A program made the translations under genes and the position numbers. A stretch of 64,000 nt of DNA from Catajapyx aquilonaris (Eukaryota): contig KZ537960.1 of assembly GCA_000934665.2 (NCBI GenBank), positions 186,001-250,000 of the forward strand, read 5' to 3'. Positions 1 to 64,000 of the stretch are shown in pieces (position 1 is the first letter of the stretch; every line of letters starts with the position of its first letter). The notes beneath the pieces were generated by a model that worked only from the letters and a program-made list of their open reading frames with translations, was not told where the DNA came from and did no database searches.

Positions 1-947
1 AATGATGCAATTGGTAATGGCACCTGAGAGCTTTTACATATGTGTGGGAATTGGATCACTAACTTGAGGTCTATTCGTTTATCAGCCTGTGTAGTGTTAC
101 GCGACAGTGCTTGTGGCGTCGGTGTAATGTAATAATGGTACTGTAAGCCAATGTGAGGAAGGCTTTGCACTGGCCTTGTACAGTGCATTCAACAATGCTA
201 CAACTCCAGAGCAAATGAATTGAGTACCTTGAGGCCAAAACACCTCTTCAATGAATCTGTTGCTTGAACTGGTGTTACATCAACTGGTAAACAAATAGAC
301 CTAGAAGACCTGTATGAATTGCCAGGATGTGTTGATTACATATATGCCGTCTAGCGAAAAAGCTGTATCTGCAATAATGTTGCTTGTTGTGCTAGAACAC
401 TGAACAACAAAGACTTATCCTCCTGCCAATACACACTGCAGTCTGAAGTAATCTAATAGAGCTGGTCGCATGCAAAGTGGGCCTTACTGTACATTGCAGA
501 TGGGTAGATAATAGTGTACGTTTTAATTATGCAAAAAATTGTGATGCCACGCACATAGTGCACCAAGTTTTAGATATGCAATGACAACGGGACTTTTACC
601 TGCCAACTATGGTACTATTGGGCTCAGGTTGTTTCTAATGTATTCTATTTCCCAGTGATATTACTGCTTGTTACATTTGAAATATATAAAACGCTGCTGT
701 TGACCTTATCCCAAGGACATGATTTATTGACCTGACTTCCCTGATAGTGTAGATTACAAAGGCGGCCATATTGGGAGAAAAATATTTATTCACGCACACA
801 TCTGCACTCTTATTTAAATAGAACATCCATCACACATCTTTGGTTGAAAATATACAGTTAGGTACAATGCTGGAATGGGAAAATAGGAACCAGTCTCGGT
901 TGTTAGATGAGCTTTTTTTCAAAGGATATGCAGGGCAGGTGGGGGTT

Positions 948-1583
948 TCAGACTCGCTTCTTGCCGTCCAGCACGTAAGTAAAGTCGTCTCCGTAATGGT
1001 ATTGAGCAGACCTGAGCATCCGGATCTGTTTCCAGGCACAAACAAGGAGAACAAAGTTGACTAGGTAGGTCGCAATGCACACGACACACATGCTCTGTAT
1101 TATGAAATACTGAATGTAGCCCAGGTAGAGTGACATTAAGTTGGACGCCACCGTCATGGCAAACCGGAGCCGAGCCACCCAAAGCCACGGCAACGGACCT
1201 GAAAGAAACCACGTTGAGCCTGGGACACACTTACGTAAAACAGACACTCACCGGTTGCAGCAAGGACGCAGTAGAAAATGATTCCGTAGAGGCTGTTGGG
1301 CTGGTAGAGCGACGACTTGTCCCCAACCACCTTGTTGACCACCCCGAACCCCTTGCCGTACCTGCAACACATTGTCCTGTACCTGGCACTAGTCAAATGC
1401 ACCTGCAACTCACTTTGACATGAAGTTAGCACTACAGCTGACACCAGGACTGATGTCGCACATGGGCGTGTATGTGACATCCTTCTCCATGGTGGTCTCC
1501 ACATGCAGGGCGTACACCGACAGCATCAGTCCTAGCACGCAGGTGACCAGGTGGACAGCGGTGGTCCCGCAGCAAGCAGACAT
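948..1583 (-). CDS. VKORC1: Vitamin K epoxide reductase complex subunit 1 (VKORC1/VKORC1L1 family), 3 exons, 176 aa
   Basis: Exons 1583-1414, 1361-1252 and 1198-948 join in frame through GT-AG introns of 52 and 53 bp. The protein has GLMLSVYALHVE, the loop cysteines (MCDISPGVSCS), YGKGFG, QPNSLYGIIFY and the redox motif CVVC, colinear with human VKORC1. AATAAA on the minus strand at 790-785. Confidence 0.96.
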
Positions 1584-1906
1584 CCTGTGGGCCTGAACGT
1601 ATGTGCGAATGTGCAGACAGGTCGATGCTATCCTCCCGGCAGTGCAGCGCGGACTGTTTGAGTGAGCCTTCAACGCCTCCACTGGCAGGCCGCGTGCAAG
1701 GCCATACCAGTCTGGTGTAAACAGCTGACAGGAAAAAGTGCACAGGCACATATCACTGGGCGGTGCTTCGTACCATTATCGTGCAGTTGGAGGCATCTCG
1801 GCTGCTGATAAGGACACAGGGATTAGTGTCTGGAAATAACGAGGGTAGGAGGTGACGTCTCATTTGCATTTAGATTGTGTGTCTAGTTGTATTGTCGTCA
1901 ACAGGC

Positions 1907-2086
1907 ATGGGGGTGTATGCATGGGACATTGTCTTGCCGGTGCTGTCCTTCTATGTGCTGGTGGCGGCACTCACAATCCGGATTCTGGTGCAGGAGTGGA
2001 GGCACACGCAACAGGCTGGAGGCACGGAGGAGATGGTACTGTACGATCGGACCACAAACAGCGTCAAAATGGATCAAACTAGGTAG
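1907..2086 (+). CDS. Putative 59-aa single-pass membrane microprotein, unknown function
   Basis: MGVYAWDIVLPVLSFYVLVAALTIRILVQEW... has one hydrophobic helix. The ATG sits 2 nt after a CAG acceptor (putative 5'UTR intron 1845-1904, 60 bp). Head-to-head with VKORC1. No recognised homolog. Confidence 0.5.
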   Translation: MGVYAWDIVLPVLSFYVLVAALTIRILVQEWRHTQQAGGTEEMVLYDRTTNSVKMDQTR

Positions 2087-2125
2087 ACAAAACACTGGTA
2101 TGCTGGGGAGTGCCTTTATTGCTGA

Positions 2126-2735
2126 TCATATCTCGGTGTAAGACTGTCGCCATTGTGGGGCTGTGTAACAGCATGGGCCAAAGACAGACACGAACATGAA
2201 TATCACACATGGGACTAGGACAAACCAGCTAAACAGTGATCCGGCGGTGGTTATCAAAATACAGTCTCGCCCGAATACTGGTGAGGGTGTGACCGGTGGT
2301 AACTCAGTTGTCGGCACTTCCGTCGTGGTCGTACCGGCCTCTCCATCAAGTGTCCAGTCGTCGTCGTACACGTAGGCCTCATACATAGGCGGTGGTGTGT
2401 TACCTTCAGTCCATAAGATGGGCTCATCATACCGGTACGAAGAAGACTCTGGTCGATGCACACTTCGCAGTTTGGGACCTACGTGACACACTGCGCTGTT
2501 GACGACCAGTACACTGATGACCACTGCTAACGACAGCCCAATTGCCTATGTGAGATATATATTAATTTATATAAACGACAGTATTAATTACAAAGTATGT
2601 ACTTACCAGAAAAATGGAGCATGGGAAATGTTGCCATCCACGATAAAAGCAGTTCGAAACAGGACCGGTACAGCTCTGTAAATGTAAAACGTCAAACTTC
2701 GTACACACGTGTCACAAGAATAAACTTACCCCCAT
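2126..2735 (-). CDS. Small 2-TM membrane protein, array member A (164 aa), Thr/Pro-rich loop, ends YTEI
   Basis: Exons 2735-2730 (ATG GGG|gtaagt), 2675-2607 (69 bp) and 2545-2126, all phase 0 with canonical splice sites. AATAAA at 2120-2115. Confidence 0.78.
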
Positions 2736-3863
2736 TTGGACCTCCGTTCTTGATTTCACGTCCACTCCTTAGGCTTTTGAGAGAATTTTTGGGTATGACC
2801 ACCGTATAAGTAGCTACTGGTATGTCACTAAATGACTAAGGCTCAGTCAGACGGGGCTGATTTCGGACAATATGGTCAGACCTTAGACTGACCCTCCTAC
2901 TGACTCAACATCATGCAGATGTCAGGGTCATCATTATTCATCTGATCCTATTATAGAGGCTACCGTACATATTACGACTTGTAAACATCAGATCTGTATG
3001 ACCTACATGTGTGATGTGTGTTGTATGTGGCAGAATCAAATTGCTCGGTGCATGCTTGAAAATATTTCAGTAGACGCAAACTGGCCTTGGGTGTCCTTGC
3101 ATTGAACAGGATTTTACAGCAGTGCAGGAATTTTTATGAGATTGTTTTCCCGGAAATTAACAAATTGTTAACATGCTGATTGGATACGCAACGATGCAAG
3201 TTGCGAATTATTTAGAGTGTTGTACTAGTCTGATTATTTAGTTGCAGTACATCGTAATTAGCATATGTATGAGGGTCTGGTACAGTACACAGTTGCTTCC
3301 CATATGTGCCATATCTCGGGAGAGGCCGGGTGGGGGGGGGGGNGGGGGGGTAGCAGAATAAAACATGATTTTGTTGCGAAAATTCTCCTTGTGAAAAAAT
3401 TGCACATTTCACAAGGCACGTAATATAAACCAATCCGCTTCAGTTTTATGATAGGGCTAGAAAATTCTGCAATTATGAATTTTTAAACGTTATTTTATGC
3501 GCACATTCGGTAAGGCAATGACTTCTTGAGAGTAGTGAACACGTAGGATGATGCACTTACATGAATGCGTCATTTTACAAGGTCAATAAATTGTTCATAT
3601 TTATAAATCGTATCTCATCAGTATACATTCCAAGTGAAGAATGATATGGTGCAAAACATTAAAGAGGCGGATTGCATTGTAGGAATATGCCAATTTTGAG
3701 GTGGTTTTGTGCATCATATGACTGCTGGACTTCTAGATAACAGCTATAAAAATAAATAACGGGAAAAACCAGATCTGCAACTATTAATGGCAGGAATAAA
3801 ATCAGGAAAATTCATTGCAACACACCAGTTTATTTCTGAGAGTTCAACATAACAATGTAGTGG

Positions 3864-4470
3864 TTATATCTGCTCATAATCCATCAAGTGCTTAGTCTCC
3901 TGATGTTCAACATTCGGACTACGGCACGCACTAACAAAAAAGGCGACCAGAGTGGTTGCAATCAACACAAATGCAAGCGCAATTGGGTACCCAAACATGA
4001 AGCATTTGGCACAGTCCGAGAGGATCTTGGCCCTATCAGGTATGTCGGTGTCGTTGCCGAAGGCGTTGCCGTAGTCCTCATCATGCCGTACTCTCATGTA
4101 TGGCCATATCGAGTGCATTATCGAATAGTCAAAGGGGCGATCTGGGAAGTTCAGGTCCAGGCAGACTACTGCTGACAACATAGCGACAGCAAGCAGCAAA
4201 AAAGGGAGCAGCACCTACATAAGAAATAGAAAAGATAAGTCAATTTTCAACAGTCATTTTTTAAAAATTTCAACACGTTTGTGAGAACCTACACACTTGT
4301 ATGCAAAATTCAACATGTGCAACTCACACTTACCGAACCAAAAGGGGATGAGAAATTCACGAACCCTCGAACAAAATAATTCTTCACGCCTTTACCCATT
4401 TTCTGAAACTAAAAAGAAAGTAAATTATTTGCTGTAATGGACACTACAATTGTTCTCAATTACTTACCAT
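3864..4470 (-). CDS. Small 2-TM membrane protein, array member B (140 aa), ends DYEQI
   Basis: Exons 4470-4468 (ATG|gtaagt), 4402-4334 (69 bp) and 4214-3864, phase 0/0. Exon 2 (VKNYFVRGFVNF) resembles member A (VSNCFYRGWQHF). NDT sequon in the loop. AATAAA at 3834-3829, TATA and Inr upstream. Confidence 0.82.
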
Positions 4471-4515
4471 CTGGCAGCACATTTTGAATCTGCGGTTAAT
4501 AGCCTGGATGTCAGT

Positions 4516-4543
4516 GACTGAAATCGGACATGAACCTTATATA
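4516..4543 (-). promoter_or_regulatory. Core promoter of array member B (TATA box plus initiator)
   Basis: Minus-strand TATATAA at 4543-4537, then TCAGTC (arthropod-type Inr) at 4521-4516, about 50 nt upstream of the ATG. Spacing is slightly shorter than canonical. Confidence 0.5.
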
Positions 4544-4672
4544 GCCTTCATCTTACTCATTCCTGATTATTAGAGGCACATCGGTCATTAGGTCACATAT
4601 GAGGTCACACATAGTCACTCACACAATCACAAATTAGCCGGTTTATTCATCTCAGTGTTACAAACATGACTT

Positions 4673-5153
4673 TTAACTCTGATGGTGCATCACACATAAG
4701 TAAAGGGCAAAGCCAAACGTAAAGAAAATTGGAAGGATTAAACAAAAGACAATCATTGCATTTGCCAAATTATTGAGCCAACAATTTTGGTCAGTTTCAG
4801 GAATAAGGTAGATGACTTCGTCAGATTCATAGTCTTCGCAAGACATGACCAATAAGACTGACAGGCTAAAGGCTGCTGCCAGGACGAAGCTGAAGATTAT
4901 CTGCAAACACAACACATGTCACAAAATTTTCAAATTGCTAAAATATTAGTACACACCGAAATTAATATAGCCCACGTTTGTTTTTGTATCGGAAATATTC
5001 TTCTGCTCATTTCTCCCTCCTGAAAAAGAAGGCAACAATTAGTGTCAGAATATTTCTTATTGTCCATTCATTTACCTCTGGTGTGCTGATGGGTGCCTGT
5101 GACAGATCGTGTGTACTCCTTACCGCATTCTGGTAGCTCATTTCGTACTCCAT
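4673..5153 (-). CDS. Small 2-TM membrane protein, array member C (122 aa), short tail
   Basis: Exons 5153-5076, 5019-4957 (63 bp) and 4900-4673, phase 0/0. Two hydrophobic segments flank an acidic loop bounded by Cys (MSCEDY...DQNCW). AATAAA at 4647-4642. Confidence 0.72.
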
Positions 5154-5603
5154 GCTTGTTTGGACTAAAAAAAAAACTGTAGTAATTACCACAAATGGTC
5201 CAATTTCTGCAGATGAAGTGAAACCAGTTAGAAAATGGTCCTCATTTTATATCGACAATTCTATCCCGTTATGCAGCTGAAACGTCACAATGCGTATCTG
5301 GTGGGAAGTTGGTGAAGCAGTGTCCAAGAGGATTAACTATTAGTAATCCTCTTGGGCATGGTGTATATGAAACACAGCATGATACATGCATGAATAATTT
5401 GCTTGCTCCCTATAGCATGTGTGCAGAGGCAACAATGAGTCGACTGTATTTTTGTCATTTTTTAAAATTGCTGACCAGTTGAACATATTGCCTATTTCTG
5501 AAATGTAAACAAACACTGGCTGTCACCACTGAACTTTCAGAAAATGTCAAACACAATGAATCCATCCAAATCACTTTTATTGCAGAATAATTTGACAGGA
5601 TTG

Positions 5604-6125
5604 TTAAATTTGCTCGTAGTTGTAGTCCGCATTGTTGCTGTAGAAATACCGCCTCTCATCGTCCAGTTGGCAAGTGCAGCAGCGGTAGCACAAATGGCAA
5701 CAGAACATGAGCAGTGGTATACCCAGGAAAGAAACGATGAAACTTTTCCAGCTGACTTCCAAGTAGCAGTCCGTCATGGAGTCAAATCGCATCGGGAACA
5801 AGCTCTCACGCTTTTGGTCAGTCCATGACGATGTGCTGGTACCATCCGGGTATTCTGCGGTACTGCAGATGGAGACGGTGGTGGCCAAGGCGCAGACTAA
5901 GATGACGGTCACTACGATGATCTGGAATATGAAACATATGTCAGAAACAATAGTAATATTTGCCTCGTACCTGTCGTACCTGTAGGATGGGGCACACCGC
6001 AGCCACAGATCTGTATGTCTCCTTCAGCTTCTCGACGAATTCTCGGAATGCCTGCAAAGGTGCAAGGAAGTTAATAGTTAAAAGGGTGTTTCTTTTGGAG
6101 GAAAATATTGTGAACCTACTTCCAT
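5604..6125 (-). CDS. Small 2-TM membrane protein, array member D (131 aa), Cys-rich tail, ends YNYEQI
   Basis: Exons 6125-6120 (ATG GAA|gtaggt, the least certain exon), 6051-5980 (72 bp) and 5921-5604, phase 0/0. AATAAA at 5581-5576. Confidence 0.76.
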
Positions 6126-7319
6126 TGCAGTCCTTCCTGCTGGATTTTTGGATGGATATTAAAGACCGAGGTATTCATACTACTGGAATTTATACCCCAC
6201 GATTATTAGGTTGAATGTATCAGAGATAGAGTCACGATTGGTGACTGGGTTTTGCGAAAGGAGAAGAAAATTATGGCACGCAGGCTACATAGGTGATTTG
6301 AAAAGGTGAGTAAGCTGTTGTGATTACCTTTTGTCAGGTTTTATGAGTTTCAGCTCGACTACACAGCTACCCCTGTAATTGCGCAATTATTTACATAGTT
6401 GGCAATTATTTGCTATAATAGCATTACCGACTATAATATAATATAATGTCCAACGTGATGTGCTTTGATTTTGTGGTAAAATCGAGAAGAGGGCGAGATG
6501 ATATTTTCCAACTTTTTTGTTCAAATTTTCAACTTTTAATTCAGTTACAATTATTGCTAACTAAATTTAATTCGTATTTTATTCTCAAGGTGACAAGGTT
6601 TTCTCGCGAACTGGCGCACCCAGGCCATATGTTTATATTTACGGGTAATAAATCTTTGGCATTTGTCTTCCAGCTTTTCCAACTCTCGGGTACACCAAAA
6701 TACCGATGCAAATTATAGGGTGGTCCGTAGCCTTCTCATAATAGGCAGGAAGCAGGGTTTGTTTTTGACCTACACTGTGGAACCAAATGCTGTACGGCTG
6801 CGTTCATTTTTGTCAATTTGTTCTCTGTAGTATATACTTTTGAGCCCAATGAATTGGTGTATACGGTGTTTTTTTAAAACCCATTTGTAAGTCAAGTGAA
6901 TTCATTTTCGATTCATCTAGTGTACAGATTCATGCCTTTTTTAAAATGGTGGGCAAACCTCAAACATTATCAGGCTTGTGTGCTGTACAGTACAAATGTA
7001 CGAGAATTCAACAAATGTTATGTAATTTCAGTTTAATTGTTTTTGTCCCTCGTGTCCATATGTGTAATCAAGTATGTGATATGTGACAACCAGTAGCACT
7101 TTTTGCTTTCTGAAGTTGAACGTTGTGTATTATGTATAGATGCTTTTTAATTTCAGTGTTGTTAATTTATGATATATGATCACCTGTGGAAGAATAAAAC
7201 CCTCATCATTTAGTCGCCCCCATATTACTGAAACTGAAAGCCAAATAACGCCAGTTTAAATCACTTGAAACACAGTACCGTATGTATCATAATATATTGA
7301 TTTATTTCACAAAGAAAAA

Positions 7320-7903
7320 TTACAAGACAGTATCAGCAGTGGGGGTGGTCTGACAAGATCTCTCGTATCTTCCATTACGGTCATCATATTTGTACAGAGA
7401 CCAAACGATAAGGACGCAGGGTACAAGCCAAAGGAATCCTAGGAACATGGCCAGAATGATGGCTCCAGAAAAAGGCACCGAACCATAGCAGTTCATGGCT
7501 CCAATCAGAGCCTCCTCTTCGCTCAGTGAGTAGTACAGGTCTTGCGGAGGTGACCAGCAAATCCAGTTCAGCATCATGATGGTGGTGAAGAATGACAACA
7601 AAAGGTGAATCAGGAACTGAAAAAATCAGACATGGTGGTGTCAATATTGAAATTGCTATTACAAAGCCTCACTGTCAATAATGACTTATTTCAATGAAAA
7701 GTTGGCACCCATACTGACAAATTTATAAAACCAATGTAGTTACCAGATAAATTGCGCAAATGGTGAAGACACGGACATCCCGAAACATGGTCTTGTTGCT
7801 GGAAGCACGAGCCTGCGAACATCAACATAAATTACATTCAAATTACACGCAAAAATCATCACAAATCACTGTCACTCACCCTAGCCACGCCACTCTCTCC
7901 CAT
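7320..7903 (-). CDS. Small 2-TM membrane protein, array member E (129 aa), ends DTVL
   Basis: Exons 7903-7880 (|gtgagt), 7812-7744 (69 bp) and 7616-7320, phase 0/0. TM2 LVPCV is shared with member A. Inr-like TTTCAGTT at 7920-7913. AATAAA at 7306-7301. Confidence 0.78.
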
Positions 7904-8278
7904 CTTAGCCGAAACTGAAAATCCTCTCATCCTCCCCCATGCCACTGCCTTATGTAGCCACCAGTGACTAACACCCCTGACTGATCCAAATGAACAATTT
8001 TCCCACGCTGTCTGACATCACACTGACGATAACAGCCAACACGATGAGTACTGAACAACAATGCAAATGAGGCGGGAAACAACTGTTGGCAACAATAAAA
8101 TTAGTTTGAACACGCGCGCTTCGTGGCCATTCTGCAGTGTGGCTACATGGACGCTGGCTGTTGGCAACACTGCTGCTGGCTTCTGTTGGCAACCCTGTTG
8201 CGAGAGCGTGTGAAGCCCAGCCGGCGTTGTCTGAAGCTGTCTGAAGCGGTCTGAAGGACTTGGATTTTAGTGTGCAGA

Positions 8279-11200
8279 ATGGTGAAGGAGCTATTGTCGT
8301 CGACGTCGTCCCGGTCGTCGTCGGGAAGGGGGGAGGCGGGGACCCCAGGGATGAGGGAGACCAAGAAGAGGAAGAAGGCTCCCAGCAGCACCACCGGATC
8401 CGTCGTGGCCCCTCCAAAGGTGCCCAAGGGTGACGTCTACTCGGTTGGTTACATTTCCAGAGCATTTCCATCCTAAAAGAGTACCAGTTTAGCATGTACC
8501 TTGTGTTACAGGAGGTGATTGACTTTGAGGAAAAGGAAGCCTTGCGTCGGTCCCCAGAAAAGGATGTGTCGCTCTTCCACGACACTTGTGGTGAAATAAG
8601 CAAGCTGATGAAGGACATTCTGGAGCTGAAGCTGAAGAAAGGGGAGCACAGCCAGGCGGATATCATGGAGAAGCGGATTGCGGCTTCTCTTCACTTTGTC
8701 ACATTGAAGAAGCTGAATCGTCTGGAGAAGGTGCGGTTGAAGCAAGCCAGGGACACCACCAATGAGGCAAAACAGAAGGTGGACAACTACCATCTTACAC
8801 TGCAGAACCTGCTGTATGAGGTTATGCACCTTCAGAAGGAGGTCACAAAGTGCCAGGAGTTCAAGTCCAAGGATGAGGATATCGACCTTGTACCTGTGCA
8901 AGTTTTCTACAAGGAGGCCCCCGAGAAGATTTCTCGTCTAGTAAGTACACAGAGGGTATCATTGCTTGTCAGAATTGCTTACCAAAGTTATCAAGTTATC
9001 ACAAATTTGGTTGTGCTAAGCAGTAACTGCAAGTAGTCAACTCATAAAGGTTATAAATATTAATTGCTAATATACAGGGTGGTCCCCATGTAGTTTTTTG
9101 ATAGTATTCCTTGGTCCATAATTTTTTTTCAGTTGAGTCCTGACACAAATGATGAATCAAGGTATCACTGTACAGTATACAGGGTGAAGGGAAACTGGCG
9201 CCCAATTGCCAGGTAGTCTGATAGTACTCGCAAAACTAATATAGGGATGTGCAATTAGTTTTGGGCGCTGTTGCTTAGTGAATGCATACGGCACCTTTAA
9301 AGTTTCGTGACGTCACATCCACTCTGCCAGTTTCAAGGAAGCAAAAGCCAGCTCGAGGGCCTCGGAATAATCCAGCCTGGGTCCCTAACGCATTGTCCAT
9401 GTGCAATAGGCAATCAAATCCCATCAGAGTAAGAATCCAGGTGCGACACCTGTGCACTTTGTTGTTTTTACCCCATATTTTACCACTTGGCCCTCTACAC
9501 TTTAAAGGCGCCATACGAATGAACTACTCGCCAGCGTCCAAAACAAATTGCACATCCCTATATTAGTTTTGCGAGTACTGTCAGTCTACCTGGCGATTGG
9601 GCTCAAGTTTTCCGTCACCCTGTATACTCCGAAGGCCATAATGACAATGTACCTTTCAATATATTGTTAGCAGATGATATTCTATGGAAGTTACTGTGTG
9701 AAAGTAATAGCTTAAAAATTAGCAGCTTAATCCAAAAAATAACTTAATGAAACGAGGGAAACAGGTGATTCTTTTAGATCATCTGGTGTTAGCTGTGCCT
9801 GCCTTCACAGATTTTGTGCATGCCGATTACATAAGAGAGGCGAGACTTTTGTATATTGATATCAAACATTTTTATAGACTGTGACACAGAAGGACCCACA
9901 CCAGCTGAAGTTGGCACGCCTGGAGTGGGAGCTGGACCAACGGAAGGACTTGGCTGCAAAGTGCAAGAAGCTGGAAGAGTCCAAAGAATCTGTAGCGAAA
10001 GCTATCAGAGAGAAGCAGGAATACCTGGACAACTTGGCACCTAGGCTGAACTCAATATTGGAGGTTAACTTTCATATGTTTTTGTTAATCATCCTACCTT
10101 AGGTACTGGAGGGGCTGATTACTGTTGCTGACCATGGTACCAAATTGACCAAAGTTGCTTGTGTTTTAAGTCTTGGACATTACATTAGTTTCTTGGTTCT
10201 ATTCTGATGCATCTTATGCAGTGAAACTTTTATACTGAGGATTGGTTCATTCCTCAAAAAAAAAAAAAAAAAATGTACAGGGTGTGCTGCAGGTGGGTTT
10301 CACTGTATGTTTTTATCATAGTGGTTGATTTTCTAGGCAACAAAACCATTGCAAGAGTACCTGGAGATGCCTCTGGACAAGAATCGGATCCAGCATACTA
10401 TGGCCCAGTACTTACCTTGTGTCCTCTACACACTGTTTGTGCAGTGCAGTGCATATCAGGAAGCATGTGGTGAGTATCAATCTTTGCAGTTGTGATTATT
10501 TATAAAAATACTATTGCTTCCGGCTTGAATATTTCACTACAGGTGGAATTTCCAGTACGTGCTACACAATCAAGGGTTTTGATGCAAACTTAATGCTCAT
10601 TTCATTCGTTGGTGCAGATAAACTTTTGGAAGTGACTGTAGAAGGTGACTTGGAAGAAGCCAAGAACTTCCAACATGATCTCAATGAGGTGGGCCAACTG
10701 GCTGGAGGAGGGAGTGGTGGCGAAGGGGAAGGAGAAGGAGAGGAGAGCGACTCTGAAGGGGAAGGAGATGGCGAGGGAGGGGAAGGTCGAGAGGAAGGCA
10801 GGTCAGGGAGCAGGGCAAAGAAGAGGCACAGGAGGAAGAAGTCCCAGTTAGACCGTGTCCAGGAGAAAAGGAAAAAGCTGCTGACACCTCATCCCCTCTG
10901 GATCAAATTTGTAGTCAGGGTCAAAGGTTAGAAGAACATTATTGTGTTCAGGCTACATGTGCCCATTCTAATGAATGTTTTTCTACTTTCAGATGGGAAG
11001 AGCATGACAGTGAAGTTCTTCTATCTGGTCAGCTTACACATAGTGACTGCCAAATGTGACCTAAATATTGAGGCATCTCTCCTGAGAGGGTGAGTTATTG
11101 GATTTGGATTTTTAGAGACATGGCAATATGCTTTGAAGCACTGATGACTTCTAATGGTGGCGTATTTGGAGCTTCTCCATGTTATTTTGAAAACTTGATA

Positions 11201-12781
11201 GTTTCACATCAGTGCCGGCACTGGTGATCTGGTGGTTAGCGCGTTCCCCTCTAGACCCAAAGTTGCAGGTTCGAACCTGGGCGAGGTCGGTGACTTTTCT
11301 TTGGGTGGTAGAAAAGTGAGAGTACGCCTTCCTTCGGAGGGGAAGTAAATCCGTCGGTCCTGTGTGCTTGTGACATTACGCGAGTGCACGTTAAAGATTC
11401 CCAGAGCCGCCAAATTTCCAGGAGGAGGACCACTCCCTGGCGTCGGTGTTGAGCCTAGCAGCAGAAATAGGCCGACGTTAAGCCCCCACTAAAGTTTCAC
11501 ATCAGCAAGTGGGTATTTCTGTTCTCAGGGACATTCTAAGCAACGAGAGCATCTTGTCCTGCTTGTTTCCTGGTGACCGTGGCAGTGACAGCCCCAATGC
11601 TGGCAACTCCTTCCAGCTGAACCGAGTGGGCATAAGCAGCATAAAGGAGCACCTATCTGAAACAGGGGTACCATACCTGTGGGCCCAGCGCCTTGGAGGG
11701 CTTGACTTCTTACAGACAGATCCCACGTCCTGCATGGATGACAAGGGGGAATTCAAATCGAGGCCGGCTGTCCCTGCCATTCCTGACTCTACTCTGAGCT
11801 GCAGTCAGGTTGAAGGAACAGTCAGAGCCATTAGGCAGAGATTGCAGAGCAGGATTGCACTAGCCAAGCAAATGGATGCTTTTGGTGAGTAGGATCTCGT
11901 GTTTGATTCTTTTGCACGAGCACAGAGTGTCTGAAAATCAATGCAATGACGTTTGATGAAGGATTTGATGTATTATTTCCAACTTGATAAGGGTAAATTT
12001 TACACTTGCAGAGAAAGCCATCTTACCACCACCTCCATCACAACTAGCATCAATGTTCCCGGCCAAGGTGTTGTCGAAGCTTACCTCCTGGCGATCGGTG
12101 ACATGGGAAGAATTTGCGTTAAATCATCTGGCACGGAACATGGCCCTGGAAGTGGGTGTCATCCATCATGACTTTTTTTACCGTGCTGTCATGGAGAGAG
12201 GCAATGTGAAACTGGTTGCCCTCATTGCCATCAGACCAGGCTACCCCAGTGTTGCCCCCATATTTTCTCTGCAGCTATTGTGGGAAGGGGAGGCTGACAA
12301 GGAGAGGGATGCTCACAAGCATGATTCTTTGAGGGTACGTGCAATTGTTATCAGTTGATGAGCTGTACTGAGCAGTAATATTACTTGATTAACGTATGTT
12401 ATACATTGTTTTTGTCTTGAGGGTATTTGTGTGAACTTGACCTGATTTTAATGGCTATTTCGCAGGAGATGGAAATGGAGGTGAATGTCTACTGGAATGA
12501 GTTTAAGTCTGCGAAGGAGCAGCTGTTAATATGCCAGCTTCACCGGCTGCTGGCATGCCTGGATATATATGTGGAATCGGAAGGCGAATTGGGAACAGTG
12601 GAGAAGAATGAGTTTCCCAAAGAGAAGATTTTTTTCAAGGCTGTCAGGTAAAGTGTTTCGGTTCTTGCTGCTCCCCAGGAAATTTGAACTTGACCTTTCA
12701 CTGATCTCTTTCAGGGGAAGGAACCGAAGCAGGCCATTCAAGTTTTTGTCTGCTGGAGGAGGAATTTTTACCCAGCGCTGA
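8279..12781 (+). CDS. THOC5: THO complex subunit 5 (FMIP/THOC5), 10 exons, ~748 aa
   Basis: Exons 8279-8443, 8512-8940, 9878-10063, 10337-10469, 10618-10926, 10993-11089, 11529-11884, 12012-12334, 12466-12647 and 12715-12781 join in frame (2247 nt). Diagnostic segments: [57 protein letters not shown] and the C-terminal RGRNRSRPFK. The start ATG is the least certain part. Confidence 0.96.
9180..9622. mobile_element. MITE, Tc1/mariner-like, in THOC5 intron 2
   Basis: About 95-bp imperfect terminal inverted repeats with CAGGGTG...CACCCTG ends, TA on both flanks, no coding capacity. Confidence 0.85.
11213..11492 (+). mobile_element. tRNA-derived SINE (Ruka/Nin-domain-like) in THOC5 intron 6
   Basis: A-box-like TGATCTGGTGG, B-box GGTTCGAACC, body motifs CCTTCGGAGGGGAAGTAAA and GTGCACGTTAAAGATTCCC. 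Flanked by a perfect 13-bp target-site duplication AGTTTCACATCAG (11200-11212 and 11493-11505). The family name is from recalled motif similarity. Confidence 0.88.
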
Positions 12782-14172
12782 GCGTAATGACATTCCAAGA
12801 ATGCATGTAAAAATACCGTTTATTATTGAATATGGAGTTAGAAAAAATGAACAACTGAAGCCATTGAGAACTTGATACTCAATGTACAGGGTAATATTAA
12901 TTTTGAAGGTAGTGGGGTCACAGATTATACGTTAAAATGATATGCTTAATTAAATTAAATTAGACACTTACGGAGAATGTGATCTTTAAAAATGGAATGT
13001 ATTTTTGTCTCTCTACCTGAGTAATTTGATACTGCACTGTAGCCTAATTTGAAGTGAAAAAGTAATTAAAATTTATTGTTAACAATTTTGTGGCATGCAG
13101 TATTCCCCAAAAGCCACCTGCACTATGCAGTTAGAGCAATTCCTAATTCAATACCTGGTACCCATGTTTTTCTACATGTATTGTGTCAAATTCTGCTGTG
13201 GGGATTTTGGGCTGATGTTTGGCTCTGTTCTGATGGTTCTTTTTGTCTGAGGTAAACCGAACATTTTTGATGTGTACAGACAAATATACCAGTACCCTTG
13301 GAGAATGTGAATGCAACCTTGGCTGTTGACTAGGCCTGTTTTATTCCATTGACCCTTGCAGCTGTTCTATTCCAGGATATTTTTGGCTGAAAATTGCTGC
13401 TGATTTGATTTCCCAATGATATTGCATATTCTTCCCAAGAGGTGTCACTTCTTCTTTCCTACTGCCATTGCTGGTCATCGCTGAATACCCCTTCATGGGA
13501 CAATGCCATGATGTGTTATATCGTATTGCTGTGTTAAAAAAAACACACACACTATTGAAGTTGCAAATGAGCAATCAGTCATTCCTCACTTAGTAGTACG
13601 TGCTACATGTATGCACTGCATGTGCCTACCTGGTGATAGCGAGCAACTTTACATTAATTTGTGATGTAATTGCATGCAATTTTTTTCACGAATGAATGAA
13701 AATGAGAAGTTGTTTCTATGGGTGAGCAGTTGCCATGGCTGGTTAGGTAAAATATATTGCATGCTTCGTTAGTTTTGGGGATTTGGATGCAGTATATGAA
13801 TGGTTTCATTTAGCAGTAGGCTGTTCGTTTTTAAACAAGAAAATATGTGTGTCATATCAGGTGCTATCCTGGTGTGAGCCATAGTAAATGCACATATCTG
13901 ATGACAGGCTATGTTATCAGATTTCATAATTTTGACTTTCCCAAGCGGTTTGTTTTCACATTTTATTGCATCCTACTCTCCTCGTGTGTCGTGTGCGTAA
14001 TGAGACAGATATCTGAGAAATTCATCCACTTGTTGCTAGATGGCATACGAGCAGCCAAGATTAGCTCCTCCAAGCAGGTGATCTGCAATGCTCCCTATCT
14101 GATCATTACCTGGTGTTGAACAATTCAGAGCCATTCCCGTAATAATCAAAACATTATATTTGCACATTGTTC

Positions 14173-14284
14173 ACAGGTGAAGCAGCCCATTCTACCATCT
14201 ATATGATCAATCAATGTATGCTTTTTTGGCAAAAAGCATACATTGATTGATCATATAGACGGTAGAATGGGCTGCTTCACCTGT
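14173..14284. repeat. Near-perfect hairpin (54-bp arms, 4-nt loop), probably a collapsed MITE
   Basis: 14173-14226 is the reverse complement of 14231-14284 with one mismatch. Ends are CAGGTG...CACCTG. Confidence 0.85.
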
Positions 14285-17200
14285 ACTGTCTCGGCCATTC
14301 TCCCTACTGGCACTTCTTTTGTTGCCATTGTTAACCTTTATGTGCGAAGTGATCCTCTTGTAAAACCAAGCTTGCATGGCCCCTTCCTTTTATCTGAAAG
14401 CCCCGATGATGCAATCCGTCTCCCAGGCAACTTTTATACCCCCAAAGAATAGGCAGCATTTTGGACCCCGACAACACCCATCTGCATTCTAACCGAGACT
14501 CCAGCGCTAATCATCTTATTGGCAAATGCAAAGCAGCCTTCTCCTTTTGTGTGCCAAAAAAAATAGAGGCTGGGACACCCAGATTCTAGTAACACCTTGT
14601 AGCTCTTGGTGTCAATCGGACGTGACGGATGCAACTGGAAGGAAATCTCACTCCGAAACTGGAGCCAATAAGGGCCCTTTCCCATGGCGTATTTGGCACG
14701 TCAACGTCAAAATGGTCGGACCATATTGGCAGGCGAACACTAGCGCGAATTTCCTCGGGTAGAGTTACGACACGTGACTTATCGGACCAGTTTCATGATG
14801 TGAGATACTGTCCACTGGATTCTATAGAACTGTGCTGGAAATATGTGAGAGCTGACCTACCTAGGTCATGTCTTTGACCTCGCGAGGTCGTGTTTCAATA
14901 ATATACACTATCAGGTTGTCTCACGACTGACTACATGTTCAAACCTCCCCTCAGGTCCACTACAACTCACCCTTGCCATCTAGTGAGGCACGTCACAATC
15001 TGTGAAAGTACTTAATTGACCAATATTAAATTAGCCGCCCTTTGAAAGAATAAGTGCAAAAACCCACGTTCTTTTGTGGCTGTAACGGTCTGTGTAGTGA
15101 CGAGAAATCCGATTAAAACCCGACTCAAAAATCATTCATAGACAATCCTCAGCATTTAACAAAGTGCATGCCTAATTGACCAAAAATTAGATTTTACAAT
15201 CCATGAAACTGGAATTACATTTTCACCAGGAAAATGTGCAAGGTAGAAACTTACTTGTTAGTAAATCATCTGCCGCGGTCTCGACTAAATTGGTAGCTTC
15301 CCGTAAATCTGACAGGACTGGAATTCTCCAAAATTTGAATGCATGAATTTTAATGGGACTCCCCACAAAGACTGCTGGCAATAAAACAGCTTCAGTTTAA
15401 TTAGAGTCTATCGGTGCCTTTGTAGTACATCTGTTATTGTACAATAGCCTACCTCGATTTAATATATAATTTCTCAGTACCGGTACCTACTGTATATAGG
15501 ATTATGTAACATTTCGGGGGTTTCCCCGTTATGGACATTTCAACGCTGCATACACAACAGTTAGTATGATGCATAGAACAATATATCCCATTCAGACAGC
15601 ATTGCACAGAACAGGTAGTAAGTTTAGCAAACTGTTGGAAGAACAATGTGCCTATTGTTAGATTTGGTCCAGGGGGAAGCGGGTTGGGATGTTGTGAAGG
15701 GTGCGCCTGTAGTACTTCACAATGCTGTTCTTGTTCTATTTTGCAGAGGTGAGTGATGTGAATAATAAACCACAATTAAACCCTTTTTTCATGTACATCA
15801 GACTTCTGACAGGGTGCTACAAAGTGGGATATTTAAATACAAAGGGTGCCATTTTTATGAGTACCGGTATGTGGACTTTTTAAATAATTTTTTTGGGCTG
15901 CATCATGCAAGGATGCCCCAAGTGGTTTTAACAAGTGGTGGTGGTTGCATAGCGGCAGGATACATTTTTTGGACACATTATATGCTTTTAGGTCCATTCG
16001 ATTGAAAATCTAAATGCGTAGAAGCTCTCACAGCTAAACATCATACCCTGCAGCTTGCGGTGCCGCTTTTCTCTGTTCGAAAATCGATACACCCCCCCAC
16101 CCATCCCTCCCATTTCCCCCCCTATTCCCAGCACCCTCCTTCCTCCTTTCCCCATCTCTCCATCCTCTTTCCTTCCAACCCTATATCCCCACGACTATCA
16201 TCCACGCCTTCTTCTGCATTCGTCATCACATCCCCGTTGCCACGACGACCAAATTAGCGGCTTCCACTTTTGGCAGATGTTGCACCTTGGGGACAATCCA
16301 AGATTTCCCTTCTCATCTTTATCACCCACCATTTTATCATCTCAAAAAAAGCTAAACTGTGTTCTTACCCGCACTAAAAAAAATCAGAGGGCATTAACGA
16401 CCCCATGTCACAGCCCGACAAGCCTCACATTGCACTGTAGTCTAATTTTCATCCAGAATGGTCTATGTGTGTAAATGCACATATGTATACACTAGTCTTC
16501 GCATGGTAATTGGTTATTGAGTAAATGAAAAAAAATCGCAAAATATGCATATTCATTTTGGTACTTTTCTAACGCACCGCGCTATTTCAGCAACGCCATC
16601 TATGATGCATAGCCGGAAGCGTCAGCCTCCGATTAGGCCCTGCCATCCCTCTCCTCCACATGCAACAAAATCCCAAATTTGTGGCATTTATACTTTAAAA
16701 AGTGCAGTTTTCGGACTTTTCCCTCAATCCCGGGCAGGTTTGCCATCAGTGTGTAAAGTTTCAGAGCTCTCGGAGGTGTAGAAGTGTGTTAGGTAGCCCG
16801 GACAAACATATGTACATTGGCGTTTATTATGTAAGATTTGCCAATCTAAATAATTTTATTCGCTTCACTTTAGCATTATTTACTAAAATAGCAATTAAAC
16901 GACTTTCAAATCCCTAGACATCTGGGCCCAATTGGCAACCGATGACCAATATTCGAATCTATCATCCATTAGTAGGATTCTGTCGCTTCCACCTATGCCA
17001 AATCCATATAATCAGCTTATAGCATCATACACCCACCTTTACATGCTCCAATTCCGCAACAAAGAATTACCGGTGTCCAACTGCATATTGGGTCAAAGAT
17101 TGACCACCGATTTGATATCGTCGTTAATTATTCCAGGAATTATAGCTTCATTATTCTAGAGGACTGCTCTTGTTTGGGGTCGCAAATAATTAGCAATTAT

Positions 17201-17732
17201 GCTATAAGAGGGTGCTAATAGCGGTTGTTGTTGCTTTTTTTCTGTACCCCAGGTATTGATCAGCAACCGAGATATTTACCATGTTCAAAAAAAAAATTTG
17301 CAAACAGTTTTCATCTGTACGCTGCAATGCGGCAGATGCTTAAAAAGCGATTTGGGCAAATGGAAGTAAAGTGATAGATATGAAGGGATAGGTGTTGACG
17401 CGACGAAAAGGCGTCGCGATTTAAGTTTTGGATGTGACAAAAAAATATGAGTCGAGTTGACAAGGAAGCCAGGTGCAGACATGGCGGTATGGATTTGATC
17501 CTGGGTATGGGGGATCTCGAATGGGAAATTGATGGGCCGAAGTAATTGGCAATCATCCGGGCAGCAGTAGGAGGAGGACCTCAATCGGACCTGGGTCGAA
17601 GGGCAGTGCCCTGGGGCCAATCGGGTTCATTACGGGGTCACGCTTCAGGTCTTGACCACGTGCAGCAAGGACCGATCCCGTGGGAATTTCTATCAGGTCA
17701 TTCTACGTTGATCTGTACAGGGTGCTTCATGG

Positions 17733-17912
17733 GGTGCTCTGTCCGAATGGGACTTGGTGCTCTGTCCGAATGGGACTTGGTGCTCTGTCCGAATGGGACT
17801 TGGTGCCCTGTACGAATGGGACTTGGTGCTCTGTACGCAGGAGAAGGGTGCTCTGTACGCATGGGAAACATAGTGCTCTGTACGCATGGGAAGCATGGTG
17901 CTCTATACGCGG
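17733..17912. repeat. 23-bp minisatellite (GGTGCTCTGTCCGAATGGGACTT), about 8 copies
   Basis: The first 3-4 units are near-identical and later units diverge progressively. Confidence 0.9.
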
Positions 17913-20900
17913 GGGACAGGGTGACATGCTGACAGAATGGGTCACCCTGTACTGGCCGCAAATAAAAACAGGGTGTGACCAACAATGCCATTGGAAATAG
18001 GTGCACCTGCTTCAGTTGCACCATATTTGATGGTTTATAGATAATTACGGCGGCAATTGCATGGTCGTAATTGGATTAAATAATTTCAAACCCAACGGAC
18101 CGTACATTTGAAGCAGGTCGGGTTAGTTTGGGGAACGAACTAATTTAAACTGTGCACTGTGCTCTCTCGCCACTTAGGTAAGTCATCGTAAATGCAAGGG
18201 GTGTCGCTCAGCTGTGCTATAAGGAGAACAGCATACAGTGCGGTAGGGCCTGGCAGAATTAACTAGACCGCGACTTCGGTGCTAAAAACCTGATGTTGCG
18301 GTGGACGTGGCGTAGGATTTGTCGGTTGGCGGCGCTGATGTAGGTCGAGCGCCCTCTATCGGATTGTCGCAGCGCCGCCAAGCGGCCAAGCGGATATCGG
18401 TTAATTCCAAGCCTGTTGCTCTCGGGTCGATCCTAGTGCAAGTGCTCAGCTGCACTTGGCCAAGAAAAGAGTGCAGATTGAAGGTGAGTAATGGTCCCGG
18501 CCGGGCCTAGCCAGAAGAAGAAGAAGAATAAGATGGAAGAAGTGGAAGGCCATTCGCCAATCAACTCGGCGGCTTCGGTGCAACTTCCTTTTCTATTCCC
18601 GAGAGCCCGTCCTCTCCAGCGGCTGTGACGGCGAAAAAGTGTTTCCTCTCAATAGCAGAGCCCTACCATTGTTTCGCCATCGACGTCGAGGCTCCCACGA
18701 GACAAATGACATCGGCCATAGGGAAGAAGGTGGCTCCCCTGGAATTAAACCGCCATTTGTCTGTTTCGCAGTTAAATTCCTCCTGGATTTCAAGTCTGCG
18801 CAAGTCCCTGTCACTTCTCCTTTGACTTAATGGGATTTGTGGATTGATTGAAGACACCGACAGACAGACATGGTGGTTGGTTGCTAGAGAAGGTAGTGGA
18901 AGCTATATGCAAAATCGTGCTTTCCACTGACTTGTTGCCCGATCGATCTCCACAGGTGTGATTGATTCCTGAAGTTCAAGTGGTTGTCGCTTCGTTTCTT
19001 CATTTTGAGAGCCTCTTTGACGTCTGAGATTAAATCCTGACAACCCCTCGTTGATGCAAGACCTAACGAAATTATTCTTTGTATTTGCAGCTTCGGACAT
19101 TACTCGTTTCGCGTCAATCACACCTGTTCATTTATATCACAAGCGTTCAATTACATCAACGCTTTATATGTGTAAAACGAGGACCAGAGTGTAAAAGAGG
19201 GGACATTATGTTTGTCACTCGAATGTGACACTGTGTCAAAAAATGGCGTCCAGATATAGAGTTACGCATTCGGTGTCAGAACCTGACAAAACACACCACT
19301 TCAAATCTGCTGTAACTTGACATGTGCCACACTATGCTGTTTACTATTTTGCTACAAAATCATAGTAATTTCCCAGCATTTACCGCATTGCTCTTCGTTT
19401 AATTAATTTTTCACAAAAATTAGTGAGTTTTATTTAGAATATTGTGTCCGAATATACCGTACTTTGTAGCAAAGTAAAAAAATTCCATTAATCACTATTG
19501 GCTAACGGGACACCTCACATTGAGCGACCACCCTCTAAATGAGGTGGAGATTAGTCAAAAAAATAATCCCATCAGCCCTAGGTCGTACAAAAGGGTACGC
19601 GATACAGGCCGGGTTAGTCCGAAACGACTGCAGTGACTGGCCTGCTAATTACGTTGTACCCAATTCCAAGAGTGGCGAGGGAGCATGGGGCGGGGCGGGG
19701 GGTGTTCATAATTTATGGCTCCGGAGGAATCCACGGGAGAGATAAGCCGTGTTTCCTAGGTGCTGCCGTGTCCCTCTGGGGTCACATTGGTACTCTTAAG
19801 CCATCCGACCAGAAATCAAATTTTGCACACAAACTTTGCAAAAAAAAAAAAACCTTTCACATCTCCTGGGGGTTATGGCAACCAGGTGCAGAATTAGCAA
19901 CATGGCAAAGAAAAGCTTATCGTGAGCGGAAAAGAGGAAGAAGAGGGTTTCCGCTGCGGTGGTTCTCTTGTACGCCACCAGGGAACAGGCATGACCCCCC
20001 CTTTGTCCTCCTGACGGGGGTTGCCGGATGAAGAAGGCTTACGATCCTCCATTGCTCCTTTCATCTCTCGCCTCCAATAAAGCGCGCTCCAAGGACCCGG
20101 AAACTGTGCCCAAAACTTCTTGTCTTTCGTTTATGAAAAGTGAACACACCTTGGTGCAAACTTCTTCCGACATAAAAATTCTGGTGTGTATACCAGTGTA
20201 TCGATTGAAACATGAGTGGTAAAACCTGATTTGGCTGCCGTAATCCCAATGCACTAAGGTCAGAGGGCTAACGATCCGTGAAACATCTAGGCAAGGGTAT
20301 CTTTTCAACCGAGTGCCTATACCTACCCGAGTGTAAACTTCGAATGGCATCTATACCGTGTGCAGCCTCTTCTGAAGGAAAAGCCTCTCGCTTAATCCTG
20401 ATTCCTTAGGACTTTTGCTACTTAGTTTTTGAAAAGTTGTGGCAAAAGGGCGAGGCCTGAGGGGACCGGATTAATCATCTTCATAGCAGAGCAAATTGGG
20501 AAGGATTTGGATACTAAGCCATTTCATCCTAGAGGATGCCTGAGGACATGTTATCTGCTGGTACACAATCCAGTTAGAAACAATGGTTGGGGGCTAAATT
20601 GTTATGGGTGCAAGTCCGCTGGTGAGAGTGTCGCGCGACGACAGTCCGCCACGCCGTGCCGCACGACACTCTCACAAGGTGGCGGGCTTGTGTTGGTATG
20701 CAGTCGTGAGACAGCCCTGGAGTGACGACCTACAGGGAGAGACATCTTTCAACAAATTCTTCCAGAGATTCTCGCTCCAAAAACTGTTCCCTCCAAATAA
20801 ATAAACACTCTGCCACACACCCGGATTTCTGGGTCACCACATAAAACATGGATTCTCCACAACTCTCAACAGAATCGCAGCCCCCGCCATTTTTACAAGC

Positions 20901-21765
20901 TCCCTTGACAGCAGCCCGGTTTTTCGACGATGATTTAGAATTCCCTCTCTCATGTAAAAGCATGGGCATAGAATTCGGTCGGAAAACTCTGGACTTTGAT
21001 GGAGATGGTCGCATAAGTAAAGTCTATCGACATGGCAGCAGCCTGGATCTGGCAACATTGCTTAGGAGGGCGGAGCTACCTATACCAGCAGACGGTTGCA
21101 ATTAGACTCATTACGAGCGGCCTCTCGCCTGCAATTCCGGCCCGGTCTGGGCTCGGCCTCATCTCGCCTCGTCGCCTTCTTCAGTTGGGATGGGCCCATG
21201 CACTTTGCACCAATAAACCCAATTAGTCCGCTCTTAATGCTTTTCGTTTAAGTGGCTTCGCGGGCTTCTTTTGGGTGGGTGCTAATTTTTTATTGGTACG
21301 AAAACGTGGGGGGGGTACGGGTGTCCTCTTCTGGAAAAATTGCATAAATTTCGCAACCGGCCAATTCATAATCACTCCCATATAGCCAATTTAACGACCG
21401 TAGCAATGGGTTCTCCAATTATCTTGGCAGTCATCCGGTCCAGAAGTGACGTAATCGCTGGGACCTATTTTCGGCAGCGAGGTGCTTGGACTAGAAGCAT
21501 TCGGCACTTCATCAATGGCCTACGCTCTGAATGCAAATGAGATTAGCATCTCCAATAATTGCTGACTGAACGGAAAGAAAGAGTCGTTAGGCAAAATGAA
21601 AAAAAGGGAGGGGGGGGGAGGAGTGGGTGGAATGAACGGATACTTTGAATGAGTTAGTTGTGCAACGTAGGATTTTTTTTGGGGGGAGATAAGTGTGGTA
21701 TATAGGGACCGATAGCATTTTACGAATTAGGAGTTAATAAATTTTTTTGGGGTTAAAAAATTTGT

Positions 21766-21815
21766 GGCTCCTTCTGGGCTACGCTCGGCGCGCCGAGCGT
21801 AGCCCAGAAGGAGCC
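21766..21815. repeat. Perfect 50-bp spacerless palindrome
   Basis: GGCTCCTTCTGGGCTACGCTCGGCG is immediately followed by its exact reverse complement. Confidence 0.92.
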
Positions 21816-24156
21816 CCACCGCCGCGCCGCGTCGGTGAGGTATCGCCCCCTTCTCCCGCCTTCAGCGCTTGGCATCCCCGCCCGATTGTATGCCACTACT
21901 GCAGTTGTTAATAATTATGTCAGCTCATTTGTTCATACAAATACTTTTAAAAATATTTAAAAAATAATAATTGCTGTGTTGAACCCAGATGTTTCCAGAT
22001 TGAAAAATTCAACCATCCTTCCCATATTTTGCTCCGTTAATTCACCTTCCCCTTTAAATAAACCCTCAGATTATTATTAATGGTCCCCAACTTGAACCAC
22101 GACATTACACTTACGGTACCGGAACCAGTTTTGTGAACAGGTGATCAAATTAACCTAGATGGACCCGATGGGATTTAGGACGATTTTTGGTCGGTGTTTG
22201 GGAGCCCAAGAGAGGATTGTGTAACGGGGAATGAGAGAAGATTTCCTCTTTTTTTTACCCCCCGCCCCCCCTCTCTCACAATACCCCCTCTTTCGGTGTC
22301 TCTCCTAACAAATCCCAACCTTCCACCCAATTGGGTTGCAACGACGCGAACCAGCCGTAATCGGCATCCGTTTGATTCGATTTGCTACTTGGGCGCGACT
22401 TGTCACGTGTATAGTATAGTATAAGGTAGAACCAACATTTTTTTTATATATAGAACCCTCTCATTTACATGCATGTCGTAAACCTTGCAACATCGCCCCT
22501 ATTAAAAGGCTGTAACAATCGTCACTTGATTGTTGCCCGCGGTTAATTATTCGCGCCCTTTCATCCTGGGCCAAGTCTAATAAACGCCTGGCCTCAGTGC
22601 CTCTAATTCACTCTTTGACCTTAATCTTCTGGGTGGATACAGAAAAAAAAAGGCTATGGGCAATAAGAGGATACAAAGAGATACGGGTTGAGGACGTGAC
22701 TTGAGGGGGATTGTCGCGTCACGTGGACTTTACGCAGGATTTTCGCACAAGTTCGGTACTAAGTTAGAGCTGGATGTGGAAAAGGGTTTTACAGTAGTCG
22801 ACAATTCAAGCTACTGAAAATTGTAAAATAGGATACCATACTGTTCAGTGTTCGTTGGGTTGCATCATGCCAGGATGAATAAAAGTTGAGGTGGAAGAGT
22901 ACCTTTTGAATATGGATACTAGGTTGCATAAATAAATACAACACTGCAGCCAACTCCACATATTTAACCACGGTGAAATTAGCATGTTAATTAAATACAG
23001 GCTGTTTCAAAATTGACTTACGGTTGTTTTAAAAAATTCATGCGTAGCCTCTGCTACAATATGCACTGTGCCTTACTGTGTTTTTGAAAATATATTTATA
23101 ATATTAAAAACTTATAATGTAATATTTCACCTTTGTGGGTCACACCCAACCAAAATATGACCTGGAGTAACTCAGTTTGGACAAACAGAGTATAACAAGT
23201 GTCAACCCAAGTTGTGTAGATTCAGTGCTGACGTCACGGGTCTGGTGTCAAGGGGCGGCCAATTAGGACGGAACAAGGCCTCATTTCGGCCATGGGAACG
23301 CTCAGGTGGTAGCCGGAACAAGGTCTGGCACTCCGGGCCTGCAGGCTCTTTTTCATCAATCGTCATTAAGTGTGTGACAAGGGACGACGCCCTGTTGTCC
23401 CCAACTAAGCATCTTAAAAGTATAGAGTTTTCGACACATATTACAAAAATAGGGTGTTGATTAATTGTCATTAATTTTGTATTTGGAGCACCAGGCGGCA
23501 ACACAGTCATCGGGTTGTAGCTAGCTAGATTTTTTTTTCCCCCTCTTCGTTTTTTTAATTACCAAGCTGCCCCCCTGGCAAGCCCAATCAGCCCCCACGC
23601 CCTGTCCCATCCCCATTGGCCCAATTCGTCCAAATTCAATTCATTAAGCCGGGTTGAGAGCCAGCCAGGGGAATTTACCGGCTTGCGAAAAAGTCTGGTC
23701 CCATACACACATACACATATCCCCCACCCCCTCCAACCCTCAGACCCACCGGACCTCGAAACGTACACACACACACACACATTCACATGCCACATGTTCG
23801 CGGCTACCCAACCAATCTGGATCCCCGGGCTTTACAGCCGCCCCTCATTCCCTCAATCGGGCCAAAGAAGAGAGCAGCCACTTCAATAATGGCCCAATAA
23901 CAGCGTTACAACAACTCAGCATGCAATTTTCATTCAGTGTCCGCCGAAAGGGCCCACAATTTAAGCAGAGTGCAGCGGCCTGAGCTTTTAAAGGGATAAA
24001 CCAACAGGGTGGAGCAACAACAGGTATCATCAGTCAGGATGTCTCTTACATGTAGGATGTCCAATAGTAGCTACATTTAATTTAGATTATATTTTGAACA
24101 CTTTTAATACGAACAATAACTAAAAATCTGCACTAGTGGCCTACATACGATATAGA

Positions 24157-24351
24157 ACTCGTATATGACTCGTATATGACTCGTACACGACTCGTATGCG
24201 ACTCGTACACGACTCGTACACGACTCGTACACGACTCGTACACGACTCGTACACGACTCATATACGACTCGTACACGACTCATATACGACTCGTACACGA
24301 CTCATATACGACTCGTACACGACTCGTACACGACTCGTATACGACTCGTAT
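24157..24351. repeat. 11-bp minisatellite (GACTCGTACAC), about 17 copies
   Basis: Head-to-tail units with variants such as GACTCATATAC and GACTCGTATAT. Confidence 0.93.
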
Positions 24352-27300
24352 AGGACACTATGCACTGTGCAATTCAATTTTATCACATTTTTTGACCAAT
24401 GTTTGTATGTAAATTGGTTCACCCTGTGTTTGGGTAAAAAGTGGGGTTGTGTCCAAGCCGCAATCACTCTTCATGTGTCCAGTGTTGCCTCTCTCGAAGC
24501 TTTCAGCATGGACACATCCAAAAAAGTCAGGCATTCCACACCCGACCCTAACTAACTTTTACAACAGTTGCATAGTTTCATTAAGGTCTGGGCTACGCGG
24601 CTAGCTAATGTGAATTGATTTTTCACAATGTCGTGTCTCCCCATTTGCCAGATGCTGCACTCACGTACTCGCTAAACACGAAAGTGACATGTGATTAAAT
24701 AACAACCTAATTACACCCCGTTAAGTGTGACAACTCTGACCGTAGACCCGAAAAATTATTCATGGAAAAGGGCCTTACTAACTACGCAATGTTGCCACAC
24801 TTCTAGAGTGGTTATTTAATCATGGAGGTGATAAATGTGATGTGGCCTAACCTACCTTTAAGGGCGGCCTAGGTAGGATGTATGAGACACCTTCCACCTT
24901 TAGCCCTTAGTCTTCCCTATCGTCATCATCTTCAGAACTAAATTTTGAACGACAGTCACGCCAGGGTGTAATCAAGCCTTACCTCTGGTGCCAACTTGGT
25001 CGTCCTTCATTTCCTGTAAGTGCTTTCTTTTTTCGGCTGTCAAAAAAATATTACTCCTCTTATTTAAGCTTTCCTTTCAACAACACTTTTTTGCAAAGAG
25101 AAGCTCTTGTCAGCCAGACCGCCTAATTCGATCAACTGTCTAAAGCAGTAGTTTGTAAGCTGAGAAATACGCATGTCAAAAAATGTGTTCTACATTGATC
25201 CATTAATTTGTGTTGTACTATGCCACCAAGGGTATTCATGAATAATTAAATGAATAAACACCATATACACAATAGCTGCAAATACCACACCATGCTTAAC
25301 TGAAAAATTACCAAAAAATGGTAAAAAACGAGGGGGCTGATGTTTATCGTGCAGAAGAACCCCGGGGCCAGAGAAGCGTGGGATGAGTGTACTGCACCGC
25401 TGTATACAGCCTGCGAAAGGATAGCAAAAGAGCTGGGGACTGGAGGGCAGGGAGGGGGATGGATGCGATTCGTCGAGAGCTCCAAGGCACGCTGGAAATT
25501 CCATCAGTACAGTGGAAATTTCAGCAGCGCGGTGTAAACCCTCCGCCGGGCATTCCAGGCAGCCAGCTTACCTCACAAGTCCAACAGCAGCAGTGCCCTC
25601 ATCAATTTTGCACCTTGCCACATTCAAGATGTAAAGCCGTCATACATATAGCGCTGGGAGTACGGTCAATATCCTAGGCTCCATCAGCCAGCGCCTGCCT
25701 ATATGAGTGTATTAAAAGTCAGTCAAAAAATATCTGAAGTCGTCCAAATCCCAAGGCGTCGCCATTGTAAAGGACCATTGACTTGAGGGAATTTCATATG
25801 CGTTATTTGCATCTAATTGGGTACTGCACAAATGTCAATGTCCATATGTGGCTTTTGAATTTTGATGGGGACATCCATGGGTATAGGCCGGATGATTTGG
25901 TCCTGTTTGACAAAATAGCTAGAGCGTGTGTTTTTTCGCTCACAGTCCAGCAGCGAGGGAACGACCATTTGAGCTAGAGTAATAGGCTTAGAGTTGAACG
26001 GTGCAGTGTGCCGGGTAAAACTGAGGTCCGCCACCGCGTCAACGACACTTCACATGCCTTCTGGGTCCATCTCTGGATACTTACATGTAAAACCAAACGT
26101 GACTTTTCATTCGGTAAAGTACTAGCCGCTGTTTATTTTTGGGCGATCAAATAGTAAAAAAATAGTGAAGAATCGCAAAGAGCTGAAGAAGTCTTTGATG
26201 TTCGGATGGACATAGCGGAAAAGCTGAGTATGAAGAGACCTGCTGGCACTGACTTTTTTGCCTTTCAAGAGTTGGACAGGTCGTATTTTCAAGAAAAAAT
26301 GTCTTGACAGGGTGTACTTACTGCAATGTCATCTGCAGATATAGCCAAACTAGTTTACTCCAAACCTAATTTATTGGGCGAGATTTTTACAAAACAAAGC
26401 CAAAAATAATATGAAAAACAATAAATTACAGGGTACTTTCTATTCTCCATTAATAGGTATTAGATGGTAGACGAATGGTGGGCGAGTGACCGAGATACAT
26501 GGCTGCCTAAACATGGATTTTCTTGCCCCGAGTTTCAGCAATAAATCTCACTGTGGATAAAGCACGATTGTAATTCCGGAGATGACAACGCCGTTATCGG
26601 AAGTACACCACCGCAGCTCTCTCTCTAGCTCCAAAATCATGCTGGTTTTTTTATTCATAAAAAAATGAGCGATGAGTATAAATCTCGCCTTTTTGCTTAA
26701 ATGTGAGCATCTACAAGATGGATTGTGGTGTTTAAGCCATACCATGGCTACACCTGGCCAATAACACGCCTCAAAAGTAGAAATTATTTTGCTGTAACTT
26801 TCTGTTTGCTTTTAATTTGCGCTCAAGTTTTATACTCCTACAATCATTAGCATGTTTATGATCGTGACCTATCTTCACTTTGTTATTCTACCCCCATAAA
26901 ATCTTCACCTTTCGTCCCGCCTAAAGCCATATAGTAATTGCCCCTCAACTTGCAAACTACCTAACTTTCAAAAGATACCCTACAATTTTAACTAATAAAA
27001 AATAGTATGACGTATTAGTTTCAGGCAAGCAAACACTGTTCTTGCAGTAATAATTTAACTATATTACTTTCCTCGCTGGCACTGTTTCCTTTTCTGGAGC
27101 CAAATGAGTCCGCAGCACCAGCACTGTTTATACGTGTGGGAGCGTATGTATACACACTATATGGTAGAGGCGTCGTAGCGTGTGAGAATCATAAGGGACG
27201 CATCCGGCTGGTTAGAATGATAATAATACAGACACACACACAAAAAATTCATTTTTAGAGAGCACCCTAGGGTAGGGAGTAAGGGAGATTGGAAATATAT

Positions 27301-30049
27301 GACCTCATCCGACCCATGACCTGGGTCGACCCTTTTTTAAGAGGAGGTAAGGACCGGAAGCCTTCCGGGGCGGGACCATGCGGATGTCCGGGTCCACCAC
27401 CAGATGGCAGGATACTCGATCGATCCCCACCGCCGTTACCCCGTTGCCATGTTGATTCCGTATCGAATTACGGTCGTCTTGTGTTAGGGGTGGATGCGGG
27501 GGAAATTACTAAACATTGCGCTCAAAATTGCATAGTTGCTCAAATTTAACGTCAGTCTTGTATTACGACGAATGCCGGAGCAAGTTAGAGGACCGGAAAT
27601 AAGCCGAAGTTGAAACAAAGTCAATGTTTGCGCTCCAAGCGTTCATTCGGTTGGTAAAGCGAAGGGTTTTGCAATTTCCGACAAAGTTTACACGAGTTCT
27701 ATGCGAAAATCTTGCATTGAAATTTTAGGTCATGCATAAATTAATAGGTCCGGCTCATTTGATATGGTCAAATTTCAGTTTTTTTCCTGCATAATAGCGC
27801 CTCCTAGAATACCTTCCAAAAAAAGGCTTAAAAAGTAATTTTACAGGTGGCGCAATTCCTCTCCATCGCGCGATTATGCGTCACTGATAATGCTTGTTTT
27901 TGCCCTCAAATTCTCTCTTGTATTTCCCACGCGACATTAAACATGCAATAAAAATTCTAAGCAGGGGTCACTAGAGAAATCAACTCCCTTTCCCTTGCAT
28001 CGCACCCCACAGCACAACCCAGCAAGATTGGTGGCCCTAATGCGCAACTGCTTTGTTGACAATAAAGCAACTCCCCCATTTTGGCACTAACATTGTATAC
28101 CTCCTAAAAATTCAGGCATCTATTTTTTTGGAATTGGGTTGGGGTAGGTTGGATAGTTTATGAGCGCAGTTTGGCAACAAGGGCGTCGAGAGCATCCCCT
28201 CCCCTCTCCCTTCATCCCGCCTCCCCTGGTCCATCCCAGCATCGCCTCTCCCCGGTAGACTCGGAATAGCGTCGACGCCGTCCGCGTCTCTAGGAGCAGC
28301 CAGCGTGTGAGGCACGGACACAGCCTGATTCAGCATCGGTACCTCACTTTTCGATACAGGTGAGCATTTTAGTTGGACAGTGACCGTTAGGACCGTTGGC
28401 TCGACCGTTAGGACCGTTAGGACCAAGCGGATTCAGTGACACGTGTTGAGAAGGTGAGCACGCACTTTTCGCACGTGAGCCCTCATTTGTAGTGGTGGTA
28501 ATAACTCTATGTACCTCGCTAATGAGCCGATTCCTGGTTATTTGATTCGTGCGTGTTGTCCGTTCGCTAACTGCTGCGGTTCATCCCTGACCACTCTTGT
28601 TATTCCGTTCAACACCCATCAAATTAATGACAGTTGGCATCCTTGTCACTCGGAATGGAACAAAACAGTTGGCGTGATGGAAACATTACCAAACGAGCCC
28701 TGAATGTGAAGCATATTGTGTCGCGGTGAACAGGCACACTGCAAAACCATTGGGGCTACTAGTGTCAGAGGGTCACTGCCGGTCACTTCCTCATGTTAAA
28801 AGTTGCATGCAGTCGCTTCAAACTATGTGCATGGTCAAATTTTAATCCAATTAACTGCTAAGTGAAGCTACGCCACCGCAGTATGTACGGATGAATTATT
28901 ACAGAAGGGCATTAGCTATGTGGCTATCGGCTTGTAGTAACCGCGGGTAAATAAATAGGCCTATGCCCACATATAAAATGAGTGACGGCAATGACCGTCG
29001 GTTGATCAGGTTGAATATTTAAAACCTATTTGTACTGCCGGTCACCCAACTCATCACCTGTACCACCATACAAACAACACTCCAACGATAACCACAAGTT
29101 GATAACACTTTTTTGCATATCGAACGCTACTACAATCAACAAAAATCCCTGCAATCTAAAAGACATCAGCATTTAATTACACATATGCCTAGCTTATCCT
29201 ATACTGGGTGGGTTAAAAAACTCTATTTGGAATCCCAGTCACAATCCGAAAATAGACCATGGAAGAGCGTTCCCGCACAGACTACTCGGAGAATATCGAA
29301 CGTCGTGTAAGGAACCCTCGAAACGTACCGTTTTGTCATTGCATAAATGGGACACGAGAGAGGAATGGGAATAACTCCCAGCCTCCAATAACATCAGTGG
29401 ACTTGTCCGGAACGCGGTTGCCCGGAACGACGAACCCCCACGAATGGGATGACGATAAAGATATACGTTGAGAGTAGAGGGGGGTTGGAAGGATTGTCCG
29501 GAAGCTGGCGACAAAAAGGAAACGGGTCCCAGAACGGGACAGACGGAAGCGGTCCTTCCGAAGTGACCGGATGTTCCGTGCACCAAGACTGTACTCAATT
29601 CCGGAACAGCGCGAATACCCGCAACATAATTTGCCAAGGAGTAACTGAGCGGAGGTGTAACTATACGCGACGGATGCTGATTATCTCATCCTCTCTACCC
29701 ATGGCCCACCCACTGTATAGTCCTTTTCCCTCCTCCCCTTTTCCTCCCTATCCCAGCCACCCCCCACCTGGCAATTTAGCAGCGTCTCTCGGTTGCTATG
29801 GTGACTGAAGAGAAGGCCAGAGGAATAGAATTATCTAGGCTTCTATTACGACCTGTCCAACGTCGCTTGAGTTGGGAAACTGCTTTCTCATGGAAATCGG
29901 TCTACAATGCGATTTAGAGGCGATTAAAGGAGGGAGACGAGATATAGGTGTGGAAAACGGTATAGGGGGGGCAAAGTACACCCTCGGGGTCATAGGTTCG
30001 ATCTGTAGGTCCGAGAAACATGTTTATCCAGGCTAGCCTCCACCCAGTT

Positions 30050-30261
30050 CGTCCCAAGGAGAAACACCCTAACTCTAAAACTAGTAAGGGTGAAAGTCGC
30101 ATGCATGTCCTACACTAACCCCTACTGAATCAGAGGAGATTAGTACAGGGCATGCACACGACTTTCACCCTTAAGGCGGCTACGGGCAGGTTGCATCCGC
30201 ACGACGGCTGCCGCCTCGCGCTCATTGGTGATTTGGAGTTAATGTGTTTCTCCTTGGGACG
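30050..30261. mobile_element. Small MITE-like element containing a nested hairpin element (30087-30171)
   Basis: Outer IR CGTCCCAAGGAGAAACAC / GTGTTTCTCCTTGGGACG (18 bp perfect, ~30 bp imperfect). Inner IR AGGGTGAAAGTCG...CGACTTTCACCCT flanked by TA. Confidence 0.65.
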
Positions 30262-31592
30262 GTGAAGCCCTCTAGCGGCCGCCTTCAGCTCCATCTAACG
30301 GTGTACGATCGGTATCATCCCAGAACAAAGACGATTATGGTTCAGGACAAATTAACATGACACTGTTTCCCGCAATCATTGAATTATATTGGTCAATCAA
30401 TCACGAGGCGGGGGGGGGGGGGGTAATGGTAGTACCTTTATGACGTCATCAATAACTCATCATGACATGGTGCCTGTTGCGTCCAAACCTTGTTTCGTCG
30501 TACTCAAACTTCAGCAGGGGGCGAAAAGTGTCGGNGGGGGGGTGAATCCAGCTTACGGCGACGGTAAATTTTTGTCGCCCCTTGCGTTCCCGAATTGAGT
30601 GGCGATTATGGGGGACATGGTGGGAGGAAAAAAGTCGCGGTATCTAGATCGATATCATGAATTTTGATCAGGGGGGGACTGAACATTACACATTCACAAG
30701 ACTGATTTCGAAATGGATTGCACCGCAGAGCGATTTCCAAGCCGTGCGTTGATAAAATGATTTCCAAGTGCGCTGAAAGTGTACAAAAACCAGGGGTAAC
30801 TGGAAAAGGTACTTATCTGATGGGACTATTTTGGCACTTTCCATACCTAGCGGATGGAATATTTTTGTTTGTTGGCTGTACTCACATACCGTACATCAAA
30901 CGGGCAATTAGGTATTCATTGCGTTTGGAATATTTTAATTTAATCAATTTTAGGTAATTTATTAACAAGAACTATTGCGGCTGTAAAATTTATGAGGGTG
31001 TAACAGGCAATCAAAGTAGCTAATTACTAGTTATGTGCTAGTTTAATATTTAATCGTTTTTATACCTGGCAACATTGCACTGTGGCCCATATTTTTGAAT
31101 TTACCTATAAACTATCCAGTAGAATCGCGGAAATGCTTTCCTAGAAATTTCGCAAAGTGAACCTAAGATTTACGACCAGCTTCTAAGTATCCATGATTTA
31201 AACGACAGTGCCTTTAAATTTACGGTTTTATCTCTGTAATTGAAGTCTGACAGGAATCAATATTGCGTTTGGCGGTTAGGCGGCAGAGAAGACGAGCAAG
31301 AGACGCACCCGGGGTCGTAGATTTAGGAATAATGGGGATCCTGGAGGGGATAGGAGAGCTTGTGTGTCTGGAGCGCACGTGTCCTTTCTCTCTGGAAGTC
31401 GCATGAAAAATGCATCGGAACCGCGTCATCTGAGAGCTCCAGACAAAAGGCGGTCTCCAGCTAGTCAGTCTGTCTCTCCATATCAGCCCCAGGGATAGTA
31501 TAGGAGGCATCTCAAAGCTGAAGTCGATCCGCTGATTAGGAGTCTGCAGGATCCAACGCTAGATGGCAGGTTTCTAGGAATCGGCAGCTAGA

Positions 31593-31732
31593 GGGAGCCC
31601 TCCTGGTGGACGGGGAGCCCTCCCGTTGGACGGGGAGTCCTCCCGGTGGACGGGGAGCCCTCCCGGTGGACGGGGAGCCCTCCCGGTGGACGGGGAGTCC
31701 TCCCGGTGGACGGGGAGCCCTCCCGGTGGACG
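31593..31732. repeat. 20-bp GC-rich minisatellite (GGGAGCCCTCCCGGTGGACG) x7
   Basis: Seven contiguous units with single substitutions and no spacers. Confidence 0.93.
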
Positions 31733-33260
31733 AAGACACATCTGAAGCGATCACACCGTTTAATGTAGGATGATAAGGGGTAGTGCAGACAGAAATGGGT
31801 ATAAAGAAGGAATTGTAAAGAAGAGGTGATGGTGGTACATCTCCAGCCATTCATGAAGCGTCCAACGGTTGGATGGATCGATGGATGGATGGATGGATTG
31901 GGGGAAAAGGTTGCTTTTCAATTCCGATCCTAAGAGGATCCACCCAGCAAAGAAACGCGCTTCCTTCCACCTCTCTACTCCACTAAGCACGCGTCTAGCT
32001 AAATAATCCCGGTCTGAAAGGAGCAAAAAGCAAGTCGGTCGCGGTACCCTCTCCTCCAACATCCAATCAGATTATCTCCATATCGAGCCCTATCCACATG
32101 CCAACAAAATTCCAAAACTTTTTCCCTAGGGTGGCTTGGAAGAACGTCGGGGGAGCACTCTGTTGGGGGTGGGAGGGTTTAACAATTATTTTTGGGGGAA
32201 AATTTTTGTAACTGAGTTAGTACGTCCGTATCAGGTACTTGGTAATTGAGGCAAAAATGGCTCTCCGGATTTGATTTTCGTTGCCATTTGGCTATTTCCT
32301 TCAGGAGCTGGATTTAAACTTATACGAGTTCTAACCAGTAAAAAAAGTTTTAGCAGTAAAAAACAAATCAAAGGTTCCGAACGCCTCTGTTATTGAAATT
32401 CAGCAGGGTAGCAGCAGGTCCAGCACCATCTGGCCACAAAAATTCCAACCGCACTTTTTTTTTGCCTCAGAGTGACGAGTTCCAATAATGTGACAAAAAG
32501 GCCTTATGCATGACACCCACCCAAGATAAACACCGAGGTTGAAACCCCCTTTAGAAACACATATCTTTTGCCAGTGACTTAACCCGAACCGTCAGTTAAT
32601 TCAGTCCGGGGCTATGAAAACTTTCTGGAATTTAAGCTTTTTCCCCGTGGATAAAAGGGAGCCCTCAAACCGTCACGTAATGGCGGTATGCACTTTTCGT
32701 CGTAAAGGAAGCCATTAGGGTCATTTTACGAGCACACCTTCCGGTATCCGGTGAATAGAAGCAAACAGTCGTTAGCCAGATGAGAAAGAACACGTACGAC
32801 GGAAACAGACTGTACTGTACTAAACACAATATTGTTCCTGCAATGCAAACATCTGTCTCTTGAGCTCAGAACTAGAAGATAAGCAGTAGGGTTGGTGCAT
32901 CTAATTGACCATCTCTTGGTACCAGCGTCAAGTGTGATTAGAGTCTCACGTGAGTTCGAAACTTGGCAGTTACTAGGAACTCTCTCAGCAGGAGCAGAGG
33001 AGGCCTTAGCGTGCAGCTGACAGGCCCCGGATCCTCCCGGAAAAGCACTAGAGTCTACCCCCGCTGATTTTGAAGCGGGCAGTAAATCTAAACAGAAAAA
33101 TCTCTCCGGAAAATAGAATCGGTTTTCCATAAGAGCACCGTTGAGTGGCTGCTAAGAGGAATAGAATCTGAGGAGAAAATGTTGGAGGGGAGGATCAACT
33201 CTTTGTATGGGATGCTATGTACTAATAGAATAAGGTGATTCTGAAAATGTGCTGGAGCTC

Positions 33261-33980
33261 ACAAGGGAAGTGTAAGTGTTGTCAATGGCGTTTTTGAATC
33301 AAACTTGGCACAATGATATAGGCAGGTAAGTTATTAAAGAAAATGCAAAAAAAATTGGCGGATGCCCACAAAGTCAAAAGTTATGACCTCTCGAACTCAC
33401 AAGGGACACTTTCCAAGGTCTCGCCGATTTTCTTGAAATTCGGTACATTGGTAGGCCACCCCAAGGGATGAAAAACGCACATAAAGTGACCTGCTCAAAA
33501 TGACCTGGTGACCCCTTTTTGGAGGTCAAGTCTTAAATGCGGAAAACTCACCAATTATCTTGAAATTAGGTGCATTGGTAGCCCCCAAAAAGGGGTCACC
33601 GGGTCATTTTGAGCAGGTCACTTTAGGTGCGTTTTTCATCCCTTGGGGTCGGCTACCAATGTACCGAATTTCAAGAATATCTGTGAGTTTTCGGCATTTA
33701 AGAGTTGACCTCTGCCCCCCCCAAAGGGGTCAACCGGGTCATTTTGAGCAGGTCACTTTATGTGCGTTTTTCATTCCTTGGGGTGGCCTACCAATGTACC
33801 GAATTTCAAGAAAATCGGCGAGACCTTGGAAAGTGTCCCTTGTGAGTTCAAGAGGTCATAACTTTTGACCTTGTGGGCATCCGCCATTTTTTTTGCATTT
33901 TCTTTAATAACTTACCTACCTATATCATTGTGCCAAGTTTGATTCAGAAACGCCATTGACAACACTTACACTTCCCTTGT
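33261..33980. mobile_element. Foldback-type non-autonomous element with ~255-bp inverted arms and internal subrepeats
   Basis: 33261-33515 is closely mirrored by 33726-33980. An additional ~130-bp subrepeat copy lies at ~33591-33725. No clear TSD. Confidence 0.85.
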
Positions 33981-34870
33981 CAGTTACAGGGAGAAATGGC
34001 GGACTTCGATTTGCTTAAAAAAAGTCCAACCGCTCATGTGGTAACCCAGTGTGGTATGCCAAGCAAGACAATAATGTAAAGATGGTGTTTGAAGCAGGAC
34101 AGGTGAAGAATTGCGTGGATATCCGTTGCCAAGACGACTGACCGACCGACAGACCGTGATGCCCTGAGGCAACCGTCGAGGATGATGTTGCTGGAGTCGG
34201 TTTCCATGGAGACTGCCCCTGATGTAAGAGAGAAGGGGAGGCAGCCAAGCTCGAATTGGTCAAATAACATTCGTACGTGTACCATCCGGTAAGGTCATGG
34301 ACCCAAAAAATGTTTCGGTCAGTCAACATGTTCCTAGCAATATGACAAGGAAAAAAGCAACATAAACAGGGAAATGACGGCTGGAAAACGATCGGTCCGT
34401 ACCAAAAACGAATGAAATACTGCGGGTCGGTATAATATGAGGATTCGGGTTTCGCATTAAATTGCATTGACGGCCCTTTGGGAGTAGCGTAATCCACATA
34501 GAGGGTACAGCATTACATAGTGATTCAGATGCTGCCTGCTAATAAGCATACATCCACAACGCCAAATATATCATTGCCTAATTCATTAGGTGTGAAATAT
34601 TCTGTCATAAACATGTCAGGGTATACAGAAATCGACGGTTGAAGCACACCCAGCGGTATGACTAAGAAGTATAGGTACGCAGTCATTACCGGGGACTAAT
34701 GAGTAGAGTCGTCATTAGACTTGATGTGATCATAAAGCAGGGGCATGGACTCATATCTGTATCCATAGTTTTTTTTCTCGGCGGAAGGGTCACCTTACTG
34801 CAGAGTTTACTGCACTGAGTTTTTGTTAGCCCAGAGTCAACAATCCGAGCGAAGGCTAACATTGTCCAGC

Positions 34871-35205
34871 AATGTTCTGGCTTCTGTACCTTGCACGTCT
34901 GCGGAAACCGAAATACAGTAGAAGCCTGATCTTGTTCCCTTATATGGAGCTAGCTTGGTTAACTGCCCTATCCCACAGTTCAAGAGCATGCCGAAATTAG
35001 ATGCTCCACATGTCTTCATGTAGGACACAAACAGCTTATGCAACTGAAGAGGGTCTAATGTTCTGGCTTCACCTTGCACGTCCTTTGGAACTGAAATAGA
35101 AGGCGGATCTTGTCCTCATATAATTATGAACTACTTAAGAGGGTGTTAAAAATAGATGCCAACAAGTCTTCGTAGAACCAAACCATCGTATTCAATTGAA
35201 GAGGT
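34871..35205. repeat. Degenerate local tandem duplication (~187-bp unit, 2 copies)
   Basis: The series AATGTTCTGGCTTC...CCTTGCACGTC...GATCTTGT...TAGATGC...TGAAGAGG recurs colinearly from 34871 and from 35058. Confidence 0.65.
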
Positions 35206-35859
35206 TGTTGTCATTCGTTGCGCAGCTCACTTGAAGGCTTTAAAATGGGTACTAAAGTTGTGAGTAACCTTCTGGCACCGATGAGAATGTGCCATGTGGT
35301 GGTGAATTGCGGTGATTGATTTCCGCCTGTGAGTGCAAGGCTGCTTGATGGCGCTTCCAGTTTTATTGTTCGCTTGTTTAGGGCTACATTTAGAGCGGTG
35401 ATTACATAGGGGGCTACCTTTCAAATGATAATTTCGCCATTCAGCTCATCACCCTGTCACTAGTTACGAACTGGACTTCAACAGCCGTTATGAATTTAAA
35501 TGACCTTTGGTGAAACACAGAAACACGTCATGTATTCAGCCTATATAAGAATGCTGGGGAATGTATTACAACCTGTAACGCCTTAGGTTCTGCAAGCTCA
35601 CCAGTAGCTAGTTTAGCTTCTTTGTAACTAAACTAAACTAAAAACTAAACTATCCTCACATCCCACAATGCAGCCCGAGGCCCAAGCTGTCAGCAGAACT
35701 TGCAACAAACAAAACATGCAAATGCATAATACTCTTTCTAGTCATTCCGCAAGCATCTGCAGACATACACCCGACTGAATAATACCGGTATCGTATATGG
35801 CCCTACGGCATTTCCCACTAAAAGCCTCTCACTGAACAACAAAGCACACTACGCCGGTA

Positions 35860-36070
35860 CAGTGTTGGACATTAGTCGCGTCATACTGCTAGCGACATTT
35901 TCCGCTGCGGCAGACGTGCAAATGGAAGTGATAGAGCCGTACGAGACACGGAGGGTGACGTCACCTAAGGCCTACCATTTCTTACTCGCACGGCTCTATC
36001 ACTTCGATTTGCACGTCTGCCGCATCGAAAAATGTCGCTAGCAGTACGACGCGATTATTGTACAACACTA
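35860..36070. mobile_element. MITE with ~85-bp terminal inverted repeats
   Basis: The left arm CAGTGTTGGACATTAGTCGCGTC...GATAGAGCCGTACGAG is mirrored at ~35984-36070. TSD not evident. Confidence 0.8.
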
Positions 36071-38277
36071 CTGTGTATCCTAGTCACTGCACCCAAAAAA
36101 TGCAAAGGATTCGTGAAACTCTTTGCACACCGTTACCTTAACCAACGGTGTTCCGCATTGGGGTGCATACCGAGGAAAAGGGTGGCACCACGATTAGCGG
36201 CCGAGTTTAATGGCCCCCCATACCGGATGGCGCTCCCAGCTCACCGCCTTCGTTATCGTTATTTTCCCCCCGCCTTCCCCCTCATAGCCAGATTTCCCCT
36301 TTTTGAGGGTTCACTCCCAGGGGAGGGCAAATTTATTAGCCAGAGTTGGGCGGGGTCGACCGGAAGTGGATCTAGAATATTTTTTGATGGATGACGTCAT
36401 ATTTGGACAGCTTCCGGACACGGATCTGTCTCTCCGGATGGGTCGTTTGAAACGGGGAAGTACCGGCTGTATCCGATGTTACCATTTAGAGAGAAAGGCC
36501 TGTTTCCACACGTGCAATTAATTCTGTTTATGCCACAATTTCATTTCGAGCCAACTGTCCATTGACGCTGGGCAACTCAGGCTATAAAACCCAATTGACC
36601 CTAAGTCTAGGACGGGGTTCTCTCGATTTTGCAGAAAATGTGATGGCGGAGGGTGAAAAACTACAATTGGGGTGTGTTGGTAATGTGCAGAAATACCGGA
36701 GCTTGGAAACTTCTAATGAACTGCTTCATGGGACAAACTTTTATTCGGAGCGTGAAGTTATCGCACATGCTAATGAATTACGTTGTTCTGTACAAAAAAA
36801 CTAAAAAAACGAGCTTGAACGTACCGTTAGATGGCGGTGGTGACAGTCACGACATCTAACGTCTGTCCAGTAAACTACAGTAGTTATATCAACTGAAAAC
36901 AACTGGGTCAGAAATTTTTGCAAACGAATCACGTAACTCGTACAGGGCACTCCTCTCGCAGCTTTGATTTGATGCCTAGAATGAGAACCAAGTAATACAA
37001 TTTGCGTCGATCAAGCGTGACAAAAAAGTAGCGCATATAGCTATTTAAGAGAATTAAGCCAGGAATTGAAGAGACCCGTCGCTAAGGTGGCTCAGAGATA
37101 TAAACTCATGGATGAAGGGGCATTCACAGCCACGGGGACAATTTGGCTAATGAAGTATCGCTGTGACTGAGGTGAATTTCCAAGTACGGCAAGAATCTAT
37201 TGTTCTTGCAGACGAGCCGTATCCAATTATCATACGATTACTCTTAATGAAAACAAGGATTTGCTTCCCAAACCTTACAGAAAGTACCCCCAAGGTTTTT
37301 TTGAAAAAAAGAAAAAAAAACTTTACAAGTGCTGCGATAAATTGTTTTTATGCAGTCTCATGGGGAAACTCGATTTCTCCCATGCTTCAAGTTCCTCTTA
37401 TTCATTACCAAACTTTAAGTACTGTTGCTGAATTGTGCCATAATTGAATTGAGTAAACACTCGAGAAATGAGCGAATTCCAGCGTCCCATCAATTAAAAC
37501 TTATTGAAATGTGAGGGAATGAATGGAGTCCTTTAATTAATTAGAGGGGTTGAATCACTGTTTTGTGACCGTCTTTTGGGTTCAGGTAAGCGCTGGATAA
37601 GCGGCACATATATTATGTAACTCTGTTTTCAGCGGTTTTTGACCCTCTGAAATTCAACCGTGCAGCACATTATAACACTTAGTCCTCTCCATTGCAGCAC
37701 ACTGTAACGTTTAGCCCCAACTCCTAATGCCCAAGTTCACAAAGTTAGCGGTCAGATTGTGCTAAGCGTCTCCTCATAGCTACTTTTAACCCGCTTATCA
37801 GAGTGGCTCCAACCGCAAAAGTGAAGTAGTTTTACAATAAATTCTACCACTAGGACATATGTGGGTTCCATCATTTACTCCACTGCACGTGCGTAATTCT
37901 GCATTGCGCCGTGCGATACCCGCGCAGAGAGTGATCCAATTTGATACGTCCCCAACAGTGTCAGTTTAAGTGTAACAGTAAACGATATACGGCCCCTGGA
38001 AATAACCGCTGATTACGGAATCAATTTCGCCTCTGGGCACATTTATAATATCGCTGCTATTAACCCTTAGATTGTGGTTCCGTCAGATGGAACCAGTGGG
38101 TGCCAGTGGCTCCATCTGGCATCAGAGTGACTGGCGTTGTTTTCTATCCCGCAGAGTGGCAATCGTGGGGCTTTGGCAGCCGGTCCTTGTGGGCGATGAG
38201 TGCAAGTGGATAGTGGGTGTCGAGTGAGTGGTGTGGCATCGTGATCCGGATGCGGAGGATCTGAGCCCCTGGACCTA

Positions 38278-41200
38278 ATGGAGAAGGCGGCTGCGGCTGG
38301 GGCGTCCGGGGGACCCGGGCCGCCCCATGCCGTGCCATTTGTGGTGCCCCCGCTGCCCAGGGGCTGCTCACCCAAGATGGTCTTCAGCAACCTGGGAATC
38401 TGCGCTCTGCTACTTGGCTACACCTTACTGGGCGCCTTCCTCTTTCTGGCCATCGAAGGAACTCACAACCATAGACCCAGCCCACCTCCACAACCCAGGA
38501 GGCTCAACGTCACTGCTGCGCAGGTACCCAATGAACGCAGACATAGAAAAATTGTCCCAAGCTTTTGTCCTGCAGTTTGTAGTGAGCGAACATAAATCAT
38601 TCTGACACTCTAATCAGGGTTTGAGCATATACTTGAACGGTGCTTAACAAAGTAGAACTAAAAAAAAAAAAAGGATGGCTCTGAAACATGTAGCGTCGGA
38701 CGGAATTGTTATGCTATCAACAAAATTGCTGCCAGGAGGACAATTCACTTTTAAGTCTTCTTATCGGCTATGTGCCCCTTTTTTGTCCTGGTCTGGAGGG
38801 ACAGGAGTCGCAGGATTCTGTACTGTGTCCAGCCATCCGGACAAACTGGGCGATTCAAGACAATGTTGTTTGGAGCGATTGTGATTTGCCGCTTCTCGAG
38901 TTTCGGATTGAACCAATGCCAAGTGCTGCTCAAGGCGCCTTCTGCATCAGATGGGACGCCCCGCTTTGTTGATGACGTATTCATGAAACTTCCCTAGAGA
39001 TCCTGTCACGCTATGCAACTGTTTAGCAATTGATCTTCAGCAACAGAGAGTAGTCCAACATGGAACGGTGAGGGATAACCCTCCGATACTCCATGGAGCA
39101 CATTTACATTCAATGAATGCCGGTACATCGTAGGGCTCTGTAGTTTGAGGTCTTGATACCAAATAAGTGAGTGAATTAAAACACCGGTAAGCTCTCCCTA
39201 AAATTAATGAGGCGAGTATATCCTCCAGTTATGGGGAAAACTGTTGCTATATTTCTCCCTCCCGGATAGGTTTACTTATTATAATTGGCCTTTCCTCCCA
39301 CCACCGGCCTACACTTTCGCATTTTATTGGCTTAGTTTTATATACAGTCAGCACAGCTGTGGTTGTACGTAACTGCTCATAACTCGGCCAAGTCGCCTGG
39401 TAATTAGCATGGGGCTACTGCTATTAAAATGACAGAAAGAAACGCTGGGGGCGCATCACGTGAGACTCGTTTGTGCAGCTTTACAGCTTACTGGTCACCG
39501 CACACAATGCAATATGCCAGCAGTTGTGGTTTGTCCTTCCGGTCACTTATTCGGGTAATGGATGCAGAATAAAGGGCCCACGCAAAGTAGCCACTGAGCA
39601 TCCCAAGCCCCTCTGCTCATTACTGTTATAGGTGGAGAGCTGGGTGCAGGAGACGCGGAACAGGACAGTGGAAAGCATCTGGGACATCACAGTCAGTCTC
39701 AACATTTTGTATGGAGAGAATTGGACCAGACTGGCCACCTCGGAGATACTCAAGTTCCAAGACTTTTTGATCGAGCGACTCAGTCAGGAGTTGACCGCAC
39801 CGGTTGAGGTACCAGAACCACCTTTCCAGTGGACATTCGCAAGGGCTTTCCTCTACTCGCTGACCACCCTCACCACCATTGGTAAGTCGCAAATTTTGTC
39901 AAAGAAAGTACGACACTACTTTCTCGCCTCCAGTGCTCTCAATTACACAGTCTATTAGTGCCCCTTCAACTGTTAGCCATTACTCACTCTGTAGTTAGGT
40001 TGACAAAAAAAAGCCCCATAGGTTTTGTGCCCAAAAACTTTCAGATGCATTTAAAATATTCACAGTGCATCCGGCTGGAAATGGCTACAATTTCATTGCT
40101 CATACTTCCTGTCATGGTCTGTGGGGCGGTGGGTGGGATGATTCTTAGTTGCACATTGCGGTCCCCTTCCTGCACTTTATATTTTTTTTGAACATTTTCG
40201 GAAGCCTTGTTTCTCTTTGGTCGAGTCATTTTCCGCCAGATTTACGACGCTATTTGTATCCACGAGTTTTTGGGGGGCTGGTGATTAACTATGCTCAGAG
40301 TTCATTCACGTTCAAAAGTCCGTTTTTTTGTTCGTATTTCCACACCCTTTTATAAAAAGAATTTACAGTATGTGTCCGGCAATTTTGCACATCTGTATTA
40401 TTTTCAAAAAAATTTCAAAAAATATATAGAGACAGCACTTGAGGCACTTTTGGTCTCGAACTACGGCAATGTGCGTCTACAAAATCCACTTTCCTGCGCA
40501 AAAGTGTGGTAAGCGGTTGACATAGAGTGAGGCTTGATTGACGGTCTGTCTTTCAGTCCAAAATGGGTCTAATGGACTTTCTGGCATGGGTTAAAAATTG
40601 GCCTCCAGTGACCCGAGTTGGTGCGGGCGGTTAGGTGGTCGGGGAGGGGGTATATCCGAAACGGTACGGTACCAAAAGTTGGCCTCTTTTCTCCCCTACG
40701 CTCGTTCCATCATTTTTAATTAATTTTTAGCCCAAGTTGCGCCTTCTTTGAGCGGTTTCACGTTCCGTCATACACGGACATATCCTGAAATACTTTCTTC
40801 CACCCCCCACCCCTGTTACCATAGCCTAAGTAATAAAACGCCTTCACGACCAAACTTTGTGAGAGCAAACTCCTTGGAAAATTCTTTCTTTTTTAATCCC
40901 AGGCTCTTAATTAAAGCTGCGTTTGGAAAAGAAACGATGAACTGGGCAACGGAGCGTTAATTACAATGCACCCGATGGAGGTTTCAGCATTTCGGCACTC
41001 AAATTTACGACGTCTCCGATTGCTCAAGTATTTCAAAGGAAGGAAAATGGCGGGAAAAAAACAAGACAAAGGAAAAAATGGGGTCTGGAGCCAAAATGGA
41101 GTCACCCCCTCGGGTATCCAAAAAGATGCCTTTCCTAAACTTTCTTTTACGATGGAAAGACCGTTACCCGGATGAAGAACTCGGCCCAGCTAATTTTATG

Positions 41201-44200
41201 GACGCCGCCACATTGGCTATTTTTTTTTTATATGCCCCGCCTCGAAAAAAATTTGGGTGGGCAGGCCTTATGCCCACTATTGTTGTTATAAGAGAGCTAA
41301 TAACACGTTCATGGCTAATGCAGTGCTAAGAAGGGAAGGGTTTTATTGTAGAAGATGAAGGCGGGGCCGTTCCCGCAGGTGTCTTATTACGACTTTTTGA
41401 TCGGATTTTAGGGATGATAGCACGCCTATTTTGCTCCTGGCAAGTAGATAAATTGGTGATGGGGCCCTACTAACTACTTCTTCAGAAGCAGGGATGCCAA
41501 CCTGGCACATTTTTTAAGGAGAAAAGCTTATCCTGACTATTCAGAACAACCCGCCTGTCTCCTGTGTACAGCAGGTTGCGTTTCTACCACCAGGGGTACC
41601 ACCTGGAAGAGCGGCAACCCGCCACACAGAAAAGAGAGTCAGGTTACCTTGAATAGTCAGGATGAACCTCCCTTTTTTGTTTCATTTCTCCAGCGAGTTC
41701 CGCATTGCAAAAATAACTCTTCTCAGACTAATCTGCACAGAAAAAGTTGGACGACAAGGAATCTTCACAACAACTCAGTTCTCACGTTTCTAATTCCAAG
41801 GCATGGTTGGAGTTTGTACACATAAAAAAAATAGAGAGGAACTTGGCTCCAAGCGGGTGAAATATTATCTGGTGAGGCAGAAGCAAGACACACTGCAACA
41901 TGGCTGCTGGATTAGCAGCTTCCTGGAGTTCATTGTAGGCAGTCGGGCACTTCCATCTGTTGTCGGTGGATTTGGACCAGGAGCCTCCCTTAGATTTATT
42001 CTCGTAAACAAGGCTGGTCCAGGAGGAGGGCCTTCTAATACCCGGATGATAAATCCGGAAGGGGCGGAATTGGATCCGGCTGGGGAGAGATAAATACTCC
42101 TTTTCCGGCGCTACTCGCCGCTCGCATTTGTTCTAGGATATAGAGAGAAAACTTTTAGTTTCAAACGCCATTTTGATGACATACCTACATTTTTATTAAG
42201 GAACCTACAGCGATTTATCCAAATTTGATTAATAATCTAGTTGGCTGAGAGATGGACCTAACCTAACCTAACCTAACCTAACCTAACCTAACCTAACCTA
42301 TAATAAGGATTGTTGGATGATTGTGTCAATTGGATTTTCTATGCTTACGGACCTAGTACGTTGCAATATTAAACTGTAACTGTATATTTTTAAAAATATT
42401 TAGGTTGGCACAAAGTTTCTGTGCCACGTTGGCAGATTTTTTTTACACCACACTGGCAACGCCGGCTTACTGCACCGTTAGGGAGAGCTTCAGCCATCTC
42501 TTCCATCCATTTGAAACACCTTCTCCGCCATTCCGAGGCCTTCAAGCGGGAATAGCCTTTATGAACCCAACAGAGATACTCTCAAATCCGATTTCAAATC
42601 TCTTTTTCTTAGTAAGGGCCTCCTCTTTCTTTCTTTTTTTTCCCACCCCTTCCATTCCTTTCACTTGTATGAAGCTCGCAGTAGGATGGAAGCGGCAGGA
42701 GGCGGCCGTAAGATTTCATTTTCTATTACCTAGCAAGAACAGCGTACTTAACTTTTTGCTTCCAACCTGTTAATGGGCTGAGGTTGTGCTTTAAAGGGAG
42801 CCTCAAAAAGTAAGCAGATTTTTGTTTGAAACGGACGCTAGTGGTTGTTTTCCTGGGGGGTAACCGCATGTGTTCTGCTTAAGTCAGACCCTATAATTTT
42901 CGGGGCAGGTATGAAACAACTAGGGCGCGACATGTCGCTCCAGCGACAGTTACGGTGACGGCCATTACGGCATTCATGATGCCATCAACATTTACTTCCT
43001 TTTTATATGGGCGGAACTAGGTTCTCGTCTGGTTATCGTGCCCGTACCTTCTATTTTATTGCGTTACCGTATAACCTACCTTGCAGTGTGATGCAAACGA
43101 GCAAGGGGATGAAGCCAACAGAAATAGTAACATATAGATCTGCCATTAAAATACAACTGGGGTAGTGCAGTATTTTCGATTTTATGGAGTCTCTTGCTGC
43201 ATGCACAGACGAAATTTCAGTAACGAAGATGGGAGGACGTGTCCTGTTTAAAATCTATTCATTAGTTGGTCTAATGGTGGCGGTGGGGGTTGGGCTTGCC
43301 CCTTCACCCAGAAAGCCCCGGGCTGTAAAAGGCATTAAAGGGACCGACCGTACAAATGTACATTTTTTTTACAACGCTCGGAAGCTTGTTGAACGCCCAA
43401 AAATTGTTTAGTATTCCTCTGTTGTATGGTACTCTGCCGTATATCTTCAAAAAAAGTTTGCACATAAACGGTGAATGACTTTTTAGGCTGAGCCAAATCG
43501 TCGCATTAAGGCTCCCGAAATCTCAAGGGAGGTGCCTAAATGTCGGCCTGTTGCTTCTTCTTCTTCTTCCCTTGGTCGCCACCTGATCCTTTCTAGCAAC
43601 CTCAACCGACGTAATGATTTGTTTGTGCCCAAGCAAAGTAATTAGCCTGGTTGCATCGTTTGGCATCAAAAGCTGGCAGAAACCCGATTTTAATCCAAAC
43701 GTACAACAATATTCACATGCTAAAGGGTTTGCCATATGCATTCATTGCTGCGTTCATCACAAATTAGTCCCTTTGTACTAATATTTCACATTTTTTTTTT
43801 GTCTCTGAGAGCGCACTGCAATATTGACTGTACTTGCAATGTCCGGACGGCCTGGTAATTAACGGGCGCAAACAGTTTATCAGTTTCATTCGCAAATGCA
43901 AAGTCACTCCCCTGCAGTGAGTCAAACCTGGTCCACTTTTGAAACCCCATGCTGTGCTGGTTCCCGTGTAAACTTTGCGCCCTGCATAGTACAAGTTGGA
44001 TTTAGAAACCTAGCCAACCAACCCACAGCAAGTATACTTGTGAAAACCTCATGCACTGCAAGTTTGCTCTGGAAACATCCAGCTTTACAGATCACACGAA
44101 TACAAACTTCTTAATTAGCAGTGCATTTTTTTTTTACATTGTTACATATCCTACTGCATGTCTGTTGGTTCTATATTGCGTGACTGAGGCTGGGGGTACA

Positions 44201-47200
44201 TGGCACCGACCAAGGACTAGATAAAGCAACCCTCTCCATTTCCCAGCACTCAGTTAGCAAGAGATGAATGCCAGAATAATTAAACAACTCCTCATCTCCG
44301 GTGGACCGGACCACGTAAGCTGCGCATATACACAGTACAATAGCTGGCAAGAAGCGCCTTGGGTTCAGCACCGAAATAAACCCTACCCGTCTAAAAGTTT
44401 CAGCTGTACCTTCCATAAACTCAAAGTACCCCCTTCAGCAAGGGTGTTGTTATTTAACTTGTCTCATAAAGCAGAACTGCAGGGGCCTTATTGCTGCGGG
44501 AGGCTGGTGGAGGTGCGAGAGAAGAAGTAGACAGTATTTTGCCAAGAATAGCTGTGGAACCAGTCTGAGAAACAAAGCATACAATTTGTACAGGATTGTG
44601 AATAGTGAAGGGAATGGGTTCCTGCCCTCTGACCTGTGCCTTGACTGGGGTTGAGGATCGATATGAAGCCACACTTTGGCATGGCGGGCGTTTTGCAAAA
44701 CTGGCACCCCCCAGCTCTCCCCTTCCTCCCACCCGGAGGAAGGAAGGGTGAAGAGTAGATGGCCCGCAATGCGGCCACCCTCTCTGCCTGTATACGCTTC
44801 CAGTACACTCAACCGAAAGAGTCAACGATTGCAACGGGCAACGAACTTGGCATCCCTGCCGGCCATTGGCATTGGCCCCATTGACACAGCCCAGGGCTAG
44901 ACCCAACATTTGGATCTAGCCAAACCCAGACCCTGGAAAATGGAGGAATTCTGTTGGCACTGGAAATGGCATACATTGTAACAAACAGCGCCATCTACCA
45001 ATAAACTCTTTCCAACGCCGCACGTACCGAAAGAACCAGCAATAATGTACTTTTAAAAACCTCAGTTTCCATTGTAGTGTCAATCTGCATCAGGTCATTG
45101 TCACAATAAGCAGTGTTGCTTCCCTGTATCGAGTCTCCAGAAATGTTCACACGTGACTGTGGGCGAGGCAAGATGGCTCCTAGAACGGGACCCTGCGGCC
45201 TCGGATAGCCGTGCTTCATTCCGCGCTTCCGACTTAATGCTCATTAGGAGCCCACTCAAACGACTTTTGCACTTGAAAGACCAGGGCTAGGTACTCTGCA
45301 GCCAGTGAGGAGCTCTTAGGAAGGGTAATTCGCCATCGATGTTATCTGGACTCCCTCAGTGTACCACCTCTTTTTTTTGTGGTGGTGGTGGTGGTGGGGG
45401 GGGGGGGNAATACACCATTTTTCTTACTCCTAAGTTTGACAAGGATTTATTGCTTGTGTACCACCAAATTTTCAATGAATATTCACACCGCATTAATTCG
45501 CATACCAACTTCAGTGGTCTCCAGCCTGTAAATAATACTGCACCAAATTCTTCAATGGATATACCAGTCGCATCACATGTTCATCCAAGCTCCGATATAC
45601 ACCGATTTGTCTTCAATACGCCCCGGAAGCCGATTCATTAGTTACTAACGACCACGTTACACGAGCCGGCAAAGCCGGAATTGGTTTTACGAATTTGCGC
45701 CGCATTATTATTACAACAGATAGTGGTGCAAAGTAACTCCTCAATTTGACCAATTTTCCAGGTGAACTGATATTCCACAGGATGGTGGGGGTGTATGGAT
45801 TAATCAGTGACGTACCTAAATTACCCCCTGGTTCTCCCCAGCAGGCGCGTTCATCAACAGCACGCGGACAAAACCCCCTCTTTTTTTTACCCTGTAGCTG
45901 TCAGAATCCGTTGCCTTTCATCACGGATATAGCATCAGAGGCATTACCCTTTAATAAGGTAACCCGGTCCAGCGAAAACAAAACAGTGCGTAACAAATCT
46001 GCGGTAAAATTGCAGTATGCGAAGCTAATCACTTTACTGTGGCTTTTGTACTAAAATGCAGTTACGTAATCATATTTTAACTGATATTAAAAACGGCTCG
46101 GGCTATTGTGTTACTTATAACCCAAGCCGCGATTCTAGAATCGGTTATTGTCTAGGGTATAGTGCATTGCAAAACGGACCATTACAACCTGTTGGATACA
46201 AATTGGCGCATTCCCGTGCGAATTTCACCATCCGTCTGCCTGGGAATGGCTCTCCAATTAACTTAAGTGATAAGCAGTCCCTTTAAAAGTGAAAGGCACT
46301 GGGATCAAATCAACACTTTGCTAGAGCAATAGCGTCGACATTAAAATCAAGCGATGTTAGTTGGAGGAATATTCACTGGAATATTTGTGTAGGGCACAAA
46401 TTGCATCAAATATTTCAGTGTTGATTTCCCTACCGGATATAGGCAGTACCAGTACATGAATAACTCAAACAGGGTCGAAGATATAGTTACGAGGCCCTGT
46501 TCAATCCAAACAGCACGGTTCAGACAATGTCAAAGGAAAATATAGGTAAGCCACAGACCCCGTGTATTCGAATTCGAGCAAACCTAGCGAAGAAAAGCGC
46601 CCCTTTTCCAAGTCCTTACTCCAGGAATGGTGGAAGGGAAATGACAAAAAAAAAAGAGAAAAAAAAATCCCCGTCGCTTTTATTGCTTGCGGCTCCTATT
46701 CAAGTCTCCTCGGCAGGAAGCTTATATTGTGAAAGGATCTAAACTTTCCAATCGTCGTCACTGGAGCGAAAAACATATCCGCAGGGGTTGTTCCTCAGAT
46801 GTCCAAAGTCAACCGGGCGCACCCTTCTAGGCATGCACTTGTTTTTGGTGTTCCTTTGGGGACCAGTTGGCATGGGAGTTATCCCCACTCTTTCTACCCT
46901 CCAGCGACTGTCCTGGACTGTCACCCCCATTCCTCCTCCTCCTCCCTACCTGACACCCCCCTCTTCCCATCTGCCAACTCTCAAATCCCTAGGGGCCATC
47001 AAACGTCCGCCCAACGTCAGAATGACGTCGTTAGTGTCCACCTCACCACCCTTATGACCGACGTTAGCTTCCCACCCCCACGACACGCAGTCCTCACAGA
47101 TTCTTTCCGTCTCTTCCTTTTTCCTCCAGGGAATCCGTAGTATCGACCAAAAATGGCGCCATTAAAAATATTGAAACCAGATATACTGACAATATTCTTA

Positions 47201-50200
47201 AAACTGGCCCTATAGTGATAATTTAACAGAATAAACAAAAAGTTTTTAACTACCTCATCTGAGGAGGTCAATCACGCCTCAGTTAGCTTCTAGCACCTTA
47301 CTACTACCGGACTCATATTGATTCGAAACACGCCCACACCAAGCTTAAGCCGCCCCTCCTGTAAGAAATTTGGAGGAAAGCTTCGGCCAGAAGGATTTGA
47401 GCGTCCTCACAAGTCAATATTATGACAAGCTGGATAGCTTCGGGAATCTGCCCAGCACCTCTCAGAGCTATGTCATTAGCCGTTACGATCGGGGGTGGGT
47501 CTTGGAAAAATGTGTTAGAAGTCATCAGCAACCTATCAGCTGGTGGTAAAAAGGATCACGCAAATAATATTTAACGTCTTCGAGCTTATTGGAACTCGGG
47601 CTTACAAGGTGCGTCCACAGAATTTTTAAACAGCGTAGCCAAACATATAGTCAAAATTTTCAGCCATTTTCCAAATTTTGTGATTTTTCCTCCTCATAAT
47701 ATGCGCAATATGACTGAAACTTGCATTATGGGATATGTGTGTACAGCTAATTCACATGTATAGCATTTCCCTCACCTCATAGCAGCCTGTCACACCCCTG
47801 CTGGTAATGTTATTTAATTGTTGAGCCGCATGAGCACGTAGCATGTGCTAAACCCTAATGTTATGACACGCACAGCTTGTTGGATTTCAGTTGAAATTCC
47901 TTTTACAGCGTACCAGTGTAGAGGGTAGCTGTAATTAATTGCCGGCATTCTTGGGTAGATTGGGAGATAGCGTCCATTTTTGGGTTGAACACGGATACCT
48001 TTTTAATCAACAATGCTGATCCAGATTGGTTACCAGCCTCTGAACATAAAGAAGATGATAGAAAATTAGGTCGCTGTTGACTTATAAAAGAATGCCCGAG
48101 GGCCGAAGCATTAGTCCGGAAATTTCAAAAAAAAATCCATGAGTTTAATATTGGGTAAATATTAAAGCATCCAGTTGAGTTCCTGCCAAGAACACCAGCA
48201 GACTCGGCGCCAGTTGGTTACCCTGGGCAATATTGGCTGCTTTCATATCAAGAATCGGCAGGTATATGGCCAAATTCGTTGTAAATAGAGGAGGAAAATA
48301 TAATTTTTTAGGATAGGAAGCGGATATTCACAATCGATAATTTTTGTGCAAGGTTTACCAAGACCTTGCGAAAATAGGATCTTCTCTGAAATCCTCTGGG
48401 CCAATAACCAACATTGACAGCCTGGGTGTTGGCATAAATGGCGCCAATATTCTGTCAAAAGCATCAAATGGTGCGAAAACAGCCAAAATGTCACAACCAG
48501 ATGACACAAACCCAATAGAGGATTATCTTTGTCTATGCACATATTTGACACATGAATTAGAACATGTTGTGTAGACCTTGGGTAAAATCATCAGTTAGCA
48601 AAGCAGTTGTGTTACCCTATATGATTCGGAGTCCAAATAATATTATTACAATGTGGCATCCCTTGGGGCTGTCTAATTATCCAAATGAGCAAGCAAATAC
48701 TTAGCAACATTTCATCTCCATGAGTTGATACAGAGTTCCTCTGAAGTTAGGTCACTCGGCTTGCGGTCCAAAATCTTAGAAACGTCAATGGTCTACAGGG
48801 CACTATTTGCCTTAAGCTACAAACAGCTCGGCACTCACAAGATAAGCATACTGTAAACGGCAAACTGTCAAAGGGGAAGGTGATTGGTTTGCATTGGTTA
48901 GAGTGGTTCGCCTTAGTGATTGTTTGTATACTGTAAACTGCAACATTGTGTTTCTTTTGCATACAACAAAGGGTAGTTGTTTAGAGCATTGTAATGCAAA
49001 GCAATTATCTTCAGCAATTAGGTGTTTTACTCTAGAGTGCATGCTTATTTTATAAATATGCAGCGGTTATGTAAATATTCCTGCATTTTCAGTAATTAGT
49101 TAATGGCTTTACTATAAGGCATATACGAAGCTGTAGTATGTGCATCTTTTAATCGAATATGCACACTCAGTGCTATTTCTACTCATGCGGGTAACCCGCA
49201 CAATATAACTGATTACCCAACTTTCACGAGTTTCTCAGTTAATCAATAACAGCTTTCAGAGTTAAACCACAACTTTTTTAAAAAAATATCATTGGTTTTG
49301 ATGCACTGAAAGTACTGCATGTGGCATTGACTAAATCACTTACAGGTATATAATAGCATGTACTGTACAGTGCTGCAATATTCATTGCATATCCTCTCTT
49401 ACATTTAATTTTATATTTGGTTTTCCATCGTATGACTCACGCTCATTTGAATAATTCATCATTGGTTCAGCATGTTGGTCACAATATTTCAATTTACCGA
49501 ATCGACGCGTCATATGTCCAAACGTCATTCGGAAAACCCTCACGCTGTGAAACAACAAAATTCATTATTTTCATGTACGACCTTATGTGATCATTTTGTT
49601 GTCACCCTATGTCAGTTATGTCATTTAGAGAGAAAAAAATTCGCAGGTCGTTGAGAGAAAGTCAAAATTTTCGTATAGTTATGCAAATGAATATTTTGGT
49701 CTTTCTAAAGGGAAGTATATACTTCTCCTGTAGAATAATTTAGCTCGACAGAAGGGTTAATTACGTCAAGCCAAAATATTAAAAGCGTCCCAAGTTTTCC
49801 GCCTGCTTCTGACATAACCACATCTGCGAGTTCCTATGCACTTTAACAGGAACACATGCATTTGCTCGTAAAACTTTCCTCTTTTTTTTTATAAGCCTCC
49901 AGTTTCGGTGTTAGAATACCAAAATGGAAACCGCAATTGGATACTTTCCATTGGAGGGGAATATAAAAACTTGTTCCACTCCAAACAAAATTATTCAACA
50001 ACCTAAAACTCGCGGTGGGCAGGAACCTTGTACACTATATATTCCAAGTCGAAGGTAACTGTACCCGCACATCACAAATTGTGCCATATCTCACTCTGGT
50101 CAATGCTGGTTCTGGGGGGTGCTGGAAATATAAACAACTCGGGAAGAAAGATGCGCAACAAATACTGCTCTGGTAACCTAACCACGAAATGACCATTCGG

Positions 50201-53200
50201 GGAATTGTCTGCACTGTAGCTAGATGAACAATTTATATGGGAAAAAACAATGGCGTAGTTATGCATAATTTTTTGAGAAATGTGTGTAAAGGAAAATGGT
50301 CCAAACCGTTCTGTACGAATCGGTGAAATTTTGTGAGCTTTAACACCGACCTATATATCTAATTGCAGGCTTGGCTTCTGTGTCAACGAGACCATAAAAT
50401 CCTCTTATGCAAAAACAATATATTTAAATGCTAAATCCATTGGTGCAAAACGCTTGATTCCCCAAGTTCCATTCAGTTCACATGAATGGAAGACTCCAAA
50501 CCCCCTCTTTCCCAAATTCAAGGTTTCAATTACAACCACAGGTGTTAAAACCCATTCATGCTGCAAACCCTCTCTTTTAACAAAGGCCAAAATTACCCAA
50601 ATGATTATTGTAATTGAACCGGATAACAAAGGCGCTCTAACACCCCACATATCCGATCAAAAAAAAAAAAGATCTAAGCCCCTCATTGTCCCTCTCAAAA
50701 ATAATACGAACGTGTCTAAAACCGGGTGTAAATAGGTATTGATGAGATGCTAAAATTGGCACTGATCGAAAAGGATCAATTTACAAAATCGGTGCATGTA
50801 AAGGGGAATCCTTGGATGTTTCTGCCACGCTTCCGATAGGGGACACCACTAGGAAAAAAAGGGGGTGCACCCCCCTCTAGACCACCCTTAGGTGGAAGCT
50901 GCCTTTGAAAACCCATTTGGCGTGGAAAAGGCGAGCGTCGAGGGATCGTGAGCCTCTAAAGGCTGCACTTTTCCCCTGGCAAGGAGGCTGGAATTGCCTG
51001 TGGCTTGGGGAGGGTGCTGGAGGCTGCATCTGGCAACGCGACAAGATGGACTCCTACAGAAAACCTTCTTTAAAAAAAAAAAAAAAAAAAAAACTGAAAG
51101 AGAAAGACTCGGCAGGGCAGAAAGCGCCTGTTCGTTTGCAAGACGGGTTGACAGCCACTGGAGGAATTTTGGGACGCAACTCATGCGACCACACCCTAAA
51201 AGAACCCCCAAGCGTTCACTGCAAAAAAAAGTCAGCGAATGAGTACCTAATTTCGTCACAATGCCACAAATGGCTGACTAGAGAAGAGTTTCCTCAGCTG
51301 ACATGAGAGGATTATTCTCATAATAAGCGATGTGCTGGGTGGGGACTTCGCACAAAAGCGGCGCGTTGAAAATCCCCCACGAGATATATGATTTCTAAAA
51401 TTAGCTTGTAACCTAACAATGTAAATGGGATGCGATTCTCTTTGTTCCACAGAAAATCCGTCCTACCCTAATACAGTATAAACCTCTCACAACACGCAAA
51501 TCTTGATTGGATCAACTCTTTGGAGAGAGAAAAATCAATTATGTCTACACAATACAAAAAAACTGGTCTCAGTCATATTTTTTGGTTATCTCTGACTCTG
51601 TTTAATTTGATATGGCACACAGCCCGGGCTTAAAACAATAGCGGGGTCTATCTATAGTTTGGCAGGAACTAAAGCACGCTATAACAATTCACGAAAAAAA
51701 AAGTATATGAGAGAGGGTTGCTAAAATTGTGTACAGGTTTCGGAAAGAATGTTAGTATCGTGATATATCCTGTTTCAGTCAAAAACCACTTTCCCCACCA
51801 AAGCCGCATCAAAGGAACAAGTTCGATTGGCTAGTGTAAAAACTGAGCACAAGTTACGCAGATAAATTCGATCTACATTGTGACAAGTTTCATCACTTGA
51901 ACATGGGAATAAATTCAGCATACGTTTGCAATATGCGGCTACACATATGTCTGATGACACTAATCAAAAATCCAACGAGGTTGTGTAATAACCTAAAGAG
52001 ACGTAGTAAATAGCGTCAAATTTGAACCTTATTGCATATTTTTTTGTGTGCATTAGAGTTGGAATTCCACCAGTCCCTGCAAACTGTTCCACATCGTATT
52101 ATCCGCACGTAATGATATTTTAGGGTTAGAAGTGCCAGACTGCATGTAGGAATCCCTTTAACATCAGTCAGTTTTTTCAACCAAAAAACACGCGGTTTCA
52201 CATAATTAATAATGCACTTTTTCTGGATCCCCCATATTATCGTTCCACGCATCTTTATTGGTTCTCTGTCAATTGCTGGAACAATCAGGGGGACACTTTT
52301 TGAAGCTGTCACACTGACTTATTCCATGCTCCACAGAGCTTCAACATTCCAGCTGTCCGCACTAACTAGGTTTTCCTGAACTATTTATTCAAAACGGGAT
52401 ATGGCAGCAACATGTTGTGACTCATCCGGTATGTTGCGTAATTGAATCCACACTATGCAAAAAAATGCATATGGCAAAGTCTATTAGGTTCATGTTTTAG
52501 AAATACGGATATGACTGAACTTAATGCCAGTGTGATTGAACTTTTGACATTTAATTAATTAATTAATTATTAGCATCTAGTGACATAGAAAGCATTACCA
52601 CTTCCACTTCTACTTTGTTTCATCCTGGCATGATGCAACCCAACGAACATTTTACTCATTTCAACAGCTATGAAGTAAATTATCGCAGGTCGTAAATGGC
52701 GTAACCATTTATTTAACTTATTTGCAGTCCCAAGCGTCCAAAGCATAAGCGACTCCAGCAATGTATCACTGTTGGGACCCCATCAGTATCATGTTTAAGT
52801 GGCCATAATTGCATGACCCCTTATTAAAGCGCGCCAGACGTAACTTAGAAATTCTATTACCGCCATAATTACAGGGGCAATTTGCTGATTCCGGCAGTTT
52901 CGCCCCCCGTTAATAATCCGCACAACTTCTCAGAGCGATGAGCCTGTGTAAATCACCGAAGGGTGCTGCTCTGGTAGAGAGAGGCTGGCCCATAGGGTCA
53001 GCAACTATCTCATTCTTCCCTAATCAATTCACGTTGGGGTCAGTACCAGCTTCTTTACGGGGACTAAGCCTCGTTTAACCTGTTCTAACACCTGCTTAAG
53101 CCGTGTTTGGTAGGGCTTACAACAGGCTTCAATTGAAAGGTACGTGCCATACAGCGTTGTCATTTTACTTAATTAAAACAAGCAATATATTGTTAGAATA

Positions 53201-56200
53201 TTGTTCATACAACTACACCTACTTAATTACCTGTACACAGTCCTGCGCCCCATAGGCTGTGGGGGCAAGGACAACACACATTTTCGAAGCGAGTGGAAAC
53301 TGACCTAACCTAACCTAACCTAACCTTACCTAACCTACCTAACCTAGGCTGAGAAAAATGGACTTTTGTAAAGCCCTACATAACGGAATTGTGGGGACCA
53401 GCTGAACCAGGCGTTTTTGCTGTACCCACAATTTGGAGACTGACCCCAGAGCCACAGTCAAAACACCAACCTAGGTCCCCAGACCCTATATGCGAGACCG
53501 GAACAAAGGTACAGTGGTGCTTCATTGCCCTCAATCTTTCACCACTCCAGAAACATCAGTGTGCAGACGGCAGCACCTCAACCTGTTTGAGGACTAGCCA
53601 AAATGGCCAGTGTGGTCCTTTCTCATTTAGAAGTCCACCCGCGGCCAAGTCCAGCAATTGGACTAACCCTCTACCTCAGGGGGAAAAAAATTAGAGCTCC
53701 ATCTAATGTCCTTTTCATGGACAGCATAACAGTTAAGGACAGTCTAAAAAAATGGGGTCCTCCTTTTCATTAACTCCCTGGATGTCGTTTTACTGAAAAA
53801 GGATGGGGGATGGAGGAGGAACCGGATTTTCTCACCCCCCCCCCCCCCTTCCCACCCCAGCAAACCCAGTTTCTGCTGCTGACTTGCAGACACCGCCTTT
53901 TTGATCCGCACTGTAGCGACAAAACCTCCGCCGATCTGCATAATTGTTTAAGGGTTGCCGAGTTTGCAGCACTGTAGACAGGAATTAGGGTTTTGGGTGG
54001 AGGGGGGGGAGCAGGGTAGAATGGGGAGGGGGGGAGTTATTAATTCTGGTCTCCATGGCGACTGCTCCCGTGGAGAGATCGAGCGAGCCAGCTAGCGAAC
54101 ACCCCATGGTATCTTCCTGTTTCGCCGAATCTTCCCGGGTCGAATTTGGGCGAAATGAGCGATCCCTGAATGTGGCGCTGCGCCGCATCGGACGGCGCGG
54201 CGCGTCCTCGTGGATTCGGATTGCCTATCTGGCAGGAGTGTGACTGTGAGGAGGGACTGTGAGGGGACTGTGAGGAGTCTGTGAGGGTATTACATCAAAT
54301 TCGGTGTGGGTATATTCGGTGTGGGATTCCCCCTCCCAGTGGGGGATGGGAGTTGATAGTGGGTATACTGAAGGAGAAGCGCTAACTTTACTTCGAAATC
54401 GGGACCTGGGGGACCTCCGTAGCTTGCGGTTCCGAGACGATAACCGGAGGGGTTTCCTTTTAAGATTGCTCATCACCGGCAGAAGTGATGAGGAATAAAC
54501 TCATCCTCATGATAACTACACTCTTTCATCAGTAGCTCTTAATGCGGCTCGTAAAAGATGAGATTGACGCCACGGGAGGAAGAAAGTGGCGCCCATTGCA
54601 CAAGCCGCTTAACAACGGCGCAGCCTGCAATTTTGCTAATAGGCGCCATATAATGATGTCGCTCCTCCTGTTTTAGTTGGCTCCTACCCGGGGGTATGTC
54701 GAGAGTTTTTTTTTGGAAACGGGATTTTTTGAATGCTTGCACTTCCAGAGCAGGCAGGGGTATACAAGGTCCATGTAATGAGGGGTGAGGTAGCACTGCT
54801 GCAAACACTGTGCTCCCAGGGGGTAGGGGAATCTTCCTTAAATTTTTAAACCAAGCTCTGATTTTTAATCGCTACTAGTAGAACACAACAAACTTTCCCA
54901 TCCAAAATATACAAGCAGTTTAATCAACATGCATCTTCAATCTCCCCTGTAGGCAAGTGTGTAATTCGATTTAAGAGTGGCTTTGAATGTATAGCGGGGG
55001 AAATAATCCTCCAAGTCCGACGTGATAGAACGGAGGAAATCCTTGAGAGTTTCCGTTCATCCCGACAGTATCGATAACCCAAGTGCCCTCTTGTTATTCG
55101 AAGCAGAATACCAATGGGGTGCTAGAAACTTTTATACCGACGAGTGAGCACTGCTGGGAGAAAGGAAGGGCTCCACAGGCTTTGGGCTATGTCAGAAGGG
55201 CGTTAAGCAAGCATACCAGTCAGATTATATCAGTAAACTAACTATAACATTGTTGATAAACTTTTGCATTAATCCTGCCCCATGTGGATTGTTGTCAACT
55301 GCTACAATTTTGCGAGCATTTGGTTCGTGCTGATAGCCAACAGCCCCTGATGTTGATTTTTTTTGTAGCAGTAAAAAACGAAACGCCATTGCTTTTTTTA
55401 GACAGACTAGTATACGAGTTTATTCAGGATAATGAAGGCAGCGGGGAATTTAAAATGACTGGCGGAGCTGCAAGTTTTGCAAGTCAATTTAAGGAAGCAA
55501 CGTTGTGAGAAAAGGGTATCATCAGTTACTTCTTTCTCTGTTAATAACTGGCTAAATTGAAGATTATTTTGCTTGTTAGTCGTGCAGTGCCTCTGATCTG
55601 TCGTATTAGAGACACACATTACTTTAAAAGTGCTTATATGCAATTCTGTCTCTATACCTGAACGTGTAGGCTGCATTATAGTTATTTCTACGGGACATTC
55701 TAATAATGCATTCAGATATACGTTTCGTTCTGATGGAACCACTTAGCTATGATTGTTCTTTTGAATGCTTTAGAAATGTCACGAGGGAAATAAAATATTC
55801 AGTTCCCTCTGTAATATCTTGCAAACGTGGTTGCTATGTTGGCTGTGGATTTAAGTGAAGGTTTTTCGAACAATAAGGCACGTGTATAGACCGACTCTTA
55901 AGTCGAGTTCCCATCTTTTTAAAACTTATAAAGAGGTAGGCCAACCAAGAGTTCCACTAATGAATGACACGTGGTGGTACGTGCTCAATAAGCTTTGAGT
56001 CTCCTAGATAAGTCACGTTCCAAAGAATTTTCGGCATACCCTATTAACCGCATGCAAAAAGCATCACTTGATGTCATTCAAAAACACTTTGGATTCATAT
56101 TACATGCCGGTACGCAAAAATTTTGGGATATGAAAATAATATTACTTCCTACTGTATGTATGAATATCAAGAGTCATCTATACATCTTTGCAGGTAATAT

Positions 56201-59200
56201 AAAACCACGTTTATGATAGGGAAATATAACCTCTTCACGTAAAAGCCTATAATGACATTAGGCCTACATGTTACCTCGACCTGCATGTGTCAAGAGGCCC
56301 ATAGACGTGGCTGATTCTAAGATTTACTTAGATAAGTAAGTTGGGCAAGTTAATTAAGGGTGAGTGATTAATGTGCTGGAATTGTATTTCGTGATTGTAA
56401 TATTCATCATGTTTGTTAAGTGCAGGAGTTGTTTATATCACCTTATTTTATCATTGATTTGTGTCTCCTATATCGTTGACTACCTCTTTAGGCAAAATTC
56501 GTGATGGATTGATTCGTTGATATGTTACTGAGACATCAACATACTAGCCTTACAACTTAATACTGCATTTTTTTAAAGATTGTTTGATAGCCAAAGTTGA
56601 GTCAGATGTGCAGAGCTATAATGATTGTTCCAAATTTCAACGTACCGGTACGTTGTTTACAACTACAAAACCTTCACGCATAATGGCATGACAGATTGGC
56701 ACAACGTGTACTGTACTAGACGTAAAGCGCATACGTTACAGACTTTTATGCCGGTAGCGGGATGCTCTCCATTAATCCAGAAAAATGACATTTTGTAATT
56801 ATCTACCTACAGCAAGCTTCCTTCTTCAGTACAAAAACGCACAGTATCAGCTGTACCTTAGGCTGCATTTCACTGATTAAAATCACAGCACTGATGTTTA
56901 CTGTGGCAATGTCGTTGACCTTTCAACTTTGACGAATATGACCGTGAGCAGAACAATTCCGCCTAAAATGACAATCGTTTAATAGCAACGAACTGTACAG
57001 TAGTTTTTGGCCAATATAGGTTGCACTATAGGTGACTGAATGGTTAGAACCAATATTTTAAACATGATTACAAACCCTCCCATTTCCTTCTGTTGTTCAG
57101 CACAAAAACATCCTGACTAACTATAGTATTACGCAGCCCCATGGGAAGCGCATTTTATCAACGTGCACCCAAATTAACTCGGTTAATGCTACCAAGAGCG
57201 GAATACATGAGGCAGTTTCATCAAGGAGATTGAATCTACGCCGCGACCAACACATTCGTCACCAGCCTTATGAAATTAACCAACCATTCCAATCGACATT
57301 AATTTGACAGCCTAACCTGCAGGGTGCAATAGAGCATATGAGTTACTCTAGCATTTTGTCCAATTCAAGTCTTGCAAACAGTTTTGAAGGCGTGGCAACC
57401 CTTGTATATACCAATGCTAATCTAATGAAACTATGATCGACCTTGTCATGTGATGGATGTCCTATGTTACCTAACCCTGTCTGACAACCTGGCAGCTTGT
57501 TGATACATGTGCTCTAGTGCGACGAAAATAATTCCTGAACACGCCTCAGTCCACAGATCATAACACATACTCTCATGGGAATTTTTTTTATCCACCTATA
57601 TGACATGTAGTGGATGATAGAAAAAAGGCTAGAGGCAGACACTCTGCTGTCTCCATATTTGAATTTCCAAACTGCAGAGAGGTAAATTAGAACTCGTCCA
57701 TTGCTTCATATAGCCAGGCTCATGTTGTGGCCTCTGGCGAAGTGAGCAATAACTAACCCATACAAAATAATGCTAATACTCTCCGGAGCGATGACACGAT
57801 TATGCGATGGTGGCAAATGAGGGCCAATTCATACTTTGCCACGCTTATTCACCAACTTCTTGCATTAATGGGATAAACATGCTGATACCAGGCTAAAATT
57901 ATAGCCTCTCCATTATTGGAGAAAATATATACAGTAGTTCCGTATGCCCAAGGCAACTGACCCTGACTTCCTTGCTGATATTCATGTGTGTCCTAGTTTC
58001 AAAAATCTAATTAGTCGACAATCAGCTACCGTAACAGAGTCGCATGTGTTCTCATTTTTTCATACATGCCAAAAACTAATAACAAGCTGTAGTGCTTGTC
58101 GCTGAAAAGTTAAAATCTGCCAACTCTTTTCCACGAGCCCTCGTGAATAACGCAGTAATGAGTTGCATATTTTACACCCAACGCAAGTTCAGAACTGAAG
58201 CTGCGAAATTAGGCCAGAAAAAAATACAATTCACCGCACAAGTATAGTTGCAATTCGTCAATTTTGCAGATTAATTTTTGCACCTGACTTAATGATATTC
58301 GTACAAAATCATGCAAAAAAAAGTAGCTCATTTCGGGTTCGTCGACCGCTTACAACAATAACATAGTGAAAACCTCTGCACCCTGCACAGGTACAGTACA
58401 CCTCGCTGAAAATCAATGTTAGAGGCAACCTCTGAATATATAGACGTGGGTATATCAGTGCTCGACGTGGGATGACGAAAGTCTCTCTTTATACTTCATT
58501 CGACTATGATGAGTTGGTTGATGTGGCGGAGATGACAGCTGTAATAAGTTTTCTGAAAGCTACTGCTGCAATTGCTGCTCACTTTGATCTTGTATGCACG
58601 AATTAGACATGCAGAATTTTTTAATCTTCGAATACTGCTTCTTTTTTTCCCCTTTTGGTCAGAGAGGACTCGTCATTAGTAACTTTTGTACGTTTCCAGG
58701 GGTCTCATTATCGAACTATGCTTGTAGATTTAAAACACCGCGGAAGTCATTTAACTATGTACTGGCCTCCAAAGAAAATGTGCCGGTACTGTATCAAAAA
58801 GCACGTTGATTGGCTACAAAAGGCTTGGTCAAATATGGTCGTTTGCTAACTAAAGGGCAGATTTTCACAGGGTAGACGAAATTCTTTTTAAAAAATTAGC
58901 ATAAATATCAGTCGTGAGAGCTAACATCTGCCCAGGCAGTCTCACGACTACATCAGTCGTCAGACTACACCAGTCGTAAGACTACACCAGTCGTAAGACT
59001 ACACCAGTCGTGAGACGGCCAGACTCCATCCACAAGATGGGGGTGATGTCACAGTCAGACCTATAAGGGGTCGAACAAAGGCACGAAGGGTCGGACATGC
59101 CCTATACAGGGAAGCATGCAATTTATCTCAGTCTACTAATAGAACAGCTCGATTCTTGAGACCCTTCCTCCAATTTAGAGGGCCGGTACAGACCAAACAG

Positions 59201-62200
59201 AAAGGATGGCACGCTGTCTAGTGAGTGACAATTTAACCACAACAGCTCAGGACAATAGCCACCGGAGGCTGTGGCTGAAACACCGTTGCCCATAAATTAT
59301 ATAAACCGGGGCCTATTCCACGCTCCAGTTAAGTCCGCCTTACCAAATGAAATTCGAATACAGTTGGCACCTCCTGCATAATTGCGGCATAACTACCCCG
59401 CATTAAAAACGGCTAACTGAAAAGTTATGACTCTCCCTGTGTTACTATAGTAGCTTGCTCTATTATTCATCGAATCCCCAGAATGAAGTGCAAACACTCC
59501 TCGAGGCACATTATTTGACGTCACTTGGGACGTAACTTTTCAGAGTCCGTTAACCTCTCCAGGTCCGACGAAACGTGCGTGTCGCCGTACCTCTCAGGTA
59601 TAATACCAGACAATACTCGGAGGTTGGATACACGGTGCTTCCATGGCAACCAGGTGCGCAATCTCCCACGAGAGGTTTAGGGGGTACATCACCGATAATT
59701 AACCATTTGCGGTGCGGTAGGCCGGATCCCCAGGGCCCTTTAGACATAAATGGTACTTTTGCATCCCACGGTCCCTCAACAAGATATGACTGTCAGTGTA
59801 ACTAACAACCAGACCTTCCTCCGTGAATATATATTAAGACAAAGGAAATTGCCATTCATACTAGAGCATAGGCGCTGCATACTGATAACCACTACTGATA
59901 TTAATATTTATATTAGTTTCTGCTCATGGGTAGTAGATAAGCCCTTTTGTTCTGTGTTGATAGAGCGAAAAAATACAATTAGCAGCCAGGCCTATAGGTG
60001 GTGATTTGTAGCGGCTAGTGGCTAGCATACATAGAGAGCGTGTATCGGTATAAATAGCTGGGTTGGGCGACGCAAAAGGCTACATGGCAGGTTATGGCAT
60101 GTCAAAATATGAGACTTTTTTTTTTTTACAAAAAGCTAAAGCTCCGTAACAAGGCGTGTTTCTCGCTCTCCCGGGTTTCATTATTTTGTTTTGTTGATAC
60201 CAAAAATGCATGGACGCTGTTGTTTGGGCAAGGCTTTTGTTATTTTGCCTTTTTTGTACTCAATTACCTTGGCAGAATTAAACTACGTATCTGGGGAGCT
60301 ATATCCCCATGTGGCAGAACTGTATCAAATGGCATTGTGCCATTAAGTAGTGTGAAATACTGTACACATGGCCATGCATGTTCCCAACTCATACTTTAAA
60401 AAAAATATATATGCAATCAGATGGCTTAATTTTCCGAACTATTATTCCTTACTGACTATTACACTTTGCTCGTTTTCTTGTAGCGGCTGCTGCGATGCGA
60501 ATAGCTTCCCTTCAAGAATTATGCAACAGCTTAACTTCCAACTTCACAATTATGCTTGCTAAGGACTAGTAAACTGCAGCTGTTCTCATTAGCACCTTTT
60601 GGAAAAGCCAGCCTGGTGCTGGGAGATTGGTTAGCAGGAATGGGGAAGATTGGGGAGTAAATGGGGTAAGAGGGGGGAAAGGACCGAAAAACATTTTCAG
60701 TAAATTGTACTATTCTCATTGAAGGTTTCTCTGTGAACAATATTAGATTCAGAGTTGGAAATGACTGTTCCAAGATCTTGTTAAGGTTGCTCACTGCTGG
60801 GGGAAAGGTATTTAGGCCAGCATTTATGAAATACATACAAGCATTTTTTTTCTCTCTCCAATATATTGATTTTTGCAAAATTTCATATTAAATATTCATG
60901 CTGTTCTCCTACACAGCACAATCACCATTAATAATTTACAGCACGCTTAAGTGCACAGAGCAGCCCCCTATAGAGCACAGAGGTATATGAAAAGGGTACA
61001 GATGTTTTTCCCAGGCGAACAATTTTTATATCGCCTAGGGATTAGGCAGCATATGACAACTCTTTGTTTTTCATCCTTGAAACAAGGTTGTTTTTCTCGC
61101 TATATCCACAACCTGAGAGCTGCTGAGGAATAATTGCAGCATCCTTTGACTGAGAATTCTCGCCGTATCTAGGTGCCTCTGCAGCAGTTTCCTTTGTGCA
61201 GTCTAATCAATATCATAACTGATATAGCGGAGATCCCTGGCAGTCACATAAATAATTCCAGGCAAAGGGGGTGAACAATGCACTTGAGAAACTGCGTCTG
61301 GATTCTGTTACACAGCTGGAAGCGGTATAAAAACTGACAGAAGCACTGTAGATAATCGCTACAGCTTCGCTTCAAGTTATCATGACGAGTTGGGTAAGAA
61401 TCGAGCGCGCATTAAGTATTTAAAGGGAACAGAAATCCGCAGCTGGTAGGTACACGTGTATCTCCGTCTAATGTGGCTAAAGTATGTGCGACAAAAAAAA
61501 TGTCGCAAATTTAAAGTCAGAAGCCTGACTTCAAATTTGCGACACATTTGCGACACATTGCGACACACAATAGTCCTATTGTCAAGTAATTCACTAGTCA
61601 ATTTAAAATGAACCGAATGGGCCACATTACTATCTTCTCGAATTACAGTAGTAGCCAGTCCGGCGTGGAATTCCGTCCGCGACATAGCCCTTTGAAGAGT
61701 AAGCCATTACTAACGCCATAGCCTTTGCAACATATCCCAACCGCAGACTTGCGAAAGCCGAAAGGAAATCTATAACGCTTTGTCTGCACGTCACATAAAG
61801 CTGCGTAACTCGCCTCACATACATCAAAAATGGGTGTTTGGGTCAAGTTGACATCCTGTGGTTTCTTGCAAATGTCAGCCAACACCTTCCATTTGCAGGT
61901 TATGGTCGGGTCGGGCCCAGATCGGCATTGGGCAAGGCCATCACTGTGGTCTACGCGGTGCTGGGAATTCCTTTGATGCTTCTGTACCTGTCATCAGTCG
62001 GCGCCCTTTTGGCACGCTGCGCCAGGCTGTTCTGCTCCCGGGCCTGCTTGTCCCGACGCTCGCGACAACGACGCCCGGACGTCAAGAGCGCCCTGGCAGC
62101 AGCCGCTGCAGCATCCCGACCCGGCAATGAACCTTTCTACCTGCGCGCATCGTTGCACAACAGCTTACCGGATGGGGACATCAGCAGGGAGAAGCTGGCT

Positions 62201-62908
62201 CTAGATGATGGTGACCTTAAGGACAGCTGCGGAACACCAGTCACCATGACGCCGTCGACGCCTCTCGACGCCTCCAGACGGATGCTGGCCGTGGCCTCTG
62301 CGGCTGCGGCGGCCAGTTCATCCGGATCCCTGCTGCTGCCGGCCGTGGTCTGCGCCGCTGCCATGGCCGGCTACCTGCTTCTTGGAGCGGTGGTGCTGGC
62401 TCGGTGGGAAGCCTGGGACTTCCTAGAACGAGCCTACTTTTGCTTCATGGCTCTCAGCACCATTGGATTTGGAGACCTGCTGCCAGGGGACTTGCCATTG
62501 CCTCCCACCAGGTAAAGCACTCCACTAAAGATTTTTTGGGGACATACAGAGGTCGTGTTTTCTCACTACAGGCAAGTACTGGAGGGCAGCCACAACATGA
62601 GCACCATGGTGATACGCGTGCCGATGGGTGGCCCCAGCACACCCGGATCCGGAAGTGCGGAGTGGTTTTGTTCCTTCTACATCCTCCTGGGCATGGCCCT
62701 CACCGCCATGTGCTTCAACATCTGCCACGAAGAGCTGGCCCATCGGGCTGCCAGTGCGGCGGCAGCTTCTTCAGCAGCCGCAGCAGCCGCCGCCGCCGCC
62801 GCAGCCGCCGCGGCCCAGCAGTCCTCCAGAATGCTGGCCGCCACCGCCCGAGGCCCTCCACCTCCTCCGCCCATGGTCACCCGGCGTCCAGACGACTCCT
62901 ACTCCTGA
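38278..62908 (+). CDS. Two-pore-domain (K2P/KCNK, TWiK-family) potassium channel, 4 exons, ~481 aa
   Basis: Exons 38278-38523, 39632-39881, 61899-62511 and 62572-62908 join in frame (1446 nt). M1 [14 protein letters not shown]1 [21 protein letters not shown]2 [14 protein letters not shown]2 [15 protein letters not shown]4 [13 protein letters not shown]. Additional upstream exons cannot be excluded. Confidence 0.94.
41530..41662. repeat. Degenerate inverted repeat (old MITE-like hairpin) in the K2P intron
   Basis: Ends ATCCTGACTATTCA and TGAATAGTCAGGAT, with partial internal complementarity. Confidence 0.55.
42256..42300 (-). repeat. (TTAGG)n tract, 9 units (arthropod telomere-type pentamer)
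   Basis: (ACCTA)9 on the plus strand. Confidence 0.9.
53303..53346 (-). repeat. Degenerate (TTAGG)n tract, about 9 units
   Basis: Imperfect ACCTA run on the plus strand. Confidence 0.8.
58939..59016. repeat. 17-bp tandem repeat (GACTACACCAGTCGTAA) x4, bounded by the inverted motif GTCTCACGACT/AGTCGTGAGAC
   Basis: Units start at 58946, 58963, 58980 and 58997. The outer 11 bp form a perfect inverted pair. Confidence 0.8.
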
Positions 62909-64000
62909 CCCATGCGCAACCTGACCCAAGAGACCCTCTGTCCACCCCTAGTCTCCGACGTATCGCCCCGAAGACATCTCAATGACGACGAGGCCAACAC
63001 CGGGGTGTGACTTTCAACGGACAAATCTGTACGAATTTATTACATTTATACTTGAGCGACTCCATCCGTCTGATTCGCTCAACATTACCACGACGTTGTC
63101 AACTAACTGGTGGCGGAACTTCTTGGATGTGAAATTTTTCCTACTTTAATATTCGCCAACTACCTCCCAGTTGCTTGTGGTGAGTACAAATCGCCGTGAG
63201 ACACCATCCTTGATCCCTACCGGCCGGCCACAGTCGCAGAGGCGCCACCTATATACACCTTACTGGGAACATCCCTGGAAGACAGGCCGACCTGAGGGCT
63301 TAAGGAAAGGGATTAGGCCACGCAACGGTTAGCAATGAGGTAGCCGGGTTTTGCGATATGCGGTCGCACCCCTTCCGAAACCTCCCGGGAATGATGAGAT
63401 GAGATGAGATTGGATGAAGCCAACCTAATTCCTCCTCTTCCCCTTCTGGAAATTGCGGATTCGATTGTGGCGAGCAGGATGATGAGAGGAAGGGTCGATA
63501 CTCGAAGACGCTTCCTTGGTAGAGGTGGTTGTAGTGGTAGTGGTGTGGTGGTGGTCTTCTGCTTCCCCAGCACGATCAATGTCAGTGAGAAAGAAACGGT
63601 GAACTAAGAGGAGGATAGGGAGGGTTGGTTGTTGACGTCCTCCTCAATCACTATCTTGAAACCTGCCGACGGGTACTCTTTCCGACCACATGAATCAGCT
63701 CTGTCAAACGGAGACAGCCGCCCGCCAGAAGACTTATACCAGACGCCTAATGTCACTTTGACTTTGCTCATGTGTTGGTGCTGGATGTGAATGAGTGACT
63801 GCAATGCGACAGGCATGTGAATGAATGAGTGCGTCAGATGCGTCAGGATAATCGCCTCGTCGTGGATTTCATGTCTTGTCCTATTTCTTTTCTGGTGCTT
63901 TCGTTTTTCACGGTGCAGTGTTTTTTGAGATTCGTTTCATTTTCTTGTTGTACGTCTTATACCAGTAGTTATCGTCCAATAAAATCATTAGATACAGATG

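Follow-up and report, generated by a model that had tools for sequence, protein, structure and literature searches.

Five small three-exon genes, designated here A to E, lie in tandem on the minus strand of contig KZ537960.1 of Catajapyx aquilonaris, between VKORC1 and THOC5, within the 64-kb window that we analyzed (the whole stretch of 64,000 nucleotides). They are very probably real genes, with expression predicted from the sequence, and the reading that we prefer, to which we would give a probability of roughly 0.4, is that they encode hairpin proteins, each stapled by a disulfide, of a tandem family of old origin, which would traffic via endosomes or lysosomes in an accessory or adaptor role.

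Gene models and gene status

All five spliced models give open frames encoding products of 122–164 aa (Table 1). Their ten introns are without exception GT-AG, phase 0 and 54–127 nt long, and exon 2 measures 69, 69, 63, 72 and 69 nt in A, B, C, D and E, respectively. The junctions are predictions, with 2–14 alternative open models enumerated per gene and a splice-site model trained on the THOC5 introns; the acceptor of gene E at 7812, which fell outside the pyrimidine-filtered models, was chosen by eye and then verified by frame and splice scoring. A sixth ORF, encoding a single helix on a different plan, directly adjoins the array.

Table 1. Positions of the five genes, their putative signals and the flanking genes (window coordinates)
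Feature	Position	Strand	Details
Gene A	2126..2735	-	exons 2735-2730, 2675-2607, 2545-2126; 164 aa; Cys45 and Cys120 in the loop (~70 aa, including a Thr/Pro-rich stretch); Cys-Cys in the tail, which ends in YTEI
AATAAA of gene A	2115..2120	-	starts 5 nt past stop codon
Gene B	3864..4482	-	exons 4482/4470-4468, 4402-4334, 4214-3864; 140 aa if ATG 4470, 144 aa if ATG 4482; loop Cys42, Cys92, Cys95 (140-aa numbering), one N-glycosylation sequon in loop; terminal YEQI
AATAAA of gene B	3829..3834	-	starts 29 nt past stop codon
TATA-like box of gene B	4538..4543	-	initiator-like TCAGTC downstream
Gene C	4673..5153	-	exons 5153-5076, 5019-4957, 4900-4673; 122 aa; shortest loop of the five (Cys68, Cys87); tail nearly absent, without tyrosine motif; weakest codon signal
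AATAAA of gene C	4642..4647	-	starts 25 nt past stop codon
TATAAA of gene C	5246..5251	-	30 nt upstream of initiator-like TCACTT
Gene D	5604..6125	-	exons 6125-6120, 6051-5980, 5921-5604; 131 aa; loop Cys45, Cys78; juxtamembrane tail Cys-rich; terminal YEQI
AATAAA of gene D	5576..5581	-	starts 22 nt past stop codon
TATAAA of gene D	6189..6194	-	
Gene E	7320..7903	-	exons 7903-7880, 7812-7744, 7616-7320; 129 aa; head-to-head with THOC5; loop Cys51, Cys74; C-terminus T-V-L, which we take to be class I PDZ-like
AATAAA of gene E	7301..7306	-	starts 13 nt past stop codon
VKORC1-like flanking gene	948..1583	-	three exons, 176 aa; VKOR, Pfam PF07884
THOC5 flanking gene	8279..12781	+	ten exons, ~747 aa; PF09766

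When scored against all 7408 GT and 7481 AG sites of the window, 19 of the 20 splice sites ranked within the top 7%, the weak one being the acceptor of intron 2 of gene A (top 39%). A first-pass annotation of this DNA had proposed five minus-strand genes with a common exon plan, phase-0 introns and an AATAAA within ~30 nt of each stop codon, and both the models and the signals (5–29 nt, 5/5) hold up; since the background frequency of AATAAA in 36-nt windows is 1.7–4.1%, its occurrence in all five corresponds to p <= 1e-7. A blind scan of the window returned 35 open terminal-exon candidates, among which only four encoded two hydrophobic segments and only four carried AATAAA, in both cases B to E, gene A being absent from the output because its acceptor is weak. 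Exons and introns also differ in GC content (0.41–0.52 versus 0.28–0.37), in four of the five genes the synonymous-codon score ranks higher than in 95% of 130 background ORFs, with C inside the background, and three of the five have a canonical TATA element no more than 100 nt from the ATG (p ~0.003–0.03).

It is barely plausible that A to E are chance open frames or decayed pseudogenes, a reading to which the weak last acceptor of A and the background-range codon score of C would be congenial, since the five frames are intact and splice sites, poly(A) signals and motifs have been retained even though DNA similarity between the units has gone. A single shared transcript with alternative exons was ruled out, because an ATG and a poly(A) signal are present in every unit. 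To judge from the sequence, these are probably five separate, expressed genes.

Protein architecture and conserved motifs

Hydropathy identifies in each protein two hydrophobic segments, the predicted membrane helices, flanking a loop of 16–70 residues in which D/E exceed K/R in all five. AlphaFold models of exon 3 of C and D are helix-loop-helix structures (pLDDT 76 and 66, respectively). The first hydrophobic stretch, for which a cleaved signal peptide in place of helix 1 was also considered, is long and starts 17–43 residues from the N-terminus; the net charge ahead of it, +1 to +2, is small and counts against the reading that we prefer. The common order of parts described in the first-pass annotation stands as regards the two helices and the acidic loop, but the N-region of C is acidic and not basic, and the helix-2 proline, although present, is aligned in just three proteins, A, C and D (at Cys+17; it lies at +9 in B and +23 in E).

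The dipeptide [D/N]-Cys, the rarest class-dipeptide common to all five within the 20 residues preceding the hydropathy-defined helix 2, is found there in 5/5 proteins and in 0/5000 shuffles. A second cysteine follows shortly past helix 1, likewise in all five, the first loop Cys being residue 18–21 of exon 3 (246/20000 local shuffles), a position that varies by up to 3 residues relative to intron 2. A terminal YxxI/YxxPhi motif appears in A, B and D (2/20000 shuffles) and is missing from C and E; no Gly stands ahead of its Tyr, which lies 12–27 residues past helix 2. The YEQI of B and D had been recognized before and is indeed C-terminal, but the terminal YTEI of A and the conserved Cys pair, the best clues to mechanism, had been overlooked.

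Evidence for and against a single family

On the sequence features, A to E quite probably make up one family, although their paralogy is only partly shown, with anchored features speaking for it and whole-protein similarity against. Intron number, phase and approximate position are common to the five. At 6 of 23 in-register positions exon 2 encodes the same residue in A and B (59/20000 shuffles; best of 10 pairs), and A, C and D have in common an ungapped Cys-x16-Pro block that was matched in 0/60 shuffles, in a region picked after being seen, while ungapped blocks spanning all five are marginal (2/60 shuffles each). Against these, all-vs-all BLOSUM62 alignment of the whole proteins, which had been suggested as a check, placed 0/10 pairs above window (local) shuffles; hhalign found none of the 10 pairs significant (probability <=3%), leave-one-out profiles recognized the fifth protein in 0/5 cases, and neither blastn nor a repeat search detected DNA-level similarity among the five units. 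The paralog cluster envisaged in the first-pass annotation is supported only by anchored features, namely [D/N]-Cys, the loop Cys, YxxI and the A–B exon 2 match, and not by the whole-protein alignments or the leave-one-out profiles.

It is very unlikely that the genes, though real, are not all of one family, A, C and D being kin (with A and B linked via exon 2) and one or more of the others being unrelated proteins with a common layout. Such an origin would agree with the uniformly negative whole-protein tests, with the Cys-x16-Pro register being broken in B and E and with the different-plan, single-helix ORF next to the array, but it has to face the identical exon plan and phases, the narrow range of exon 2 (63–72 nt), [D/N]-Cys in 5/5 and the finding of no gene of this type elsewhere in the 64-kb window.

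Searches for relatives

Neither Pfam-A, searched with the exon-3 products, nor NCBIfam gave a family at cut-off for any of A to E, the matches being sub-threshold and hydrophobic. Homolog searches were conducted with exon 3 queries and among near lengths. Protein searches yielded 0 matches from 17 candidates for A exon 3 and 0 from 3340 for the five-sequence exon-3 profile, and against 1.84 billion representatives the profile obtained two weak matches, P0121 and P0122. The former, a repeat protein of 728 aa that has no membrane helices, was rejected as a relative, and the latter was set aside on its size (4428 aa) and 18 stretches. Searching metagenome contigs with A exon 3 gave 356 pattern matches, none confirmed; exact look-up of the five Met-started exon-3 pieces and a plus-strand ORF found 0/6; and no PDB sequence matched the profile at E up to 10. 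Fifteen THOC5-bearing metagenome loci (1–20 kb, mostly too short or distant) yielded nothing matching VKOR or the array (best E 0.39), and the literature covered, which largely excludes subscription papers, yielded no description of these genes.

The claim that no known family is recognizable is supported by the Pfam, NCBIfam, protein, metagenome and PDB profile searches, within a reach of ~70–90% identity. In simulations, relatives were recovered only above ~70% identity for A, B and D or 80–90% for C and E, so that the description 'lineage-restricted' goes beyond what such searches can show; at 60% identity, 34, 7, 1, 26 and 1 of 40 simulated relatives were recovered for A to E, respectively. 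Moreover, the best identity for THOC5 itself was 70% among the 120 matches listed, indicating that the searched protein collection holds no close relative of this animal. Given this reach, and THOC5 also having no listed match above 70%, orphan status is weak evidence of novelty.

Accordingly, we weighed whether A to E might be extremely diverged members or fragments of a described family, missed through homology detection failure, with a helix-Cys-loop-Cys-helix unit excised from a larger multi-pass eukaryotic membrane protein as the lead; we consider this rather unlikely. The short reach of the searches and the THOC5 result are in its favor, and detection failure is the null explanation that accounts for many insect lineage-specific genes (PMC7660931). 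Exon 3 of C, furthermore, scored 0.94–0.95 in the ESM Atlas to unnamed eukaryotic clusters of 74–102 aa without assigned family, the nearest named cluster being PF06011 TRP (0.81, an alignment-free score, with the family on 18% of members and no hmmscan match). However, the Atlas gives no alignment and its top clusters lack a family, the neighbors of D exon 3 differ from those of C and are weaker (<=0.88), and no Pfam-A or NCBIfam family reached cut-off for any of the five. Fold searches yielded generic hairpins and coiled coils, Foldseek giving no match at E up to 0.001 and VIA-align best Z values of 5.6 and 7.7, the range usual for helical hairpins. The Claudin-like family PF06653 Claudin_3 was rejected: D alone scores against it, at 14.2 bits (E 0.044) where the cut-off is 28.7, has two helices instead of four, and lacks the GLW sequence of the claudin signature.

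A proposed mechanism and its alternatives

From the directly observed gene structure, hydropathy, two-helix fold and motif positions we infer a mechanism that extends to expression, topology, disulfide, palmitoylation, sorting and partners. One three-exon ancestor would have given rise to A to E by old tandem duplication. The product would be a small hairpin membrane protein with both termini cytoplasmic. An amphipathic segment encoded by exon 2 would come first, at the N-terminus, followed by helix 1, an acidic loop of 16–70 residues facing outward or into the lumen, a Pro-bearing helix 2 and a short tail. A single disulfide may join the Cys on the outer side of helix 1 to the [D/N]-Cys just before helix 2 and so staple the loop at its base, leaving loop length and sequence free to vary, and this both-ends-in topology with its disulfide seems likely. 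The terminal YxxI of A, B and D could bind clathrin-adaptor mu subunits and thereby direct cycling between the cell surface and endosomes/lysosomes, with nearby tail cysteines probably palmitoylated. We lean slightly towards YxxI as a sorting signal; the lack of a Gly before the Tyr and, in B and D, a Tyr–helix 2 distance greater than in LAMP-type tails count against it, and since C and E lack the tyrosine motif, sorting cannot be the function of the whole family. A to E might then act as accessory or escort subunits of other membrane proteins, with the loop and helices of each paralog determining which partner it takes. A functional tie to VKOR, a disulfide-related enzyme adjoining disulfide-bearing proteins, was dropped, as adjacency was the sole evidence.

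An alternative is that the five are auxiliary subunits of ion channels or transporters like TipE/Teh and BK-beta (KCNMB), whose helices pack on the channel while the disulfide-bonded loop tunes gating or surface delivery, and in which the ends of A (T-x-I) and E (T-x-L), presumably conforming to the PDZ consensus, would bind PDZ scaffolds; we regard it as unlikely. In TipE/Teh proteins an extracellular loop, putatively bridged by disulfides, is anchored by two hydrophobic regions, and the arthropod paralogs likewise form a tandem cluster (PMC3240667), so that the gross architecture of A to E, two helices anchoring a Cys-bearing loop, is alike. Nevertheless, sequence similarity is undetectable, with no Pfam match to such families and no PDB sequence matching the profile; A to E are much smaller in protein and loop, have one Cys pair and no EGF-like domain, and bear terminal YxxI in three members. 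A K2P channel gene in the window lies more than 30 kb off, with nothing connecting it. Pfam includes TipE and CaKB models, and BK-beta loops span ~120 aa, far above the 16–34 aa, two-Cys loops of C, D and E.

Another option, which we also hold to be quite unlikely, is that of recognition or immune-type surface proteins whose variable loop binds outside ligands, while SH2 proteins dock on the palmitoylated tail once its D-Y-x-Y-E-Q-I or D-Y-E-Q-I sequence has been phosphorylated, the tailless C serving as a decoy. The extreme divergence of the loops on a fixed scaffold, the mucin-like loop of A, the TATA-type promoters suggestive of regulated expression and the presumed likeness of YEQI and YTEI to SH2-binding motifs fit this idea. 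It sits poorly with the lack of a paired ITAM, with Tyr-2 residues (Q, M, Y) that misfit the ITIM consensus, with the loops of C and E, whose 16–22 aa would be very short for a receptor, and with the lack of the recent duplicates or inter-unit DNA similarity that a birth-and-death immune array would tend to show. The gamete or immune function suggested in the first-pass annotation finds nothing here specific to either.

Close parallels to the stapled-hairpin trafficking model are also offered by lysosomal membrane proteins with a terminal (G)YxxPhi, namely LAMP1/2, CD63 and LAPTM4. The C-terminal motif of LAMP2 is listed as YEQF, compared with YEQI in B and D, and escort roles are given for CD63 and LAPTM4b (PMC5297682); the tyrosine motif at the extreme C-terminus, juxtamembrane cysteines and a possible escort role are thus held in common. 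Unlike those proteins, which have one helix or four, A to E have two; the Tyr of A, B and D is not preceded by Gly, none of the five carries a LAMP domain or the CCG loop of tetraspanins or has a Pfam match, and C and E are motif-free. In the small proteins ninjurin and IFITM/CD225 an amphipathic segment precedes two hydrophobic ones, and the IFITMs additionally undergo palmitoylation and have a tyrosine-based sorting motif. A to E have in common with them the small size, the amphipathic segment and the two hydrophobic segments, but show no Pfam match, hold a long acidic Cys-bracketed loop between the helices and carry the tyrosine motif at the C-terminus.

More speculatively, and with little probability, A to E could be 'stapled-loop' membrane proteins of minimal size, an arthropod family as yet undescribed, with a disulfide-closed scaffold, variable loops and swappable tails (YxxI, PDZ-like or none) routing or signalling for a bound partner; if so, the family would have been overlooked because its genes are short, spliced and fast-diverging. 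We regard A to E as real, uncatalogued and moderately interesting. To a specialist, small membrane proteins in a divergent tandem array would in themselves be little surprise, and the value of the find depends on the identity of the partners. If expressed, these would be five unannotated genes, probably of one uncatalogued family, united by little beyond a pair of cysteines, a common exon plan and a motif in the tail, and hence a clean case of a family invisible to standard homology searches.

Results

Five minus-strand genes between VKOR and THOC5

The interval between the VKOR and THOC5 genes holds five three-exon, open-frame models, all on the minus strand and here called genes A to E (see table), as the first-pass annotation had proposed. 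Their ten introns are all GT-AG and all in phase 0, and an AATAAA lies 5–29 nt past the stop codon in each of the five, within the limit of about 30 nt claimed before. Scored with a weight matrix derived from 11 modelled introns of THOC5 and VKOR, 19 of the 20 splice sites ranked within the top 7% of the window's GT or AG sites, the sole weak one being the last acceptor of A (top 39%). GC content is higher in exons than in introns in all five genes. By synonymous-codon score, every gene except C ranks above the 95th percentile of 130 background open frames, although the non-coding model was partly trained on this same background and thus slightly biased towards genes. A blind terminal-exon scan of the window returned 35 candidates, of which only four carry two hydrophobic segments; these four, B to E, are also the ones with an AATAAA. 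A canonical TATA box occurs within 100 nt of the ATG in B, C and D, and a variant in E, against a background frequency of 7–16% per 100 nt. The exon junctions are predictions, and alternative open models exist for each gene. That A to E are not genes appears very improbable; the sequence supports well the view that they form a real, uncatalogued tandem array. A begins Met-Gly-Ser-Cys, and B, if read from its outer ATG, would begin Met-Cys-Cys; by consensus, both starts could be N-terminal lipidation sites.

Coordinates of genes A to E and of other features in the window
Feature	Position	Strand	Product (aa)	Exon 2 (nt)	Remark
VKOR	948-1583	minus			Pfam
59-aa ORF	1907-2086	plus	59		one membrane helix; intron 1852-1904 upstream
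Gene A	2126-2735	minus	164	69	start 2735-2664
Gene B	3864-4482	minus	140 or 144	69	outer ATG 4482 (4482-4468)
Gene C	4673-5153	minus	122	63	
Gene D	5604-6125	minus	131	72	
Gene E	7320-7903	minus	129	69	
GTTGGCAAC	8085, 8160, 8185				three copies
THOC5	8279-12781	plus			Pfam
Inverted repeat	9174-9303, 9499-9628				THOC5 intron 2
THOC5 exon 5	about 10690-10830	plus			low complexity
Tandem repeat	about 24137-24555	plus			12-residue unit
Potassium channel-like exons	about 38245-39958, about 61799-62908	plus			Pfam Ion_trans_2, near 39,600 and 61,800

Beside gene A, a 59-aa ORF, head-to-head with VKOR and tail-to-tail with A, is probably a sixth small gene that had escaped the first list. Its GC3 is 0.72, none of the 130 background ORFs reaches its codon score of 0.11, and its ATG is immediately preceded by a 53-nt GT-AG intron; the ORF has no Pfam match and is absent from the protein collection. 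Since the nearest downstream plus-strand AATAAA lies at 2719, its 3' UTR would run antisense over gene A.

The surrounding genome is spliced and eukaryotic, with numerous introns of 50–150 nt. The divergent promoter region between E and THOC5, of roughly 375 nt, contains three copies of GTTGGCAAC, an element that does not recur on the plus strand between 14000 and 64000; it resembles an RFX-type half site. THOC5 intron 2 contains an inverted repeat (arms of 130 nt, 85% complementary, 195 nt apart) that has the appearance of a miniature inverted-repeat transposon. The part of THOC5 encoded by exon 5 includes a Gly/Glu-rich, low-complexity stretch, and the modelled protein has about 747 aa versus 670–720 aa in most full-length matches among those listed. 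Further downstream, a tandem repeat with recurring open frames is probably non-coding, and the two exon groups of a two-pore potassium channel-like gene are apparently separated by an intron exceeding 20 kb.

A common hairpin architecture

Each predicted protein opens with an N-terminal segment holding an amphipathic stretch (hydrophobic moment 0.57–0.71), followed by a long hydrophobic helix 1 that spans intron 2, a loop of about 16–70 residues in which acidic outnumber basic residues, and a helix 2 containing proline, with a tail of 5–31 residues thereafter. Hydropathy and composition bear out, for all five, the acidic loop and Pro-bearing second helix noted earlier. AlphaFold returned helix-loop-helix models for the exon-3 products of C (pLDDT 76, pTM 0.45) and D (pLDDT 66, pTM 0.36). 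Two features are new with respect to the first-pass annotation. One is a pair of cysteines, the first at the outer end of helix 1 (exon-3 residues 20, 18, 21, 19 and 20 in A to E) and the second just ahead of helix 2, preceded by Asp or Asn in all five. The other is a terminal Y-x-x-I in A (YTEI), B and D (both YEQI); E ends in T-V-L and in C the tail is nearly absent. The tails of A, B, D and E contain one to five cysteines. Acidic loops and weakly basic N-terminal sides suggest that both termini lie on the cytoplasmic side, which would put the cysteine pair on the oxidising side, where a putative disulfide could staple the loop.

Probable paralogy of the five genes

The all-versus-all comparison that the first-pass annotation had called for placed none of the ten protein pairs above local shuffles, either by BLOSUM62 alignment or by hhalign. 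Leave-one-out profiles of four recognised the fifth protein in none of five cases, with 38–276 of 300 shuffles scoring equally, and no DNA similarity was found among the five units. Anchored comparisons gave a different picture. With helix 2 set by hydropathy alone and Cys scored zero, the 20 residues ahead of it yielded Asp/Asn-Cys as the rarest class-dipeptide present in every one of the proteins, and an equally rare shared pair arose in none of 5000 shuffles; after helix 1 and over the last 8 residues, the test found nothing common to the five. A terminal YxxPhi in at least three of five proteins was matched by 2 of 20000 shuffles, and the single helix-1 Cys alignment by 246 of 20000. A, C and D align gap-free from the second Cys to a Pro 17 residues later (0/60 shuffles, in a region picked post hoc), five-way ungapped blocks were marginal (2/60), and exon 2 of A and B shares 6 of 23 residues in register (59/20000, the best of ten pairs).

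The proposed paralog cluster is supported by anchored motifs and exon plan, but not by whole-protein alignments, leave-one-out profiles or DNA similarity. Given the anchored tests and the common exon plan, the odds lie well on the side of a single family, a paralogy that the sequence supports moderately; either the duplications are old or divergence has been fast. Genuine genes that do not all belong to one family, as the failed alignments might imply, seem quite improbable.

Search for relatives

Queried with the exon-3 products, Pfam and NCBIfam, 90% protein clusters, 1.84 billion representatives, metagenome contigs, PDB sequences and solved folds returned no relative of A to E, in keeping with the earlier failure to recognise a known family. 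A five-sequence profile recovered its own members at E 1e-28 to 6e-12. Simulated relatives at 70% identity were recovered in 39, 34, 8, 38 and 5 of 40 cases for A to E, and at 50% in 9, 4, 2, 7 and 0. The 120 listed THOC5 matches, from vertebrates, insects, Daphnia, tick and amphioxus, are only 54–70% identical, which argues that the collection holds no close relative of this animal; as none exceeds 70%, a search can be expected to miss small variable membrane proteins, a general point made in PMC7660931. Diverged membership of a known family, hidden by such failure of detection, is unlikely. In the ESM Atlas, exon 3 of C scores 0.94–0.95 next to unnamed short eukaryotic clusters and that of D 0.88 or less, neighbours given as scores and serving only as a lead. 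The literature covered, including few subscription papers, contained no description of these genes.

Discussion

The function of A to E can be approached only by inference. Their design would combine a conserved scaffold of two helices and one putative disulfide with a loop free to vary, the tail being the other conserved element. The best-supported reading, to which we assign a probability of roughly 0.4, is that they are small accessory or escort proteins cycling between the surface and endolysosomes. It draws on the YEQI/YTEI ends and tail cysteines alongside known precedents: in PMC5297682, cytosolic-tail (G)YxxPhi motifs are recognised by clathrin adaptors, the LAMP2 C-terminal signal is given as YEQF, CD63 and LAPTM4b are small polytopic proteins taking partners to lysosomes, and palmitoylation plays a part in CD63's partner carriage. 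The escort reading does not cover C and E. Recognition proteins with phosphotyrosine signalling, for which the terminal tyrosine motifs could also be read, are clearly unlikely. Channel subunits resembling TipE or BK-beta agree in architecture with what PMC3240667 describes, but lack a sequence match, and we hold them distinctly unlikely.

The tail motif of A, B and D is common to LAMP/CD63, and the layout of A to E to TipE/KCNMB, but with both groups the sequence or topology test failed, so that the five are filed in no known family. The absence of homologs carries little weight here. In kind, A to E are broadly familiar, and they probably form a single old family.
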